A stretch of 62,585 nt of DNA, filler included, from Jimgerdemannia flammicorona (Eukaryota), in NCBI GenBank assembly GCA_003990765.1. It is 2 parts of 2 records of this genome, joined end to end, with 100 filler letters (N's around TTAATTAATTAA, not from the genome) between each part and the next. Parts side by side here need not be neighbours in the genome. Positions count along the whole stretch, not along the records: positions 1 to 31,259 come from RBNJ01000406.1; 1 more part is not named here. The stretch is one strand, 5' to 3'. This document shows positions 1 to 62,585 of this stretch, piece by piece (positions within the stretch are counted from its first letter, which is position 1; the number at the start of each line of letters is the position of its first letter). Under the pieces are notes generated by a model. The model saw only the letters and a program-made list of their open reading frames with translations. It was not told the DNA's origin and searched no databases. The position numbers were made by a program, and so were the translations under genes.

Positions 1-660
1 ATTACGCATCGGGGCTCTCTAAGGGATACAGCATCAGAAGCAAGAGATACAGGAGAACCCTATAAATCCTGCAACCAACGAGGTTCGAACCAGTTCTCAT
101 CTGATCAAGATGATACTTTGGCCCTCGCCTTATACAAGGACGGCCAATCCTTGTCAATGAGTTGGTATATTTAATTTGAAGTTTATTTTAGTCTTATTGT
201 TTATCATGTGTAACTTTGAGAATTCAATGAGGACATTGATTCTTAAGGAGGGGGAGATGTAACATTTTAGCATAGTTTATTTCTTTTCTTTGTCTTTCTC
301 CAATATTCTATGACCTTCTGGTACTTTCCAAATGCTTAGAAATCCTTTCTTGGCGCCAAGCATTAACTAGTACTTATTTAGTTAGTCACTGAATATCCTG
401 GAAACTTGTAGAACTTTATTTGTCATCATTTGTCATCTTTGCCGAGAACTTTCCTCTTGGCATTTTCCTTTGATTTCTCAGATCCTTCCGGATCCTTCTT
501 TCAGATCTTGTATAAATAACCCCTTTGTTCTCATGAATAAAGCCTCAGAATATTTTCTCCCAGAAATCCTTCGAGAACACGTGAATCCTTAGTATCTCTT
601 CGAGCTACTTAGGACTACCAGAATTAGTCGCTTCCTCATTTAGAAACTAGAACCATTACA
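1..660 (+). mobile_element. 3' end of an LTR retrotransposon: polypurine tract plus 3' LTR (258-660)
   Basis: AAGGAGGGGGAGA (245-257) lies directly before TGTAAC at 258; the LTR ends ATTACA at 660 (TGTAA...TTACA inverted termini). The rest of the element is outside the window. Confidence 0.75.
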
Positions 661-779
661 AAGGCTCATAACCTTTTGTTATAGAATACTTGAAAGAGTG
701 AAGAGGAAAATTGAAAGAAGAGAGTATTGTTTATTAATGCTAATTTATATACTTTTATATATATTGATGATATTTATAT

Positions 780-3700
780 AATAATATAGTCAGAGTCAGG
801 CTGTACTACTATATGTTAAGTTGCTATAACTAAGATATTTTAACAGAGTCAGAACAGCTCTAATAATAATATTTAAGATATCAGTAGTAACTACAAAAAG
901 TTCTGCTGAGTCAAGACTGATCAGGATTGATATATTAGTTAGCATTCTTTTGAGAATATTCATTACTGTAGTATATATATTCTTCTGTCTATTCTTTTTT
1001 AATATTAGTATCTTTTTTGATAAGACTTGTAAGTAAGGTAGTAATTATAGAGAATCCTTAAATAAATCTCCTATAATATCCTACTAGTCCATTGAATCCT
1101 CATAAAGACTTGAGGGTCTTTGGGATGGATTAATTACAGATTGCTTAGATCCTCTTAGAGTTGATGACAATACTATTTTCAGAAATAATATAGTTTAGGT
1201 ATTCAAATTCCTTCTTAAAGAAATAGTATTTCTTCATTTTTACTAAGAGCTTATGTTCCAGGAATATATCAAAGACTATTTATAGATATATATTATTAGT
1301 AAATAATGTTACTTATACTATATACTAAGATATTATCCAAGTAGACTAGAATAAACACTCTAAGGTATTTTTAAAAGATATTCTTCATTAGTATTTAGAA
1401 GGTTACTGGTATATTGGTAAGACTAAATAGTATTATACAGAATTTATAATATTCAAATCTTGTTCAAAAAGCTGTCTTGGAGATATCTTCTTCTTTGATA
1501 TATATTTGGTAATATTTAGATATAAGGTTACTGAGTGAGAAGGTCTTGGCCTTATAGTAGTTTATCAATTCTTAGAAGTATATATTGATTCTTAATTGAA
1601 ATCTTATTAAATGTTTAATAATCAATATATATACAGAGGCTTTTATTCTTCTTACAGATAAAGAGAATTAGTATACTATATAGTAATTTTGATAGATAGA
1701 TGAGACCTTTGCTTGTCAATTCTGCTAGTTGTTCCTTAAGAGTTTCCAGCTCAGATTGGGTTAATTAATAGATTCTGTAGTAGGGTGGATTTGAACTAGA
1801 AATAGTTTCAATACTATATTCTACTGCTCAAACTAGTAGTAGTTCTTGATGTTCTTGGAAAATATCTTCATATTCCTTAAGAAGTTCTTGGAGATTGCCT
1901 TTCTCATTATCTTTATTCTTTAGAAGTTTAGAGAGTTCTTCATTATCTTCTTCTAAGGTCTTCTTAACTATATATATATAGATATGCTGGTCTGGTTTCT
2001 AAATCAGTTTCTTCATCTAAATAATAGAGATAATATCATATCTGGACTTTAGTTTCTTCTTAGTATACTCAAATTTTAACTTGATATCTCTCAGAGAGAT
2101 TATATTGATATATCAATTAATATAGAAGTTCTTCTGTATGAGCCAGAATTTTCTGAGGATGAGATCATATTCAGAAAGATATATAATATAGAAGGTTTGC
2201 TTTGTGGTATAGTTTCTGAGTTATAGAAGTATATTCTTGCATATTTTGGAGAGATTCTATATATTTTATTTCTGAAAGTAGTAATGTTTCCTTCTGGATT
2301 CTTTGATATCTTAAGGTAGAATTTATTAATAGTTTCTTGATCAAGATAGCATTTGCTTGCTCTACTATCAATGAGAACTTTGACAGGGTTTCCTTTGATC
2401 TTTTCTTGAAGGTAGATGTATTTGGTATTAATTTCTTATTAGATGGCAATTATTTCTAGAGTAGTTTCTTCTTCTCAATCTTGTACTTCTCTATCTTCAT
2501 CATTGATATTCTTAATTTCTTCATCTCATTGTTCTGGGATTATTGACTTATACTTCTTAGATTCTAGGACACATGTGATATATTTTTCTATATATTTAAA
2601 ATAGTATATCTTGATTCTATATAGATATCATCCTGTAGGGACATATCTGTTAATAATATACTAGTATTATTTCTGATCTTAGTCTTAAGGTTCTTCAATA
2701 CAGACAATCTTCTATATCTTGGTTTTTTTTCTTAGCTTTGTCAGAGTACTTCTTTATTAATTTAAAGATTTTTTCTCCTCTATCAGAAGATGATAGTTCT
2801 TTTGTTTCTTCTACTTCAAGATCATTATATATTACTTCAATGATTGCTTAGATGATTCATTTTCCACATGTGATTTCAATGGTCTTTTGTCTAGTATTGT
2901 ATAGTAAGATCTTAATCTCACCTTTGAATTCTTGATCTATCACTCTTCCAGCTATATGGAGTTTCTCTTCTTTAGCCAAACTACTCTTTTATATAAGGTA
3001 GATGTAAGTTTCTTTAGAGACTTTTATCTCAATACCTATACTAATAGTTGCTTGCTTACTGACTTGATAGTCACTTCTATGCTGAAGTAGAGGTCATAGC
3101 CAGTATCCAATTCATATACCTTGTCTGAGATCTTTGCAGTGATATAAAATCTCTTGATCTTGATTTTCTCAAGAGTTTCTTTTAGATTATCTCCTATTAT
3201 TGCGACAGTGTGTAAGGAGGATAATTCTTTATTAGTATTGATCTTCTTATCAGAGTATTCACAAGATATGTATATAGTAAAAATATACTCTCTTCTTTAT
3301 AAGTTCTTCTATTTCCTTATTGGACAATTTCTTAAATCCTCTTTATAGTCTTAAGGACTCATTCTGGGGTTTGTACTTCTTCTCAAATTGGTATTATTTA
3401 TCTTCTTCATTGTTAATTCTATTATCTCTTAGTCTTTGGGCTATAAGGATGGTATATGCTCAGATGATAGCTTGAACTAAGTATTATTACTCATGTGAGC
3501 AATCATAGAGTTATCTTTGTTTATAATAGTTATTCAGGAATAGCATCAAAGAAATAAGCAGTTTAGGTCTTATTTATAGTCTGCTCTCACTGGCTGTATT
3601 CTGCTCTAATAGTATTTAGAAGAGTTTCTAATCTTATAGCAAATACTTTGAGGTCTTCTTTTCTATTATAGATTCTTGAGTTTGGTTCCAACTTCAGCAA

Positions 3701-5410
3701 TATGAGCAGAGCTTTGAAACTACTAGATAATTAGCTCCTTTAGGTCTATAGTAACTAAATGAACTTTATAGTCAAGGTGATTATTATATCTATTACTTAC
3801 AATAATTTTAGTATAGGTTTCTCAGATAAGAGGGTATACTGGTAGATTCACTACTGAGCTACTGTGCTCATGAAGTATGTAGTGACCTTCTCTATCTATG
3901 AGTCTGCAGTTGTATAAAGATCATCAATCTCATAGTATTCATTATTGTTAAGAATACTGTCTGGGCTTTAGTTGTTATTTTATTCATTAGCATGGTAATT
4001 GGTGTCAACTTGTTCTATAAATATTGTCACTTGGTCTGTTTTATTTTTAAATGAGATGAGGCAGAGTCCTTTTGTGAGTTTGTTCATTTAATACTAAGGT
4101 GAAGGGCTTGAGTGAGTATGGTTAGTTAATCAGCCAATACTGCTATCTTATCATCTGCTGATATTATTTTGCTGTCTCTGTTGTCTATTTGATAGGATGA
4201 TTGGAGTTTGTCTTCTTCTATTATTATAGTATATCAATTATGGTTTAGACTTAATTCTTCTATAATATTACTAAGGTGAGTGAGCCTGTAGACTTGTGGT
4301 TTTAATAGAGTAACTGTTTAATCTGCTGTAATCTTTGATAGGCTTGATATTCTTAATAGTAGTTCTATAATAGTACTGGGGCTATCAATGTCTAGTTCAG
4401 GTGTTTTTTTTTATTATTCTTTTGGGTCTGAATAATATAGCAGAGGCTTCACTAGATCTAGTGGTTTGTAGTTTCTATTATTAGATTATTCTTGCTAGTG
4501 TGTGAAGAATTTGATAATAGAAGTGGAATTTCTTTTGATAGAAGTAGTATATATTCTTTATAGTTCAGAAAGACCTTGGCTGCATAGTAGTAATAATTTG
4601 AAAGGTTGTTCAGAAAGTATTTGGTTGCAGTCTCAATAGATTCTTGGGTATATTTCTTATAGAAGTGGCTGCCAACTAGTTTGTTGAAATCTTTCTTAAG
4701 TTTGAAAGTATAGGGAACTTCTTTGTTAAGTATAAGGAAAATATTAAATACTTTTTAGATGGTTTTATTGTTGAGTTTGTCAAACTCCTCTTAGTTGATG
4801 TGAGTTTTGGTCTACTTAGTGATGATTCTATTGAATTCTTCTGCTTAAGTCTAAAGAGTATCCAGGGTGAAGGTTTGTCTTAACTATCATTGATAATGTT
4901 AGTGATATTGATCAGTTCTGATTATCTATAATATATTCTTAAAGAAAGATTACTTATAGATAGAGAATAACTATCTACTACTACTAAATTATAATAAAAC
5001 TATATACTAATAAAATTAATATATTATAGATAATAAATGGTAACTATTGGTCCTAAGTTCTAAGTTCTTAAGAAAGTACTGAGTTCTAATTATCTATTAG
5101 AGCAGAGTCTAGGTATTGATTTTGAGTTCTTATATATATAGAAATGGCTGTACTTATATTTTAAGTTAATTAGGCTCAGAATCATTAATAAGTCAGATCT
5201 GAGGATTTGTGATAAGAATATTTCTTTATTTTTATATATAGAAAAAGCAGAGCTGAGATTATAATATATTCTGTAAAGAGAGTATTTATATATATTTAAA
5301 GGTTATAATATATAGTATACTGGGTATGTCTATATATAGTTATACTACTTTGGATAACTATAACTGTAAGTTGGAAATTCTATAAGAATTTCCATCAGAA
5401 ATTCTAGAGG
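780..5410 (-). mobile_element. Decayed Ty3/Gypsy family A, copy 1 (partial LTR, gag, dUTPase, PR, RT, RNase H; 3'-truncated)
   Basis: 840-3590 is the reverse complement homolog of about 5410-8180. dUTPase remnant (GYDLY, IAGRVIDQEFKGEIKILLYN) at about 2780-3150. 5155-5410 matches the family A LTR pieces at 10270-10343 and 20160-20350. Confidence 0.85.
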
Positions 5411-8400
5411 CTTATAATGAAAACCTAAGCTGCTTATTTCTTTGATATCATCTCTGAATAGTTATTAGAAAAATATATAAATAAGAATAACTCTATAACT
5501 ACCTATATAAGTAATAGTGCCTAGAATAAGCTATTACTAGAGTATATATTATCCTTATAGCTCAAAGATCAAGAGATGACAGAAATAACAATAAAGGAGA
5601 TAAATGATACAAATTTGAGAAGTATAAATTCTAGAATAAGTCCTCAAAACTACAAAATGGATTTAAGAAACTATTTATAAGAAAGTGAAAGAACTTATAA
5701 AAAAAGAAGTATGTTTTTATTAAAAAAAAAGAGGATATATATCTTACAAATATCCTGATAAAAAGAATAATATAAATAAAGAACCATTCTCCTCTCATAC
5801 CATTACTATAATAGAAGATAATTCCAAAGAAATCTCTGAAAAAAATCAAGGTCAAGAGATTCTATATTACTGCAAAAATCTCAAACAAAGTATATGAATC
5901 TAATACTGACTATGATCTCTACTCTAGTATAAAGATAACCATCAAACTAGAGAAGTGGATAATTATTAGTACAGGTATTAGAATAGAAGTCCCCAAATAT
6001 ATCTATATCTATTTTGTAGAAAAGAGTAATCTGACCAAAGAAGAGAGACTTGGTATAGCTGAAGAAGTTATAGATCAAAGATTCAAAGGTGAGATTAAAG
6101 TTCTACTATATAATACTGAATAAAAGACTATCAAAATTACATATGGAAAACAAATCACCCAAGCTATATTAAGGCAATATATAATGATCTTGAAGTTGAG
6201 AAAATAAATGAACTATCATCTTCTGATAGAGGAGAAAAAGCTTTTGAATTAACAGAAAAACACCCTGATAAGGCTAAAAAGAAGACCAAGATAGTGAAGA
6301 TTATCTATATTAAAGAATCTCAAGACTAAGATCAGAAATAGTATCAGTATATTACTAATAGATATATCTCCACAGAACAATACTCTCATGAAATCATAAT
6401 ATACTATTTTGAATATATAGGAGAATGTATTATATATATTCTCAAATTTAAGAAGTATAAGTCAACTATCTCAGAACAATAGGATGAAGAAATCAAGAAC
6501 ATCAATAATAAAGATAAAAAACACAAGATTAGAAAGAAGAAACTACTCTAGAAACAATTACTACCTTGTAAAAAACTAATATAGAATATATCCACCTTTA
6601 AGGAAAATTAAAGAAAATCCTATTGAAGTTCTTATCAATACAGGAGTAAACAAATACTATCTTGATAAAGAAACTGCTAATAAATTTTACCTCAAGATAT
6701 AAAGAAATCTCAAAGGAAATATTACTATATTCAGAAATAGAATAATACAGAAACTCACCAAAATATATAAGAATATACTTCTATAACTTAGAAATTATAT
6801 CTCAAGGCAAACCTTCCACATCATATACTTTCCTAAATATAATCTCATTTTTCGAAAATCCTGGCTCACTCAGAAAAATCTCTATATCAATTGGCAAACC
6901 AATGCAATCTCTCTAAGAGATATTAAGTTACAATCTGAGCATACTAAGAAGAAATCAAAGTCTAGATATGATATTATATCCACTATCCAGATAAAGAAGC
7001 TGATTTGAAAACTAGACTAGTATATTTATATATATGTATATAGTTAAGGAGATCTCAGAAGAAGATGATAAAGAACTTTTCAAAATTCTGAAGAATAAAA
7101 ATAATGAGGAAGACAATATCTAAGAACTACTTAAGGAATACAAAAATATTTTCCAAGAACCCCAAGAACTACTACCAATCTGAGCAGTAGAATATAGTAT
7201 TGAGACTATTTCTAATTCAGACCCTCTCCACTATAGAATCTATTGACTAGCCTAATCTGAGCTAGAGATTCTCAAGGAATTAGCAGAATTAATAAGTAAA
7301 GATCTCATTTATCTATCAAAATTATCATATAGTACACTAATCCTTTTTGTTTACAAGAAAGATAAAAGTCTCTATATATGTATTGATTACTAAGCACTCA
7401 ACAAGATCTCAATTAAGATTCAATATATACTTATAAGAATTGATGAACTACTTGACTAAGTATATAAGGCCAATATCTTCTCACTCATTGATCTCATATC
7501 TAGATACTACTAAATTTATATCAAAGAAGAAGATATCTCCAAGATGGCCTTTTGAATATTTAGATACTATAAATTCTATATGATACTATTTGGCCTTACT
7601 AATATAACAGCAATGTTTTAAATACTGATAAATGATATTTTTTGAAAATATCTTAGAGTATTTATTCTGATCTATCAAGATGACATCTTGGTATATGGTA
7701 TAAATAGTATTATCTATCAATAACATCTATGTATGAATGATCTTTGACATACTCTGTAAATATAAGCTCTCAGTAAAAAGAAAGAAATACTACTTCATCA
7801 AGAAGAAAATTGAATACCTAGGATATATTATCTCAAAAAACAGTATTTTTATTAACTCTAAGAAGACCTAAGCAATCTGTAATTGATTTATTCTAAAGAT
7901 CCTCAAGTTTCTATAAGGATTTAATAGACTAGTAGGATATTATAAGAGATTTATTTAAGGATTCTCTACAATTGCTACCCTACTTATAAGTCTTATCAAG
8001 AAAGGAGCCAATATCAAAAAAGAATAGACAGAAGTCTACACTATAACTATAAATACTCTTAAGAGAATACTGACTGATGCACTGATCTTGATCAGTCCTA
8101 ACCTAATAAGACTCTTTGTAAATATGTACTACTGATACTTCAAATATTGTTATTAGAGCTGTCCTAACTCAATATAAATACCCTATCATCTATCTGTTCC
8201 ATAAAATCAATGAATATAAAAGAAACTATACTATATTAGATAAGAAACTCTTTGCTATCATCTGATCTCTGCAAGTATAGAGATACTTTCTTTTTGGCAA
8301 AATATTACCTTATAGACTAACTATTAAGCTCTCTAATATATTCTGATATAGTATTTTAACAAAATATATCAATATATTATCTGAGACTTCTACTAGTTGA

Positions 8401-10343
8401 AAATAATATCTGATATTAAGAATTATATTAAATCCTATAATATCTGCTAAAAATATAAGTCTAGCAACTAGGTACCAGCTGGCACTCTATAACTGCTACC
8501 AATTCTCATCTAAAATTAAGACTATATCAGAATGAACTTCATTATCTATTTCCTAAAAATCAAGAAGGGAAGAGATGTAATTATTGTCTTTATCAATCAT
8601 CTCAATATATAGACTCACTTTATTATAATAACTACTATTACAACAGTATCAGAAACAGTACAGCTGTTTATTAATAATATATTCTGCCTCTATAGACTAT
8701 CATTAGTAATTATCTCAGACTAAGATATAAAGTTTATAAGCAACTTTTGCCAAACACTCTTCAAGAGCCTAGAAGTATAACTAAAAATATCTAAAGTATA
8801 CTATCTGTGAATAGATGACCAAATAGAAAGAACTAATTAAATTTTGAAGCAGATACTTAGTATCTATTATAGCTATAAGCAGAATGATTAAAATAAAAAA
8901 CTAATTCTAGCCAAGTTTGTATACATATAACAAGAGCATAAGTATAAGTATCAAGATGATACCATTCTATCTAAACTATAAACAATATCTATAAACTTCT
9001 ATAGTTACTATCTAAATCTCAATACTGACTATATAAGAAATTATTTAATACTATATAAGATAATATCTAATAAGTACAAGATATTCTCATAGAAGTATAA
9101 AGAATATAAATAGTATATACTAATAAAAATAAAGAGAAGTTATCTATAAAAAAGGAGAATACATATTACTTAGTATCTAGTATCTGATCCTGAGTAATAC
9201 AGATCTCAAAAGAAGCTTAGACCTCACTATATTAGACCATTCAAGATTCTTGAAAAATATATATCTATTATATATAAGTTGGATCTCTCAGCAATACTAG
9301 AAAGAATCTATTCAGTATTTTATATATCTCAACTCTATTTATATATTCTAAATACTTTTGAAAGAAGAACTATACTATCTCTGAGTTTAGTAATTATTGA
9401 TCAGTAATCAAAATATAAAGTAGACCACATTTTGGATTACAAGAATTATCAATTTAGATAAGCTACTATGTATATCCAGAACTATCTCATGAAATAGAAA
9501 GGATATCTCAAATATAATACTATCTGGAAAAAAGAAGACAATCTTTTGTCAAATGTAAAAGAAATAGTAATTTAATACAGATATCTGATATAATGGAAAT
9601 TCTGACAGAATTTCTGAAAGACAATTATATCTCTAAATAACCCTGATGAAGAGAAGTATAAATATTCTGTAACAATTCTATATAGATTATCTACTCTTTC
9701 AATATGAGTACTCAGCAATAACATTAAGAACAAATTAAAAATAAGATTATTGCTACTGTTCTTGGAGCTATTGAATACTAATGGAATCTATAAAACTATC
9801 TTCTATCAATATATGAATCTCTGGAGACTCAGACTCAAATAAAGTCCAATAATATTTTAGAAGAATATAATATTTCCAGACTTTTTACTATTAATAAGAA
9901 CTAAAGAAGTACAATGAGATAGAATATCTCATCTATCAACAAGCTATCCTTAGTGCTACCAAACAATAAGTCTGTATTTTCATTGACAACTATATATATA
10001 TAGTTGTCAAAAGACTCTATGTTCTTTTCTATACCTGACCCCAAGTTCTCAATTATCTCTATGAAGTATTCCCTAAGAACATTATCAATTTGAGTAATAA
10101 ATAATAGAGTGAAATTATTTTTCAAGTAGTTTAGTATATTATTCTTCAGTTTGATAAATATTTAGAGTTTAGTACTAAGTCTAATGAGTAGACTCAAGCA
10201 AAGAAAAGAAGGATATAATGAATCATTATATATATATCTATAAGTCTCTGAAAATTCTAAAAGATATTCTTATAAAAATTACTATAGAAATTCCTATAGA
10301 ATTTCTAACTAGTAGTTATAATTACTCAAAGTAATATAACTAT
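5410..10343 (+). mobile_element. Decayed Ty3/Gypsy family A, copy 2 (chromovirus-like; 5'-truncated)
   Basis: Remnants in order: dUTPase about 5830-6260 (YDLY..STGIRIEVP..VIDQRFKGEIKVLLYN), PR about 6620 (VLINTG), RT about 7150-7850, RNase H about 8050-8350, integrase about 8430-9000, chromodomain about 9400-9590 (VDHILDY..K*KGY..NTIW..EDNL). PPT at 10201-10213; 3' LTR starts at 10214, is split by element B and resumes at 20160-20351. Many transition-derived stops. Confidence 0.85.
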
Positions 10344-11512
10344 TATGATAAACAACAGAATTATACTGTCAAAATCATAAATTAGCCATATATTATATCT
10401 AGTATACTAAGTAAATAAGACTGCTTTATTGTACCAATCTGTATAATTAGCCAGAGATATTAGAAATAGTATATTTATCTGTATCAGTCCAGTATACTGT
10501 ACTGAGCTGGTACACTATACTATTCTAGTACACTGTACTATCTAGATATACTTACCATAGATAGCAATCTATAATTAGCAATATAATAATCAGATAGCAA
10601 CTACAACTATATAAAATACCCTAGAGATAAGAGTGAATAAATCTTAGTCCAAAATTGAATCTAAAGCAACAGCTTCCCTTTTCACTCCAGTCTCCTTTCT
10701 GATATAAAGTCTTAGTTTGCTTATCAGATAAGCCTGAAGAATTTGAGTAAATCTGCTGCTTAAGAAAGAGCTACCATTTTCAAAAAGAAGTTCACCATCT
10801 TGCCTCAAAGTCAGTCTATTGATATAACTTCATAGTAAACTTATTCATACAAATGAAGCCAGTCTTGACATAACTTTACTAAGAAGAAAATCTGAGTTAT
10901 TTAAGAAGTCTGCTGATTCAGAAAGAATATATACCATCCACTATTTCCAGAGAGCCCACTATTCTTACTATAAGCTAGTCTATCTGATACAACTTTACAA
11001 TGGAGCTAGTCTATAATATAACTCCATGCAAATGAAGTCAGTCTTTAATATAACTTACTAAGAATCCACAACATCTAAGTTATCTGAATGATTAAATCAT
11101 CTCATCAGCTATTTCTAGAAAGCTGTCAATTTAGGAGAATCTATACCAAATCAAGTTATCTATAGAAATCATATACTTTTGAAGATCGTTATGCTATATA
11201 AGAGATTATTATATAGAAATTACATACTTTTGAAGATTACTGCCACTCAAGAAGAAAACCACTAAATTGTCAGACTGTTATGCATAAGAAAACTACTATA
11301 CTATACAGAAACTATCATGCAAAATCACTGCTATACTTAAGAACTATCTCAATAAGGAAATTGCTTGTAGATATCTAGCTTTGACTATTATATTACTAAA
11401 CAAGAAATCTTAGAACATTTTGTTGCTTTTTGATAAAGTAACTAGGGGCTCAAGCCAAACTACATCAATCTCCAACCTTATAATTTACCTCTATTGAGCC
11501 AGGTATATTATA
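10344..11512 (+). repeat. 5' LTR of element B
   Basis: Direct repeat of 19012-20159; the differences I inspected are mostly C/T and G/A transitions. Confidence 0.9.
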
Positions 11513-14500
11513 TTTGGGGGCTCAACTAGGAAGATGTTAAAATCAATATAACTTTTCTACTCATAAGAACCTATAGTCAAACTGGATACATTTGATATAA
11601 CTCCAATCTCTGCTACTATAGGAGAACTAGTCATTACTAGCATTTAGACAGAAAGAGAAGTAATCACTTCAAGACTTACCAACTACCCAGTATCAGAAGG
11701 ATCTCAACCAGAAGCCAGTATAATACAGAATCTCCAGCTAATACTAATAGAATTATTATAAGACCAATCAGACTAACTAGATTATATAGATAGCTCTGCC
11801 AGAGTTTTTGATGAGCTTGAACAACAACTTGAAGACCTTATTGAATAAGTCTAATTTTCTGCAGAAGTCTTACTAATTTCATCTATTGAACCTCTACCAC
11901 TAGCTATTATAGGACAAAAAGACTAAGAAGTAGCTTCTTCAAGAATACCCAGACCTATTCCACCTTGCTCAAGATCTCTAACACCATCCTCAGGATATCT
12001 AAGTGTCTCAAACTCCAGTAACAATTCAGGAAGTGAACCAGAATCTGAATCTGAACCAGAGTTGGAATCTGAACCAGAACTAGAATCAGAAGATAGTAAT
12101 GATGAAATGGCCACCCTATTGCTAATCTTTACAGAATACTCTAAAGAAGACCCAAGAGAATTTCTTAATAGAATTAAAGAAATTACAGCTCTGAAGAACC
12201 TTACCTTTAAAAGGAAAATTGCTATCTATAAGGCCCAACTCAGAGAACCAGCCAAAGGAATTTTTACCTGAGCAAGGAATGACCTAAACTCAGACCTTAG
12301 AGCAGCCATCAATATAGTACTAACTTGGCTAGTAGAATATGAAGCTATGATATATTGGCTTATTGAGAAGTATGCAGAAAATGAGACCTGTTTTAAGACT
12401 TAAGAATCCATCATAAGAATGAATATGAATATTAGAGAATTACAGAGGGTATTTTTTATAAAAATTCAGAAGAAAATATATATAGCTGGATTCAATGTCA
12501 CTAACTAAGACATTATAGATCCAATGACCTTTATGAATGGAATTCTGCCAAATATTGCTCAGCATGTCCACACTCTAGGTATCAGAAGGTCTGAAGAGCA
12601 AGTAGATATAGCTCAAGGATTTTTCAATGTCAGATAAGGAACTATCTAGAGTGATCATGATAAGAAGAATGACAAAAAAGACATCCTGGTCAAAGCCTGA
12701 CAAGGACTCCTTTAAGGACAGAAAAGATCTGAAGAAAGAAGATCAGCCAAAAAAGGAAAGAAGAATAGGAGCAAAATTTAAGCCCTTAGTTCTAAGTTAG
12801 ACTAATTGGTTGAACAGATTGAAAAACTCACTCTATATAAAAATCAGAGTTATCAATAAGATAATAGATGATATCTACTATAGAGGAACTAAGGTTATCT
12901 ACTCAGAGATAATAAGAGCTACCAATAAGAAGAAAGAAGATACTCTGTCTGAGATAGAGCCCAAGTCCAATGCTTTTACTATAGTTAATTTGGACACTAT
13001 GTCACTGAATATGACAATAAAAGAAGTAACGAAAGGGACTCAGAACTATCTAACTGAAGGAATGAAACCCAGTATAAGGAGACTGAAGCCTATTCTGTTG
13101 AAGACTTTGAAGAGAAAAGTAACAGTGAAGACTACAGTAACCTAGACTTATATCTGGTCAAAGTTATTACTAGAAAAATAGTTTATCTGGAAGAGAAAAG
13201 AAAGAGACCTGTAGGAAGACTATTCAGGAATATTAGCAGAAGAATTCAAGAAAAAGATAAAAAACATAAAGAGAAGCAAGTAGAAATATCTCTCTAATCT
13301 CTCTTATCTTTTATTCTCCAAACAAATGAACTACTCCCAGAAGATAAAAAAATGAAGCAAGAAGAACAGAAACCTGCTGCCCCAAAGTCTAAGAAAAAGT
13401 ATATCCTGAAGACAATGCCTAGAGATATCTATAATGAAATCTAGCAAAAGATTCAAAAAGCTAAGATAGAAGTTCCTCTTTTGCAGTTTCTGTAACTGAT
13501 ACTAGCTGAAGTCTGAAACAAATTGCTGAGGACCACTAGGTCTAGCACTGGCTGAGTTCCAATCCTCCAGCAAGAGTCAGCTCCTACCCCTATTTAAGCT
13601 GCAGAAAGACATATCAATACCTATCTATATAGAGTCATTGGAGGACAAAAGGCGAAATTCTCATAAATACAGGAGTAGCTATCTGTATTATTGCCAAACA
13701 ATTTCTAGATACCCTTCAATGGCCTATTAATGAACCATTCAATCTCAGCATCATTATAGCAGATAGAGTCCAAACACAACTTCTTAGAGAAGTACAAAAC
13801 ATTACCATCTCTCTGGGACACATTCAGTTCTCTATTCTGAAAGCTATTGTTACTAAAGCTGTTACTTATGATATAATTCTTAGTACTAACTGGATGAAGA
13901 AGATGAATGCAGTTGTTGATATCAGTCAACAAGTACTCAAGTTTGACTACTGAGAGAAGAAGTATAGAGTAAAGATGACTAGCTATGAGTAATCAAAGAA
14001 AAAGAAAAAGATCACTATCTAGGAAAAATATGCCAGCAGCAAAGAGTCTACTATAGAAGAGAAAGAAGAATTCAAAGATAGAAATGACCCCAGACTCAAT
14101 CCTCAAATCAACTTAGTAAATGATAGTCCAGAAGACAATATATAGACCAGAAATACTATCTCTATTATAATTGGAGCTATTGTAGGAAAAATCAAAGGAT
14201 GCTCCACCTGTCTCAAAAGATACAAGTGTTCCAAGCACTCCTCCAAGATTATTGGAATAAGAAATCCACCTGGCACAGCCTGTCCTGAGTGTAGAAAAAG
14301 AAAGAAGAAATACAGATATGTATATTTCAGAAATACTTATAGCCAAAGCTACAGAAGTATAAGTAATCTGGTGTCAAGAATCATCTGAGGAAAAAGAAAT
14401 CCCTGAACAAGAGATTCCTGAACAGAAAGTATTTAAAGAAGAAGAGATCCCTGAACTCATTCTCTGAGATAATTCTCACTGAACACTATCTGAAGATAAT

Positions 14501-17500
14501 GACCCCTGGAATATTGAAGAAGGACTCAGTATAATCCCCATTATTCCAAAGCAAGAACTATATCAAGAAAGAGCCTTTTGGCTAGAAAGATGTCCTCATC
14601 AAATGGTCTTCCACTCTCTCTAAGACTACTGCTATTAGTACTATCTACTAAATTAATAAAAAAGACAGAAACCCTGAAGACTAGAACTCTTAACTACTAT
14701 TGTACAGTCAATCATCTTCTAAGAAGTCACTATAAGATTGTAAAGTTAATTTAGAAAACAAGACCTCTTTAACTGAATAGAAGTATATCTCTTGGCTACC
14801 TTTCTCTGAACCTATAACTAAGATGGATATTGATTTCTAAGACAATAAGATATCAAAAACTGAGAACAGTATTTCTGAGCAATGGAATATTGTAACCATA
14901 GAAGACACTCAGACTGCTGAGACTATAGATACCAGAAGATTCACCTTAGTCAGGATATCACAATCTACATATTGAAGAGAGGAGATAACAGAGATTAGAT
15001 CTGAAAACATCAAGCCAAGAAATCAGGAAGAAGAATCCTCAAGATCTATAATTTGGGAGAAGATATCCTAGCTTTCATCAGACATGCAATCTGCCAAGAA
15101 TAAGTAGAAGATGTCACCAATTTTATAGAAGCCCTAGACCTTATAGAAAAAAGAAGAATTAATTATCTCCAAGATCCCTCTACTAAAGCCAGATGGCCAC
15201 ACCTCAATCTCAGAGTCTGGAGGTTTCCTGCTAGTAGAGCTTCAGCCCAAGGACAGCCTGAACTCAGCAAGAATGTTACCCAGTATATCCTACTACACCC
15301 CAAGGCCAAACCTCTAACCAAAGCTCACTAAGAAGATATAGAGTATGACCTCTATAGTCTGAAGGATGAATCCATCAAATCTGAAAGAATACTGATGTTC
15401 AGAACTGGACTAGCCATGCAGCCACCCCAAGAAACTTATATCTAATTGATCTCAAGGTCTGGACTTACCAGACAAGGAATAACCATAGAAGGAGGAACCA
15501 TAGACTTAAGATATATAGGCAAAATCAAAGTCATCTTGCATAATAGTAGTACAGAATGGTACTAAATTATTAGAGAACAGAAGATTGCTCAAGCAGTCTT
15601 TATAAAAGTCAAAAACTCCCAATTATAAGAAGTCTCTAAGCTGATCAAAGGAACAAGCTAAGCTGAAGAATTTGAAAGCTCAGATAGAAAGAAAGTATAT
15701 ATCCTTCAGGTTAATTACTTCAAGAAGAATGCTCTCTAGTAAGTATATTACCAATTAGTCAAACTGCACAAGAATCTCATCCTGGAGTCTGAAGAGCAAA
15801 CCACCTTCGAAATCTTTGACCTCAGGAATTTCTTCTTCAAACTCAATGAAAATATCCTGAATCTAGACATTAAAGGATATATATTCTCTGATAATATGAA
15901 TTCAGTGCACTTCTGAGCAATCAACTAAAGTTGAGAAAGTATCATCTTGGCAAAAGGAACTATCATAGACATCTAGTGCCCTTCCTTAACCAAACTCACA
16001 GAGAAATTTATAAGCTAAACTTATTGAAAAACAGCAAAAGGTCCCAAAAGAAAGGAAAGGTCCCTTTGCAATCCAAGAGACAGTAAAGCCTTCTACTAAT
16101 ATTGGAGAAGAATTGACACTCCAGCAATGATAATAACTAGTAGAACTCCTCAACAAATATCAAGATATCTTCACTACTAATTATGGCAACCTACCATATA
16201 ACCCATTATATTACTATAATATAAATACAGGAAATATAACATCTATCTGGCAGAAACCCTATAGAATACCCTATTACCTAAAGATATTTGAAATGGAACA
16301 CATTTAAGAACTCTTAGACAATGGAGTCATCTGACTCTCAATTAGTCCTTAGACCAGCTCTATACTTATTATATCAAAGAAAGGAGAATGAAGACTCTAT
16401 GTAGACTATAGGAAACTCAATTCAGTTACTGAGAAGGATGTCTATCCTTTGCCCAGAATCAATGACCTCTTAGATCAGTTATAAGATATCAGATACTTCA
16501 GTAGTATGGACCTTTTTACAGGATTCTATGAGATCTCCATAGACCCAAAAGATATTCAGAAGACAGTCTTTCTTACTCTAGAAAAACTGTTTAAATATCT
16601 CTAAATACCCTTTGAACTTTGTAATATACCTCTCATCTTTTAGAAAATGATGTATTCAGTCTATATCCCTCTAATCCACTACTGTCTGATTATATACATA
16701 AATGATTCCAATATCTATTCAGCAAATTTCAAGGAACACCTATATCACTTAGAAGAATTCTTCAACAAAAACTTAAATTTCTTAGATTTATAGTTTCAAA
16801 AGAAGTAACTCATATAGATTCAAAGAAACCCAAGAAGATCAATAATTGATCAGTACCCAAGACTCTGAAGGAAATACTATTACTCCTAATACTAGTATTC
16901 TACTATAGAAGGTTTATGCCCCAATCTGAATATTTCTCAAGAAAGAAGTATCTTACAAATGGACAGAATCACAAAAGAAAGCCTTCAAGGTACTCAAGTA
17001 CTGCATGACCACAGCACCAATTCTTATTCAGTCCAATCTACAAAAGCCATTCATCTTATATACAGATATCTCTAAAGATAGCCTTGAAGTAGTTCTAGCC
17101 CAAAAAGGATCTGACCAAAAGCACTATATGATAGCTTATACAAGCTAAGCAATTAATTAGCAGCAAACAAACTATAGTAGCACCAAACTAAAATATCTTA
17201 TAGTCATATGGGTGGTTACTCTATTCAAGCATTATCTCATTAGAAAATTATTCACTCTAATAACTGACCATATAACCCTCAAATAGCTATTCAACTGCAA
17301 GGAATCTACTGGAATCTTAGCCTACTGGATTCTTATCCTTTAGGATTACAAAATCACCATCATTCATAAAGCAGAAAAAGCTCACAATAATGTTGATATA
17401 CTTTTTTACCAACTCTAATAAACTAGAAGAAAGATATACCAAGGAACTATACCCTAAAGGAAATTCCTCTAACTATCAAAGCATAAGAAGATCTCACCCA

Positions 17501-19011
17501 AAAAGAATATCAGAAAGTTTACTAAGGATAGGTAAATATAGAAGAAAAGTTACAAACAACATATCAACATTGGCTCAATCTCAGAACACAAGTCCAGGAC
17601 ATACTCAAGAAATGTGATATCTGCCAGAAGTATTAAGGAAGGTAGAACCATCAAGCATTACTATAACTAATTGTACTACTAGACAACATCTTTTAGAGAT
17701 AGAGAGTGGATGTAATTAGACCTCTATCAGTTACATCAAGAAGGAATAAGTATATCCTTATATTTGTAGAATATCTGACCAAGTAGCCCAAAGCTTTCCC
17801 AATAAAAATTGCAAATATCTTAACTATTATAAGTCTCCTCCATAGACTCACACTCAGATATGGAATCTCAGAAGAACTTATCTCTAACTGAGACACAGAA
17901 TTCATCAATAATATAATCACAAGTTATGCCTAAATTCATAAGATCCATCTCAAATAGACTATATCATATTACCCTCAGACCAATGGTATGACAGAATGAA
18001 TGAATCAGACTATCAAAAAAAGACTTGCCCAAATCAATCCTACCAACTGGGACCTCTGCTTACTTGAGATCTTATGGGAAATTCAGAACAGTTCTACTGC
18101 CTTTACTAAACAAAAGCTCTTCAAAATAATATTTGCTAAGAAAACCAGAACTGCTAATCATAAGAACATTAGAGACCTCCTCAAGAAGGTAGAACAATTA
18201 TATAATCAAGTCTGAGTCCAGATTATCAAGGCTTAAGAAAGATAAAAGAAGTACTATGATCAGAAGCAGAAGGATCAGAAGATCAAGATTAGAGATCAAG
18301 TATTAGTTTGGAGAAGTATAATTGAAACAAACTTTGTCACTAAACTGAAGCCTAAATGAGAAGAATCTTATTTTATATACAATATTAGAGAAACTAGTAT
18401 CTATTTAAAAAGTATGGATAGATAAACTCTGAGGACACCAGTATATATCAATTACTTCAAAATATACCTCTCTCTACACTATAAACCAGACAATTAATCA
18501 GCATCTCCAGACTCTTGTTCTGAGTTTATTCCAATTACTTCCAGTTCTCCAGAAAACCCCCTCTAATAAATCCAGACCCATTAGGAGAATCTCACCCTGG
18601 TTAGATGTTTACTGCAAGTCCACCAGCTATAGGCCTACTATGCAATTAGAGGGCAGTTGCAGAACCTGTCAATCTCAGACCTTATCTACATTAAGAATTC
18701 CACTGGCCTGACTCAGAAAAACACCACTACTATAGATAGATTGTATACAATCTACAAATAAAACACCCCAGTACTGATATAGGCATAGTTCTCTCTGAAT
18801 AATATACAATAAATGAATTCTACCATCTATCTGAGTATCATCAACTATGTTAAAATCCTATTCCCAGAGAAAGAAGAAGAACCTCTTGAATAGAGTAACT
18901 CTGATTCAAATGAAGATAATAATTCAAGTATTGATGCTGAAAATATTTATGTATATTGGGATGATGACTAAAGAATAGTCTGAGGACAGACCATTCTTTA
19001 GTGGAGACTGA

Positions 19012-20159
19012 TGTGATGAGCAGCAGAATTGTATCACTGAAATTATAAATTAGTCATATATTATATCTAGTACACTAAGTAATCAAGACTACTTTACTGT
19101 ACCAATCTATATAATTAGCCAGAGATCAGAAACAGTATACCAGTCTAGTACACTATACTGTTTCAGTACACCATACTATTCAGATATACTTACTATAGTT
19201 AGTAATCTATAATTAGCAATATAATAATCAGATAGCAATCACAACTATATAAAATACCCCAGAGATAAGAGTGAATAAACCTCAGTCTAAAATTGAATCT
19301 AAAGCAACAGCTTCCCTTTCCACTTTGGTCTTCTTTCCAATATAAAGCCTTAGTTCACTTGTCAGATAAGTCTGAAGAATTTGAGTAAATCTACTACTTA
19401 AGAAAGAGCTGCAATTTTTAAGAAGAAGTCTACCATCTTACCATAAAGTCAGTCTGTTCATGCAACTTTACAGTAAACTTGTTCATGCAAACAAAGCCAG
19501 TCTTAACATAACTTTACCAAGAAGAGAATCTGAGTTATTTAAGAAGTCTGCCAATTCAGAAAGAATTCATATCATCTACTATTTCTAGAGAGCTTGCTAT
19601 TCTTACTACATACAAGTTAGTCTATCTGATATAACTTCACAGTAGAACTAGTCTATGATATAACTCCATTCAAATGAAACCAGTCTTTGATATAACTTGT
19701 TAAGAATCTACAACATCTGAGTTATCTGAATTATTAAGTTATCTGTTATTTCCAAAGAGCTGTTAATTTAGAAAAATCTGTACCAAATTGAGTTATCTGC
19801 AGAAATCACATACTTTTGGAGATTATTGTACTATACAAGAGATTGTTATACAGAAATTATATACTTTTGGAGATTACTGCCACTTAAGAAGGAAACCACT
19901 AAATTGTTAAACTGTCATATATAAGGAAATCACTATATTATACAGAAACTATTATATGAAATCACTACTATATTTAAGAACTGTCTCAATAAGAAAATTA
20001 CTTATAAATATCCAACTTTGACTATTATATTACTAAACACCAAGGACCTTAGAAATCTTAGAATATTTTATTGTTTTTTGATAAAGTACTAAGAGCTCAA
20101 GCCAAACTACATCAACCCTCAATTTTATAATTTGCCACTATTAAGCTAGGCATATTATA
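19012..20159 (+). repeat. 3' LTR of element B
   Basis: Starts TGTGATG after a purine-rich stretch; direct repeat of 10344-11512. Confidence 0.9.
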
Positions 20160-20361
20160 CTCTATATAGATATATCCAGTACTCCATATTTAGTTATAAC
20201 CTTATAAATATATATAAATATTCTCTATATTAAGTATATTATAATCTTAGCTCGGCTTTTTCTAAATATAAGAATAAAGTAGTATTCTTATTATAAAGAA
20301 CTCTCAAATCTGACTTATTAATAATTCTAAGCCTGATTAATTTATAATATATATATATATA

Positions 20362-21230
20362 TTTTTTAACAGACTCAATGTCCTGCAGATTTTTATTAGA
20401 AGGGAATCTAGACTATATAGGCCAAAACTCTCCCCTACTACCCATCAAGCACTGTCCCCCCATTAACCTAGGCTAGCTATTGTCCAGCAGCTTGACCATG
20501 CCAGGCGCAGCAGGGCCTATAACAGCCCACACCTCATTCTGCACACCATGCTCTCTCTACCACCAGGGGAAATCCAGCTATATACCAATAACTGAAAGTA
20601 TATACCCAAGAACCCAACGTATGTATAAGGCTATGCCTAAGCTGAATAGAATAGCCTCTGCCACCCTAAAGAGAATAATAAGCAAAGAAAAACCCTCATC
20701 AAAGTACAACATAGTGGGTAGGGCCTAGCTCTCCCAGTTGAGATAAGTAAAGAACTTATATGTAAGGCAGGAGAAGACCTCTAATACCCTACTCCTCAAG
20801 CCTGTGGGCCTCAATCACATTGCTGTATCAGCTTCCGGTTCCAGTTGAGTGCAGCCAAGACACCTGAAATGGGTAGCCTTGGGCCCCCCGACCCCCCCTG
20901 ATGACCAGGACCCAACCTGCCAAATCACCAAAAGAAGCTGAGAGTGACACCTACCACCTAACCACACTGTACCAATCAAAAGGCTCTACTAAAGCAGCAC
21001 CCACCCCATCCCCAATAACTACTCCCAGTCTGGCATCCTACTGGTTCACCATTATCATCCTTTCTCTTATCTGTAACAGCCATCTCCTCTTCCATCCCAA
21101 TAACACTCAAAAAGTAGTCACTTACATCAGAACCATACTTGCTGGGAAGCTTGCCAAAGCTAGAGGGCTCTACCACAGACACCAAGGACCTGCAGGTAAC
21201 CTACACTGAGCACTTGACACCCAAGGTCAG
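20362..21230 (-). mobile_element. 3' fragment of a non-LTR (LINE) retrotransposon
   Basis: The terminus TTTTTAACAGACTC...AGACTATATAGGCCAAA is shared with 31110-31220 and, inverted, with 50070-50160, each next to a poly(A)/poly(T) tract. The C-rich interior has a CxxC remnant typical of LINE ORF2 C-termini. Confidence 0.65.
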
Positions 21231-24200
21231 CCAACTCTCCATGTAGCCCAAGACATACCAAGACAGCACCTTATTGGCAATAGCAAAAGGAAGAAGACAC
21301 TGCACTAAAACAGATACACTCCAGATGTAGTTAAAGGCACCAGAAACTATGAAAAAGTAGAGAAGACATCAATCTGACACTGATAAAGAGGCAACTCATC
21401 ACCATTGCCTTCTCTCTACTATCCTACAACAGATATAGCAAACTAACCTGAGATAGAGGGAGTAATAATTGTGGAAAGTGGACTTGGAAGATTGCCTACC
21501 AAACTATTGTGACTGGTAAGATAGCAGAGAAAGGTATTTAATTTAAGATATAAGTATAGTACTTCCACTAGTATAAGAACCTAAAGACAATATCTAGACT
21601 TTATTATAAAAGATAATTAAAACTTAGCACTTTCTCAAGAACTCAAAATATAGAGCTAAAAGTCATCTTTGACTCTCTGCAATATATTAATTCTATTGGT
21701 ATATAGTTTTATTATATAAAAGTTAGTAAAAAAAAAAATAATTAAAAAATAAAAAAAAAAAAAAAAACTTAATTATAATAATAATATATAATATTAATTT
21801 ATTAAAATATAATAAATATTTTTTTAATAAATATTTTTTATAATATATTTAACAGATATAATATTTTGAATTATATAGAATAATAATTTTATATTTTAAT
21901 TAAAGAAACTATTATTATATATTTAGTTATAAAATTATATTTTATATTAAATTTAAATATTTAAAAGAACTGCAAAATTATTTATAAAATAATATTATTC
22001 TCATTATTAAATTCTTAAAATAATAATATAATAAATAAATAATATTTTTTTTATTATCTGGCTCAATAATCTATATTAATTATCTATTAATTAATATTAA
22101 TTTTGATAGATACCATATATTATTTTATATTACTCTTTATATCTTTTTTTTATTTATTTTATAGTCAGTTAATAATGCAGTTCTATATGATCAAAATAAT
22201 AAAATAATAAGAAATATAAATCCTTGACTAGTACTAAGCTTATGATATATAGAGAGTATAAGTTAACAAAAATGTTAAATACTCATATTCTCTTAAAGAA
22301 GAGAATCAGATACTGGATAATATATATATATTTAGAATATTTTCAATTAACAACTAGTCTTCTAATAAATCCCTAAGCTTGCTACTGTTATATTTAGTAT
22401 ATTTACTCTAAACTTTTATAAATTCATTAGTTGATAATTAGTCCTTAGGTAAGACTACTATATAGTAGGTTAGAACTTACAATATAGAATAAGACAACTA
22501 TTTTATACTGTCAATCTTTACTATTATAACCTTATAAGCTTGTAGAGATTTTTTTACTCAATCTGTAAGTACTGTTATTTAGAGATAGAGATTTCTAAAT
22601 ATTTTCTGCCTATGCTAGAGATTCATATGTTTACTGCTCAACAATTTGTTATTTCTATTCTTAATAATTATATCTATCTATTAAAGCTTATCTATACAAA
22701 ACCTCATCACCTCAAACTGTCTCATTTTTGTCAATATCCAATTATCTTAATTTGATATTTATAATCTATTGGTGTATTATCATCTTCTTCTTTGAAATTT
22801 CTTTCTCTGCAGTCTATAGCAGTAGTATATCACACTATTATTATATATAGTATTTATATTTATATCAGAATCTATACATAACTGGAAATATTATAATCAT
22901 TATAGACCTTTTGCTGAGTAAACAAAATGGCTGCAATTTGCTTAAATAATCACAAATCCTCACATCAAACCAAAGAATTTATTCACTTCAATTTAATTGA
23001 TATATTATTTTACTTTTAATAAATTTTTATCTCATCTTTTATCACCTCCTTCCGAAACAAAACAAGCCCTGAGACTTCATAAAATTGATCAAAACTCCAC
23101 GCCAGCATTCAGGTCTTAGATGGCCTGACCTCCTTCATCACAGCTCCGAAATCACCTCCCTGCACAAGTATTGTTTTCCTTTTCACCTTCCCAAGTATGC
23201 TTTTCCCATATGAATACTTCTCCGACAAGCTTGCAAACTCAAACGACCCATTCAGAGCTGTAAACTCTTCACTCCAGAACCTCACTTCCTGCTCGCCATT
23301 TTGGCATACACCATCACGTACGCCTCCAACATGGCCCCCATCCCTGCGGTGCGACACCAACAGATACCCGTACGTCTCAGCGATCATCACAGTCAGTGCG
23401 TGCACATAGTGCACCAGCAACCACGTAATCCTAGCACCTGCCATTTAGAGTATCATATTTGCGTGTCAGAACAACGAGGCGAGTGGGATACGAAAGGTAC
23501 GTATATTGTATGGAGCCGCCACTCCGCCGTCAACCACTGCAAATTTGTCATAGTCATTACCTGACTCTCTCACCGCCGCCGCCACGTCGTCTGATGTTTG
23601 CAGAGCAGGAATTTTGTGTGCTTCGGAGCAGTTCAGCGTGATAGATGTGCATTCCCTGCGTCTTCATTCCTGACAAAAGGGCTGGTTGAGAAGGTCATTT
23701 CGACGTTCACGATATAATAGCTGATGGTCAGCTCATCGACATTGAGATAGACGATGACGATCACATTGTCCTTGATCTCAAAAATCAAATGAAGGTTGTT
23801 GCCGCATGAGATGCTTGTTTAGCTGACCGGTGCATAGCTCCTCACGTTCGTCGATTGCCAGCTCCGCCAACGCGTTGTGCTGACCATGCGGATGGAGGTG
23901 TGGCTAGGAAGGGGGGCTGGTGGCGATGGAGGAGGGGTTGAAGGGGAGAAAGGAGTCAGTTCAGAGGCAGAGATGGCAGAGAAAAGTCAAGGAGGCGGTG
24001 TCGGCCAGTGATGACGCGATATTCCGGGTCCAGTGCGAAGAAAACATCTGTCGAGTTATCGTATAGCCTCAAATATAGGAACACAGTCTTCACGCGATAT
24101 CTTAATCCCCTATTTTCTTTTCACCCTGCATCCATCTCCGTGGACACGATCAAGTCAACACACGCGCCCAACGATGACCCGTTGGGTTATTGCGCCTATG

Positions 24201-24811
24201 ACAAAACACGATCCTCGCTTACCTCGGTACGACGAGTTCTGACAGCCCACTCACTACCAAAACGGTCTCGTGTCGATACGAGGGCGCAAGCATGGCGAGA
24301 ACAATTGACCTTATCAGCAACAAGTGACAGATCGTGTAAGTACCCACCCCCCAACCCCGACGCCCTAGCATTCCATCAGCACCCGAGGTCGAGTCGTCAT
24401 CGTAATGCGCTTTGAACCACCGCTCTCGTAGGTAGGAGGCCGTGGCCACGTTTGTGCTGGGATAACTCGTGAGGATGAAGGAGATGAAGTCGTGACATTG
24501 CGGCAATGTGCAAGATAATGTTCTCGAAGACCTCCGGTGGGAAGTGGTTGATGGCGGAGGAGGCGGGGCGAGTGGGACGTACTTGAGAGTACAGACCAAA
24601 GATGGTGCCTGAGGTGAACAGGAAGGGTGTTTATCATGCAGTTGTCTTATATTGAGTGGGGGTTATGGATGATAGAAAGCAGTGTTTAAGATACCTTACA
24701 AAGCGTATATTGTTAGATCGATTATCGGATGCCCAGGGTTAGGGTTGGGAATAAAGTTTTATTAACCGACATTTGACCATTTGACACGTTGCTCTTAACA
24801 CTTAAACAAAC

Positions 24812-27800
24812 ATGCCAACACTGCTCACGACCCAGACTGCGCTGAATCTCATTGGTATATTTGAACAGAGTGAACTGTTGATTGTAGCTGTCTGACGAGT
24901 TCCAACTGACAATCTGTGCGTATTTGCCTCATCCATCTGTTCAACTTCAGATATTAACGCTGAGGGTGTACTCGCGCTGGCGGAGTCTCTGAAGCAGAAC
25001 ACCACCCTTACCCAGCTGGATCTCGAATGTATGTCGGAAATCAGTTGAATGTTGGTGAATCGATCTAGCTGACCTGTGCGTATTTGTATATACATTTTTC
25101 AGCAAATGGCATCGGCGATGAGGGTGCCCGTGTTCTGGCCGAATCTCTGAAGCAGAACACGACCCTTACCCAGCTGAATCTCGAAAGTATGTCGGAAGTC
25201 AGTGTATGACTGTTTGAATGTGGGTGATTCGATCCAGCTGACCTGTGCGTATTTGTGCATTTTTCAGGGAATAGCATCGGCGATGAGGGTGCCCGTGCTC
25301 TGGCCGAGTCTCTGAAGCAGAACACGACCCTTACTCAGTTGAATATCTCCTGTATGTCGGAAATCAGTATGTGACTATTTGAATGTTGGTGATTCGATCC
25401 AGCTGACCTCTGCGTATTCATTTAGATAACTTTATCGGCGCTGAGGGTGCCCGTGCTCTGGCCGAGCCTCTGAAGCATAACACGACCCTTACCCAGCTGA
25501 ATCTCAGATGTACGTAGGAAATCAGCGTGTGACTTTTGAATGTAGGTGATTCTATCCAGCTGACCGTGCGTATTTATGCATTTTTCAGCGAATAACATTA
25601 AAGATGAGGGTGCCCGTACTCTGGCCGAGTCTCTGAAGCAGAACACGACCCTTACCCAGTTGAATCTCTACAGTATGTCGGAAATCAATGTGTGACTGTT
25701 TGAATGTGGGTGATTCGATCCAGCTGACCTGTGTATTCATAGATAACAAAATCGGCGCTGAGGGTGCCCGTGCTCTGGCCGAGTCTCTGAAGCAGAACAC
25801 GTCCCTTACCCAGCTGAATCTCGAATGTATGTCGGAAATCAGTGTGTGGCTTTTTGAATGTGGGTGATTCGATCCAGCTGACCTATGCGTATTCATAGAT
25901 AACGAAATCGGCGCTGAGGGCGCCCGTGCTTTGGCCGAGTCTCTGAAGCAGAACGCGACCCTTACCCAGCTCAATCTCGAATGTATGTCGGAAATCAGTG
26001 TGGGACTGTTTGAATGTGGGTGATCCGATCCAGCTGACCTGTGCGTATTCATAGATAACGAAATCGGCGCTGAGGGTGCCCGTGCTTTGGCTGAGTCCCT
26101 GAAGCTGAACATGACCCTTACCCAGCTGAATCTCGAAAGTATGTCGGAGATCTGTGTGTGGCTGTTTGAATGTGGGTGATTCGATCCAGCTGACCTGTGC
26201 GTATTCATAGATAACGAAATTGGCGCTGAGGGTGCCCGTGCTCTGGCCGAGTCTCTGAAGAAGAACACGACCCTTACCCAGTTGAATCTGGAATGTATGT
26301 CGGAAATCAGTGTGTGGCTGTTAGAATGTCGGTGATTCGATCCAGCTGACCTGTGCGTATTCATAGATAACGAAATCGGCGCTGAGGGTGGCCGTGCTCT
26401 GGCCGAGTCTCTGCAACAGAATACGACCCTTACCCAGCTGAATCTCGGAGGTATGTCAGTAATCAGTGTGTGGCAGTTTGGATGTCAATGATTCCATCCA
26501 GCTAACCTGTGCGTATGATAGATAACCAAATCAACGCTGAGGGCGCCCGTGCTCTGGCCGAGTCTCTAAAGCAGAACACGACCCTTACTCAACTGAATCT
26601 CCGAGGTATGTCGGAAATCAGTGTGTAACTGTTTGAATGTGGGTGATTCAATCCAGCCAACCTATTGCGTATTCATAGATAACGAAATTGGCGCTGAGGG
26701 TGCCCGTGTTCTGGCCGAGTCTATGAAGCAGAACACGACCCTTACCCAGCTGAATCTCGGAGGTATGTCGGAAATCAGTGTGTGACTGGTTGAATGTGGA
26801 TGATTTGGTCCAGCTGACCTGTGCATGTTTGTTCACCTATTCTCTGTTCATCTTTAGAAGTCGACATCGACGATGAGATGATAAATGCCATAAATATGGC
26901 TCTGAAGCGGAATGAGACATTACTTAAATCTAACATCAATGGTATGTCAAAATTATGAAACAGTTGCCAATAGTTTGAGCCACAGATTTTATATTTGTTA
27001 AAATTTGTTTTCAAGGTTGGTTGTATGTACTGCTATCTTATAAAATTAAGCTAAACATTTTTAATTCTGAACCTTTTCAATCTTCTGGGTGCATACCTAT
27101 AAAGTTGGGCAAACCAGCCAGGAATTAGCTGCAGTACGCCAGAGGTTGAAACAACAGCTCGAACGAAATCTGAAAAAAGACCGCACTGACAAACCAGATG
27201 CAGCCAGGACTCACTGGTTCGCCCACCGATATATTCCTAAACGTCCTCTGCCTGCTATAGACGATGACAACGCGACAGGTAGCAACAATCAACAGCGGAA
27301 GGTCGGCCTAACTTCAACAAATATCTCGGAATCCACAAAACTCGCATATAGCAGCATCATTATGGAAGAATCAGAACCACAGATTCAATCCAATGAAGCT
27401 GAGCCACATGTCTGGATTGTCAATGCCTTGACCACAGAGACCATTCATGAAATACCCTATGAAGATCTTGTAAAAGTTGGTATAATTGGCCGTGGTAACT
27501 ATGGAACAGTATACAGAGCTAGTTGGAAAGGACATGAATCACCATTTGTTGCTGTTAAGGATTTTTTGGATTTGAGCGACATGGTTCATGAAGTTCAAGT
27601 TTTTATAACATTGGGAGAGCATGATCACATTATCCGATTTTATGGTATTACAAAGTAAGTCATCTTATTGTCATTTTAGAATTAGGTATATTGTTGATAT
27701 TGACGATTAACATTTTAATTATTCTTTATAGGAACCCTGAAACAAAGCAATACGAAATTATTCTGGAGTATGCAGAGAGGGGAAATATGCATGACTTTTG

Positions 27801-29976
27801 GGATGTAAAAAAAAACATTTCGTTACCATGGCCAACAAGAATAAAAATGGCATATGGTTTGGCATGTGGATTACAGCATATGCATGCCAAAGGAATTGTA
27901 CATCGAGGTATTTACATTTTTCCATTTATGCTCTGAATGTATAGAGTAGTTCTTGTTCCCTTATATGTTAGTGACAAAATATTATATTTTATTAGGGTTG
28001 GATTGCGAGAATGTTCTAGTCCGCAAAGATGGCTCAGTGGCACTGACAGGCTTCAGTCTGAGCGGACTCACCTGCTCAACGACAAACGCTCGCATCCGGG
28101 AACAGCTGGACTATTATGATGGAGTGCAAGTAGATTTCGAGAAGAGCGATATTTACAGCCTTGGAATTCTGTTGTGGGAGATTCTACATGAGAAGCGTGC
28201 ATTTGAGGATAACTACAATCCAGACCTCCTCGATAATATCATGGACGGCCTCCGACCAGGAATGGACACAGAGACTGTATTACCGATGAAAAATGTCCCG
28301 CTTGATTACATTCGGCTCTATGAGGTATGTTGGGATACCGACATACTTGTTTGGCCTCCCATAGATACCGTGGTGTCCAGGTTGCGAGACCTGAAGTCCG
28401 CCGAAGATGATCGTGACTTCAACTGGGAACTATTGGAGAGCGTCTGGCTAGGCCTAGAAGACCAAAGAAAAATAGGTTCGTGCGTTGAATTTATTACATT
28501 ATTTAATTTCTGCAGTTGGTTCACGTAGGTTATTCAATAAATCTTTTGCAACATATGACAGGAATTGATATCAACAAGGAGCTGGAGCAATTGGGGTTAG
28601 ACATTATTGCTTTTGAAAATCTGTTCTTTACTCAAAAGAATGCTTGCAGGGGTGGGTTTGCAGATATCCATATGGGTGTTTTGAGCATCAAAAAAGATAT
28701 AAAAGTAGAAGTAGCTGTCAAATCGCAACTGAAGCATGCAGCAGATATAATACAAGAAGTGCGAATTCTAAAGATGGTGACAGGTCATCCGAATATTGTC
28801 CGATTCTATGGTATTACAAGGTATGTCTTGATGAATTTCAAATCATTAAAATTCTAATTTTGGAAATATGAAAAATATTTGTGATATGCTCATATAATTC
28901 GCTTTCTATTTCTTTATAGAGATGTCACCTTGAACTATATTGTCATGCACAGGGCCCAATCGTGTCTTCAGAAATATATTCATTACAACAAGGCGTTTAT
29001 TAGTATGCCTTGGGCTGAAAAGGTCAAGATCGCGTTGGATATTGCACAAGGGTTGCAATTCCTTCACCAACACCATATAATTCATTGCGACATGCATAGT
29101 GGCAACATTCTTATAGACGATGTAAGCACATCTCGAATTCCTTATATTTACATTGGCTGAGGACGTATGCTCATTGTCAATTATATTTTTGTATAGGATG
29201 GGTCGGCTCTTCTCACGGACTTTGGGCTGAGCCGAACTTTCGAGGAGGCGCAACGCCCAGAATTCCGAATCAAGATCTACGGCCGACTTGCATACATCGC
29301 TCCTGAACTCTGGAAGAAGCCACCCCCGCCATACAACTACTTGCACGACATTTTTGGCTTTGGTGTCTTGTGTTGGGAGATTGCGTCGTCCGAATTTCCT
29401 GGCAGCAATGAGAGAGCAGTTAACCCTAACCGTTTGAAGCCCCTGCCACTGTGTCCCAGCCCTGAATATCAAAATTTGTACCGATGTTGTGGATCAGCGC
29501 AGCCGAAGGAGCGACCTGAGATGGAAGAGATCGTCAGCATCCTAAAATCGGTACACGAGCAACTCCTCCTGCACTCTGCTCATGGCGTCTCTGTGGCCCC
29601 AGTGGACATTCCGCGCATCACAGAGAATACGATTCCAGACAGTATGCGCCAGAATTTGGATGGTCTAGTTGATATATCTTCATTAGTGTTGGGACCTTTG
29701 ACAAGGGAGGCTACAATTCTGGAAGATGCACGACAGAATTCCAACAGACGAGTTGAGATGTTTTTGTCAACATCAGTGGCCGGTCACAAGCCGTCTGTCC
29801 AACTGCGTGATCAATTCGTCTCTTCGAGAGTAGCAACCGAACGACGCTCAACAGAGGAGGATATGTTGCCTGGTACGATGCAGCAAAATTTGAACATTCC
29901 ATCTGCATCAGAGTCATTAGCAGGGAATGCTCATCCTTCCGAATATAGGAAAAAGGTAGTATATCAGAGAAAATGA
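24812..29976 (+). CDS. LRR-pseudokinase-kinase protein (13 RNI-like LRR exons plus tandem TKL-type kinase domains), 20 exons, about 1191 aa
   Basis: Manual GT-AG model stays in frame: 24812-24854, 24951-25028, 25103-25186, 25268-25351, 25426-25509, 25589-25672, 25743-25826, 25899-25982, 26055-26138, 26211-26294, 26367-26450, 26522-26605, 26679-26762, 26858-26941, 27105-27654, 27732-27907, 27996-28475, 28562-28820, 28920-29121, 29197-29976. LRR consensus xNxIGAEGARALAESLKQNTTLTQLNLx. Kinase 1: GRGNYG, VAVK, HRGLDCEN, TGFS. Kinase 2: VAVK, HCDMHSGN, DFG, APE. The LRR-to-kinase junction (26941 to 27105) is the least certain. Confidence 0.85.
24951..26941 (+). repeat. Tandem array of about 156-bp exon+intron units (84-nt LRR exon plus about 72-nt intron)
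   Basis: Eleven 84-nt exons plus a 78-nt first exon and a divergent 84-nt last exon. Introns share GTATGTCGGAAATCAGTGTG...GAATGTGGGTGATTCGATCCAGCTGACCTGTGCGTATT. Confidence 0.95.
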
Positions 29977-30187
29977 AAATTCATAACTTGGAAAATTTAC
30001 AGAGTGATGTGTTTGATTTGAAATTTCTTATTTTGGCTTTATTGTTAAAATCTTTCTTAATCTTGTATTGATGTAAGAGAGTGTAAATTTTGTCATTCTT
30101 TATTTAGTTTATTTTTGCCAATTGATATATAGTGCATCATACTTATACTCAACCTTTTTTTAATGTATTTTTAAAAAAAAAAAAAAA

Positions 30188-30745
30188 AATTATAAATTGA
30201 TATAAAATTCTATTAAGTTTAATCAAATAGAGAGCTTTTTTTTTATTATTATATATAATATTTTAATAAAAATAGTTTTTTTTACTATTTCATAATAGAT
30301 ATCATAACTGGTCATAATTTTGACCTTAAATTAAGTAATTTCACAAAGCCAAATTAATTAAAAAGGCTATTCATAAAACTGATCACAATTTCAGTAAGTC
30401 TAGGAGTTACTTTTATAAATTATATTAGCTGAATATTTTATTTACTGAGTTCTCCTTTGTTGAGATCTTTTTTACTAAGTTCTCTCTTCAACTAATCTCA
30501 TTCTTACTGAGTTTTCTTTTGCTAATATGAAATAAGCTAATTATATAATATTTTTAAAGTGAAAAACTATAATATTATATTATTATATAATTTATATACT
30601 TAAATTTTTATTACTCCTTTTAACAGATTTAATAATAAATAAATAAAATTATAAATTAATAGAGTATTCTATTAAGTTTAATTAAATAGAGAGCTTTTTT
30701 TATTTTTATATATAATATTTTAATAAAAATGGTTTTTTTACTATT
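30188..30745 (+). repeat. AT-rich direct repeat pair of about 100 bp (about 30188-30290 and 30647-30745)
   Basis: AATTATAAATT...TTCTATTAAGTTTAAT.AAATAGAGAGCTTTTTT...TATATAATATTTTAATAAAAAT.GTTTTTTTACTATT occurs twice. Confidence 0.7.
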
Positions 30746-31106
30746 CTATAACTTAAAATATCATAATTTATAAATCTCTTCTCCTCCATATTAACTATGT
30801 TAAAAAAAATATATTATTAAAAATATATATAGTAAATATTATCTACTTTAATAAAATAGAGAGTTTTTTACTATTTTTATTTTAGTTATAATAATATATA
30901 AATTTAAATAATATAATTATTAGTATTATATATAATATAGAACTGAAATTGTAACTGGTCTTTTACTAAGTTGAATTTATTCTCTCTAGTTATAATTTTG
31001 ATCTTAAACTAATCATTAAAATTGTGACCAACCTTTTATGGGTGTGGATTTAACTTTAAAGATTATGACTGAGAAGAATGTAATATCTATATTTTATTTC
31101 TAACTT

Positions 31107-31108
<2 letters not shown>

Positions 31109-31149
<41 letters not shown>

Positions 31150-31860
31150 ACTCATAGTCTTGTGGATTTTTATTGGAAGAGATCGTAGACTATATAGGCC
31201 AAATCCCTCCCCCACCACCTATCATATATTTTCCTCTCTTTTTTTTTGTTTTTTTTTTTNNNNNNNNNNNNNNNNNNNNNNNNNNNNNNNNNNNNNNNNN
31301 NNNTTAATTAATTAANNNNNNNNNNNNNNNNNNNNNNNNNNNNNNNNNNNNNNNNNNNNCTCCTTCCCTGCCAATCTAATCCTGACATCCACATCGCCTG
31401 TCCTGATAGTCGTCCCCTCCCATATCTGAAAGCCAATGTCCACTATGTCCCCATACTCAGCCATCACCTCCTCTATCCTCCTCCTCGTCTCCTCCTTAGT
31501 CACCGTGGGCACCCCCCTTACCAGAAGCTGCACCACCCTGGGGTCCCACCTCAAGCACCTCACCATGGGGACTGCCACCTCCCCAACCACCACTCCCGCC
31601 TTCAAGGCCTCATCCAGCAGGCCTGCCTCCTCAAATCCCACCTCAACCCCCTCTAGGCCCTTCAAGAACTTCACCGAAGCTGCCCCAGCCATCTGCCTCA
31701 AGATCAGCCCCAGGACCATCTTCGCCGTCACTGCCAAGCCTCGGAAGCACAAGGTGGCCGCGAACTCCGAGATCGACTTCTTGAGCAACGGGGCCACCGC
31801 CAGCCCCGTGACACCATCAGCCAGGTCTCCCTTCCGCATCGGGACCCCCTGCCCCCCCAT
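31109..31860 (-). mobile_element. Young LINE element broken by an assembly gap: poly(A) 3' end (31109-31220) and ORF1 fragment (31360-31860)
   Basis: Poly-T and the shared LINE 3' terminus lie left of the gap. Right of the gap is an uninterrupted GC-rich ORF (VVQLLVRGVPTVTKEETRRRIEEVMAEYGDIVDIGFQIWEGTTIRTGDVDVRIRL) resembling the RRM-like region of LINE ORF1. Confidence 0.65.
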
Positions 31861-32859
31861 AATATTAGTTAGTCTTAGATAAGTAATATCTTTAAATTTA
31901 TTTCTGACAAATAGATAAATAGTACTCTGAATGGATGGAGTTGATTTAGATGAGATTCAATTCAGATTCATTATATGATAGATTCAAATCAACTCAGATT
32001 GGTCTCATGATCTGATCCAGATTGATCTAGATTGATTCATCTGGATTGAAATCTTTGGTGACATCATCATTTCTTTTGTTTTCTCTCTTCTTTTGTTCTT
32101 TTTTTATTCTTTTTTCTTTTCTGCTATATCACAAGTAAACAAAACAGCAGCTCTTAATCATATATTGATTCAGTCTACTTATTTTTTACCCTACAATAAT
32201 CATCAAAAGAGAGAGTATTTGAGATGGAAATGTACTCTCTGCTGACAATGTTAGATTCTTTCTTATATAGGCAGCATATAAGCTGCTCATCAAGAGCCAA
32301 AGAAATAATGGTAATAGTGATGGTGGTAGTGATGATGGAGATGAGGGAGAATTCCAGCAATAACTCATAGCAGCCCTTTAGACCTTGAAATTCACAGACC
32401 TTATAGCTATATGTGATAGCCTTTTTGGAGCAGCTGATAGTAGATATAGGTTGCTCACTCTACTGCTACTTATTTACTTGTATTTATTTAAATTTTCCCA
32501 GCACAACTCAATTCACCTCATGCTTTTCTTAGGGTCCACAGCTCTATGGTGAGATCTGCCAACTTTATTCACAACATCTGATTAAAATGAAGAAAGGCTG
32601 GTAGATATTGTGGAGTATGCCTTTGATGGCTAAGCTATTGAGTCAATGCATTATATAGTAGAGATTTCAAAAGGAACAGAAGCAAGCCTTTATGAGTAAT
32701 CTTATGCAACTTATATAACTTGTGCAACTTATCAGCATGTAACTCATTGATATACAACTCACTCACTCACTCACTCATACTCTTTTTCTAAAATACCCAT
32801 CTCTATGTTTTATTTAACTTTATTTTTATATGGTCTCTTTCTAAAAAAAACACCTATAC

Positions 32860-32975
32860 TTGTATGCAACCTATCTACACACAACCTGTCTATATATAAT
32901 CTGCTCACATATAACTCATCTGTATATAACTCATCTATATGCAACTTATCTATATGTAACTCATCTGTATACTTA
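32860..32975 (+). repeat. Degenerate 15-bp tandem repeat (AACTCATCTGTATAT-like)
   Basis: Recurring units such as CAACCTATCTACACA, CAACCTGTCTATATA and TAACTCATCTGTATA. Confidence 0.6.
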
Positions 32976-34217
32976 TCTCAACTCTTCAGATCAGGGCTCA
33001 GTTCTATTGGAAAGAAGAGTTTAAAGTTACCTAAGTTTAATTATGTTCAGTATCTAATTAAATAGAGAAATTCAAGAGCAAGATATTCAGCATGAGTAGT
33101 ACCAGTATCATCATCAAAGCTTGAGGGTCTATATTCAAATCAGAGCCAATCATTCTCAACCAAGGAGTCCATTGGCCAGCAGGAGTAATCAATAATAAAG
33201 AGAACTATATCATTATTAACAAATATAGAGAGGTGGTTATAATGGTAATAAAAAACCTCTATAGTGATAAGCTTTACCACTACATCAATAAGATTTGTGA
33301 GAATTGTATCAAATACTGAGTGACAGGAAATAGAGAGTGAAAAAAGCAAAGAGGGGGAGTTTGGATGAGAATTGAGTATACTGTAACATTGATAAAGGGT
33401 GGATTCTGGAGTTCTGAAATTCTCTGCACTTGTCTTTCTTTTTTTTACTCCTCTTCAGATAATTACACTTTTCACTGATATATTCTTTTTTGATACAATT
33501 CTAGGGATACACAAGATTCTATACTTCTACCAGAACTTTAGAAGTACTATTGAAGAGCAAACTATATGTAAGCATGACATAGTCTATATGGTAATGACAG
33601 CTATGATCTAGAGTTCTTTGAGCAGATTGGTAGAGTATATGGTAGACCAGCTTGATAGTGATCTTGGTATAGCTGTATATATATTCTTGGTGCAATTTAG
33701 TATATCATATGAGATAAGGAGCTCCACTTTATTTGGATACTATAGCCTGGAGGGTTTCTACTCTCCTACATGTAAAAAGAACTAACTAGATTCCATCTAT
33801 CTGATAGATTTCTAAGCCAGAGCTCCTGGGGCTGAACCAAGAGTAGGTATTCACTAGCACAGTCTAGCAGTATGAGGTTCTGGATCAAGAGTTCACCCAA
33901 CTGTATACTTATGTCACATCAGGATATATCAGATACAATATTTCTCTATCCATATATACAAACAACAATATCATCTCAGTAATATTCTATATTTCAGAAA
34001 AGAAGGACCCAATCTGAGAGAATAGTAGTGAAATCTAGTATAATCTCACCTATAGTTTCAGGGTCCTATTTATAGCCAACATGGCTATCCTATTCTAACC
34101 ACATGACCACTATGGCACTATTGCCTTTGAGGAGAGCTCAGACATAATAGTTATTATACTTACAACAGATGACAGACTCATTAAGGCCTGAGACCAGTAG
34201 GTGGAGCAGTTTTTGTA

Positions 34218-34327
34218 AGGATTAGGCAATCTTTTATGAGGGTTAGGCAATCTTTTGTGAGAGTTAGGCAATCTTTCATGAGAGTTAGGCAATCTTTTAT
34301 AAGAGTTAGGCAATCTTTTATAAGGGT
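34218..34327 (+). repeat. 21-bp tandem repeat, 5 copies
   Basis: GAGTTAGGCAATCTTTTATGA and variants repeated head to tail. Confidence 0.9.
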
Positions 34328-34477
34328 CTAGCAGTTATTTTGTGTAGGTTGGGCTGGCAGCTGGGTGCCTCTTCTGTAGCTAGTACTCCTAATGAGTCAA
34401 TTTAATCCAGATTGGATTCGGATTGATTCGGATTGAATCCCATCTGGATCAACTCAGATGGGATTCAAATCCCATCC

Positions 34478-34918
34478 AGATGGATTTGAATCAATCATTG
34501 TTTTGATTTCCAAATTAGACAATTAAATGTTTACATCAATAACTCAATGAATAATCATCCAAATTTGATAATATTGATGTCATTCGAAAGCCCTTAATAA
34601 GGCTTATCTATTGATACCAAGAACATTGAAATCAGATCATGCATTGCTGAGTTATGAAGGAAACCGTCTGAATCGTCAATTTTGGAAATTCTTCGATTTG
34701 CCGATTTTGGAAATTTCGTCAAATAGAACGTTTTCCTAAATATCTCGGCAACGCGTAATCTGATTTTAATGTTCTTGGTATCACTAGAAAGGCCTTATTA
34801 AGGGCTTTCAAATGACACCAGGATCATCAAATTTGGATGATTATTCATCGAGTTATTGATGTAAACATTTAATTGTCTAATTTGGAAATCAAAACAATGG
34901 TTGATTCGAATCCATCCG
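34478..34918. mobile_element. Fold-back / MITE-like long inverted repeat (arms about 190 bp, spacer about 60 bp)
   Basis: About 34478-34667 is the reverse complement of about 34728-34918, e.g. CATTGTTTTGATTTCCAAATTAGACAATTAAATGTTTACATCAATAACTC vs GAGTTATTGATGTAAACATTTAATTGTCTAATTTGGAAATCAAAACAATG. Confidence 0.85.
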
Positions 34919-35099
34919 AATCCCATCCAGATTGACTTGTTCAGAGCACTATCTGTAGCACTAGTTTTAGTCATTATGCTAAGCCCTACTGGCCCCTTAG
35001 TTCTGCTCTTGTAGTGCCACCAGTGCAGTACTGCAGTGTAGGGCCAGAGTGCTCATGAGATCTGAACTGACAATAGAGCTCAAATCTGTGGTGGACTTC

Positions 35100-35800
35100 A
35101 ACCACCGGAAGTACCCTCTGACTATCAGAAACATCCTCCAACCACCAGAAGTACTCTCTGATTGCCAGAAGTACCCTCTGACTACTGAAAATATCCTCCA
35201 ACCACCAGAAGTACCTTCTGACTGCTAGAAGTATCCTCTAACTATCAGAAGTACTCTCTGATCCAGACTTGGACTCCTTGGTGGCTTGGGGCTGCCTCTA
35301 TACTACTGGCAGAGAACCATAAATTTTGTATACTCTCTCTGCCAATCCTGCTGACCCCTGGTCTGAATACAGACTGCTGGTGGGAGCTCTGCTTATCTCA
35401 GATACTTGTGACTTGGGGCTGCCTCTTACTGCTGGCAGAGGGCTGCAAATTTTATATACTCTCTCTGCCGACTCTATACCTACTGACCCCACCAACCAAT
35501 CTCATCTACTAACCCTGCCTACTGATAGCTTGAGGCTACCCCTCACTGCTAGCAGAGGACTACAAATTTTGCATACTCCCTCTACCTACCCCCCCCCTCT
35601 ACCAACCTCCCATCTCAGATACTTATAACTTAGAGCAGCCCCTTGCTACCAGCAGAGGGTCACAAATTTTGCATGCTTTCTCTACTAACCCCACACCCAC
35701 CAACCTTACTGATCTGAGCATTGATAGCTTAGAGCTATCTCTTGCTGCTAGTGAAGGGCTGCAAATTTTGTATACTCCCTTTGCCACTACCAACTCTGCC
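35100..35800 (+). repeat. Repeat cluster downstream of the hAT remnant: short CCAGAAGTACCCTCTGACT units (35100-35262) and five copies of a roughly 50-bp motif spaced 100-130 bp apart (35285-35790)
   Basis: CTTGGGGCTGCCTCTTACTGCTGGCAGAGGGCTGCAAATTTTGTATACTC-like motif near 35285, 35412, 35529, 35629 and 35729. Confidence 0.8.
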
Positions 35801-35944
35801 AACCACTGCCCCACTTGGGCCACAAACTCCAGGTCAAGTCCTTAGGTTTTTTTTCCTTTTTATTTTGGAAAGGTATTAAATATTCCACAAGACCAACCAA
35901 CTTATCTGTAAATCCCAGAACCCACCAAATTTTAGTAGCCTGAG

Positions 35945-36900
35945 CCCCACCAAGACTTCAGACACATATATGCCCAGATTGTCTCAGTATTCAGTATATA
36001 TCTCTTTGGGACAATGAGGTCCACCTCACCTAAGAACACCTACTCAATGAGAGTGCTAGAGACAGAAATCACTAGGTAGTTCCAAGCCATACCACATAGG
36101 CTGGAGAAGTCTATTTGACATAGCTGCACACTCTGGTAGATAGAGCAGTAGTTATATTAAAGGGTTAAATTAGTCCAATACCCATCTGACAACTCACCTT
36201 CCATCAGTTGAGTATCTCTGTGCCCTCTAGCAGGATTATGCAGTCACTGGTGAGGTAAATAGTAAGTTTATCTATTGATGACAGCTCTTCCACTAATGAC
36301 TCCCTCTTCTTCTTTCTGCTGAAGTAAATGTAGGATAGGAGAGATCTCTCAGCATATTTATCTAGACTTCAGCCAGAACCTTATAGTAGCACATAGTTTT
36401 TCTAGTATACTTTGATTATAGCCTGCTTGGTTCTCTCAATGAAGTGCTACTCCTAGCCCTGATCTTTATAGTATTATAGCTTTAAGTGTAGATCCAGCAC
36501 TGTTCAGAAAAAAGAAAAGTGAGTTTTTATGGGAGTTTCTCTATTTTGGAAGGAGCAATAGCACATGTTGACATACCTATACTGATTAAATATACAGTAG
36601 TATCTGTTTTGGAGTAGTATTTTCTGAGCTTGCTTAGAGAAATCTTTATAGCATCTCTCTGATCTAGGCTTAACTATAAATTACTACAATTCTCTAGCCT
36701 ATCCTTAAGCTTATCCTCTAGCTGATCAATTAGAAGGTTGTATACTGATATTGCAGAGCTTATTGTCAGAGTCATTTGTTTAACTATATCTTTCATATAA
36801 TTATCAAAATACTGGTAGTTATATAGTGAGATATTACATTATACAGAGGCAGACAAAATGAATATAGAGCTAGAGCAATTACCACTTACTTCCAAAACTC
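35945..36900 (-). mobile_element. Decayed hAT transposase, C-terminal part
   Basis: Minus-strand translation gives KLRKYYSKTD...VLDLHLKL*YYKDQG*E and MAWNYLVISVSSTLIE*VF...LIVPKRYILNTETIWAYMCLKSW, matching the hAT dimerisation consensus (MARDYLAIPATS..SER.FS...CLKSW). Confidence 0.8.
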
Positions 36901-36939
36901 TGATAATATTCCTAAGTACATCCTACTTGCTTTTACCTA

Positions 36940-37421
36940 TTTTTTTTTTTTTTTTTTTTTTTTTTTATAGTTACTTGGACTCATCCTTTATTACACCCAT
37001 CTATCCTATATAAGTACAGTGAACCTACCTTCTATCTAATCCTCCTAGGGGGGCCCCTCTCCCCTACCCCTTCTCGACAAAACACCACTCTATCGAATAC
37101 AATTCCTACTCTCCCACTACTCTATTTACATATCCTCACCACCAAACCTTGCCATCACCCTCCTGAAGGACCCCAACCTAACCACCATCCAGTCATCAGA
37201 TCCCCCAACAGCTTCTCCCACCTTAAAACCTTCTCCTCAAATACAAAAAGCCAATGTCTCACCAATCCCATCCAAACTGCTAACACCCACCCAACAGTGA
37301 GCCAACTATCACCCACTCCCCTCACTAGCCGAGATCTCAAGTCCTCCCAGTGATCCCCCTCACCCGCCGGCCTGTGCTCCACACCCAGTCTATTCCCTAT
37401 CTCAACCCAAAAGTCCTTCAA
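36940..37421 (-). mobile_element. 5'-truncated LINE insertion with poly(A) tail and 16-bp TSD
   Basis: Poly-T at 36940-36966. TSD TACTTGCTTTTACCTA (36924-36939) vs TACTTGCTTTCACCTA (37422-37437). Trp-rich ORF 37155-37421 resembles a LINE ORF2 C-terminus. Confidence 0.85.
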
Positions 37422-38310
37422 TACTTGCTTTCACCTAGAGCCTCATCCTATATTTCCTTATCAGTAGCTACTATTGAATCTATTGACTTTTTTTGTTTTT
37501 TGTTTTTTGTTTTTTTTTTTTAAAAAAATTCTTCAATTATCTAAAATAAGTTACTTCAGTTGACTAAAGAAAAAAAAGAATACATATCATAGCAAACTCC
37601 AGCACATACTGGATCATTGCAAATATTGAGTTTTAATGTATATAGATGTCTAATACAAACTCTTTCGAGACTAAACTGATTACCTTACACTGTACAGCAA
37701 ATTTGTCTTGTTATTATAGGGATGATCAGACCAATACAACCAGTTTGTGCAGCTTGAAAATTATACTCAGGGCCCCTCCTCTCTCAGATGTTTTGTCTAT
37801 TATGTATAACATAGTGGATGCTTACTCTTAAAAGTACGTCAGATTTCTGTATCTTGAAAACTTGACTGTTCTGACTCTTGTAGAGTCTCTTGAAGTTGTA
37901 GGGGAGGGTGGGTGAGTTCGAAGTATATCTGCCCACAGGCTTACTAATTCCTTTGCTATCTCTTTGCTTTGAACTATTTCGATCTGAGATTTATTCACTC
38001 GAAGATACTGGGTTATTTATATAAGTTTTGCTAGCTATGAGATGGTTACTGAGTTATGTGGCTAAGTTTATGAGTCATTTAACACTTTGCGAAATGTTTC
38101 ATCAGTTGCAAAATGCTATACTATATCGGGGAGCTCGATCTTATACTTTGCAGAATATTTAGCAAGTTGCGAAATTGAGAACTGTTAACTATGTGGCTAT
38201 ACTACTTTGGGACTGGTTGCGATCAAGTATCTATTCCCTATTTCCTTCTTCCGAATCTGACTATACTATCACAACTTCCTCCTGAATAGATGATCTCGTC
38301 CCTAAAGCAT

Positions 38311-38772
38311 CTATTCAAACTCCCAAGCTTCAATGGTCTGTATGGTCTTATATTGCACAATTTGTTACATTACTGTTTCCCAATAGTGTCATCTGACTTG
38401 GTCAAAGTCTGAGAGGGTCACTCCTCACAGGTGGGCTAGTACTGATTCATCCTCTTGGAATAGCTTGTGGATTCTCTTGGCAATGGTGATCTGGGAATAG
38501 GAGAGCTGGCATTCTGCGATCCAATTTTCTTTGGTCATTTCTGGATCTTGGTTGAGTACTTGGCCAAGTTTGAAGTACTCTTAAAATTCGTTCCAATGCT
38601 GATAGGCCTTGAAGTGTGAGATCTGAGAGAGATGAGTCTGTACAATACTTTGGATACTGTCATAAGACTTCTCTATGGTCAGAGGCTCAGTGGTGTACCA
38701 TTGTCTCTTGATGGCTCTTTGGGCAGCACTAGTGATCTTGAGTGCCATCGCAGTACTTTTGTTACTGGCCAT
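38311..38772 (-). pseudogene. Extra ORF of unknown function between integrase and PPT of element C (about 153 codons, 4 internal stops)
   Basis: ORF 38581-38772 continues in frame through TAA/TGA codons as EYFKLGQVLNQDPEMTKENWIAECQLSYSQITIAKRIHKLFQEDESVLAHL*GVTLSDFDQVR*HYWETVM*QIVQYKTIQTIEAWEFE. Confidence 0.65.
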
Positions 38773-41700
38773 GATATTTCTTGAGTCGGTTTTGATAAAT
38801 GGTGGTGGGGATTATTGTGCCTGAGGGTTTTCATAGCCAAAAGGTGGTTCCTTTTATATCTTGCACAAGGTAAGGTCCTTCCCACTTGGGCTCTAGTTTT
38901 CGTGACCATGAAGCTTCGATCATATTCCAATACACCAGGACTTTGTCTCCTATCTTGATAATCTCCAGGGGTTTGTGGGTCTTTTCCGCATTCCTCCATT
39001 GTAGTGTCTGTGCCTTCGTTATGTAATTCTCAGTCTTCTTCCTGATTTAGTGTAGTCTCCATATTTCCATGTCTATATGTTTTCATATAGCATCTCCATT
39101 GGATGACAAGGTTCCCTGAGAACATTCTTCTCTGAACAGCATTTCTCAAGGGATAAAGTGGATACTTTGTGATTGGATATCCCGGAGAGTAGATAATGCT
39201 ATTGGTAGATAGTAATCCCAGTTCTCATAGCTATTGCAGATCTTGGCAATAACATTCTTGAGAGTTTTGTTGGTTCTTTCTACTTGTCTGTTTTCTTGAG
39301 GGTGATATGCTGTAGTCTGAATATGCTGGATCTTATACTTCTTGTAGAGAACTTCGAAGAACTGGTTCACGAATTCAGTTCCTCTATCTGTAGTTACTTG
39401 TGTTGGGGTCTTGAACTGGCAGATGATTTCTTTGTGGAAGAAATCGGCGATTAACTATGCATTGGCTTCCATAAGAGGTCCCACTTCTATCCATTTTGTA
39501 AAGAGGTCTACAATAATGATGATGTATCAGTTGCCAGTCAAAGTCAAGGGTAGGGAGCTGATTATATCCATTGCAATGTGGGCAAATGGTACTGGTTCTA
39601 TGTGTGCTGATCCTGGGGCTTGATTTTGTTGATCTTGTTTCTGTTTCTGGCATTTGTCGCAGGTCTTGACGAATTGTCTGATATCTTCCTCCATCTCTGG
39701 CCACCATATTGTTCTTCTTGCCTTGTCGTATGTATTTGTTCCTCCTAGATGGCCAAGTTCATATACTGATTTCATTGCTTACTCCTTTTTGTGTTCTGGT
39801 ATGACTAGTAGTTTTCCTTTCTTCAGTATTTCTCCATCAGTTTCGAATTGTTTCCATGTTCTGTTGATAATCATTTGTGTCCATTCTTCCAGATGTTGGA
39901 GCATCTTTCGCTGTCCCAGGTATATGATAATTCCATAGTAGAGCTCCTTATTCATGGCGATTTTGTGAGGGTGGGGTCCTTTGGGGTATCTGTGAGAGGG
40001 CATCTGTATTGGCATTGGTTCTTCCAGAATGATGTACGATGGTTACATCATAAGCTTGCAACTTCATTATCTATCTGGTATAGATTCCTTTGGGTTGTCC
40101 AGTTGTCAGTAACCAGGTGAGAGCTGAGTGGTCTGTTTGGATGGTGAAGTGTCTTCTGGCCAAGTAGTAGTAGAACTTTTCTACAGCCCAGATGACTGCG
40201 AGGCATTCTAACTTGTAGGATTCGTATTCTTTTTCAGCTCCTTGGGTTCCATGGCTGAGGTATGTGATGACATACTCCACTTTGTCTTTCTTTTGAGCTA
40301 GGACTGCTCCTAGTCCTTGTGTGCTTGCATTGGTCTGTAGGATGAATTCTTGAGTCCAGTCAGGTTTTCTGAGGATGGGTGCCTGGGTCAGTCTGACCTT
40401 GAGTTCATCAAATGCTTTTTGTTGTCTGCCAGTCCACTGGAACTTGGTATCCTTCTTGTTAAGTTTGTAGATTGGTCCCACAATATTAGAAAATCCTCTA
40501 ATAAATCTGCGATAATAGGAGGTGAGTCCCATGAAGGCTTGGGCTTCCGTAACAGTAGTGGGTCTTGGGTATGTGACCACTGCTTGTATCTTGAGGGGGT
40601 CCATGTGTGTTCCATCTCAGTTGATGATATGGCTGAGATAGGAGATCTCGATTTCTGCAAACTTGCACTTCTTGGATTTGATGTAAAGGCCATGTTGTCT
40701 TAGTCTTTCCATTATCTGCTGTATGTGCTGCAGATGTTCCTCAGGTGTCTTGCTGTAGATAATTACATCATCGACATAGACCATCATCCATCTTCCCATA
40801 TTATAGTGGAAGATTTTATTTATCATTCGCTGGAAACTTGCTGGTGTATTGCACATTTCAAATGGCATTTATAGGTAGACGTAGGTTCCGTCTGGAGTGA
40901 TGAAAGCTGACTTTTCACTTGCCATGTCTGTGAGTCCGATTTGGTGGAATCCCAAGTATAAGTCCAAGGTGCTGTAGTACTGTGCTTCATCTCCCAGTGT
41001 TATAAGGATGTCATTGATGAGGGGCAGTGGTTGGCGATCCTTCTTGGTAACCATGTTGAGTTTTCTGTAGTCAATATAGAGTCTTGGGGCGAATTCTCCA
41101 GGCTTGCTTCCTTTTTTCGGGGCTAGTACAACAGGTGAGGACCAGGGGCTGCTTGCTTCTTTAATGATGCCAGCTTCTTCCATCTGCTTGATTTCTTCTC
41201 TGAGCCATTCTCGGTAGGCTGGTAGGACAGGTCTTGCTTTCTGATAAATTGGTTCGGTATCTCCAGTATCTACTTCATGATAGTAGTGTGGGGTCTTTCC
41301 TTTGATATTCTTGAAATCTGTGGCAAGAACATCTTTGAATTCATGGAGTATTTTCTTGAGTTCTTTCTTGAGTGGAAATTTGTTTCTGATGATATAACTG
41401 TGCTTACTTGTGTTTTTCTCCTTCTTATACTTGAGTTCAGTGATCTTGATATTGGCGAATACTTCTCTTCCTATAGATCCAAATTCTTTCTTTCCTCTTC
41501 TTGTGTCCTCCAGCTTCTTGACTTCTATGATCTTTGGTTGTAGGATCAGAAAGATCAACATTTGCACCAATCGGTTCTTCTTCTTGACTGGAAATGGGAT
41601 TGTAGGATTGTGATTCCTAGCAATGAGTAGAATTTCTCCAATATAGTCTGAATCAATGACTCCTCCTTCGATTGTAATTTCACTTCTAGCCAGACTGCTT

Positions 41701-43355
41701 GTCTTGAGAATCCCGACATGGTCCTTTGGGATGGTCATCTTCAATCCAGTTGTAAGTAGGGTGGTTGTCTGGGGTTCCAGTACAGTCTCTTCTACTATAA
41801 TGATGTCCATTCCGGCTGCATTTTCTGACTTATATTCTGGCAAGACTGCATCAGGGTGAATCTTTCGAATCTTGACCTTGATATCTTCTTCATCATCACT
41901 GTCCTCCAGGAGGGCTGGTGGTTCATCATCTTCCTCCTTCTTTTCTTCCTTAATCTGTTTTTTGAGAGCTTTCTGTCTTCTTTCCTGGTGGATCTTCCTG
42001 ATTCCAATGGTGCACTGGTAGCAATCATTAACATGCTCCATGCTGTACATTTTGATCCCATGAGGACAGACTTCTTGTGGTGCATAGCCTTCTGCCATCT
42101 TCTTGCATTATTCTTCTTCACTCATCCATTTGACTTTCTTCTTCTTTGGAATAGTCACTATATAAGCTTCCTCTTGCTCGCTCTCTTCTTCCTCCATGTC
42201 GGGCAAGACTCCTTTGTTGACATTGATGAGAATTTATATCTTCTGTTCCTGGTAAGTGATCTGCATCTTCTGGGCATTGTAATCAATTACTGTCTTGGCT
42301 TTGTGAAGCCACTAATTGCTGATGAGAATGTTATAGTTGGTGGCATTAGTTATGATTATATCTACTGAGATGATTGCTCCTCCAATCTTGATGAAAACAT
42401 CTCGGATCTTTCCCAGAGGTGTGGCTCTTGTACCATCAGCTATGATGAACACCAGCTTTGTTGCTTCTTCTACATCCCAACCTAGGCGGTCTGCTGCCTT
42501 CTTGCTGAGGAGGCATCCTCCTGCTCCTGTATCAATGATGGCCTCAAAGATTCTATCTTTGATTTGGCATATTGCATATGCAGAGGTTTTGTGATTATCC
42601 TCACTTTCTTCTCCTAAGTCCTCTTGAGCATTATTGGCCTTGGTTATCTTCCATCCCTGTTCCTTAGTTGTTTCAGCAAGTCCAAACCTCATTTGCTATC
42701 TGAATGTTGGGATTTCTGCAAGCTGACCAAAGGTTGCATTAACCTTTTGTTGGCTGAGGTCCTTGAAGATATCATACTTAAAGGTTTTGGTCTTGCGAAG
42801 CTTCTTCTCTTTTTCTCCTTCACTGGCTAGAGTGGTTCCTCAGATGATATCTTGAACTGCTTGCTCCAGCTCTGTATCTTAGTCCATCTCTTCGACTTGA
42901 CTTTCTGTGGCAGTTTCCATCTGCTTTTCTACTGAATTCTTTTTGGGTCTTTCTGGTGATCTCTTGTAGTGTTCTTTGCAAGCATCCTTCTTGGTGGTCT
43001 GAGCAGGATAGGCCTCCCATTCTTCTTCATCAGAATCTCTGATCTCCTCGAAGGTAATTATATTGGCCTGCTCCTTGTTTCGTGTAGCATTACTTGGTTG
43101 AGCCTTGTGCTTGGTTTTACTTATGCATTCATAGGAGTAGTGGCCTTCTTCTCCACAAGTATAGCAGGTACCTTTCTTCTTGTCTGAGGTGGCAGCGAAC
43201 TTCTGAACAGAGCAGCGGTCTCTTCCTCAAATTTCCTTTGCCATGTCTCCCAGGTGGGCAGTCATTTCAGCAAACCTTTTGGTGAGTTCCTCCATAGGGT
43301 CACTGTTCTTTTGCTGCTCTATAGCTTTTGGCTGGGGTGTGTTCCGATTGATCAT

Positions 43356-45394
43356 TGTAAGCGCACAACCTCCAAGCCACTGAAATCACACACGACCTCT
43401 GAACAAATCTGAAAATCACCTGCTTGATCACGAAGCTGAGTCAAACCGAAGTTACAGCGCACAAAGCTGAGTCAATACGAAGTCACGGAATACAAGATTT
43501 ATACAAATAGAATCTTACCAATCAGGACCAGATGCATATATACCAAGCACCGAGACATGTCGAATCAGAGAACCAAAACAAACAACAACCACAACTTCCA
43601 AATACACAAACATAACCACTGAGATCTACAACTGCATCCGCGCTGATATTTGGAATACCATTGTCAACCGAGCCACACCCCCTCTGCCCCTCATGAATAT
43701 CCATAGCCTGCACCCCTCTACTTCATGAAAGCCCGATGGAATGCACTGAACATGCTTAGTGAGGCCCACCGAATCAGACAAATCTCAAGCTACTACCAGA
43801 TCGGCCGCCTCCTGGAAGACATGATCGAACACCACCATGATACAGACATTACTCAGATGTCTCAACACCAGAAGCTCATTGCCTGCAAACATCAAGAACT
43901 CTTCTATGAGTACAACACCTTTATTCCCCGCCTTCAAGTTACTACCAGCGAAATAATTGCTATCCTGTCCTACAGCCAAATTGATGACATGATACAAGAA
44001 CTCAACCACAAGTATCTCAAGTATGTCCAGACCACAGATAGAACCTTCCCGCACCCTGATGACTATATCCTGCAAATGCCCTAAGTCAGATATGCTATGA
44101 AGGATGTCTATGATATAATCCACTTCGACGAAGATGAAGTAGAAGACAATGATCCCTCTGACGCCGACATGATCTCTAGCCAAGGATCTCTGCCAACCCT
44201 GATCACACCACCAAACTTGCCGATGAACTTGCAACAGTTCATAACTGCATATGAGACTTATTGGGACAATGACCACTGGCACGAATACCAACCCATGTTC
44301 ACCCCTGACTACTTCAACTACAATGAAGAAACCGGAGAATACAACCTGTACCTCCAGACAACCCTCGAGATTGAACCAACCACTCCACCATCTGAGTATG
44401 AGCGATATGAACCACAGCTGCTAGCTTACTACAATCCTGCAACCCATAGTACTGTAACCTATAGAAGGTACGCAAACAGTGAATCCGATGAAAGCGAAGA
44501 CAATACACCCATCCTCCACTCACCAACACCTTATCCAGCATACAAGACAGACGATGCTATCCTGTGGGACGGAGATGAAGTCCCAATGTATTATTATCTC
44601 AGTGAACAAGGAGAAGTAATCCACGAACCACTCTTCCTAGATGACTACTTCATCAGAGATGATGCAATCGATGGTGATGTCATCGAGGATTACCCAGATA
44701 GTGCCTGAAACCATAAATAGTCTAGCAGTTATAGTATAGTTAGATTAGCCTCACATGACATGACTGTGAACTGACTCAGCAGTCAGATGATCTCTTGACA
44801 TGTCAGATCACACTTGTACTATGTGACTGCATTCCGACTCAGCAAGGCACTTAGTGCTACATCCATATCTAGCATAGTCCAGATAGCCCCTCACTAGTAT
44901 AAATACCCCCTCCCCCAGACCTCAGAATCTCAGACTTGAATAGACTCGAATACACAAGAACATTCCTGAATACTTTCCCACAATATCCCTTCACACAACT
45001 ACTTCTAGTATAGCAATATCATGAATAGCAAATAAACCTATTCCATAACCCACAAAATACTCTTAAGTAAATCTGCTCCCTGTTAGGTCCTACTCCTAAC
45101 TCTGTCATGAAATTTTCTAATTGGGTATTGTCTGCAGCGATACACCAACTCAACTAAGCTGGTCTTAGTTTCTTGAACTTCCTGAAATACGGAAAAATCC
45201 TGAACATCCAGAACTAGTCCAAAAAGGACTTTGGTTGAGACGTCAACCCAATCTTGAAATCAATAAGCATAGAGGATGTACTCCATATGAAATTGATCTT
45301 GGCCATAAGAAAACAGTCTTCCAGAACATTCAGAATATCCAGAAAACCTTTCCAGAACTATGTAACAGTTACCCTAAAAAGCAACTCTCTTACA
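43356..45394 (+). mobile_element. Element D copy 1: 2,039-bp solo-LTR-like insertion containing an ORF
   Basis: Termini TGTAAG...CTTACA; exact 5-bp TSD ATCAT (43351-43355 and 45395-45399); interrupts gag of element C; ORFs 43725-44084 and 44097-44708 are in the same frame. Confidence 0.9.
43725..44708 (+). pseudogene. Unknown protein inside element D (helical N-terminal domain plus acidic, Tyr/Pro-rich tail)
   Basis: The TAA at 44082-44084 is CAA in copy 2, so the 119-aa and 203-aa ORFs were one frame. Confidence 0.75.
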
Positions 45395-47788
45395 ATCATT
45401 GTGGTAGGGATCACACTGGTTGCCTTGGGTGCTTTGATTCTGACTCCTGTAACCCTTTCCATTGTATGGTCTTGTGGATGTCTGGCTATCCAATATTGCT
45501 AAGCATAGGTGACCTTCTGTGGCAGATCCAGAATCACTGGTGATGAGCGGATGGCCATGGCTATTTCTGAATGGACCCCTTTCATAAAGGTTGCTTTGGC
45601 TACTTGATCTCAGATAGCAGCAGCATAATCTGCAAGAATTATCTGATATCAAATTCTGGTATAGAATGTGTTTGGATCCTCGCTCATTCCTTGGCATGTT
45701 GTATTGAGCTAATCCTTCAGGGCTTGCTTGATCTTGTCTGTGTAATATATGTTTCGGAGCCAGGTCTTTTGTACTGTCAGTATAGCATTGGCATCATTTC
45801 CTACATAGATTGTAGCTGTGAATGCTGCTCTGGCAGGGCCTCATAGACTGAAGGGCATGAGTGCTACTTGCTGTACTACTGTCAAGGTCCTTACAGCAGC
45901 ATACTGCTCGAAATCATCAATGAAGGTGATGATTGATTCATCTGAGGTATATCCATGGAATACTGGTGGTCTCATATCCATCTTGTCTGAGTGTTGGGGC
46001 TTGGTTTGGGTAGTGGTGGTTGTTCATTGTTCAGCTTGAAAGTGAGGGATTCATCTTGAATCACCAGCCAATGGGCACCAAGTTGTAACATAGTGGATGC
46101 TTACTCTTAAAAGTATGTCGGATTTCTATATCTTGAAAACTTGACTGTTCTGACTCTCGCAGAGTCTCTTGAAGTTGTAGGGAAGGGTGGGTGAGTTCGA
46201 AGTGTATCTGCCTACAGGCTTACTAGTTCCTTTGCTATCTCTTTGCTTTGAACTATTTCAATCTGAGGTTTATTCACTCGAAGATACTGGGTTATTTATA
46301 CAAGTTTTGCTAGCTATGAGATAGTTACTAAGTTACATGGCTAAGTTTATGAGTCATTTAATACTTTGCAAAATGTTTCACCAGTTGCGAAATGCTATAC
46401 TATATCGGAAAGCTCGATCTTGCACTTTGTAGAATATTTAGCAAGTTGCGAAATCAAGAACTGTTAACTATGTGGCTATACTACTTTGGGACTGGTTGCG
46501 ATCAAGTGTCTATTTCCTATTTTCTTCTGCCAAATCTGGCTATACTGTTACACTATATATATAAGATAGTCCTGAATAGTAAGATTCAATATATGGGCCT
46601 AATATTATATATAGCAGCTTTCTATACTGAAGGCCACATTTTTCTGTTTGAGGCTGGCTACTAAAACTTGGAAAAATGTTGAGTTGTTTATAGTATTGTC
46701 TATTATAATAGCCAAAATCTATATTTGAAATATTTGGTTGGCAAATTTATGCAAAAAAAAATAATTAATAAAATCTGGTTTGTTTTAAGATCTCTCTCAA
46801 AATACTAACCTAATGGCAAGCCCTTCTTTTTTATCTTAGTTGTGATCCCAAGCTCTTGGATATAACTAATAAAAGTATCTACAATGTTATCTCCAAAATA
46901 AGGACCAGCAAGTTTGACAAAGTCAAGAGTGAGAGATTTAAGCTACTAATTGAGATCAATCTAATGCCCAGTAATATTCAGAAATAAAATTATATTGGAG
47001 GATATCTATGTATCAATCATAAATAAAATTTTGTCTGCTGAATTCTGTTTATTAAATGTAAGGTTATATTGGTAAGCTTTTTATAAAAAAATATATATAA
47101 TTTAGCTTGCAAAGATTACAGTACTGTCTTTATTTTATCTGAAGTATCTGATAGAGGTTATCATATGTACTCCTTTCTATAGGCCTCCAGGATATCTTTG
47201 TAAATAGTATCAGTACTTGGTAAATATAAATCATACTTGAGGAGGCCAAAGATACTATGCAATTGATCACTCTCAATGATTGTGAATGGCTAGTCTGTAT
47301 ATGCAATCTAACAAATAAACTAACTTTAAAATTCTACTGAAGAGTATGGCTAAATATTTTTAATTAAATGAGGTTATTGGTATAGAAATGGTCAGACAAT
47401 TGGATAAATATACCCACCATAGCTTGAATGTTGATTTTATTTATCTCTATGTTCTTTTTGATTTTGTTAGAATACTTGTCTTTTATGTATCAATATATGT
47501 TCAAAGTCATACCACTAAGTATTTTGAACTTCTAACTAGTGTAGTTTATAGGGGTGGATAAAACAGTATCATATATATATCAAACAAAAGTGTCAGTTAT
47601 ATCAATAGATATATCTTAATTTTTTATCTATAATAATTACAAATAATATCATCTCTTATCTTAGTACAATATTGTCAGATTTCAGAGTAAGGATTGTGTG
47701 GAAGGTGTGGAACTATTAGAAATATTTAACTTGAAGCATCATTGGTACTGTAAACTGTTGAAGACTGATCTGTTAACATATATATATT

Positions 47789-49775
47789 TGTAAGAGGGTT
47801 CTCTTTTCAGGGTAACTGTTACATAGTTCTGGAAGGGTTTTCTGGAAGTTCTGGATATTCTGGAAGACTGTTTTCTTATGGTCAAGATCAATTTCATATG
47901 GAGTACGTCCTCTATGCTTATTGATTTCAAGATTGGGTTGATGTCTCAACCAAAGTTCTTTTTTGGACTAGTTCTGGATGTTCAGGATTTTTCATATTTC
48001 AGAAAGTTCAAGAACTAAGGCCAGCTTAGTTGAATTGGCATATCACTGCAGACAATACCCAATTAGGAAATTTCATGATGGAGTTAGGAGTGGGACCTAA
48101 TGGGGAGTAGATTTACTTAAAAGTAGTTTATGGGTTATTAAATAGGTTTATTCGCTATTCATGATATTGCTATATTAGAGTTGTGTCAAGAGATATTGTG
48201 GAGAAGTGTGTTCAGATTGTTCAGGTCTAAGATTCTGAGGTCTGGGGGAGGGGGTATTTATACTAGTGAGGGGCTATCTGGACTATGCTAGATATGGATA
48301 TAGCACTAAGCACCTTGTTGAGTCAGAATGCAGTTATGTAGTACAAGAGTGATCTGAAATGTCAAGAGATCATCTGACTGCTGAGTCAGTTCACAGTCAT
48401 ATCATACAAGACTAATCTAACTATACTATGACTGCTAAGCTATTTATAGGTTTAGATACTATCTGGGTAGTCTTCGATAACATCACCATCGATAACATTA
48501 TCTCTGATGAAGTAGTCATCTAGGAAAAGTGATTTGCAGATTACTTCTCCTTGTTGGCTGAGGTAATAATATATTGGAACTTCATCTCTATCCCACAAGA
48601 TGGCATCATCCATCTCATATGTTGGATAAGGTGTTGGTGGGCAGAGGAGAGGTACATTGCCTTCACTTTCATCAGATTCACTGTCTGCATATCTTCTGTA
48701 GATTACAGCACTATGAGTCACAGGGTTGTAGTATGCTGGTGGCTGTGGTTCATATCACTTGTACTCAGGTGGTGGAGTGGTTAGTTCAGTCTCGAGGGTT
48801 GTCTGAAGATACAGGTTGTGTTCTCCAGTCTCTTCATTGTAGTTGAAGTAATTGGGAGTAAATACAGATTGGTATTCATACCAGTGGTCATTGTCTCAAT
48901 AAGTCTCATATGCTGTTATGAATTGTTATAAGTTCATTGGCAAGATTGGTGGTGTGATCAGGGTTGGCAGGGATCCTTGGCTTGAGGTCATGTTGGCATC
49001 AGAGGGATCATTGTCTTCTGCTTTGTTTTTGTTGAAGTAGATTATATCATAGACGTCCTTTATGGCATATCTGACTTGGGGCATTTGCAGGATATGATCA
49101 TTGAGATATGGGAAGGTTCTGTCTGTAGTTTTGACATACTCAAGGTACTTATAGTTGAGTTCTTATATCATGTCATCAATTTGACCATAGGACAGGGTAG
49201 TAACCATTTCAGCTATAGTAACTCAGAGGCGGGAAATAATAGTGCTATATTTATAGAAGAGTTCTCAATGTTTGCAAGCAATGAGCTTCTGGTGTTGAGA
49301 CATCTGGGTAATATCTGTATTATGATGGTGTTCGACCATGTCTTCCAGAAGGCAGCTGATCTGGTAGTAGCTTGAGATTTATCTGATCTGGTGGGCCTTG
49401 TTAAGTATGTTCAGGGCATTCCATCAGGCTTCTATAAAGTAAAGGGGTGCTAGGCTATGGATATTCATGAGGAGTAGAGGGGGTGTGGCTCAGTTGACAA
49501 TAGCATTCCAAATGTCAGTATAGATGTAGTTGTAGATCTCACTGGTCATATTTGAATATGTTCAGAAGTTGTGATTATTGTTTATTTTGATTCTCTGTTC
49601 AACACGTCTTAGTACTTGGTATATATATATTTGGTTCTAATTAGTAAGATTCTGTTTATGTGAATCTTGTGTTCCATGACTTCATGTTGACTCAGCTTCA
49701 TAATCAAGCAGGTGATTTCCAGATTTGTTCGAAGGTCGCATATGATTTTAGTAGCTTGGAGGTTATGCACTTATA
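47789..49775 (-). mobile_element. Element D copy 2 (inverted, more decayed)
   Basis: Reverse complement homolog of 43356-45394 along its length; termini TGTAAG / CTTATA; flanks ATATT and TCTCT do not form a TSD. Confidence 0.9.
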
Positions 49776-50069
49776 TCTCTACTTACCTCATTGAGAAGAA
49801 CCAGATCCTATCTACTATTCTATACTTTGAGAAGAGTTTTTCTTTATCTATTATTCTCTTTGGAGTAGTAGAAGCTATATAAATTAGCTTGGACATAACC
49901 TTATATATATATTGGGATTTCAGATATATACCTAAAGTATATATTTATTACTCTCTGGTAGTAGAAAGAGTATAATATATAGAATGAGATATAGATAACT
50001 TTGTCCTACTATATCTAATATAGTTAAGCTACTGAACAATAGCTAGCTTAAATTTAATAGAGATATAGT

Positions 50070-50160
50070 ACTTGGTGGGTGGTGGGAGAGGGTTTTGACT
50101 TATATAGTCTAGATTCTCTTCCAATAAAATCTATAAGACTTTGGGTCTATTAAAAAAATA
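50070..50160 (+). mobile_element. LINE 3'-terminal fragment with A-rich tail
   Basis: Reverse complement of the termini at 20362-20445 and 31141-31220. Confidence 0.6.
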
Positions 50161-51746
50161 AATAAATAAATATATATTTATAATAAAAATAATTATACTT
50201 TATTAAAAGATGAATATTTCACTGGAAAAGTGAAAGTAAAATCAAGGTTAAATGATAAAACTTGTTCTGTTAATTAAAAATCTAAAAAAATTATCACTAA
50301 AGAAGAATATAATAAATTTTTAAAAAAATAGTAATAGAAAAAATTTCCTTAACTATAGATATATAAATAGAGTTAGTTAAAATATTTAAAATCAGTATTT
50401 TGAAATTGATGGCAAAAAACTTACCCCAGAAGAATTAGAAGTCAATAAAAAATAAATATTTTCTTCCAAACTTTCAAGAAAAAAAAAGAATCAGAATAAA
50501 GTTCCTTATAACAGCAAACTAGTACTCAATTAATTTTTACCTTAGGGCTAGGTCTTTTTATTGTTTTGGTTTGCTTACTCCTAAGTTCAAAAAAACAAAG
50601 AAAATAGATTGCAAAGAAAGTGAGCCAAGAAATTTTGAAAAATTCTATTTGAAAATTTAAAGTTACGAGCAAAAATAACCGAGTGACGTCACAAGTTCAA
50701 TTTGTCTGGTTTTGTTGCAGCACGCCACCCCCAATTTGGCCCCTAGCAACCATCTCCGCTTGCATGCAATCGGCCTCGCACGGCCCTTATTCCGCTGCCG
50801 CCCCGGATCCTGCTGCCCCGGATCTGGGCTGTTGGCGGGCGTACGTTCCACCATCCGTCAGCGATGAATCACTGCGCTGACGTTGCATACAACATTCGGT
50901 TCGTTATATCTACATAAGGTTGAGATATCGTTTTGATGGATATATCAGGTTGCTGTCATTCATTGACTGACTGACGGTTCTTTGATTGGGACGACTCAAC
51001 AGACCAACCACCCATGGATGTGAATATGAAAAATTGAAATTGGGAACAATTGTTTATTGTCAGTTTCCGAAGATCAATGCGGAATCAGAGATGACTCGAC
51101 GCACCCACAACACGTGATTGCACAAGAGCAGAAAAATGAAAATGGGCATAGCAAAATGTACAGACAGACAAAAATAACTACTCTAGCACATACGAAAAAA
51201 GGGACCAGACCCTAGAAAGGAGGGAATGGCAAAGTTAGGGAATCGAAAATGAAAAGGGTTGATATGATACAACAAAAGGTGTAGCAAAAGGAAGTGGTGC
51301 GATCAACGGATGCAACAAAAAAATTATGACCCGATTACAATATACGAGGAAAGAGGTGAAGAAAAAAGAAAATCCATCAAAGATCAAATGATGGAAAAAA
51401 GCAGAAACACAAGAGAATCTAATTACACTGACTTTGTCTTCGTCAGGAAAAAGGTTATCTATTGTGCAAGAGCGTACCGACACATGAGAAGCCATTTGCA
51501 CTGATTTTGTCCTCATCAACGAAAGGGCCACAACTGTGTCAGACACATGAATCGAACGAAAGCCTTTCGGTCTTTCCGAAACGAAAAGAAAAAAGAAAAA
51601 AAAAGTTTGTATTCACATAAATGCATCCACCATCATCAAGCCCTATCACTTCACACGGACGCGCCACCGGCCATCGTGTACCACGCGCCTCCCCCACTTA
51701 CATTCCAGATGGGCCCAGACCCGTGGGCGGGGCTGGGCGCAGGAAG

Positions 51747-52529
51747 TCATTTCTTTGCCTTCTTCTTCTCCGCCTCCGAGTCCTCCGATTCGTCCTCCCT
51801 CGGCCTGGTGCGCGATTTGGGCGAGCTGTCGTTCTTGCCAAGTAGCGAGGGCTTGTAGTCCGGGCGCGCCGGGGGCCAGTTGAACGCCCCGCCAGCCGAC
51901 GTGGGCGTGTTGGAGAAGTTGAGTGGACTTAGCAGTTCATTCTGTTCGTAAAATTCCGGGTAGAAGGTGCGGGGCGACGGGAGGTTGTGAGCAAATTGTG
52001 AGGGCAGGGCGGAAGGTGGACCAGGTTCACTGTGGATGGACGATGCTTGCGATGTCGGAGGCTGGTGGTGAGTGGAAAGGAAACGTGAATAGGTTAGATT
52101 GAGTTTTCCCTGATTCTATACGCAATATTATTGGCCGAGAAAACATGTCTAAATAGGATGTATGAACGACATATTACCTGAGTAGCGGGTGGCTGTTGAT
52201 TTTCGAGTTCTTTACGAACCGAATCAGGTCCGTGCTGTTGCTGCTGCTGTTGCTGCTGTTGCTGCTGCTGCTGCTGTTGCTGCTGTTGCTGCGGTTGCTG
52301 CGGTTGCTGCTGCTGCGGTTGGGCCTGTGCCGGTTGGGTCGGTTGGTTAGGCTTTTTGTCGTTCCCTTCGGGGATGTGCACACGAAGCTTAGGTTTCTTC
52401 TGCCCCGTCGTCGGGCTGATGCCACTCGGGCTAATTGTGCTGGGAGACATGTTCGCACCATTCGTTGAGGGGATTGGCGATGTCTGTATCGGCGGTGGGA
52501 GAGTACCGTGATGACTTTGTTGCTGCTGC

Positions 52530-52570
<41 letters not shown>

Positions 52571-53438
52571 CTGTGGTGGCATCATTGAGTGGTGGTGATG
52601 AATCTGCTGGTGGTGCTGCTGCGGGTGCTGCTGCTGCTGTTGCTGCGGGATGGTCTGCATTGCGTGAATTGAGGGGGAGAGGTCGTAATCAGCCAGGGCC
52701 GGAAACTGGAGCGCCGGCTCAGGCCAACCCCTGACGTCAGTACGTACCGGAACCATGTACATAGGAGGCTGCTGCTGTGAGGTGTACATATCATAGCCGT
52801 TCGGAGCCATGCTCATCGGGGGTATCTGCGAGCCCATCTGCGCGGTCATAGGGTAAGTGCGAGACCCGTAACTCACCACGGGGATCTGCTGTCTTTGCTG
52901 CTCTGACTCGTAGTCAGCTGCCGGCGGGGGCGTATTGTCGTCGTCGTTATCCTTCTCCGGGTCCGCCGCCGAATTAATGAACTGTGATGAAGTTCAATCG
53001 ATCGATCAATACATGCAACATAGCAACAGATTGATCACAAAGGTTCCGAGGCACATGAAGAATATTTACATCATGATTGCTCCGGCTTTCGTGCGGTTCA
53101 TTATACTCGGTGTATTTCAACAGAATTTTGTCCATATCTGTGCTCGCGTACTGGACGAGTTTGTTGTTGGAGTTGAAGATGATGAGCGCGATCTCGCAGT
53201 CGCAAAGAACGCTGAGTTCATACGCCTTCTTCATCAGACCGAATTTTCGCTTCAGGAAGGTAACCTATAAGAAACAGAACAAACAGAACAGCGAAGCCGA
53301 TAGGCGGAAGGGGGTCAAAATCGCCCTGATGTGGAAGACTAGGAATCGGAAGGGGTGCTCTTGCAAAAAGAGCTGGATATTTACCTGACGGTTACGCTCG
53401 TCCACAATGGTTTGAATTTTTATCTTCTTGCGGCCCAT
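51747..53438 (-). CDS. MEF2-type (Rlm1/RlmA-like) MADS-box transcription factor with polyQ tracts, 4 exons
   Basis: Exons 53438-53385, 53264-53070, 52981-52178, 52061-51747. [18 protein letters not shown]^[63 protein letters not shown] is a MADS+MEF2 domain; C-terminal [23 protein letters not shown] motif. Confidence 0.95.
52236..52645 (-). repeat. CAG/CAA microsatellites encoding polyglutamine in the MADS-box gene
   Basis: (CTG/TTG)n runs at about 52236-52320, 52518-52572 and 52612-52645. Confidence 0.95.
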
Positions 53439-56400
53439 GGTTGTATATGTGGGTTGGACTTAGATCTGCGATGGTTGGCGCGTAAAAAAAAAAGAGCGAA
53501 CTATCTTAGGATGGTCGCTGTCGCAGTAACATAGGATGGAGTACGGGCAGGTGTAGAGTCTAGGGTATGGGTTCGGAGGAGAATATACTCCATTGCTGCG
53601 GCAGACCCGACTCGGGGTCATATGAGGGCGGTTCTATTTGGATAAATAAAGCAAAACAAGACGCACCTTGGCGAGGCTCAGCGAGTAGGGAGGAGGGAGG
53701 GTGCGGGAGTGTTTGCGGGGCTCCTATTAATATCAAGGGGGTGGAAGGTGTTCTGGACTGTCTTGAGGCTTTTCTTGAGGATGTGAGTTTTTTCTTTTTT
53801 TAGGGGAAGAGATGCTACGGGGTAAGAATAGTCCGCAGACCTCCTATTTTACACGGCGACGCTGCAACGGGGGTCCCATGTTTCGGGGTGCGTTTTTCTA
53901 TATCGGCCCTGCCCTCGCCCTCGCCATTGGCTGTCAATCAAAGCTAAATGCGGCCTTATCGGCCTTCGCCCAATCACCTCCATCTCGTTCCACTTATAGG
54001 CTGCCAACAACTTTCTCCCATCCCTCCCGCCCATTAGGCAACCGCTATGCCTTATTGGGTCCCCTTGAGCCTTGGCGGAAGTCACCTGATGATGACCCCT
54101 TACCACAAGAACCGCGGCTAGGAAAAAAAACCTTTTTGGCCCGCCCCCCGCGCCTCCTTCCCCCCCAATCATTTTCGGTATCTTCCACTGGACCGTGCAC
54201 GCCATCTGCGGCCTTGGTCGGCATGCAGGGCGGGCGTTTCCAGGTGTTACTGGAATTCTTGTGTGATACACGAATCCGTGTATTTTTGGAGGACTACAAT
54301 TCCGTGAGACGGAGATGGCCCGCTCGAAATGGGTTCGAGATTCGCTCCTTCGGAACATATACGAACATATAATATTGTACTTGGTAGTTATATTATTGGG
54401 AAATTGGGAAATTGGATCGGCGGAGAATGAAAGCCCCAACTAGCACAGTAGTCGTTCATGTCAAATCCACATAAATTCTGTGCCGCGAATCTATGGATGG
54501 GAAACGACAAAAATTATACATTCGCAACAGTCCTCATTTTAGGCAGTTTTGTCTAATTCCTGATGGTGTAAACGTAGAAATTTCTTATTAAGGGTCTAGA
54601 AATCGCATTGAAACCGGTGATGTGTATGAAACACACCGTCATTGTCGACTTCAAAGCGCATGTGGTCTCGACCACGCGCTATTAGGCTCTGCATGGAAAA
54701 CCCTAAGGGCAATGGGACTCAACTCTGGAGGCACGACAGACAAGCCATTAAGGTGCACGTTTCGAGTCGGGGCTAGATTGGTGCGTGAGTGCGACCGACA
54801 AGTGTAGTAGGTAGGTAGGTAAGTAAAAAAAAAAAAAAGATAGGTAGGTAAGTAGGTAGTCGTGGGGATAGATGAAATGATCGGCTTACTCCACAGTATG
54901 GCTCATTCAAGACCCTGAGTTATTTCGAGCTAAACGAAAACTCGGACACCCCGTCGCCCCGCGCCCCTGCCCTAACACCCGAACTCTCGGGTTTTCCGTG
55001 CAGAATAGCAGTCAAAAACAAACAAAAAACACGGGACTGCACTGACTAATCCATAAAGACAAAAACCAAAGGGTGGTTGTCAATTCGGCTTACCCTCCCC
55101 CCACCTTGCGATGTTGCAATGTGTGCGACGCCAATAGTCTTAAAAGGAGTAACCGTCTGTGGCAAGCGTAGAATCACGTGACCAGAAAGAGCAATCTGCT
55201 GGTATGAATAAAAGCAAGAAGGATACAGTGCTTTCTAGTACACTTCGGCACTCGATATAGCCTAACAAGAGATATGACCAAGGCTGTGCGAGTCGTGTTC
55301 GGGCTCTTCGAGGTTTTGGTTCGACTTTTTATATTTCGGGGAAATTCGAATCAAGCCAGTCATGACCCACGAGTATTAGCGCGTTCTCGCCGCTGGCAAG
55401 GCATGCAAGTGAAAAGCTAATTCGCCTTTTTGCGCTCCGGACCGAATCTTGTATCCCCGCGAGGATGAGCACTCGGATTCACCAAAGTAGCTTACTTTGG
55501 TATCTTACAAACCGTGTTGGGACCTGGAGAGGAGGGCATGCAGTTTTTTTTTTTAAACGAAACGGGCTGAAGCACGTTTCAGTTCAAGAGGCCCTATACC
55601 AAATGTAAATTCTGCATGTCATCAGAATCTGATAAACAATCAAAAAAAGTCAACCATCTCGTTGTTTCGATTGAGGTCCAAATCGCACGACAGCAACCAC
55701 GCTATACACTTGGTCATTTCGAGTTACTATAATAGGGCAAATTCCGCGAGTACTCTCAGTGACCTTGCAGGTCACAAGTTTTGAATATCTCCCTTCCCTG
55801 CAAAGCCCCTTTTAAAGCATTGGTAAGCAACGATAGGATAAATAGAAGGAAGAGCAATTCCGAGCCTCTAGCATTCCAGTAGTAATGTGGTGTGTAATTT
55901 CCTTGTGTACCGAATAACCCAATTCGGCAGACCCGTGTGGCAGTGCCGACTCTAGTCATTCTTGCTCAATGCATTCATGAAACAATTCAAGGTAGGCTCA
56001 GCATGACGCAATGTTTTACAAGTATTCCTGCCAAGCTAGGTTTCGGTGAAGAAGATGGGCCGATGCGAGAGCCAGAAAAGGAAAATGCCAAAATCAAAGC
56101 CTTCAGGTTTGTGACATGCATCTGGAAATAGCTTTCCAGTGCCCGCGAAATTTTATGACTGCTATGGACTCTTGGTTGTCAAAGCCACGTGGAAAGATAA
56201 ACGCCATCCCAAGGGAGTCTCAATGAAATGGGGATTAGGTAGGTGGCTGCTGTTATTCCCATTTTCGGTTGACTAGCTCAATCAAAATGGCAAATTTCCA
56301 CCTTTATGAAAGTTGTGTGGTGTACCTTCGCATTCCATGCTAGAACTTCTTCCCCTAATGAATGATTACATAACCCATACTTTACTCAGCATATACAGTC

Positions 56401-56662
56401 AGATCGCACAATTGCTCAAAGCGCACTATGTGCGTAAGCCAGCCACAACGAGTCACGAACCAGCCACACCGCCATGAAAGCCAAATATTATTCCGGTTCT
56501 ACAAGAATTGGGCCATTGATTGATTATCGTGAACCTTTTGTGCACTCTACGGGAGCTCAGACCAATGCGGATTACAAATTGACATCTAGGCCTAGATATT
56601 ATACGGGCACAACCAAATTTGTCGTACATACCAATCTAATCGCTCTCCTCATAGTCGTATCC

Positions 56663-57158
56663 CTAATGCGTTGGATATTTCTCTTTCTGGCCCTTCTCGG
56701 CAATGAGGTCCTCTTCGATGCCGTCCCTGCCTTCCTCCTTCGCCCGCTGCTCGGCCTCCTCGTCCATCTCCTCGTAGTTCAGCTCGTCCCTGACGGCCTG
56801 CTCCGAGATGCGAAGGGGCTTTCCAGTGCGTTTCTTATGGATCTCGGAGGCCTTACGGGCCGACTCGAGGCGCGCTTCCATGCTACGGTCCTGTAAAGCG
56901 GGGTTGCAGAGTTAGGCGGGGGGTGATATTGAACGTAGAGGGACAAGAAGCAAAAAGGTTTCATGCTCACACCGCGGTGGCTCGCGGCGATGAGCGCACG
57001 CTCCTGATTCTCTGTTATCGACAGATCGAGAATAACCGGGAGAGAAGCGAATTGGAATTAAACCTATACCAGATCATGGTGGGTCCCGTAGGCCGTAATT
57101 GTTAAACCCTGGAGTGAAAGTCGTCACGGCTGGAACAGCCATGTTATTATACCTTCAT
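56663..57158 (-). CDS. Small conserved fungal protein of unknown function (about 100 aa; 5' exons tentative)
   Basis: Spliced core ERALIAASHRG^DRSMEARLESARKASEIHKKRTGKPLRISEQAVRDELNYEEMDEE resembles, from memory, a conserved fungal hypothetical motif (ERAYIAASRRSDRSLEAR.ESAR.AS.IHK.RTG). Tentative exons 57158-57153, 57108-57070, 57003-56971, 56890-56663. Confidence 0.7.
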
Positions 57159-57469
57159 GTGTACGTTCCTCGTTTCTCTTATGCAGTGTGGTCATCGTTA
57201 TTGTTGTGAATTGGATGGTTGCTCTAAAATGCGAAACATACAAAGACTAGTTCAAGCGGTGGATCTTGCAAGCCATGTGTTTGAAACATCAGGCAGCCTT
57301 GTGATCATTTAACGTCATACGCTGCATCTCTCTGACGTCGAGCGACTGTATAAAACTGACTCTAAAAAGAAAATATTACATCATACTTTAATCCAACAGT
57401 TGCATACACATAAGAGAAATGTATTGCGTCAGAAACTAGTGTCCTCGGTGGCTGAGCCGTATACGCATA

Positions 57470-58726
57470 ATGGTCACTGACGACGACGAGTCCACCAACC
57501 GCCAGCTCCAAGAGGATGAGTGTCTGGCCCTGGCTTCCATCTTCGGCGACTCAGCTTTCGTGCCGGACACGACTCACCCACACGCTCACGTCCTGACGCT
57601 GGACCTGGACGAGACACAGGACGCGCCGCGGTCGCCGCGGACGCTCCACGTGCGGTTTCACTTTCCGCCAACCTACCCGTCGCGTGATCCACCCGTGCAC
57701 GAAATCACTTCCGTGTACTGCGGCACAATGCGGGTGACGGACGAGATGAGGCGCGCGGTCGACGCTGGGTTCCGTGAGCGGTTCGTACTGGGCGAGGTCA
57801 TTGTGTTCGAGTGGGCAGGGTGGTTACGCGAGTACCTTGAGGAGAGGTTCGCAGAGGAGGCTCATGCGAATGCGGATAGGCTTGGCGACGACGTGGCGGA
57901 ACATGAGGTGGATGAAAATGTGGAGGAGGCAGATAAGGAGGTTAGCCTGCTTTCGACGCAGGAAACCGCAGAGTTGACGAGTGGGCAAGGGGAGGACGCG
58001 GCAGCGCCGCCCATCGCTCATGGAGAGCCGTTGGTCGATCGGAGGTCGATATTCGTAGCGCATGCGGCGCCTGTGGCGAGCCTGGCAGAGGTGCAGGTGG
58101 GTCCTTATGTGGGAGCTCGAGCTGGGGACGATTGAAACGTATGCGACATCATCCTCAACCTTTGTTTGACGTAGGCTGTGATACGTGTGCTTTATGACAA
58201 CAAGCGGATCGCACGAGCGACGCACAACATCCGCGCGTACCGGATCGTGCAGTCGGACGGGCGGGTGTTACAGGATAACGATGATGATGGGGAAACGGCG
58301 GCAGGGAGTGGGTTTTTAAAACATTTCCTTTTCAACATAGTTCGATTTTTTGTGTGCATATGGGTCATTCGTGGCTTTGATCTGTCCGGATTTACCTAGG
58401 CCGGCTCCTGCACCTGATGCAAATCCTCGATGTCAAGAATGTGCTGGTGGTCGTGACGCGGTGGTATGGCGGTAAGTAATCGCGTTGTCCTTCCCCAGAT
58501 TCCGGCGGTTTGATTGCTCTCATATTCGTACGCTCATAGATCTACGTCAATCCCACACTCTTCGCGGGTCTCAGGCATCCAATTAGGCGCGGATCGGTTT
58601 AAGCACATCAACAATGTCGCGCGACAGGTGCTAGAGGAGAATGGCTACTTGGCAGAGGAGGGTGGAAAGAAGAGCGTAGTGGGAAAGAAAGGAGAGACGA
58701 CCAAGAACAAGAAGGGGAAGAGGTAA
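57470..58726 (+). CDS. YIH1: IMPACT/Yih1 (RWD domain plus UPF0029 domain; Gcn2 inhibitor family), 4 exons
   Basis: Exons 57470-58096, 58175-58307, 58400-58471, 58575-58726. RWD motifs QEDECLALASIFG and FPPTYPS; UPF0029 motifs DRRSIFVAH, ATHNIRAYRI, DDDGETAAG, VVVTRWYGGIQLGADRFKHINN. Confidence 0.95.
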
Positions 58727-59107
58727 TGGTAATAGGCAGATTCCAAAGAGCGAAAACCGGACATTTGGATAGAAAATTTATGTTCGACGATGTATCAACA
58801 TGCCCTCATTGTTGGCGGAATACTGTCGTATTTGTTCGTTGATTGACGTCTATGTGATCAAGCAACGTGTGAGAGACTTAGAGAATATGAAACGCACTAG
58901 TATGTACAAACCGTGAATAGAACGCAAACTGCAATGTTCATTACGGACCATGGAACTACTCCAGGTTTTGTGGCTCTTTTTGGTTCGAAAGTTCCATTTG
59001 CAATGGCATCCTTATCGAGCTGCCGCCCAAATACCATACCTCTCCCTAACACTACCATGTTTGCGGGCAATGTTTCTCTCGAAATACCATCCATACCCAA
59101 CCACTAC

Positions 59108-59922
59108 CTACTCCGGCTTCTTGAAAGCCCATCTGTCCGCGTCCTCCTGCACCTTGGACTGCTTATTTGTCCGTGGCCCCGAGCCGTCGTCCTCCTTAGG
59201 GTACCTTCGCTTCTTGGCAGGCTGCGCCGACTGCGGTCTCGTCATTACACTGCTTGCCGAGATGCCTGATTTGTTGGCAAAGTGCCTCATGTCGTCCTCG
59301 TCAACGTTTGGTCGCTCCTGGGCCTCGCGGGTAGGCGAAGCGGCTTCGTCAAGTTTTTTCTGTGTGAATTAATGCATGCGATAGGGAATTGGCGTTCATT
59401 CGCATATGTGTGTATATGAAAGTGGGGGAGGAAATGTAAAATGTACTGAGAGAGGTGGCATAGACGAAGGGAAAGAACAGGTACCTCGATCTCGGGGTTG
59501 AAGTTTCCGAACGACCTGCGGCCAACAGTGGCTTTGTACTCGAATGCCATATAGCTGGACTCATATTCGACCTGCAATTTTCTGTAGAAGTTCGGGTACG
59601 CAAGATAAGTAACAATTGCTTATCGGCGAGGGGCTCCCTTCCCCTTAAAAGAAATGGGTAAACAAGCTTACGGTTTTTCAATTTCGGCGCCCTCATACTC
59701 AATGACCCACTGTGCCTCGGTAATGACCCTCTGTTGCTCTTGCTCGCGTTTCTGGTTCAACTCTCGCTCTTGCTGGCGTTTCATGAACTGCAGCACGAAA
59801 TATCTCTGGTGAGCGAAAGACGGTCCAAAGTATGTGGCCGCTCAAGCGAAGGAAAGAAAGCGGTTGGTTACCTTCATGGCCATAAGTTTAGAGGAGAGGT
59901 TCTTCTTGTGTATGTCGGACAT
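59108..59922 (-). CDS. MPP6: M-phase phosphoprotein 6 family (nuclear exosome cofactor), 4 exons
   Basis: MSDIHKKNLSSKLMAMK^FMKRQ, then GRRSFGNFNPEIE and a C-terminal FKKP; these are hallmark MPP6 motifs. Confidence 0.85.
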
Positions 59923-60091
59923 GTCTGGTCTGCGAGAGCTCGAGGACAGAGAGATGAAAGGCAGTCCCCCTGATGTTTATATTTCTTGGGCAGATTTAAA
60001 CGACTGACGTCACAATCTCGACTTCCGTCCAACCAGTTATACGGACCACCGACCTCTCCTTGTGTCTTTCTCCAACCGGTTGCAGGGCAAC

Positions 60092-62556
60092 ATGGACGCA
60101 GAAACACACCCACGGACATCAGAAAATCTGTTCAACGAGGCTCTCGCCGAGGTGCTGGTCCCGAATTTGGGAAAGCTGGACGGGAGTGTTCAGTGCGACA
60201 CAATACTCTCCTCAAGTCAAAGGGAATACACGTTTTACGGTACGACCCTGTTATTCACCGCCAACTCGAATCCCAACCTGGACACCCAACTCACCCACCC
60301 CTTCGCCTTCCACTGACGTGCAGATGAACAAATTCGTACTTATGTGCACGTGCGTCTCCCCAAGGAAACGCCCGGGGAAGGCACTGAACCCACCATAACC
60401 CTTGCCGTTGCTGAGACCTTCTTTGCCCAACTCGATATCCACATCGAGGCCGCCATGGCCGATAGCGCGACATTGACATACAACCCCCCGCAGCAGACGC
60501 CAGCCGGGTACCGACTCCCCTCGCGACCGAACTCGTCAGCGCCGACGTCTCCCCGGCCAGCCTCAGCTCAGCTGCACAAACGCGATAGTCCCAAAGGGCC
60601 GCTGGAGAATGTACCGTTCTACGCACACACTTACAACCCGAAAACGAAGGACAGTGAGCCAATGGTATTTCAGCGAGAGGGGTCGTGGAGTTGCTTGTAC
60701 CCGCTGATGGTGCCTGTTGGTAAGGAGATCCGAGAGCAGTTACTTGCGATTGACAGGCATTGGGGGCATTGGAGGGCATTGGGGGACGGGCATCGTTCGT
60801 CAACATGTGCATTTTGTGATTGAGAAGCAATGCTGCAATTTGGAAGACTAATGCGCATACTGGTTGTCTGCTCTCACAGTCTACGTCAAAACGAAAATCT
60901 CGTCACCGGCACTACTATTGACGGCCAATGTGTCATACCGACCTGCACCTGTAGGCGCTACCAACAACGCTGGCTCGTTAGCCCCAGACGGCTCGAATGA
61001 GTATGACACTGATGGGTTTGACACTATCAATCTTCTGGAGGGATTGAAGGATGGTAAGGCAGACAAGGTTACACAATCCAATGCCGCGCAATAACCGTAT
61101 TCGGAACTCATACCATCCGCGAAACTCACCCGCAACCACGTTTCGCAGACCCTGCCTTCATCCTTGCCGCCACTGCTACTCTCCCTGCCCAACGGCTCCC
61201 GACCGACTTCCGCTCGCGGCAGCAGCGCAGTTCCGACTTCCAACTCCCGCAGTTATCTGCGACCTCAACACAGCTACTGACGCAGCGCCGCAGCGTCCGT
61301 CGCTTCCTCCCCGTACGGTCAGCCCTGAACGTCAAGATGCGCACTACGAACGTCTCCATCATCGACCGCGTGCTCATGATGTCCGTGGAGCTCGAGAACG
61401 ACGACGCGGGGTGCCCATTCTTGATCGAGAGTCTGGACGTGCAGGTGACGAATGCGGTCGTGGCATCAGCGTTGGCGGGAAAGCCAGGTTCGGTATGTGT
61501 ATGTATGAGTTGGAATTGCGGTATTACTCGTAGGCTTGGGTGGGACGCCTTATGGATCGGCATTGCTCATTGAAAAGTGCTCCGTCATAACCGCCTTATA
61601 ACCGCGAACAGGAGCAGCTCCCGGCGCGACTCAAAAACTCGGATCAAATCATCTTCCTTTACAACATCACCCTCCTTGAAGACGGCTCGTCGGGCAAGCC
61701 TCCCCCCCCACCAAACCCCCCAGGTCGCGGCCAAACCCGCCGTTCCCAGCAGACTCAATCCTCCCAGCCACAGGCCAACCCAGATACCGATCGCGTGGGG
61801 CCGCAGCGGGTGTCGATCGTTGTCCACGGTGCACCCGAGATCGACGGCGTTATTGCTCCATCGATGCAGTCCAAGTGGAACACTACGCTCGAGATAACGG
61901 GTTTGCGCAACCGCGAGCACAAGGAACCCCCGCTTCCTGACCCACGCCTGACCGCCGTCTACGCCGCTTCCTCCCAGCAGATGGCCAGCATCTCGTCGAA
62001 GCTCTCCACGCCCAGGCCCATGAGCGTGCCCGTCTCGCCCGGCGCGGGCATTAGGTCCCTGGGCAGCCCGACGCAGCTGGCAGGGGCGGATGCGATAGCG
62101 AAGAAGAGGCAGGTTATGAGCATGCCGCCCACGTTGGTTAGGGACGGGATCCATGGGGCGAGGAGGGCGCCGGAGATGGAGGTCGCGGATGGGATCGTGG
62201 TTTCTTTCACGGGTGAGTGTGAGGCTCTGATTATGCCTGTGGCTGGCACGTACATGAGGAAATACACGTGTATCGCAAAAATGGCTCACCATATATTCTC
62301 TTCCTATCTACTCTAAACCCCATATTATGCACCCCCGTCATACAGTCTCAACCCCAGTTATTGTCGGCCGAATCTTCACCCTCCACATTTTCATCGTCAA
62401 TCGCACCAAGCATACCCGCCGTTTCATGGTAGTCGTCCCAAACCGCAAGCGGGCTAATCCAGACACAATGGGCACTGTCCCGGGGGGCATCATGAAGACT
62501 ACTTTGCCACCATTGCCGTTGACGGGTGAGGTGGAACCGTTCATGGAGGAAACAGG
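60092..62556 (+). CDS. Probable TRAPP II subunit Trs65-like protein, multi-exon, continues past the window end
   Basis: Coherent spliced ORFs from MDAETHPRTSENLFNEALAEVLVP..REYTFY through MRTTNVSIIDRVLMMSVELEND, DQIIFLYNITLLE, VSIVVHGAP..MQSKWNTTL, GIVVSFT and FTLHIFIVNR. Family assignment is from motif recall only. Confidence 0.65.
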
Positions 62557-62585
62557 TGAGCAATCTTTTTTTTTTTTTTTTTTTT

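What the first reader, a model, noticed from the sequence alone, without database searches (positions are those of the whole stretch)
24812..26941. One-LRR-per-exon cassette array with co-duplicated introns and variation concentrated at the splice junctions
Seen: 13 LRR exons, all phase 1-1 and a multiple of 3 long (84 nt; the first is 78 nt), each in a roughly 156-bp unit whose intron is about as conserved as the exon. The scaffold (EGARALAESLKQNTTLTQLNL) is nearly invariant, while the residues around the junction in LxLxxNxI vary: ES-N-G, ER-N-S, SY-N-F, RS-N-N, YN-N-K, EY-N-E, EY-N-E, EN-N-E, EY-N-E, GD-N-Q, RD-N-E. One variable codon is split by the intron, so joining different exons can create a new residue. 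Known: these x positions form the exposed surface of LRR solenoids, and exon-per-repeat shuffling is described for brown algal ROCO LRR genes. Inference: this is a diversifying recognition module in a fungus, in which any exon can be skipped, duplicated or exchanged in frame.
Basis: partly seen in the sequence, partly recalled or inferred. Interest (0 to 1): 0.88.

Follow-up and report, generated by a model that had tools for sequence, protein, structure and literature searches.

The report
One-repeat-per-exon LRR array, fungal kinase gene
A probable soil-fungus gene for a leucine-rich-repeat sensor fused to two kinase domains builds its sensor from about a dozen recently copied exon-plus-intron units that differ mainly at three surface residues beside each splice site, a design already known from animal NOD/NLRC genes, brown algae and ciliates.

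Summary
Window 24951-26941 holds 13 exons (78 nt, then 12 of 84 nt), all phase 1-1 with GT-AG borders, each encoding one 28-residue ribonuclease-inhibitor/NLR-type LRR. Twelve form a 156-bp exon+intron tandem array. Introns are as conserved as exons (86.7% against 84.0% mean pairwise identity). Differences cluster in the three codons beside the junction: 35 of 105 cells depart from consensus, against 48 of 790 in intron cores and 40 of 768 in the exon scaffold.

The array is the N-terminus of an inferred 20-exon, 1202-residue gene: LRR, kinase-like domain lacking catalytic aspartates, then an intact non-RD kinase. Nearest named relatives are Mucoromycota (Jimgerdemannia, Endogone, Mortierella).

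Unit trees are star-like and substitutions run towards AT, so I read a recent burst of cassette duplication, with faster or preserved change at a loop just after the beta-strand.

Three independent environmental contigs share the 84-nt phase-1 exon design, and three read-through ORFs show homologous introns. The design is therefore a family trait.

Exon skipping and isolate polymorphism could not be tested. Frame-preserving LRR exon arrays are published for human NOD/NLRC genes, brown-algal ROCO genes and Tetrahymena. This is a new member of a known kind.

The parts
24812..24854 (+). Exon 0. It carries the ATG and a truncated LRR unit (43 nt, ends in phase 1). The following 96-nt intron is homologous to the array introns.
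   Evidence: Local alignment of 24841-24924 to a unit. In-frame stop 9 nt upstream of the ATG. Gene model.
24951..25028 (+). LRR exon 1 (78 nt, phase 1-1). It lacks the two codons 'N x'.
   Evidence: LRR_6 E = 0.018.
25103..26762 (+). LRR exons 2-12, each 84 nt and phase 1-1, with the ten introns between them (70-81 nt). This is the core of the 156-bp tandem array.
   Evidence: Each of the 11 exon peptides hits Pfam LRR_6 at E = 3.5e-5 to 0.003.
26763..26857 (+). Intron 12 (95 nt). Its first ~66 nt are unit-like; its tail is unique and AT-richer. It marks the 3' edge of the GC-rich amplified block.
26858..26941 (+). Exon 13 (84 nt, phase 1-1). A divergent, AT-richer last LRR-like repeat (30% identity to the others in protein; no Pfam hit).
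27105..28475 (+). Exons 14-16: linker and first kinase-like domain. The glycine loop and VAVK lysine are kept; HRG stands in place of HRD and TGF in place of DFG. Predicted pseudokinase.
   Evidence: PK_Tyr_Ser-Thr hits. Sequence and model. Motif names are recalled knowledge.
28529..29976 (+). Exons 17-19: second kinase domain (VAVK, HCD, DFG, so a non-RD type) and a C-terminal tail. Stop codon at 29974-29976.
   Evidence: PK_Tyr_Ser-Thr hits..
23050..24811 (.). GC-rich (~50%) block without a recognisable ORF, directly upstream and compositionally continuous with the array. Its role is unknown.

Best explanation
The region is the N-terminal sensor domain of a cytoplasmic LRR / pseudokinase / kinase gene (inferred model: 20 exons, 24812-29976, 1202 residues) of a probable Mucoromycota (Endogonales-like) fungus.

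The domain is written as one 28-residue RI/NLR-type LRR per 84-nt phase-1 exon. That exon design is inherited within the gene family. In this gene a 156-bp exon+intron unit was amplified recently, in a burst, by tandem duplication (unequal recombination), probably with some later inter-unit gene conversion. This is why the introns are as alike as the exons and are still much GC-richer than the gene's other introns.

After or during that burst, the three residues flanking the conserved Asn changed, or were kept different, about 6-8 times more than neutral-proxy sites. These are LRR motif positions 7, 8 and 10, and position 8 is the codon split by the intron. They sit in the loop directly after the beta-strand, on the rim of the concave face, so the most likely reading is selection for different ligand-contact residues in successive repeats.

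Shown: the anatomy, the LRR class, the clustering of variation, the star-like history and the family-wide exon design. Inferred: the gene model (no RNA evidence), the selection, the recognition function, and signalling through the second, intact kinase.
For: Anatomy and splice signals.

LRR class: 12 of 13 exon peptides hit Pfam LRR_6. The exon's first 12 residues match profile positions 13-24 and its last 11 match positions 1-11. A profile of the 13 peptides finds an RI-like protein, DRC5, NOD2 and tropomodulin among solved structures. An AlphaFold model of the close relative P0005 has pLDDT 83-98 over residues 50-160. It places the strand on LTQLN and the junction-equivalent residues in the loop before the helix. 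It superposes on the NOD2 LRR (5irl, rmsd 1.6 A over 112 columns, 46% identity), NLRP1, NLRX1 and RI.

Burst: trees of scaffold, intron core or both have 0 well-supported inner branches of 9. Changes from consensus run strong-to-weak 24:9 in the scaffold and 23:16 in the intron core. This implies an equilibrium GC of 0.35-0.37, below the present values. Array introns have GC 0.38-0.49, against 0.22-0.34 for the six other introns.

Selection: scaffold dN/dS is 0.26. Junction-codon dN is 0.98, against scaffold dS 0.25 and intron distance 0.13. Departures from consensus are 35/105 against 48/790 and 40/768. There is no correlation between a unit's neutral-proxy divergence and its junction divergence (rho = -0.21).

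Family trait: in three independent metagenome loci (L001, L004, L005; L003 repeats L001), 13 of 15 LRR exon candidates have AG and GT at the same 84-nt borders. The read-through ORFs P0003, P0006 and P0202, and locus L005, show homologous intron sequence.

Taxon: the nearest named hits are Jimgerdemannia flammicorona, Endogone sp. and Mortierella spp..
Against: - No transcript evidence: the gene model and every splice site are inferred.
- Within the three junction codons alone, dN/dS is only 1.73 on very few synonymous sites.
- The acceptor-proximal intron columns are as variable as the junction codons (diversity 0.51). They come in two forms linked to the exon start: 'TTCATAG|AT AAC ... GCT' against 'TTTTTCAG|NN AAT ... 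GAT'. Part of the variation is therefore block-inherited and the units are mosaics, which fits conversion as well as selection.
- Units 6-9 show 1, 0, 1 and 0 junction departures.
- The classical concave x positions (T, Q, N of LTQLNL) are invariant here, although they vary in relatives.
- Introns are more conserved than scaffold synonymous sites (0.13 against 0.25), which I cannot explain.
- The GC-rich block extends 1.8 kb upstream into non-repeated DNA, so composition alone does not prove a young array.
Confidence: 0.62

Rival explanations
1. Concerted evolution without diversifying selection. The repeats are old and each keeps its own junction residues under ordinary purifying selection. 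Gene conversion and unequal crossing-over keep homogenising the scaffold and most of the intron, so the array only looks young.
For: Shared variants are mutually incompatible, for example units 7+11, 3+11 and 7+8 (columns). There are two linked acceptor/exon-start haplotypes. A unit's neutral-proxy divergence and its junction divergence are uncorrelated. Homologous introns in L005, P0003 and P0202 show the unit predates this array.
Against: Exon columns 81-84 are hypervariable yet sit between about 20 invariant exon columns and about 20 near-invariant intron columns, so conversion tracts would have to skip 4 nt. The AT-ward substitution spectrum and the GC excess of the introns argue for youth. 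Units 6-9 share the same junction residues.
Confidence: 0.22
2. The array is an active diversity generator: cassettes are skipped by alternative splicing, or exchanged and duplicated between alleles and paralogues, so that one locus yields many receptors and new junction residues arise from new joins.
For: All 15 consecutive exons 0-14 are phase 1, and 85 of 91 non-adjacent joins stay open. Joins could create residues absent from the constitutive form: A, G, W, F, T, K, I. P0003 has a unit with the rare 'NF ... EPLK' features of window unit 4, followed by a different unit than in the window. Alternative splicing of such arrays is documented for NLRP3 and brown-algal ROCO genes.
Against: There is no RNA or population evidence at all. 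Donors, branch sites and acceptors are near-identical and strong in every unit, which gives no hint of regulated skipping. Six joins give a stop. No inverted or intronic dead cassettes like those in Ectocarpus were found.
Confidence: 0.12
3. The coding strand is the other one. An intron-less protein of 52-residue repeats is read from the 259-codon minus-strand ORF at 25585-26364.
For: The ORF is open across five units.
Against: It has no Pfam family above noise. It is open only in the five most similar units. The unit is 52 codons long, so any frame free of stops in one unit is open across near-identical copies. The + strand gives a canonical LRR with 13 GT-AG introns and branch motifs.
Confidence: 0.01
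4. Assembly artefact. The array, or the join between the GC-rich block (23050-26830) and the AT-rich kinase part, is a collapsed, expanded or chimeric assembly.
For: There is a sharp composition change at both edges. The central units are 90-93% identical.
Against: All 12 units are distinct in sequence. The array contains no N. Reading frame, phase and LRR register continue across the 3' edge into exon 13 and the kinase exons. Exon 0 is a truncated unit, as expected at a real array border.
Confidence: 0.03

Closest known systems
Human NOD/NLRC genes: one 28-residue RI-type LRR per exon, frame-preserving (Hoss et al. 2019, PMC6642158; section 6 and passages read)
   Same: The LRR class is the same (RI type, 28 residues). 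There is one repeat per exon, all exons preserve the frame, and the exon border falls at the same place in every repeat, at or after the beta-strand. The predicted fold of a close relative superposes best on the NOD2 LRR.
   Different: There is no NACHT domain: the LRRs are N-terminal to two kinase domains. Here the introns are short (70-95 nt) and co-amplified, so the units are near-identical. I could not test whether the intron sits at the homologous codon and phase in animals, because no passage I read gives it.
Brown-algal LRR-ROCO genes (Zambounis et al. 2012, PMC3341825, passages; Teng et al. 2024, PMC11378527, abstract and section 11)
   Same: There is one LRR per exon in tandem, with a codon split at each junction and excess change at exposed positions. 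They are proposed to be fast-evolving receptors.
   Different: The algal exons are 72 nt and encode a 24-residue LRR of another class, joined to ROC-COR rather than to kinases. Dead and inverted intronic cassettes and documented splice variants are reported there. None were seen or testable here.
Tetrahymena 90-bp-exon LRR genes (Xiong et al. 2019, PMC6564038; passages read)
   Same: Both have tandem arrays of equal-length LRR exons with one uniform intron phase, a 'junction' amino acid made by two exons, and clonal waves of exon+intron unit expansion.
   Different: The Tetrahymena exons are 90 nt with phase 2 introns, in a ciliate, with thousands of genes and an associated retrotransposon. 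Only one array was seen in this window.
LRR_6 + TKL kinase proteins of Mucoromycota and Capsaspora (e.g. P0100 'TKL/IRAK protein kinase' of Capsaspora owczarzaki; P0074, P0079, P0083). LRR+kinase genes of Mucoromycota are noted in PMC10507103 (passages read).
   Same: The domain combination is the same: RI-type LRRs with a Tyr/Ser-Thr-type kinase, with no NACHT.
   Different: The kinase part here is only 23-35% identical to those fetched. It is a tandem of pseudokinase plus kinase. The exon structure of those relatives could not be examined.

Membership tests
RI/NLR-type LRR (Pfam LRR_6, PF13516) | Repeat length of 28-29 residues with consensus LxxLxLxxNxLxxxGxxxLxxxLxxxxx | tested here: met
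   All 12 array repeats are 28 residues. 12 of 13 exon peptides hit LRR_6 at E = 3.5e-5 to 0.018, split over the two halves of the profile. The profile finds an RI-like protein, NOD2 and tropomodulin among solved structures.
RI/NLR-type LRR (Pfam LRR_6, PF13516) | Strand-loop-helix solenoid fold | tested here: inconclusive
   This was tested only on the relative P0005 (66-85% identical repeats), because the spliced window protein could not be submitted. The model has strand/helix alternation with period 28 and matches the NOD2, NLRP1, NLRX1 and RI LRRs.
Frame-preserving exon-per-LRR cassette genes (NOD/NLRC type) | One LRR per exon, exon length a multiple of 3, same phase on both sides, border at the same repeat position | tested here: met
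   13 of 13 exons. The same holds in 13 of 15 exon candidates of L001, L004 and L005.
Frame-preserving exon-per-LRR cassette genes (NOD/NLRC type) | Intron at the homologous codon and phase as in animal NOD/NLRC genes (common descent of the exon module) | not testable with these tools
   No eukaryote gene structures are on hand. The papers I read give no phase or position.
Frame-preserving exon-per-LRR cassette genes (NOD/NLRC type) | Alternative splicing of LRR exons | not testable with these tools
NLR (NACHT or NB-ARC plus repeats) | A central NACHT or NB-ARC NTPase domain | tested here: not met
   Pfam scans of the gene's large exons and ORFs and of the upstream ORFs give only LRR_6 and kinase families.
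ROCO / LRRK | ROC GTPase and COR domains between the LRR and the kinase | tested here: not met
   The 110-residue linker exon (ORF 27089-27658) hits only kinase families.
Brown-algal type exon shuffling | Dead or inverted LRR cassettes inside introns or nearby | tested here: not met
   BLAST of the unit against both strands of the window finds only the 12 co-oriented units.
TKL-type LRR kinases | LRR domain plus a PK_Tyr_Ser-Thr (PF07714) catalytic domain with Lys, HxD and DFG | tested here: met
   PF07714 hits occur in five ORF pieces. The second domain keeps VAVK, HCD and DFG; the first has HRG and TGF. Subfamily placement (IRAK-like or other) was not tested.
Plant-type LRR receptor kinases | Signal peptide, extracellular 24-residue plant-specific LRRs and a transmembrane helix | tested here: not met
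   The repeats are 28-residue RI type. No hydrophobic N-terminus or membrane span is evident in the model by eye; no predictor was run.

The most novel reading that the evidence does not exclude
Endogonales-like fungi may carry a family of cytoplasmic receptors in which an RI/NLR-type LRR sensor is written as interchangeable 84-nt phase-1 cassettes and coupled to a pseudokinase plus non-RD kinase pair. Cassette duplication and exchange, and perhaps exon skipping, with hypervariable junction residues would tune recognition of partners or microbes.

This would be a fungal counterpart of animal NOD/NLRC sensors and IRAK-type signalling. The 84-nt exon module could even be homologous to the animal NOD/NLRC LRR exon, that is, an ancient opisthokont building block.
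Probability: 0.13. Interest if true: 0.75.

Novelty: new member of a known kind. Interest (0 to 1): 0.45.

Why it matters
Fungal NLR-like receptors are generally described as using ankyrin, WD40, TPR or HEAT repeats rather than LRRs (passages of PMC12258605). In eight literature searches I found no description of exon-per-LRR cassette arrays in fungi (one search concerned NLR genes generally).

A Mucoromycota gene family built this way would add a fourth lineage, after animals, brown algae and ciliates, in which LRR sensors are written as frame-preserving cassettes. It would also offer a compact locus for testing repeat birth, gene conversion and selection at contact residues. The locus has 156-bp units whose introns serve as a built-in neutral yardstick.

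It also bears on how mycorrhiza-forming early-diverging fungi might sense partners or endobacteria. As it stands, this is a well-documented example of a known design, not a new mechanism.

Tried and rejected
- **Whole genome:** none is held for this window, so paralogous arrays in the same genome could not be counted.
- **Sequencing runs:** two runs (X1, X2; shares 0.24 and 0.17; kind guessed, no RNA holder listed) were returned. There is therefore no read evidence of any kind.
- **Metagenome scans:** an exact scan with an intron pattern found 0 loci. A back-translated peptide pattern found 5 loci.
- **Rows dropped:** I dropped seven rows. Four in L001 (starts 586, 964, 1560, 2522) and two in L002 (189, 796) were 9-23-nt BLAST seeds without an LRR translation. 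L002 1767 is an LRR inside a longer exon, without splice sites at these borders, so the design is not universal.
- **Structured RNA in the introns:** Rfam gave 0 matches at E up to 1 over 22900-27200. Five introns fold no better than shuffles (z = -0.55 to +1.10).
- **Minus-strand ORF:** rejected.
- **Upstream GC-rich block:** no Pfam, Rfam or similarity hit.
- **Cluster look-up:** gave no organism names for the unnamed relatives.
- **Earlier findings of this scan:** nothing relevant.
- **Literature:** I found no statement of intron phase or position for NOD/NLRC LRR exons. Supplements were not consulted, and Hoss et al. Fig. 1h with its supplementary figure may hold this.
- **Exhaustive protein search:** 9094 proteins at E up to 0.001, 1734 at up to 1e-10 and 81 at up to 1e-30. 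Almost all of the 150 listed match only the exon-coded residues ~19-46 of the query. This shows how common the LRR class is and adds only P0202 and P0150 as cassette-like records.
Full report
**1. What is in the sequence**

Between 24951 and 26941 on the + strand there are 13 short exons. The first is 78 nt and the other twelve are 84 nt. Each is preceded by AG and followed by GTATGT (GTACGT once).

Joined, one frame is open throughout and every exon begins and ends in phase 1. The 12 introns between them are 70-95 nt long. They have a CAGCTGAC-type branch motif 15-25 nt before a YAG acceptor.

Tandem Repeats Finder reports one array, 25111-26824, with period 156, 10.9 copies and 85% matches. 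A BLAST of one unit finds 12 co-oriented copies and nothing else on either strand of the 62.6-kb window.

The 43-nt exon carrying the ATG (24812-24854) and its intron are a truncated copy of the unit. The 13th exon is a divergent repeat: 30% protein identity to the others, no Pfam hit, and GC 0.37 against about 0.54.

**2. What the repeats are**

Twelve of the 13 exon peptides hit Pfam LRR_6 (PF13516). The first 12 residues of each exon match the second half of the 24-position profile and the last 11 match the first half. The intron therefore cuts each LRR just after LxLx.

A profile of the 13 peptides finds a ribonuclease-inhibitor-like protein, DRC5, rabbit NOD2, tropomodulin and LRRC34 among solved structures.

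I could not submit the spliced window protein to the fold tools, so I modelled the close relative P0005.
- In the confident part of the model (pLDDT 83-98 over residues 50-160) the strand lies on LTQLN.
- The residues equivalent to the variable ones lie in the loop between that strand and the following helix, on either side of the conserved Asn.
- The model superposes best on the NOD2 LRR (5irl, 1.6 A over 112 columns, 46% identity), and also on NLRP1, NLRX1, RI and tropomodulin.

That this loop and the strand form the ligand-facing side of LRR solenoids is established knowledge that I recall. I did not test it here.

**3. The gene**

Continuing in phase from exon 13, I could build a complete model of 20 exons and 19 GT-AG introns. 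It runs 24812-29976 and encodes 1202 residues with a single terminal stop.
- After about 375 residues of LRR and a linker of about 110 residues come two PK_Tyr_Ser-Thr domains.
- The first keeps the glycine loop and VAVK lysine but reads HRG and TGF where HRD and DFG are expected. It looks like a pseudokinase.
- The second reads VAVK, HCD and DFG, so it is intact and of the non-RD kind.
- Both domains have a phase-2 intron after YGIT(K/R), so the kinase pair is itself an old tandem duplication.
- No NACHT, NB-ARC or ROC-COR domain was found.

The model rests on sequence alone, because no RNA evidence could be obtained.

**4. How the variation is distributed**

Mean pairwise identity among the 12 units is 84.0% for exons and 86.7% for introns.

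| Site class | Diversity per column | Departures from consensus |
|---|---|---|
| 9 columns of the three junction codons | 0.525 | 35/105 |
| Exon columns 17-80 (scaffold) | 0.100 | 40/768 |
| Intron columns 1-68 (core) | 0.114 | 48/790 |
| Last aligned intron columns before the acceptor | 0.513 | not counted |

- Junction against intron core gives an odds ratio of 7.7 (p = 4.5e-14).
- Scaffold against intron core is not significant (p = 0.51).
- By Nei-Gojobori counting the scaffold has pS 0.21 and pN 0.06 (dN/dS 0.26), so the repeats have been under purifying selection.
- The three junction codons have pN 0.55 (dN 0.98). Their own dS rests on very few sites (dN/dS 1.73).
- The intron distance is 0.13.
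- Only positions 1 (the split codon), 3 and 28 of the repeat vary appreciably here. In relatives (P0002, P0004, P0009, P0013, P0100 and others) the strand positions 23, 24 and 26 vary as well.

**5. History of the array**

Several results point to a recent burst from one master unit.
- Trees from the scaffold, from the intron core and from both together are star-like. None of the 9 inner branches is well supported, and terminal branches are 0.02-0.11.
- Changes away from the consensus are mostly G/C to A/T: 24 against 9 in the scaffold and 23 against 16 in the intron core. This implies an equilibrium GC of 0.35-0.37, below the present composition.
- The array introns have GC 0.38-0.49, while the gene's other six introns have 0.22-0.34.

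The units are nevertheless mosaics.
- The acceptor region comes in two forms that are linked to AAC or AAT for the Asn and to Ala or Asp three codons later.
- Several shared variants are mutually incompatible.
- Some gene conversion or recombination among units is therefore likely.

A unit's junction divergence does not track its neutral-proxy divergence (rho = -0.21). Units 6-9 are almost unchanged at the junction.

**6. Relatives**

- *Kinase part:* the kinase ORF finds only an Endogone sp. protein, at 35% identity.
- *Close LRR relatives:* a window ORF that reads from intron through exon 6 into the next intron finds a Jimgerdemannia flammicorona MYND+LRR protein, an ankyrin+LRR fragment and a cysteine-type-LRR+LRR protein.
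- *Read-through ORFs:* the same search finds two short ORFs, P0003 and P0006. Their sequence continues into the translated intron, so they are read-through calls on homologous genomic cassettes. The exhaustive search adds P0202, which covers two units with a homologous intron. It also adds P0150, a distant GC-rich protein in which LRRs alternate with a repeated intron-like segment.
- *Metagenome loci:* a back-translated peptide pattern found five loci. L001 (L003 repeats it), L004 and L005 each hold tandem units with periods of 147-162.
  - In these, 13 of 15 LRR exon candidates are 84 nt with AG and GT at the same borders.
  - One of them carries a stop codon.
  - One L005 candidate lacks the AG. 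Another ends the reading frame.
  - Their introns cannot be aligned to the window's, except in L005.
  - L002 has a related LRR without these introns.
- *Wider family:* the LRR class is very common. 670 proteins reach E of 1e-10 or better among 5521 candidates. They include animal NACHT-LRR proteins, many Mortierellaceae proteins and several LRR_6+kinase proteins, among them a Capsaspora 'TKL/IRAK' kinase.

The exon-per-repeat design is thus a trait of this gene family. The cassette array is found attached to different partner domains.

**7. Interpretation**

The best reading is a recently amplified cassette array forming the sensor end of a cytoplasmic LRR / pseudokinase / kinase protein. The three loop residues beside each splice junction changed, or were kept different, far more than neutral yardsticks allow.

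I put 0.62 on this overall. Within it, the selection step is the weakest part.

The main rival (0.22) is concerted evolution of old, individually constrained repeats.

All of exons 0-14 are phase 1, and 85 of 91 non-adjacent joins stay open while 6 make TAA. It has no direct support, and the uniformly strong splice signals do not suggest regulated skipping.

A minus-strand 259-codon ORF across five units is an expected by-product of a 52-codon unit and has no family. Misassembly is unlikely, since all units differ and frame, phase and repeat register run on into the kinase exons.

**8. Comparison with the literature**

- Hoss et al. 2019 (PMC6642158; section 6 read) report that most human NOD and NLRC genes encode one 28-residue RI-type LRR per exon. 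The border is always at the same place in the beta-sheet, the exons are strictly frame-preserving, and LRR exons are alternatively spliced in NLRP3.
- Zambounis et al. 2012 (PMC3341825; passages) and Teng et al. 2024 (PMC11378527; abstract and section 11) describe 72-nt one-LRR exons in brown-algal ROCO genes. They report exon shuffling, positive selection at concave positions and splice variants.
- Xiong et al. 2019 (PMC6564038; passages) describe tens of thousands of 90-bp LRR exons with phase-2 introns and a 'junction' amino acid in Tetrahymena.
- LRR and kinase genes of Mucoromycota are mentioned as donors of genes to endobacteria (PMC10507103; passages).

My searches found no paper describing such arrays in fungi.

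I therefore file this as a new member of a known kind. I could not test whether the fungal intron position is homologous to the animal one.

**9. Unexplained**

- A 1.8-kb GC-rich block without a recognisable ORF lies directly upstream.
- The array introns are more conserved than scaffold synonymous sites.
- The strand-face residues are completely invariant.

Noticed in passing
window 27105-29976: The gene's C-terminal half is a tandem of two kinase domains. The first has HRG for HRD and TGF for DFG (pseudokinase-like). The second is intact but non-RD (HCD). Both have a phase-2 intron after YGIT(K/R), so the pair arose by duplication. The order, pseudokinase before kinase, recalls JAK kinases (recalled, not tested).
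   Followed up: partly
window 23050-24811: A 1.8-kb block at about 50% GC lies between 13-25% GC flanks, directly upstream of the gene's ATG. It has no ORF with a Pfam hit, no Rfam hit and no similarity to the rest of the window or to the fetched loci.
   Followed up: partly
window 40071-42098 (minus strand): ORFs with dUTPase, reverse transcriptase and RNase H domains: a retrotransposon carrying a dUTPase.
   Followed up: no
window 57470-58135: An ORF with an RWD domain (E = 1.7e-11) lies in the GC-rich (47-58%) right-hand part of the window.
   Followed up: no
window 31260-31303 and 31316-31359: Two runs of 44 N, probably masked or gap stretches, about 1.3 kb downstream of the gene.
   Followed up: no
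window 25585-26364 (minus strand): A 259-codon ORF is open across five array units. It is explained by the unit being 52 codons long, and it has no family.
   Followed up: yes
L005 211-457: In the closest environmental relative, one intron is 247 nt instead of about 75 nt. It ends in two tandem 29-nt copies of the branch-site/acceptor region (400-457), that is, two candidate acceptors in a row. The last LRR exon there (794-877) ends in a stop codon, so that array is C-terminal.
   Followed up: no
L001 1659-1742; L003: One cassette of the L001 array carries an in-frame stop (pseudogene or sequencing error). L003 is the same array on a second contig of the same assembly, in reverse orientation.
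   Followed up: no
P0150 (543 aa): A distant, GC-rich environmental protein alternates RI-type LRRs with a repeated segment of about 24-28 residues that looks like translated intron. The same exon+intron cassette amplification probably occurs in another lineage.
   Followed up: no
P0003 against window units 4-5: P0003's first repeat shares the rare 'NF' and 'EPLK' features of window unit 4. It is followed by an 'NE' type unit instead of the window's 'NN-IKD' unit, which is a hint of differing unit order between related arrays.
   Followed up: partly

Follow-up and report, generated by a model that had tools for sequence, protein, structure and literature searches.

A fungal gene that appears to fuse a fast-diversifying LRR array with an anciently conserved pseudokinase-kinase pair by a predicted splice

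In JAKs, a pseudokinase (JH2) precedes a kinase (JH1) in one chain and keeps the scaffold of the nucleotide pocket. ROCO/LRRK proteins are soluble and carry LRRs N-terminal to a TKL-type kinase. Fungal NLRs include near-identical tandem repeats that vary chiefly at a few surface positions. They combine NACHT or NB-ARC with WD40, TPR, or ANK, not LRR (excerpt of PMC10197012). Plant tandem kinase and kinase-fusion resistance proteins (TKPs), such as RPG1 and WTK1-4, are soluble, place a pseudokinase beside a kinase, and sometimes integrate an extra domain; the excerpted text of PMC8761531 describes TKPs as polyphyletic and defined in plants and, in a proposed model, assigns the output to the kinase and a decoy or regulatory role to the pseudokinase. 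XA21, FLS2, and EFR join an LRR sensor to a non-RD kinase with an HCD motif (excerpt of PMC3411088). In 49 surveyed fungal genomes, LRR-plus-kinase proteins were almost absent and LRR pattern-recognition receptors were not found (excerpt of PMC2939053).

Gene model and known architectures

We analyzed a 62,585-nucleotide stretch of Jimgerdemannia flammicorona DNA (the window; parts of two genome records joined by filler). A 20-exon model on the plus strand, at positions 24812 to 29976, encodes 1,191 aa with an open frame and 19 GT..AG introns. In order, the predicted protein has 13 ribonuclease-inhibitor (RI)/NOD2-type LRR units, a linker of 113 aa, a first kinase-like domain that is a pseudokinase (K1), and a second that is a non-RD kinase (K2) (Table 1). 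The gene appears to fuse a fast-diversifying LRR array with an anciently conserved dead-kinase/live-kinase pair, and the splice that joins them is predicted. A preliminary description of this locus had placed the feature at 27105 to 29976. Every sequence feature that it named lies where it was reported, and the predicted gene has the described architecture of LRR, pseudokinase, and kinase with neither a NOD domain nor a TM segment; however, the model begins far upstream, at ~24812. The start is uncertain, since contigs with indels also cover 24927-24950, inside predicted intron 1. These contigs come from two sets of putative RNA ("RNA?"; word shares, 0.19 and 0.13).

TABLE 1 Features of the predicted LRR-kinase gene
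Feature	Positions	Strand	Details	Basis
Tentative exon 1 (MPTLLTTQTALNLI)	24812..24854	+		ATG with in-frame TAA upstream
LRR array	24951..26762	+	12 exons (78 nt, then 11 of 84 nt), one RI/NOD2-type repeat per exon	
Exon 14, divergent terminal LRR-like cap (EVDIDDEMINAINMALKRNETLLKSNIN)	26858..26941	+		
Predicted junction intron, LRR to linker	26942..27104	+	163 nt, GTATGT..AAG, phase 1 on both sides	
Linker	27105..27442	+	113 aa; conserved ELAA..R / HWxxH(R/Q)Y motif (27122-27232)	
K1 pseudokinase	27443..28435	+	Exons 27105-27654, 27732-27907, 27996-28475	Pfam, motifs
Interdomain segment (FNWELLESVW...)	28436..28602	+	Includes intron 28476-28561	
K2 non-RD kinase	28603..29556	+	Exons 28562-28820, 28920-29121, 29197-	Pfam, motifs
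C-terminal tail	29557..29976	+	139 aa, no recognized domain, then TGA stop	

No segment of the whole predicted protein is TM-like (highest Kyte-Doolittle 19-residue mean, 1.14), in agreement with the preliminary description. The N-terminal 20 residues of the tentative N terminus average 0.37, and the protein has neither the signal peptide nor the TM helix of an LRR receptor kinase. It shares with XA21, FLS2, and EFR the combination of LRR sensor and HCD non-RD kinase but differs from them in these absences, in having RI-type rather than plant-specific LRRs, and in its additional pseudokinase. Unlike an NLR/STAND protein, the gene has no NOD domain: Pfam found neither NACHT nor NB-ARC in its exons, nor a NOD domain in the 76 scanned of 152 ORFs of at least 75 aa outside the gene (overlapping and shorter [<75-aa] ORFs were excluded). 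Nor does it resemble ROCO/LRRK proteins throughout, because exon 15 has no Pfam match to a Roc GTPase or COR and the segment between LRR and K1 is just 113 aa. As in JAKs, the pseudokinase precedes the kinase; however, FERM and SH2 are absent and the kinases are of TKL rather than tyrosine-kinase type. The likeness to plant TKPs, two kinase-like domains, the first degenerate, in one soluble protein, is one of architecture only. There is no orthology to plant TKPs, none of those described in the excerpt of PMC8761531 has an RI-type LRR array, and an immune role in the fungus would be by analogy.

The K1-K2 module and its relatives

PK_Tyr_Ser-Thr (PF07714) matches all six kinase exons, over profile positions 6-69, 74-126, and 131-254 in K1 and 6-69, 77-136, and 143-258 in K2. 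K1 retains the Gly loop (GRGNYG, 27488-27505) and VAVK (from 27548). Its catalytic loop reads HRG|LDCEN (27901-28012, interrupted by a phase-1 intron), TGFS replaces DFG (28046-28057), and there is no APE, exactly as had been described. With HRG and TGF in place of the two aspartates, K1 does not have the residues of a competent catalyst, VAVK notwithstanding. K2 has HCDMHSGN (29083-29106), TDFG (29215-29226), and IAPE (29296-29307), the three motifs previously reported, and also VAVK. Its Gly loop is degenerate (CRGGFA, within CRGGFADIH) and His replaces the catalytic-loop Lys, so K2 may be weak or inactive too. Of the 129 domains of relatives in which this loop is readable, 35 have the HxD.H..N form, and the non-RD HCD is carried by XA21, FLS2, and EFR (PMC3411088).

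The nearest kinases to both C-lobes belong to the TKL group: RIPK4, RIPK1, RIPK2, and TAK1 for K1 and DLK, MLKL, and ILK for K2. The RIPK matches of K1, and the NOD2-type PDB match of an LRR unit (below), recall the NOD2/NLRC-RIPK2 axis, but these similarities are generic to the TKL group and to LRRs of the RI-like class; the fungal protein lacks NACHT and CARD and carries sensor and kinase on one polypeptide.

Four "kinase-like domain-containing proteins" of Endogone sp. FLAS-F59071, P0016 (RUS14333.1), P0159, P0160, and P0161, are true homologues of the entire linker-K1-K2 module, with 36-41% identity. They have in common with the J. flammicorona gene the K2 RGxFADIH loop with HCD, the HWxxH linker, and separate K1 and K2 clades. 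A phase-2 intron does follow FYGIT plus 2 nt in both K1 (27654|27655) and K2 (28820|28821), as had been noted, but the internal duplication that had been read from it does not hold up. K1 and K2 are just 22-29% identical, and each falls in its own clade (support, 100/98 and 100/99, respectively) as sister to the four Endogone domains. Since each domain clusters with its matching Endogone domain, the tandem is ancient and not a recent within-gene duplication.

All four Endogone K1 domains also lack both aspartates (HGS, HGN, HGN, and HCN; SGF in each), and three metagenomic fragments with 51-63% identity retain GLDCEN and LTGFSL. Because all five K1 domains have lost both aspartates, K1 is an old, conserved pseudokinase. 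Synonymous changes make up 9 of the 13 listed K1 differences to related transcripts. The claim that the K1 frame is intact stands, and K1 is under constraint, with degenerate motifs kept in 5 of 5 family members and the three fragments. Endogone K2 domains vary as well, with GFG in one and HCA in another.

These comparisons bear on whether the gene is a nonfunctional accessory copy, decaying or captured by a TE. TE remnants lie to either side of the gene, whose compartment is rich in TEs and poor in genes, and both kinase domains have unusual motifs. However, the degenerate motifs are common to the Endogone orthologues, K1 shows an excess of synonymous changes, the frame is uninterrupted in each of the 20 exons and their splice sites are canonical, and contigs with 0 to 2 differences cover exon 15, exon 19, and the stop region, the borders of exon 19 agreeing with a 0-difference contig. 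We regard a nonfunctional copy as highly improbable.

Outside the module, the family members differ. An LRR is absent from all four Endogone proteins and is thus not integral to the family. Their N termini consist of unrelated sequence that is Cys-rich in P0016 and ~400 aa of unassigned type in P0159 and P0161, reaching more than 185 residues beyond the shared linker motif. P0159 and P0160 end in a PIN-like DUF5615 that scores below or close to the Pfam cutoff, and P0016 matches DUF5615 weakly (E = 0.004); DUF5615-like sequence was not found in the window. In tblastn searches of the window with the Endogone N- and C-terminal regions, nothing besides the linker motif scored E < 0.5. Since the Endogone proteins differ at the N terminus and often end in DUF5615, the LRR is one of several swappable accessory domains. 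The top-ranked literature matches listed contain no description of a fungal LRR-tandem-kinase or of the Endogone module, and this module family of Endogone-like fungi is previously undescribed.

The LRR array and its junction with the kinases

TRF reports the array as 10.9 copies of a 156-nt period (score, 2385), the tandemly duplicated unit being an exon plus its intron; the introns are of phase 1 and 70-81 nt long. Twelve units have 28 aa and one has 26, in tandem 28-residue repeats of the RI-like form LxxLxLxxNxIGxxGaxxLaxaLxxN. Scanned singly, 12 of the 13 units match LRR_6 (PF13516) at E ≤ 0.1 (3.5e-5 to 0.018), and one reaches the gathering score; the exon 14 cap has no LRR_6 match. Spliced contigs map to the LRR acceptors 25268, 25743, and 26679. 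Among solved structures, one unit best matched PDB entries 5irm and 5irl (E = 5.5e-11), which are labeled "Uncharacterized protein" in the structure search and which we take to be NOD2. Other PDB matches were ribonuclease inhibitors, NLRX1, DRC5, LRRC34, and tropomodulin.

The LRR had been called variable, and its variation proves to be receptor-like and concentrated in three codons per repeat. These codons, at unit positions 28, 1, and 3 (LxL-x-x-N-x-I), flank the conserved Asn. In comparisons between repeats of this one gene, rather than between alleles or strains, they show 0.54 differences per site versus 0.12 for introns and 0.10 for the other 25 codons, and so diverge ~5 times more than introns. 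At least three states occur in 8 of 9 hypervariable nucleotide columns and in 0 of 75 others (Fisher P = 2e-10). The remaining 25 codons are under purifying selection (core dN/dS, 0.30).

The gene could instead be an ordinary, lineage-expanded signaling kinase whose LRR recruits an endogenous partner, as the LRRs of fungal adenylate cyclase or of axonemal proteins do, with no non-self sensing. Glomeromycotina have ~1,500 Pkinase_Tyr motifs per genome and large expansions of signaling genes (excerpts of PMC9453076 and PMC8647823). Tandem kinases are commonplace here: at least two kinase domains occur in 64 of 107 retrieved relatives, 13 of these 64 mixing degenerate and active-like domains. The LRR unit also resembles DRC5, LRRC34, and tropomodulin. 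A fixed partner interface does not account for three surface positions per repeat that diverge faster than introns, which points to a diversifying recognition surface; moreover, the domains on both sides of the module are swapped between members, and the gene lies among TEs. We consider this alternative improbable.

Whether the LRR and the kinases form a single gene depends on the junction intron. Two same-strand genes, an LRR-only gene ending after exon 14 and a pseudokinase-kinase gene starting at Met 27362, could adjoin here in frame by coincidence. The 26941|27105 joint is not among the 15 listed of 361 contig joints. The junction intron exceeds all others of the model in length, and read-through of its donor meets a stop after 5 codons (GMSKL). 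Met 27362, the first in-frame Met of the linker, precedes the K1 Gly loop (residue 505) by 41 residues and is a plausible kinase N terminus. GC content is 0.49-0.57 in the LRR array versus 0.38-0.49 in the kinase exons. No LRR was found in any of the 42 nearest relatives scanned (E ≤ 1e-5), and among 120 listed relatives LRR families occur only in two plant receptor kinases. Because the LRR is missing from the relatives scanned, the fusion is so far unique and could be an artifact of the model.

Against two genes, the shift in base composition precedes the cap exon (GC, 0.37, like the kinase exons and unlike the array) rather than falling at the junction, and a terminator and promoter would have only 163 nt in a region that is otherwise gene-sparse. 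The 85 codons before Met 27362 contain no stop, whereas the other two frames have 5 each; among 20,000 shuffles, 343 are likewise free of stops. These codons hold the motif conserved in the longer Endogone proteins and are colinear with residues 188-217 of P0016 (BLASTP E = 0.001). Related spliced contigs cease to align at the predicted acceptor, starting at 27108 and 27110, yet extend upstream by 142 and 119 further letters, respectively. Linker indels in related contigs preserve the frame (+3; +1/-1); on the opposing side, only 4 of the 16 listed linker differences are synonymous. The junction intron has phase 1 in common with all LRR introns, and its GC content (0.29) is similar to that of the kinase-part introns. 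The sequence suggests that LRR, linker, and kinases belong to a single gene with a predicted junction splice; two separate genes are unlikely. Retention of the junction intron may yield an LRR-only product, and translation from Met 27362 could give one with the kinases only.

A candidate sensor kinase

We lean towards the view that this is a single gene of a Mucoromycota-type fungus encoding a soluble sensor kinase, with sensing by the LRR, regulation by K1, and output from K2, built on an old module. The 13-LRR N-terminal horseshoe would bind a ligand, most likely a non-self or biotic cue, through the three residues per repeat that are seen to vary. The linker would tether it to K1, which keeps the scaffold of the nucleotide pocket (GxGxxG, VAVK, and the αC Glu). 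By comparison with JAK JH2 and plant tandem kinases, K1 probably regulates K2 or docks it, without catalysis of its own. K2, of TKL type with DFG and APE, would deliver the output. The old module has acquired different sensor or effector domains in different lineages, the LRR being the one attached here. An immune-sensor role of such a protein would follow from analogy.

A broader reading, which we put forward as speculative and on balance doubtful, is that Endogone-like fungi have NOD-less intracellular immune or non-self receptors, in which an ancient core of pseudokinase and non-RD kinase is grafted to sensors (NOD2-type LRRs diversifying by exon-plus-intron duplication) and effectors (a PIN-like nuclease). 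If so, these would be a fungal counterpart of the plant tandem-kinase and kinase-fusion resistance proteins and, for a kingdom in which LRR-based recognition receptors are reported to be lacking, the first of that kind.

The gene pairs an animal-NLR-type LRR array having receptor-like hypervariable positions with a conserved pseudokinase-kinase core. If a single sensor kinase is encoded, it would widen the repertoire of candidate fungal recognition receptors, offer a second, independent case of the tandem-kinase logic that has come to the fore in cereal immunity, and provide a tractable model for one-repeat-per-exon expansion and diversification of a binding surface.

ESM Atlas searches with exon 15 and the tail returned generic kinase clusters or nothing. 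Searches for longer homologous proteins gave one match (P0001) with the K1 C-lobe and none among 197 candidates with the K2 C-lobe. A complex prediction for the K2 and K1 of P0159 scored 0.01, which speaks neither for nor against pairing. A metagenome scan yielded 80 loci (best identity, 41%); the sole locus with LRR-like sequence has it uninterrupted and on the opposite strand and is probably unrelated. The nearest named relatives of the LRR-kinase gene are from Endogone and Gigaspora.

Gene model and diversification of the leucine-rich repeats

We read positions 24500 to 30800 and paired each GT donor with each frame-keeping AG acceptor. The resulting splice model has 20 exons with 3573 coding nt, 1191 codons, and no internal stops. 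All 19 introns (70 to 163 nt) end in AG; 18 begin with GTA and one with GTTCGT. Exon 2 (78 nt) and exons 3 to 14 (84 nt each) each encode one leucine-rich repeat (LRR), and all introns between them are phase 1. Exon and intron together form a tandem unit with a period of 156 nt (Tandem Repeats Finder; 10.9 copies, 85% matches, score 2385). Any one of the internal LRR exons between 24951 and 26762, being 84 nt long and phase 1-1, could be skipped without loss of frame. Nonadjacent LRR exons are joined in contigs from sets that may represent RNA (e.g., 25182 to 25743); such joins could come from skipped exons, from paralogues that have fewer repeats, or from a collapse during assembly.

When the LRR units were scanned one at a time, 12 of 13 matched the LRR_6 profile (E, 3.5e-5 to 0.018), and the divergent last unit gave no match; by itself, only one unit attained the 23.4-bit cutoff. 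One 27-aa unit matched PDB 5irm (E, 5.5e-11), which we take to be NOD2, and 5irl (E, 1.1e-10), as well as PDB chains of ribonuclease inhibitor, NLRX1, NLRP5, DRC5, LRRC34, and tropomodulin. Judging from these matches, the repeat belongs to the ribonuclease-inhibitor-like class, as used by animal NLRs.

Variation across the twelve 28-aa LRR units centers on unit positions 28, 1, and 3, the x's of LxL-x-x-N-x-I. We used the LRR introns as a neutral yardstick in a comparison among repeats of one gene, not among alleles. Mean pairwise identity was 0.85 for eleven near-identical 84-nt LRR exons and 0.86 for their introns. The three hypervariable codons had 0.54 differences per site, compared to 0.12 in aligned intron columns and 0.10 in the other 25 codons (NG86 dN, 0.072; dS, 0.242). 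At least three states occurred in eight of nine hypervariable nucleotide columns versus none of the 75 others (Fisher p = 2e-10). We concluded that, between repeats of one gene and relative to the introns, the LRR scaffold is under purifying selection, and positions 28, 1, and 3 change far faster than neutral. Judged between these same repeats, the LRR appears to be a diversifying surface.

The junction between the LRR and kinase parts

We consider it likely, on indirect evidence, that the LRR and kinase parts belong to a single gene, joined by a predicted splice from 26941 to 27105. The donor and the acceptor share phase 1 with all LRR introns. From the acceptor to the first in-frame Met (27362), there are 85 codons without a stop, versus five stops in each of the other frames; such a stop-free stretch arose in only 343 of 20000 shuffles. 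Positions 27119 to 27232 are colinear with residues 188 to 217 of P0016 (RUS14333.1), a protein of Endogone sp. FLAS-F59071 (pair E, 0.001). The HWxxH motif also occurs in the Endogone proteins P0159 and P0161, and in all three proteins the linker motif lies 185 to 400 residues from the N-terminus.

Modelled borders at 25268, 25743, 26679, 27654, 27994, 28561, and 28918-29121 are matched by ends of contigs from two public runs, and the contig bounded at 28918-29121 has no differences. Since contig ends coincide with modelled exon borders, at least part of the contig material is spliced. Two contigs with ~87% identity begin to align at 27108 and 27110, with 142 and 119 letters, respectively, extending upstream; their linker indels keep the frame (+3; +1 then -1). 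The GC content of the cap exon (exon 14; 0.37) and of the junction intron (0.29) is like that of the kinase part, whereas the LRR array has 0.49 to 0.57 in exons and 0.38 to 0.49 in introns. Hence, the compositional break lies inside the LRR region and not at the junction.

Other observations count against a single gene. Retention of the junction intron would add a stop after 5 codons, giving an LRR-only product, and Met 27362 is a possible start for a kinase-only product. Only 4 of 16 linker differences from related contigs are synonymous (best 40 of 475 differences). LRR-plus-kinase relatives numbered 0 of the 42 nearest relatives scanned and 0 of the four Endogone module proteins, and in a P0016-seeded search LRR families occurred on only two plant receptor kinases among 120 matches listed. 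Overall, we judge the single-gene reading likely.

A pseudokinase-kinase core and its relatives

The Pfam profile PK_Tyr_Ser-Thr matched all six kinase exons and was tiled twice. The motifs of the preliminary description were recovered: the first kinase-like domain (K1) has GRGNYG, VAVK, HRG|LDCEN, and TGFS and lacks APE; the second (K2) has VAVK, HCDMHSGN, TDFG, and IAPE; and both have a phase-2 intron two nucleotides past FYGIT. In K1, HRG|LDCEN is interrupted by a phase-1 intron. The Gly loop of K2 is degenerate (CRGGFA), and in the catalytic loop of K2 His replaces the Lys of Ser/Thr kinases. K1 and K2 are only 22 to 29% identical. The C-lobe of K1 was nearest to RIPK4, RIPK1, RIPK2, TAK1, and BIK1, and that of K2 to let-23/EGFR, DLK, MLKL, ILK, ZAK, and RIPK3, which points to TK/TKL-like kinases, at modest E-values in both cases.

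Searched exhaustively with HMMER, the K1 C-lobe matched 709 proteins at E<=0.001, of which only 3 reached E<=1e-30. The nearest relatives were the metagenomic fragments P0002 (63% identical), P0001 (51 to 52%), and P0006 (55 to 60%); all three conserve GLDCEN and LTGFSL, and P0001 reads through the intron position in HRG|LDCEN. The nearest named proteins carry multiple kinase domains and come from Gigaspora margarita, G. rosea, Diversispora epigaea, and Endogone sp. Relatives predicted to have 4 to 6 kinase domains in a single protein include P0003, P0008, P0013, and P0033, among others; G. margarita KAF0414656.1 has four, one with HCG...GFG, and metagenomic proteins have five or six.

A rapid tree built from 101 kinase domains paired K1 with domain 1 of P0016 and K2 with domain 2. 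The P0016-seeded search identified three Endogone paralogues (P0159, P0160, and P0161) covering the whole K1-K2 module. We then built an IQ-TREE phylogeny of 32 domains, chosen from 211, of 13 relatives plus the Endogone paralogues. K1 formed a clade with the four Endogone first domains (UFboot/SH-aLRT, 100/98) and K2 with the four second domains (100/99), with the gene's domain sister to the Endogone set in each. All five aligned K1 domains lack the catalytic Asp (HRG in the gene; HGS, HGN, HGN, and HCN in Endogone) and the DFG Asp (TGF; SGF in four), and all keep GRGxxG and VA(V/I)K. An RGxFADIH-type loop is common to all five K2 domains; HCD is present in four (HCA in P0161), as is DFG (GFG in P0016).

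The preliminary description named neutral evolution of K1 as a decaying duplicate as a reading that would count against it. Differences between K1 and related contigs are synonymous in 9 of 13 cases and at third positions in 10 of 13 (best 40 of 475 differences). The clades, the shared degenerate motifs, and this synonymous excess argue against neutral evolution, and we rejected the decaying-copy explanation; K1 is an old, conserved pseudokinase.

Sequence outside the module differs among members. The N-terminus of P0016 is rich in Cys, those of P0159 and P0161 comprise ~400 unrelated residues, and a C-terminal DUF5615 (PIN-like) match occurs in P0159 (E, 5e-4), P0160 (E, 1.4e-5), and, weakly, P0016 (E, 0.004). 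In the gene itself, the flanks are the LRR array and a C-terminal tail of 139 aa, in which profile, tblastn, and structure-atlas searches found no recognized domain. The gene belongs to an Endogone-type family, not yet named, in which K1-K2 is a conserved core with varying flanks. K1-K2 followed by a DUF5615/Mut7-C-like (PIN-like) region suggests a putative kinase-nuclease fusion family in Endogone.

Putative function and genomic setting

The gene differs from an LRR-RLK in lacking a transmembrane segment (Kyte-Doolittle mean never above 1.14 over any 19-residue window of the predicted protein), from a ROCO kinase in lacking Roc-COR, and from an NLR in lacking a NOD domain; a search for NACHT and NB-ARC that covered the gene and, outside it, 76 of the 152 ORFs of at least 75 aa (overlapping and shorter ORFs excluded) found neither. 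No literature report of an LRR-pseudokinase-kinase architecture was found among the matches listed. In a 49-genome survey, fungal LRR-plus-kinase proteins comprise only four chytrid and five ascomycete genes, the latter intronless and probably bacterial-derived; that survey predates Mucoromycota mycorrhizal genomes, and LRR_6 is not among its profiles (PMC2939053).

We propose that the gene most likely encodes a putative sensor of the kinase-fusion or tandem-kinase type. The LRR would bind a variable ligand, probably a foreign one; K1, as a catalytically dead domain, would relay or gate; and K2 would signal. So read, the protein would work like plant tandem-kinase and kinase-fusion resistance proteins (PMC8761531) and like JAK JH2-JH1, with no homology to either. 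The modular flanks, the hypervariable LRR face, the TE-rich setting, and the non-RD HCD motif, found also in XA21, FLS2, and EFR (PMC3411088), fit a sensor. An ordinary signalling role is a serious rival, since tandem and multi-kinase proteins are common (64 of 107 distant relatives carry at least two kinase domains, with degenerate and active-like ones combined in 13) and huge kinase expansions are characteristic of AM fungi (PMC9453076 and PMC8647823). The preliminary observation of an LRR joined to a pseudokinase-kinase tandem was confirmed, and its interpretation as an immune-receptor-like sensor was partly supported. Three things make it of interest above all: that a fungus has an apparent NOD2-type LRR array, that this array diversifies by exon units, and that a conserved pseudokinase-kinase core is defined here for the first time.

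The window is a GC mosaic: 26 to 36% in the first 24 kb, 42 to 49% in the gene, and 50 to 57% in the last 10 kb (from 52 kb). The gene lies at the border of an AT-rich, TE-rich part. The first 24 kb are ORF-poor, with no ORF of at least 130 aa before 23942.

Features of the window
Feature	Position	Strand	Remarks
Remnant of Ty3/gypsy-type element	5815-6120	+	degenerate; same type as 39149-43226 (dUTPase, retroviral protease)
Remnant of Ty3/gypsy-type element	13633-13950	+	as preceding
ORF	24400-24630	-	just upstream of the gene; no Pfam match at E<=0.001
Predicted LRR-K1-K2 gene	24812-29976	+	
Cap exon (exon 14)	26858-26941	+	
Junction intron (predicted)	26942-27104	+	163 nt
T run	31109-31144		36 nt; just upstream of N runs
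N runs	31260-31303, 31316-31359		44 nt each, 12 nt apart
Ty3/gypsy-type retrotransposon	39149-43226	-	largely intact; zinc knuckle, aspartyl protease, embedded dUTPase, RT, RNase H, integrase fragment
Poly-Q-rich ORF	52097-52993	-	GC-rich part; no Pfam match
RWD-domain ORF	57440-58132	+	GC-rich part; E 1.9e-11
Trs65 IgD3 fragment	62258-62584	+	GC-rich part, at the window's end

The opposite-strand ORF upstream of the gene carries an F-box-like string (INHFPPEVFENIILHI; a visual impression only) and may be a divergently transcribed neighbor.

What the first reader, a model, noticed from the sequence alone, without database searches (positions are those of the whole stretch)
38311..38772. An uncharacterised post-integrase ORF appears homologous across four LTR-element families
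Seen by manual translation through decay stops. N-terminal block aligns without gaps: C VQTHLSQISHFKAYQHWNEF*EYFKLGQVL; B (about 18570-18660) IQTH*ENLTLVRCLLQVHQL*AYYAIRGQL; D (43725 onward) MKARWNALNMLSEAHRIRQISSYYQIGRLL. C-terminal block: C KRIHKLFQEDESVLAHL*GVTLSDFDQVR*HYWETVM*QI; A (about 10009-10130) KRLYVLFYT*PQVLNYLYEVFPKNIINLSNK**SEIIFQV; weaker matches in B (DRLYTIYK*NTPVL) and D (CKHQELFYEYNTFIPRL). The ORF sits in the env position in A, B and C and inside the LTR-like unit in D, and shows no transmembrane segment. The families have dissimilar LTRs and different dUTPase placement. Inference: a conserved accessory gene, such as an anti-silencing, regulatory or transmission factor. From memory it resembles the expanded glomeromycotan hypothetical motif A.KIY.LF...G..KI..V...S...ISKL, which I cannot verify here.
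Basis: partly seen in the sequence, partly recalled or inferred. Interest (0 to 1): 0.78.

Follow-up and report, generated by a model that had tools for sequence, protein, structure and literature searches.

The report
Conserved extra gene in LTR retrotransposons
A small protein-coding gene with no match to any described family sits between the integrase gene and the 3' repeat of several different gypsy-type retrotransposons, and inside the terminal repeat of another; related elements elsewhere keep it intact, so it probably encodes a helper protein for the element.

Summary
On the minus strand at 38772-38311 there is a 153-codon ORF with 4 internal stops. Its ATG overlaps the end of the integrase gene of a Ty3/gypsy element (element C, LTRs 37803-38273 and 46083-46552), and it ends 37 nt before the 3' LTR.

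The ORF is a real gene family. Public collections hold intact relatives: 9 hits to the ORF alone and 25 to a profile, none with a Pfam domain. Two near-complete metagenomic elements carry the ORF in the same place. dN/dS is 0.09-0.20 where it could be computed.

- C: 1e-45
- D: 4e-5 (second copy 2e-3)
- A: 5e-3
- B: 0.98, still the top locus above noise

hhalign gives P = 2.4e-4 (A), 4e-4 (D) and 0.01 (B). Homology is therefore well supported for C, A and D, and only suggestive for B.

D is a 2.04-kb solo-LTR-like unit inserted in C's gag, and its ORF lies inside that unit.

The protein has no TM segment and no match in Pfam, PDB or BFVD. It is modelled as a helical core that self-pairs, followed by a disordered acidic, aromatic-rich tail. 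Its function is inferred only: an accessory regulator or adaptor.

The parts
38311..38772 (-). ORFx of element C. 153 codons plus stop. Decayed by 4 in-frame stops at 38581-38583, 38425-38427, 38389-38391 and 38365-38367.
   Evidence: Translation; stop positions. 78% identical over 99% of its length to the intact 153-aa P0001. HMM 1.3e-45.
38762..38764 (-). Stop codon of the element C integrase frame (..NRLKKYHGQ*). The ORFx ATG at 38772-38770 lies 2 codons upstream in another frame.
   Evidence: Integrase_H2C2 3.4e-16, rve 8.4e-11 in that frame.
38275..38283 (-). Purine-rich tract (AGGAGGAAG on the element strand) directly upstream of the 3' LTR. PPT-like.
   Evidence: Read from the sequence. 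Assigned by inference from its position.
37803..38273 (-). 3' LTR of element C (TG..CA).
   Evidence: Self-blastn: 92.5% identity over 467 nt with 46086-46552. Ends read.
46083..46552 (-). 5' LTR of element C. A PBS-like TGGTGCCC lies 3 nt inside.
38774..43304 (-). Element C gag C-terminal part and pol: zf-CCHC, PR, dUTPase, RT, RNase H, integrase.
   Evidence: Pfam. tblastn with L004 proteins.
45475..45966 (-). N-terminal part of element C gag, separated from the rest by the D insertion.
   Evidence: L004 gag aa 33-210 align here and aa 259-329 align at 43304-43125.
43356..45394 (+). Unit D. A 2.04-kb solo-LTR-like insertion with TGTAAG..CTTACA ends, flanked by ATCAT on both sides, antisense within C's gag.
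   Evidence: Boundaries and flanks. 83.5% identical over 2044 nt to 49773-47788. Splits a colinear gag.
43725..44711 (+). ORF of unit D (328 codons, 1 internal stop). The ORFx-homologous domain is at 43779-44030, followed by a long acidic, aromatic-rich tail.
   Evidence: Translation. HMM 4.4e-5. hhalign P 4e-4. P0044 is 64% identical over the C-terminal 76%.
47788..49773 (-). Second copy of unit D. Its ORF is about 49408-48400 and is decayed. The ORFx-like domain is at 49124-49378.
   Evidence: (2.3e-3).
9826..10161 (+). ORFx remnant of element A (AT-rich, many stops). It lies after the integrase SH3 domain (9201-9344) and before the start of A's LTR (about 10277).
   Evidence: HMM 4e-6 and 5.1e-3. 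hhalign P 2.4e-4. 0 of 1000 shuffles reached its score. Pfam SH3_Tf2-1.
18561..18779 (+). Probable ORFx remnant of element B, between the integrase match (to 18407) and the 3' LTR (19014).
   Evidence: HMM iE 0.98, yet the top locus above noise. 0 of 1000 shuffles reached its score. hhalign P 0.01. The weakest of the four.
10346..11512 (+). 5' LTR of element B.
   Evidence: 81.9% identical over 1185 nt to 19014-20159.
19014..20159 (+). 3' LTR of element B.

Best explanation
The ORF at 38772-38311 (minus strand) is a decayed copy of a genuine accessory gene, here called ORFx. It belongs to a lineage of Ty3/gypsy LTR retrotransposons and lies between integrase and the 3' LTR, with its ATG overlapping the end of the integrase frame.

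Shown:
- The gene is intact in related elements, where amino-acid changes are far rarer than silent ones.
- Homologous remnants lie in the same position in element A (different dUTPase placement, Tf2-type integrase SH3).
- A homologous ORF lies inside the 2-kb solo-LTR-like unit D.
- B (same domain order as C) probably carries a remnant too.

If D is an LTR, its ORF would lie in U3. It would then still be at the 3' end of the genomic RNA, which is topologically the same place.

Inferred:
- The product is a soluble protein of about 150-170 aa.
- It has a helical core that pairs through a long antiparallel helix.
- It ends in a disordered, strongly acidic, aromatic-rich tail.

My committed reading is that ORFx is a trans-acting helper of the element. 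The dimeric core would dock on an element component (LTR DNA, genomic RNA or Gag/IN), and the acidic-aromatic tail would recruit a host machine. That would make it either an activation-domain-type transactivator of the LTR or a Rev/CERV-like RNA-handling adaptor.

Confidence by step:
- Real conserved accessory gene: about 0.9.
- Homology of C with A and D: about 0.85.
- Homology with B: about 0.65.
- Regulator/adaptor mechanism: about 0.3.

How the ORF is expressed is unknown. A spliced subgenomic RNA or re-initiation at the overlapping ATG are both possible.
For: (1) Intact relatives. 9 of 9 candidates matched at E <= 0.01, the best being P0001 (153 aa, 78% identity, E 1e-73). With a profile, 25 of 549 candidates matched. 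They fall into two subfamilies, 153 aa and 165-169 aa.

(2) Synteny. 4 loci were confirmed out of 133 pattern matches in metagenome contigs. The two long ones (L001 7.9 kb, L004 8.2 kb) have the order zf-CCHC, PR, dUTPase, RT, RNase H, integrase. Their ORFx ATG lies 56 and 53 nt before the integrase stop, and LTR repeats start just after the ORF.

(3) Selection. pN is 0.22-0.36 against pS 0.66-0.86. dN/dS is 0.09-0.20 in the 4 of 6 pairs where dS could be computed.

(4) Cross-family homology. The database-only HMM, the shuffle test, the window-wide ranking and hhalign all recover the named loci.

(5) D is an insertion with LTR hallmarks. It has TG..CA ends, a 6-nt terminal inverted repeat and an identical ATCAT flank on each side, and it splits a colinear gag.

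(6) Protein features.
- No TM segment.
- The AF2 model of P0035 has mean pLDDT 73 and pTM 0.68. It is helical over residues 3-135, and the tail 138-167 is below pLDDT 50.
- The tails carry charge -11 to -12 with 4-6 aromatic residues in 30 aa in the long subfamily, and -3 to -4 with 4-5 aromatics in the C-type. The cores are near neutral.
- B's and D's tails are also acidic and aromatic (translations).

(7) Self-pairing. The tool's verdict is that the model supports binding but does not show it.
- Score 0.48 (three runs: 0.48, 0.48, 0.03). The best of 3 controls scored 0.00.
- The mark was reached by 21 of 30 proteins solved as pairs of one chain and by 0 of 23 solved as single chains.
- On eukaryotes it was reached by 17 of 29, but by only 1 of the 7 with no older solved relative.
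- The runs agree in at least 69% of contacts, and the partner's pLDDT is at least 60.
Against: - The window copies are all dead: C has 4 stops, and A, B and D2 have many.
- B reaches only hhalign P 0.01 (probability 4%) and HMM iE 0.98 window-wide.
- hhalign probabilities for A and D are only 44% and 35%, although their P-values are small.
- The family is small in the libraries. Only 5 proteins reached E <= 0.001 among 1.84 billion representatives with the C-type profile, and one of them (P0011) is an unrelated-looking repeat protein.
- dS is saturated, and the first 18 or so codons overlap integrase, which also constrains them.
- No fold, Pfam or PDB relative supports any particular function.
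- The core is not basic (pI 6.0-8.6), which does not favour direct nucleic-acid binding.
- No full-length D element was seen, so 'LTR' is an inference for D. The second D copy has no matching flanks.
- No transcript evidence is available.
Confidence: 0.62

Rival explanations
1. ORFx is not a separate gene. It would be a C-terminal extension of Pol/integrase reached by a programmed frameshift, giving an IN-ORFx fusion that acts for example in targeting, as chromodomains do.
For: The ORFx frame overlaps the end of the integrase frame in all three elements examined: 10 nt in C, 56 nt in L001, 53 nt in L004. The frame is open 78 nt upstream of the ATG in L001 and L004. C, L001 and L004 have no chromodomain.
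Against: A Met starts the conserved N-terminus in both subfamilies. Gene callers produced free-standing proteins of 150-169 aa. D carries the ORF with no integrase nearby. Fused forms were not searched for (the 'longer' length class was not run), so fusions are not excluded.
Confidence: 0.1
2. The gene is real, but the cross-family sharing is recent. Recombination or template switching between co-packaged elements would have moved a 3' module (ORFx, with or without LTR) between lineages, rather than inheritance from a common ancestor.
For: Pol differs strongly between carriers: C vs B about 40% RT identity, C vs A 24-38%. dUTPase sits in different places. In D the ORF travels with the LTR. Sharing of ORF3 types between unrelated retroelements is described for bdelloid rotifers (PMC5408684, abstract read).
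Against: ORFx itself is very diverged between carriers: 13-17% identity in the hhalign alignments. That is at least as diverged as pol, as expected for old vertical descent of a fast-evolving gene. No tree test was possible with the decayed copies.
Confidence: 0.2
3. The matches of A, B and D to ORFx are chance or composition effects in decayed, AT-rich translations. Only C would carry the gene.
For: Scores are low in absolute terms (8-20 bits). hhalign probabilities are 4-44%. Residue shuffles do not keep local composition.
Against: The four best non-C loci among 2178 window segments are exactly the four named in advance, and they outrank all other AT-rich TE sequence. The alignments are colinear over 84-97 columns. 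A and B sit in the predicted slot between integrase and LTR. Two diverged D copies both hit. Significance rose when distant database members were added (A 8e-4 to 4e-6; D 0.77 to 0.019 to 4e-5).
Confidence: 0.06
4. ORFx is an env-like or movement-type transmission protein.
For: [quoted passage not shown]
Against: There is no hydrophobic segment (KD19 maximum below 1.0 in 4 of 4 proteins). The protein is small and acidic, and is predicted to be an all-helical soluble dimer. Pfam and BFVD gave no match.
Confidence: 0.02

Closest known systems
CERV of the C. elegans Ty3/gypsy element Cer1 (PMC10309623; abstract and passages read)
   Same: [quoted passage not shown] Neither has a TM segment or homologues outside its clade. 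CERV is a nuclear regulator needed for export of genomic RNA, which is the kind of job proposed here.
   Different: CERV is 517 aa and is made from a 5-exon spliced mRNA that borrows gag exons. ORFx is 150-170 aa (328 in D) with its own ATG overlapping integrase. No sequence or fold relation was found, and no function was tested here.
ORF3 types shared among LTR-retrotransposon lineages of bdelloid rotifers (PMC5408684; outline and abstract read)
   Same: The same extra ORF appears in unrelated, partly dUTPase-bearing LTR lineages. That is evidence of modular gene sharing between retroelements.
   Different: Those ORF3s are env-like glycoproteins, GDSL esterases or DEDDy exonucleases. ORFx matches none of these families: Pfam gave 0 hits for C, D and 17 family members at meaningful E-values.
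'add. ORF' of unknown function and variable dUTPase position in fungal Gypsy elements (Novikova et al. 2010, PMC2864245; passages read)
   Same: Fungal Gypsy elements with an additional ORF of unknown function. dUTPase is found at the N-terminus of Pol, at its C-terminus, or between PR and RT.
   Different: The passages read give no sequence family or cross-lineage homology for the additional ORF. Whether it is ORFx cannot be told. The paper's supplementary tables (.DOC) were not read and may bear on this.
Extra ORFs of plant Ty3/gypsy elements such as Retand (PMC11963269; search listing only)
   Same: [quoted passage not shown]
   Different: Different host kingdom and element lineages.
Retroviral accessory genes lying in or reaching into U3 (MMTV sag, HIV nef) and acidic-tail transactivators such as foamy-virus Tas (recalled, not from any call)
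   Same: D's ORF would be a coding sequence inside the LTR. The architecture of a structured domain plus an acidic, hydrophobic tail is the proposed working model.
   Different: Analogy only. No homology, DNA binding or transactivation has been tested.

Membership tests
ORFx family as defined here (database proteins P0001-P0043 except P0011) | Significant match to a profile built without window sequences | tested here: met
   C 1.3e-45, D 4.4e-5 and 2.3e-3, A 5.1e-3. B reaches only 0.98 there, with hhalign P 0.01, so B is inconclusive.
ORFx family as defined here | Position between the integrase end and the 3' LTR on the element's sense strand | tested here: met
   Met in C, A, B, L001 and L004. 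D departs from this: its ORF is inside an LTR-like unit.
ORFx family as defined here | Core motifs EFQ..Y..G and R-[IV]-[YH]-x-L-F, followed by an acidic, aromatic tail | tested here: met
   F, L-F and R are invariant or nearly so in alignments A3 and A6. In A the motif reads KRLYVLF, in B DRLYTIY, in D CKHQELF. Tails are described.
Retroviral/errantiviral Env | Signal peptide and at least one transmembrane segment; fusion glycoprotein domains | tested here: not met
   KD19 maximum 0.19-0.97 in P0001, P0012, P0035 and P0044. No Pfam family.
Chromodomain or other known integrase C-terminal module | Match to Chromo or integrase C-terminal Pfam models, in frame with integrase | tested here: not met
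   No Pfam hit in ORFx, and it lies in a different frame from integrase. The stretch of A that looks chromodomain-like by eye (about 9400-9600) lies upstream of ORFx and did not reach E 0.1 in Pfam.
Bdelloid ORF3 enzymatic types (GDSL esterase, DEDDy exonuclease) | Pfam-detectable GDSL or DEDDy domain | tested here: not met
   None among 17 members at E <= 10, apart from five scattered families with best E-values of 0.01-0.094.
Rev/CERV-like RNA-export regulators | Binds element genomic RNA, shuttles, and is required for export of unspliced RNA | not testable with these tools
   Functional definition. Only a model-supported self-pairing and a leucine-rich last helix are available.
Acidic-activation-domain transactivators | Disordered tail rich in acidic and bulky hydrophobic residues | tested here: met
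   The tail is below pLDDT 50. It carries charge -11 to -12 with 4-6 W/F/Y in 30 residues. This is composition only.
Acidic-activation-domain transactivators | Sequence-specific DNA-binding domain; activation of the LTR promoter | tested here: inconclusive
   No DNA-binding fold was recovered. KorB/Spo0J HTH rows scored Z 4.1-4.6 for model 1 only, within noise. The best Z for model 2 was 3.1. The core pI is 6.0-8.6. Activation was not testable.
LTR (for unit D) | TG..CA ends, short terminal inverted repeat, 4-6-bp target-site duplication | tested here: met
   TGTAAG..CTTACA ends, with ATCAT on both flanks of the copy in C's gag.
LTR (for unit D) | Occurs as a direct-repeat pair flanking a gag-pol internal region | tested here: not met
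   Neither of the 2 copies in the window has pol next to it. No full-length D element is available, and the whole genome is not held.

The most novel reading that the evidence does not exclude
ORFx would be the first accessory regulator gene family of fungal-type Ty3/gypsy retrotransposons. It would be a dimeric helical protein with an activation-domain-like acidic tail that transactivates the element's own LTR or handles its RNA. It would be old enough, or mobile enough, to be shared by lineages with different pol architectures. In one lineage it would have been absorbed into the LTR itself, so that even solo LTRs scattered through the genome could keep supplying the factor in trans.
Probability: 0.2. 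Interest if true: 0.78.

Novelty: new variant of a known kind. Interest (0 to 1): 0.58.

Why it matters
Extra ORFs in LTR retrotransposons are widely noted, but almost none has a known family or function. CERV of Cer1 is one of the few studied.

Here the extra ORF is a defined family with five properties:
- it is protein-coding and conserved under selection;
- it is recognisable across elements with different pol layouts;
- it is present in near-intact metagenomic elements;
- it has no Pfam family and no significant fold match in the libraries searched;
- it comes with a testable architecture of a dimeric core plus an acidic tail.

That gives TE annotators a new marker domain for a group of dUTPase-bearing gypsy elements. 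It also gives experimenters natural intact sequences with which to ask what a non-env third gene does for a retrotransposon.

The LTR-embedded version (D) would matter for how solo LTRs are interpreted. If they are coding, they are not inert.

Tried and rejected
**Resources that were not available**
- Whole genome: not held. There is therefore no genome-wide copy census and no consensus per family.

**Calls that failed and were repeated in smaller form**
It was repeated with shorter references.
- My first Pfam call gave the same minus-strand frame three times by mistake. Only its result for the ORF itself (0 families) is used.

**Family and structure searches with no meaningful result**
- Pfam on ORFx, the D ORF and 17 family members: nothing meaningful. 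The best were scattered E 0.01-0.09 hits, for example TBK1_ULD in 4 of 17 and HTH_Tnp_Mu_2 in 1 of 17.
- PDB sequence profile search: only 2 hits, at E 0.09 and 0.28.
- Foldseek against PDB: best E 0.77 (model 1) and 0.64 (model 2).
- Foldseek against BFVD: best E 0.54.
- VIA-align wide search: best Z 5.0 (model 1) and 3.1 (model 2), below the noise level the tool states for helical models. No fold is assigned, and this does not show that the fold is new.
- ESM Atlas: no usable hit for P0035. For P0001 only unnamed prokaryotic or phage clusters appeared, at 0.95 with fewer than 175 shared features. These were treated as uninformative.

**Individual hits and scans set aside**
- P0011 (455-aa repeat protein, E 2.5e-5 summed over 6 stretches) looks unrelated and was left out of the profile built. 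It was never included in any alignment.
- The 8 database proteins shorter than 90 aa were also left out of that profile.
- Two viral-contig scans (A4, P0001): pattern matches but 0 confirmed relatives.
- A first metagenome scan with A3 was not run, because the alignment had no sufficiently conserved stretch. A4 was used instead.

**Expression**
- Sequencing runs: no RNA holder was listed. Expression is therefore untested, and read laying was not used.

**Other points**
- Chromodomain in A: seen by eye only, not confirmed by Pfam at E <= 0.1.
- Target-site duplication of element C: the flanks TATTA and CTATA do not match.
- Flanks of D copy 2: no matching duplication.
Only the 'A.[KR][IV]Y.LF' part resembles the family's R-[IV]-Y-x-L-F motif.
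- Literature: 3 full-text searches found no description of this ORF family. Subscription papers and unread supplements are not covered.
Full report
**What is at the coordinates**

The finding's interval is read on the minus strand. From the ATG at 38772 to the TAG at 38313-38311 there are 153 codons, interrupted by four stops (codons 64 TAA, 116 TGA, 128 TGA, 136 TAA). In intact relatives these positions are Q, R, R and Q, so every break is a C-to-T type change.

**The element that carries it (element C)**

The ORF lies in a Ty3/gypsy element. The LTRs are 37803-38273 and 46083-46552, with TG..CA ends and 92.5% identity over 467 nt.

Pfam finds the following on the minus strand:
- zf-CCHC
- aspartyl protease
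- dUTPase (7.9e-21)
- RVT_1
- RNase H
- Integrase_H2C2
- rve

The integrase frame ends ..NRLKKYHGQ* at 38764-38762, so the ORF's ATG overlaps it by about 10 nt. The ORF stops 37 nt before the 3' LTR, and a purine-rich tract lies in between. 'Post-integrase' and 'env position' are therefore correct for C.

**It is a real gene family**

- The ORF alone found 9 proteins (9 of 9 candidates). They include an intact 153-aa protein, P0001, at 78% identity, and they align without frame problems.
- A full scan of 1.84 billion representatives with that alignment gave only 5 hits. One of them, P0012 (165 aa, E 2e-4), was a distant relative.
- A profile including P0012 then found 25 proteins among 549 candidates. 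They form two subfamilies. One is C-like (153 aa, ending ..EAWEFE). The other is 165-169 aa, with a very conserved tail (..EGEYPPFIDFG..ELDEWDV).
- All are unnamed or 'hypothetical', and none has a precomputed Pfam domain.

**Synteny outside the window**

A pattern scan of metagenome contigs confirmed 4 loci out of 133 pattern matches. The two long ones (L001, L004) are near-complete elements.
- Their domain order is zf-CCHC, PR, dUTPase, RT, RNase H, integrase.
- The ORFx ATG lies 56 and 53 nt upstream of the integrase stop.
- LTR repeats begin just after the ORF.
- Their RT-RNase H is about 42% identical to C's.

**Selection**

Codon comparison of the four loci gives pN 0.22-0.36 against pS 0.66-0.86. 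dN/dS is 0.09-0.20 in the 4 of 6 pairs where dS was not saturated. The gene is therefore conserved as protein. Two caveats apply: dS is saturated, and the first 18 or so codons overlap integrase.

**The other three units**

*A (+ strand).*
- dUTPase is at 5857-6183, ahead of a protease-like motif that I read by eye.
- RT/RNase H is at about 7187-8300, and a Tf2-type integrase SH3 domain is at 9201-9344.
- A chromodomain-like stretch was seen by eye, but Pfam did not confirm it at E 0.1.
- Self-blastn indicates that A's 3' LTR starts near 10277 and that element B has inserted into it.

*B (+ strand).*
- LTRs are 10346-11512 and 19014-20159, 82% identical.
- The order is gag 12137, PR 13660, dUTPase 15335-15703, RT 16137, RNase H 16954, integrase 17526-18407. 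This is the same order as in C, with about 40% RT identity to C.

*D.*
- It is a 2,039-bp unit (43356-45394) with TGTAAG..CTTACA ends and ATCAT on both flanks.
- It is inserted antisense into C's gag. L004 gag residues 33-210 align at 45966-45475 and residues 259-329 at 43304-43125, so gag is colinear across the insertion.
- A second copy lies at 47788-49773 on the other strand, 83.5% identical. Neither copy has pol beside it.
- D therefore looks like a solo LTR, or less likely a non-autonomous element, and carries a 328-codon ORF with one stop.
- The C-terminal 76% of that ORF is 64% identical to the only database relative found, P0044.

**Is the cross-family similarity more than chance?**

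I built an HMM from 35 database proteins of at least 90 aa. P0011 and the 8 shorter proteins were left out, and no window sequence was included. I searched it against the six-frame window with filters off:

| Locus | Independent E-value | Window coordinates |
|---|---|---|
| C | 1.3e-45 | 38353-38757 |
| D | 4.4e-5 | 43785-44030 |
| D copy 2 | 2.3e-3 | 49124-49378 |
| A | 5.1e-3 | 9841-10131 |
| B | 0.98 | 18561-18779 |
| All other hits | 2.6 or above | – |

Further tests gave the following.
- With the more C-weighted profile (A1 plus P0012), A scored 4e-6 and D 0.019.
- In 1000 residue shuffles of each segment, none reached the observed score: A 15.1 vs 7.7, B 8.0 vs 3.6, D1 19.6 vs 6.7, D2 13.4 vs 11.9.
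- Among 2178 overlapping 172-aa segments of real window sequence, the order is C, D1, D2, A, B (8.1 bits), then the best unrelated segment at 5.8.
- hhalign gives P 2.4e-4 for A (97 columns), 4e-4 for a three-sequence D profile (89 columns) and 0.01 for B (84 columns, probability 4%).

One is EFQ..Y..G. The other reads KRIHKLF in C, KRLYVLF in A, DRLYTIY in B and CKHQELF in D.

I conclude that homology of C with A and D is well supported. B is probable, mainly because a weak colinear match sits exactly in the predicted slot.

**What the protein looks like**

- No hydrophobic segment is present.
- There is no Pfam family and no PDB sequence relative.
- AF2 on P0001 with 17 sequences was mediocre (pLDDT 60).
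- AF2 on P0035 with 29 sequences gave pLDDT 73 and pTM 0.68. The helices are 3-18, 35-70, 88-101, 105-110, 116-121 and 124-135, and the tail 138-167 is disordered.
- Fold searches against the PDB (Foldseek and VIA-align wide) and BFVD gave nothing above noise.
- The core is near neutral (pI 6.0-8.6).
- The last 30 residues of the long subfamily carry -11 to -12 net charge with 4-6 aromatic residues. The C-type tail is shorter but of the same kind.
- B (..NIYVYWDDD) and D (a long D/E/Y/F/W-rich tail) show the same composition.

A two-copy prediction of residues 1-137 passed the tool's mark.
- The score was 0.48 (runs 0.48, 0.48, 0.03), and the best of 3 controls scored 0.00.
- The mark was reached by 21 of 30 proteins solved as pairs of one chain and by 0 of 23 solved as single chains.
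- For eukaryotes it was reached by 17 of 29, but by only 1 of the 7 with no older solved relative.
- The runs agree in at least 69% of contacts, and the partner's pLDDT is at least 60.
- The interface is symmetric along residues 27-86.
- The tool's own wording is that the model supports binding but does not show it.

**Mechanism**

Shown: position, conservation and cross-lineage homology.

Inferred: a soluble, probably dimeric helical protein whose acidic, aromatic, disordered tail is conserved in composition rather than sequence across subfamilies. That pattern is typical of activation domains and other short recruiting motifs (general knowledge, not tested here).

I therefore favour a trans-acting helper that docks on an element component and recruits a host machine. 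It could be an LTR transactivator or an RNA-handling adaptor of the kind CERV provides for Cer1 (PMC10309623, passages read). The neutral core and the lack of any nucleic-acid-binding fold argue for caution. I put this at about 0.3.

Expression could be from a spliced RNA or by re-initiation at the overlapping ATG, and neither could be tested. If D is an LTR, its ORF would lie in U3. It would then still sit at the 3' end of the genomic RNA, which reconciles 'inside the LTR' with 'after integrase'.

**Comparison with what is known**

- Extra ORFs in LTR retrotransposons are a known kind.
- An 'add. ORF' of unknown function and variable dUTPase placement are noted for fungal Gypsy elements (PMC2864245, passages read; supplements not read).
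- ORF3 types shared by unrelated lineages are described in bdelloid rotifers (PMC5408684, abstract).
- Plant examples exist (PMC11963269, search listing only).
- None of the described ORF3 families (env, GDSL, DEDDy) matches ORFx.
- Three full-text searches found no description of this family.

I rate it a new variant of a known kind.

**Context**

The host is a eukaryote with short GTATGT..CTGAC..YAG-type introns and an LRR plus TKL-kinase gene.

Noticed in passing
window 37803-38273 vs 46083-46552; 38311-38772: Decay is almost purely by transitions. The two LTRs of C differ by 35 transitions and 2 transversions. All 4 stops in ORFx are CAA-to-TAA or CGA-to-TGA type changes. TE regions are 26-44% GC, against about 50% in the genic parts. 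This looks like cytosine-deamination or RIP-like mutation.
   Followed up: partly
window 10277-10345 + 20160-20351 vs 5403-5155; 846-3578 vs 8170-5413: Nested and inverted TE architecture. Element B sits inside what appears to be A's 3' LTR, because the sequence on both sides of B is contiguous in an inverted copy at 5155-5403. A second, minus-strand copy of A (846-3578) lies head-to-head with the 5'-truncated plus-strand copy.
   Followed up: partly
window 24950-30000: A host gene region with at least 12 tandem 156-nt exon-plus-intron units encoding LRR-like repeats. It is followed by ORFs matching PK_Tyr_Ser-Thr/Pkinase at 27071-29973. This is an LRR plus TKL-type kinase arrangement.
   Followed up: partly
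window 52197-52666: A block of 9- to 15-nt periodic repeats (18 overlapping copies of a 104-nt window), inside a 299-codon minus-strand ORF (52094-52993) with no Pfam match.
   Followed up: no
window 34479-34916: A 438-nt segment that is 84% identical to its own reverse complement, forming a large palindrome.
   Followed up: no
window 20336-20753 vs 50181-49776; 20341-20464 vs 31118-31241: Another repeat family (70-81% identity) flanks B's 3' LTR, D copy 2 and a site near 31.1 kb. It is unclassified.
   Followed up: no
L004 499-658; L001 7401-7520: The LTRs of the metagenomic elements contain 5-6 tandem copies of a 20-nt unit (AGGCAGCTACTGACAAACCG). These are candidate enhancer or binding-site repeats.
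   Followed up: no
L001 1-99 vs 7846-7944: The two ends of this contig are 100% identical over 99 nt. Either the LTRs collapsed in assembly or the element is very young.
   Followed up: no
window 57440-58132: A plus-strand ORF with an RWD domain (1.9e-11). It is an ordinary host gene in the GC-rich right end of the window.
   Followed up: no
P0011 (database protein): A 455-aa protein made of about 6 tandem 75-aa repeats (..EIAARICEVLNDDGTANMHISPL..) scored 2.5e-5 against the C-type profile, summed over 6 weak stretches. It is probably unrelated, but this was not examined.
   Followed up: no
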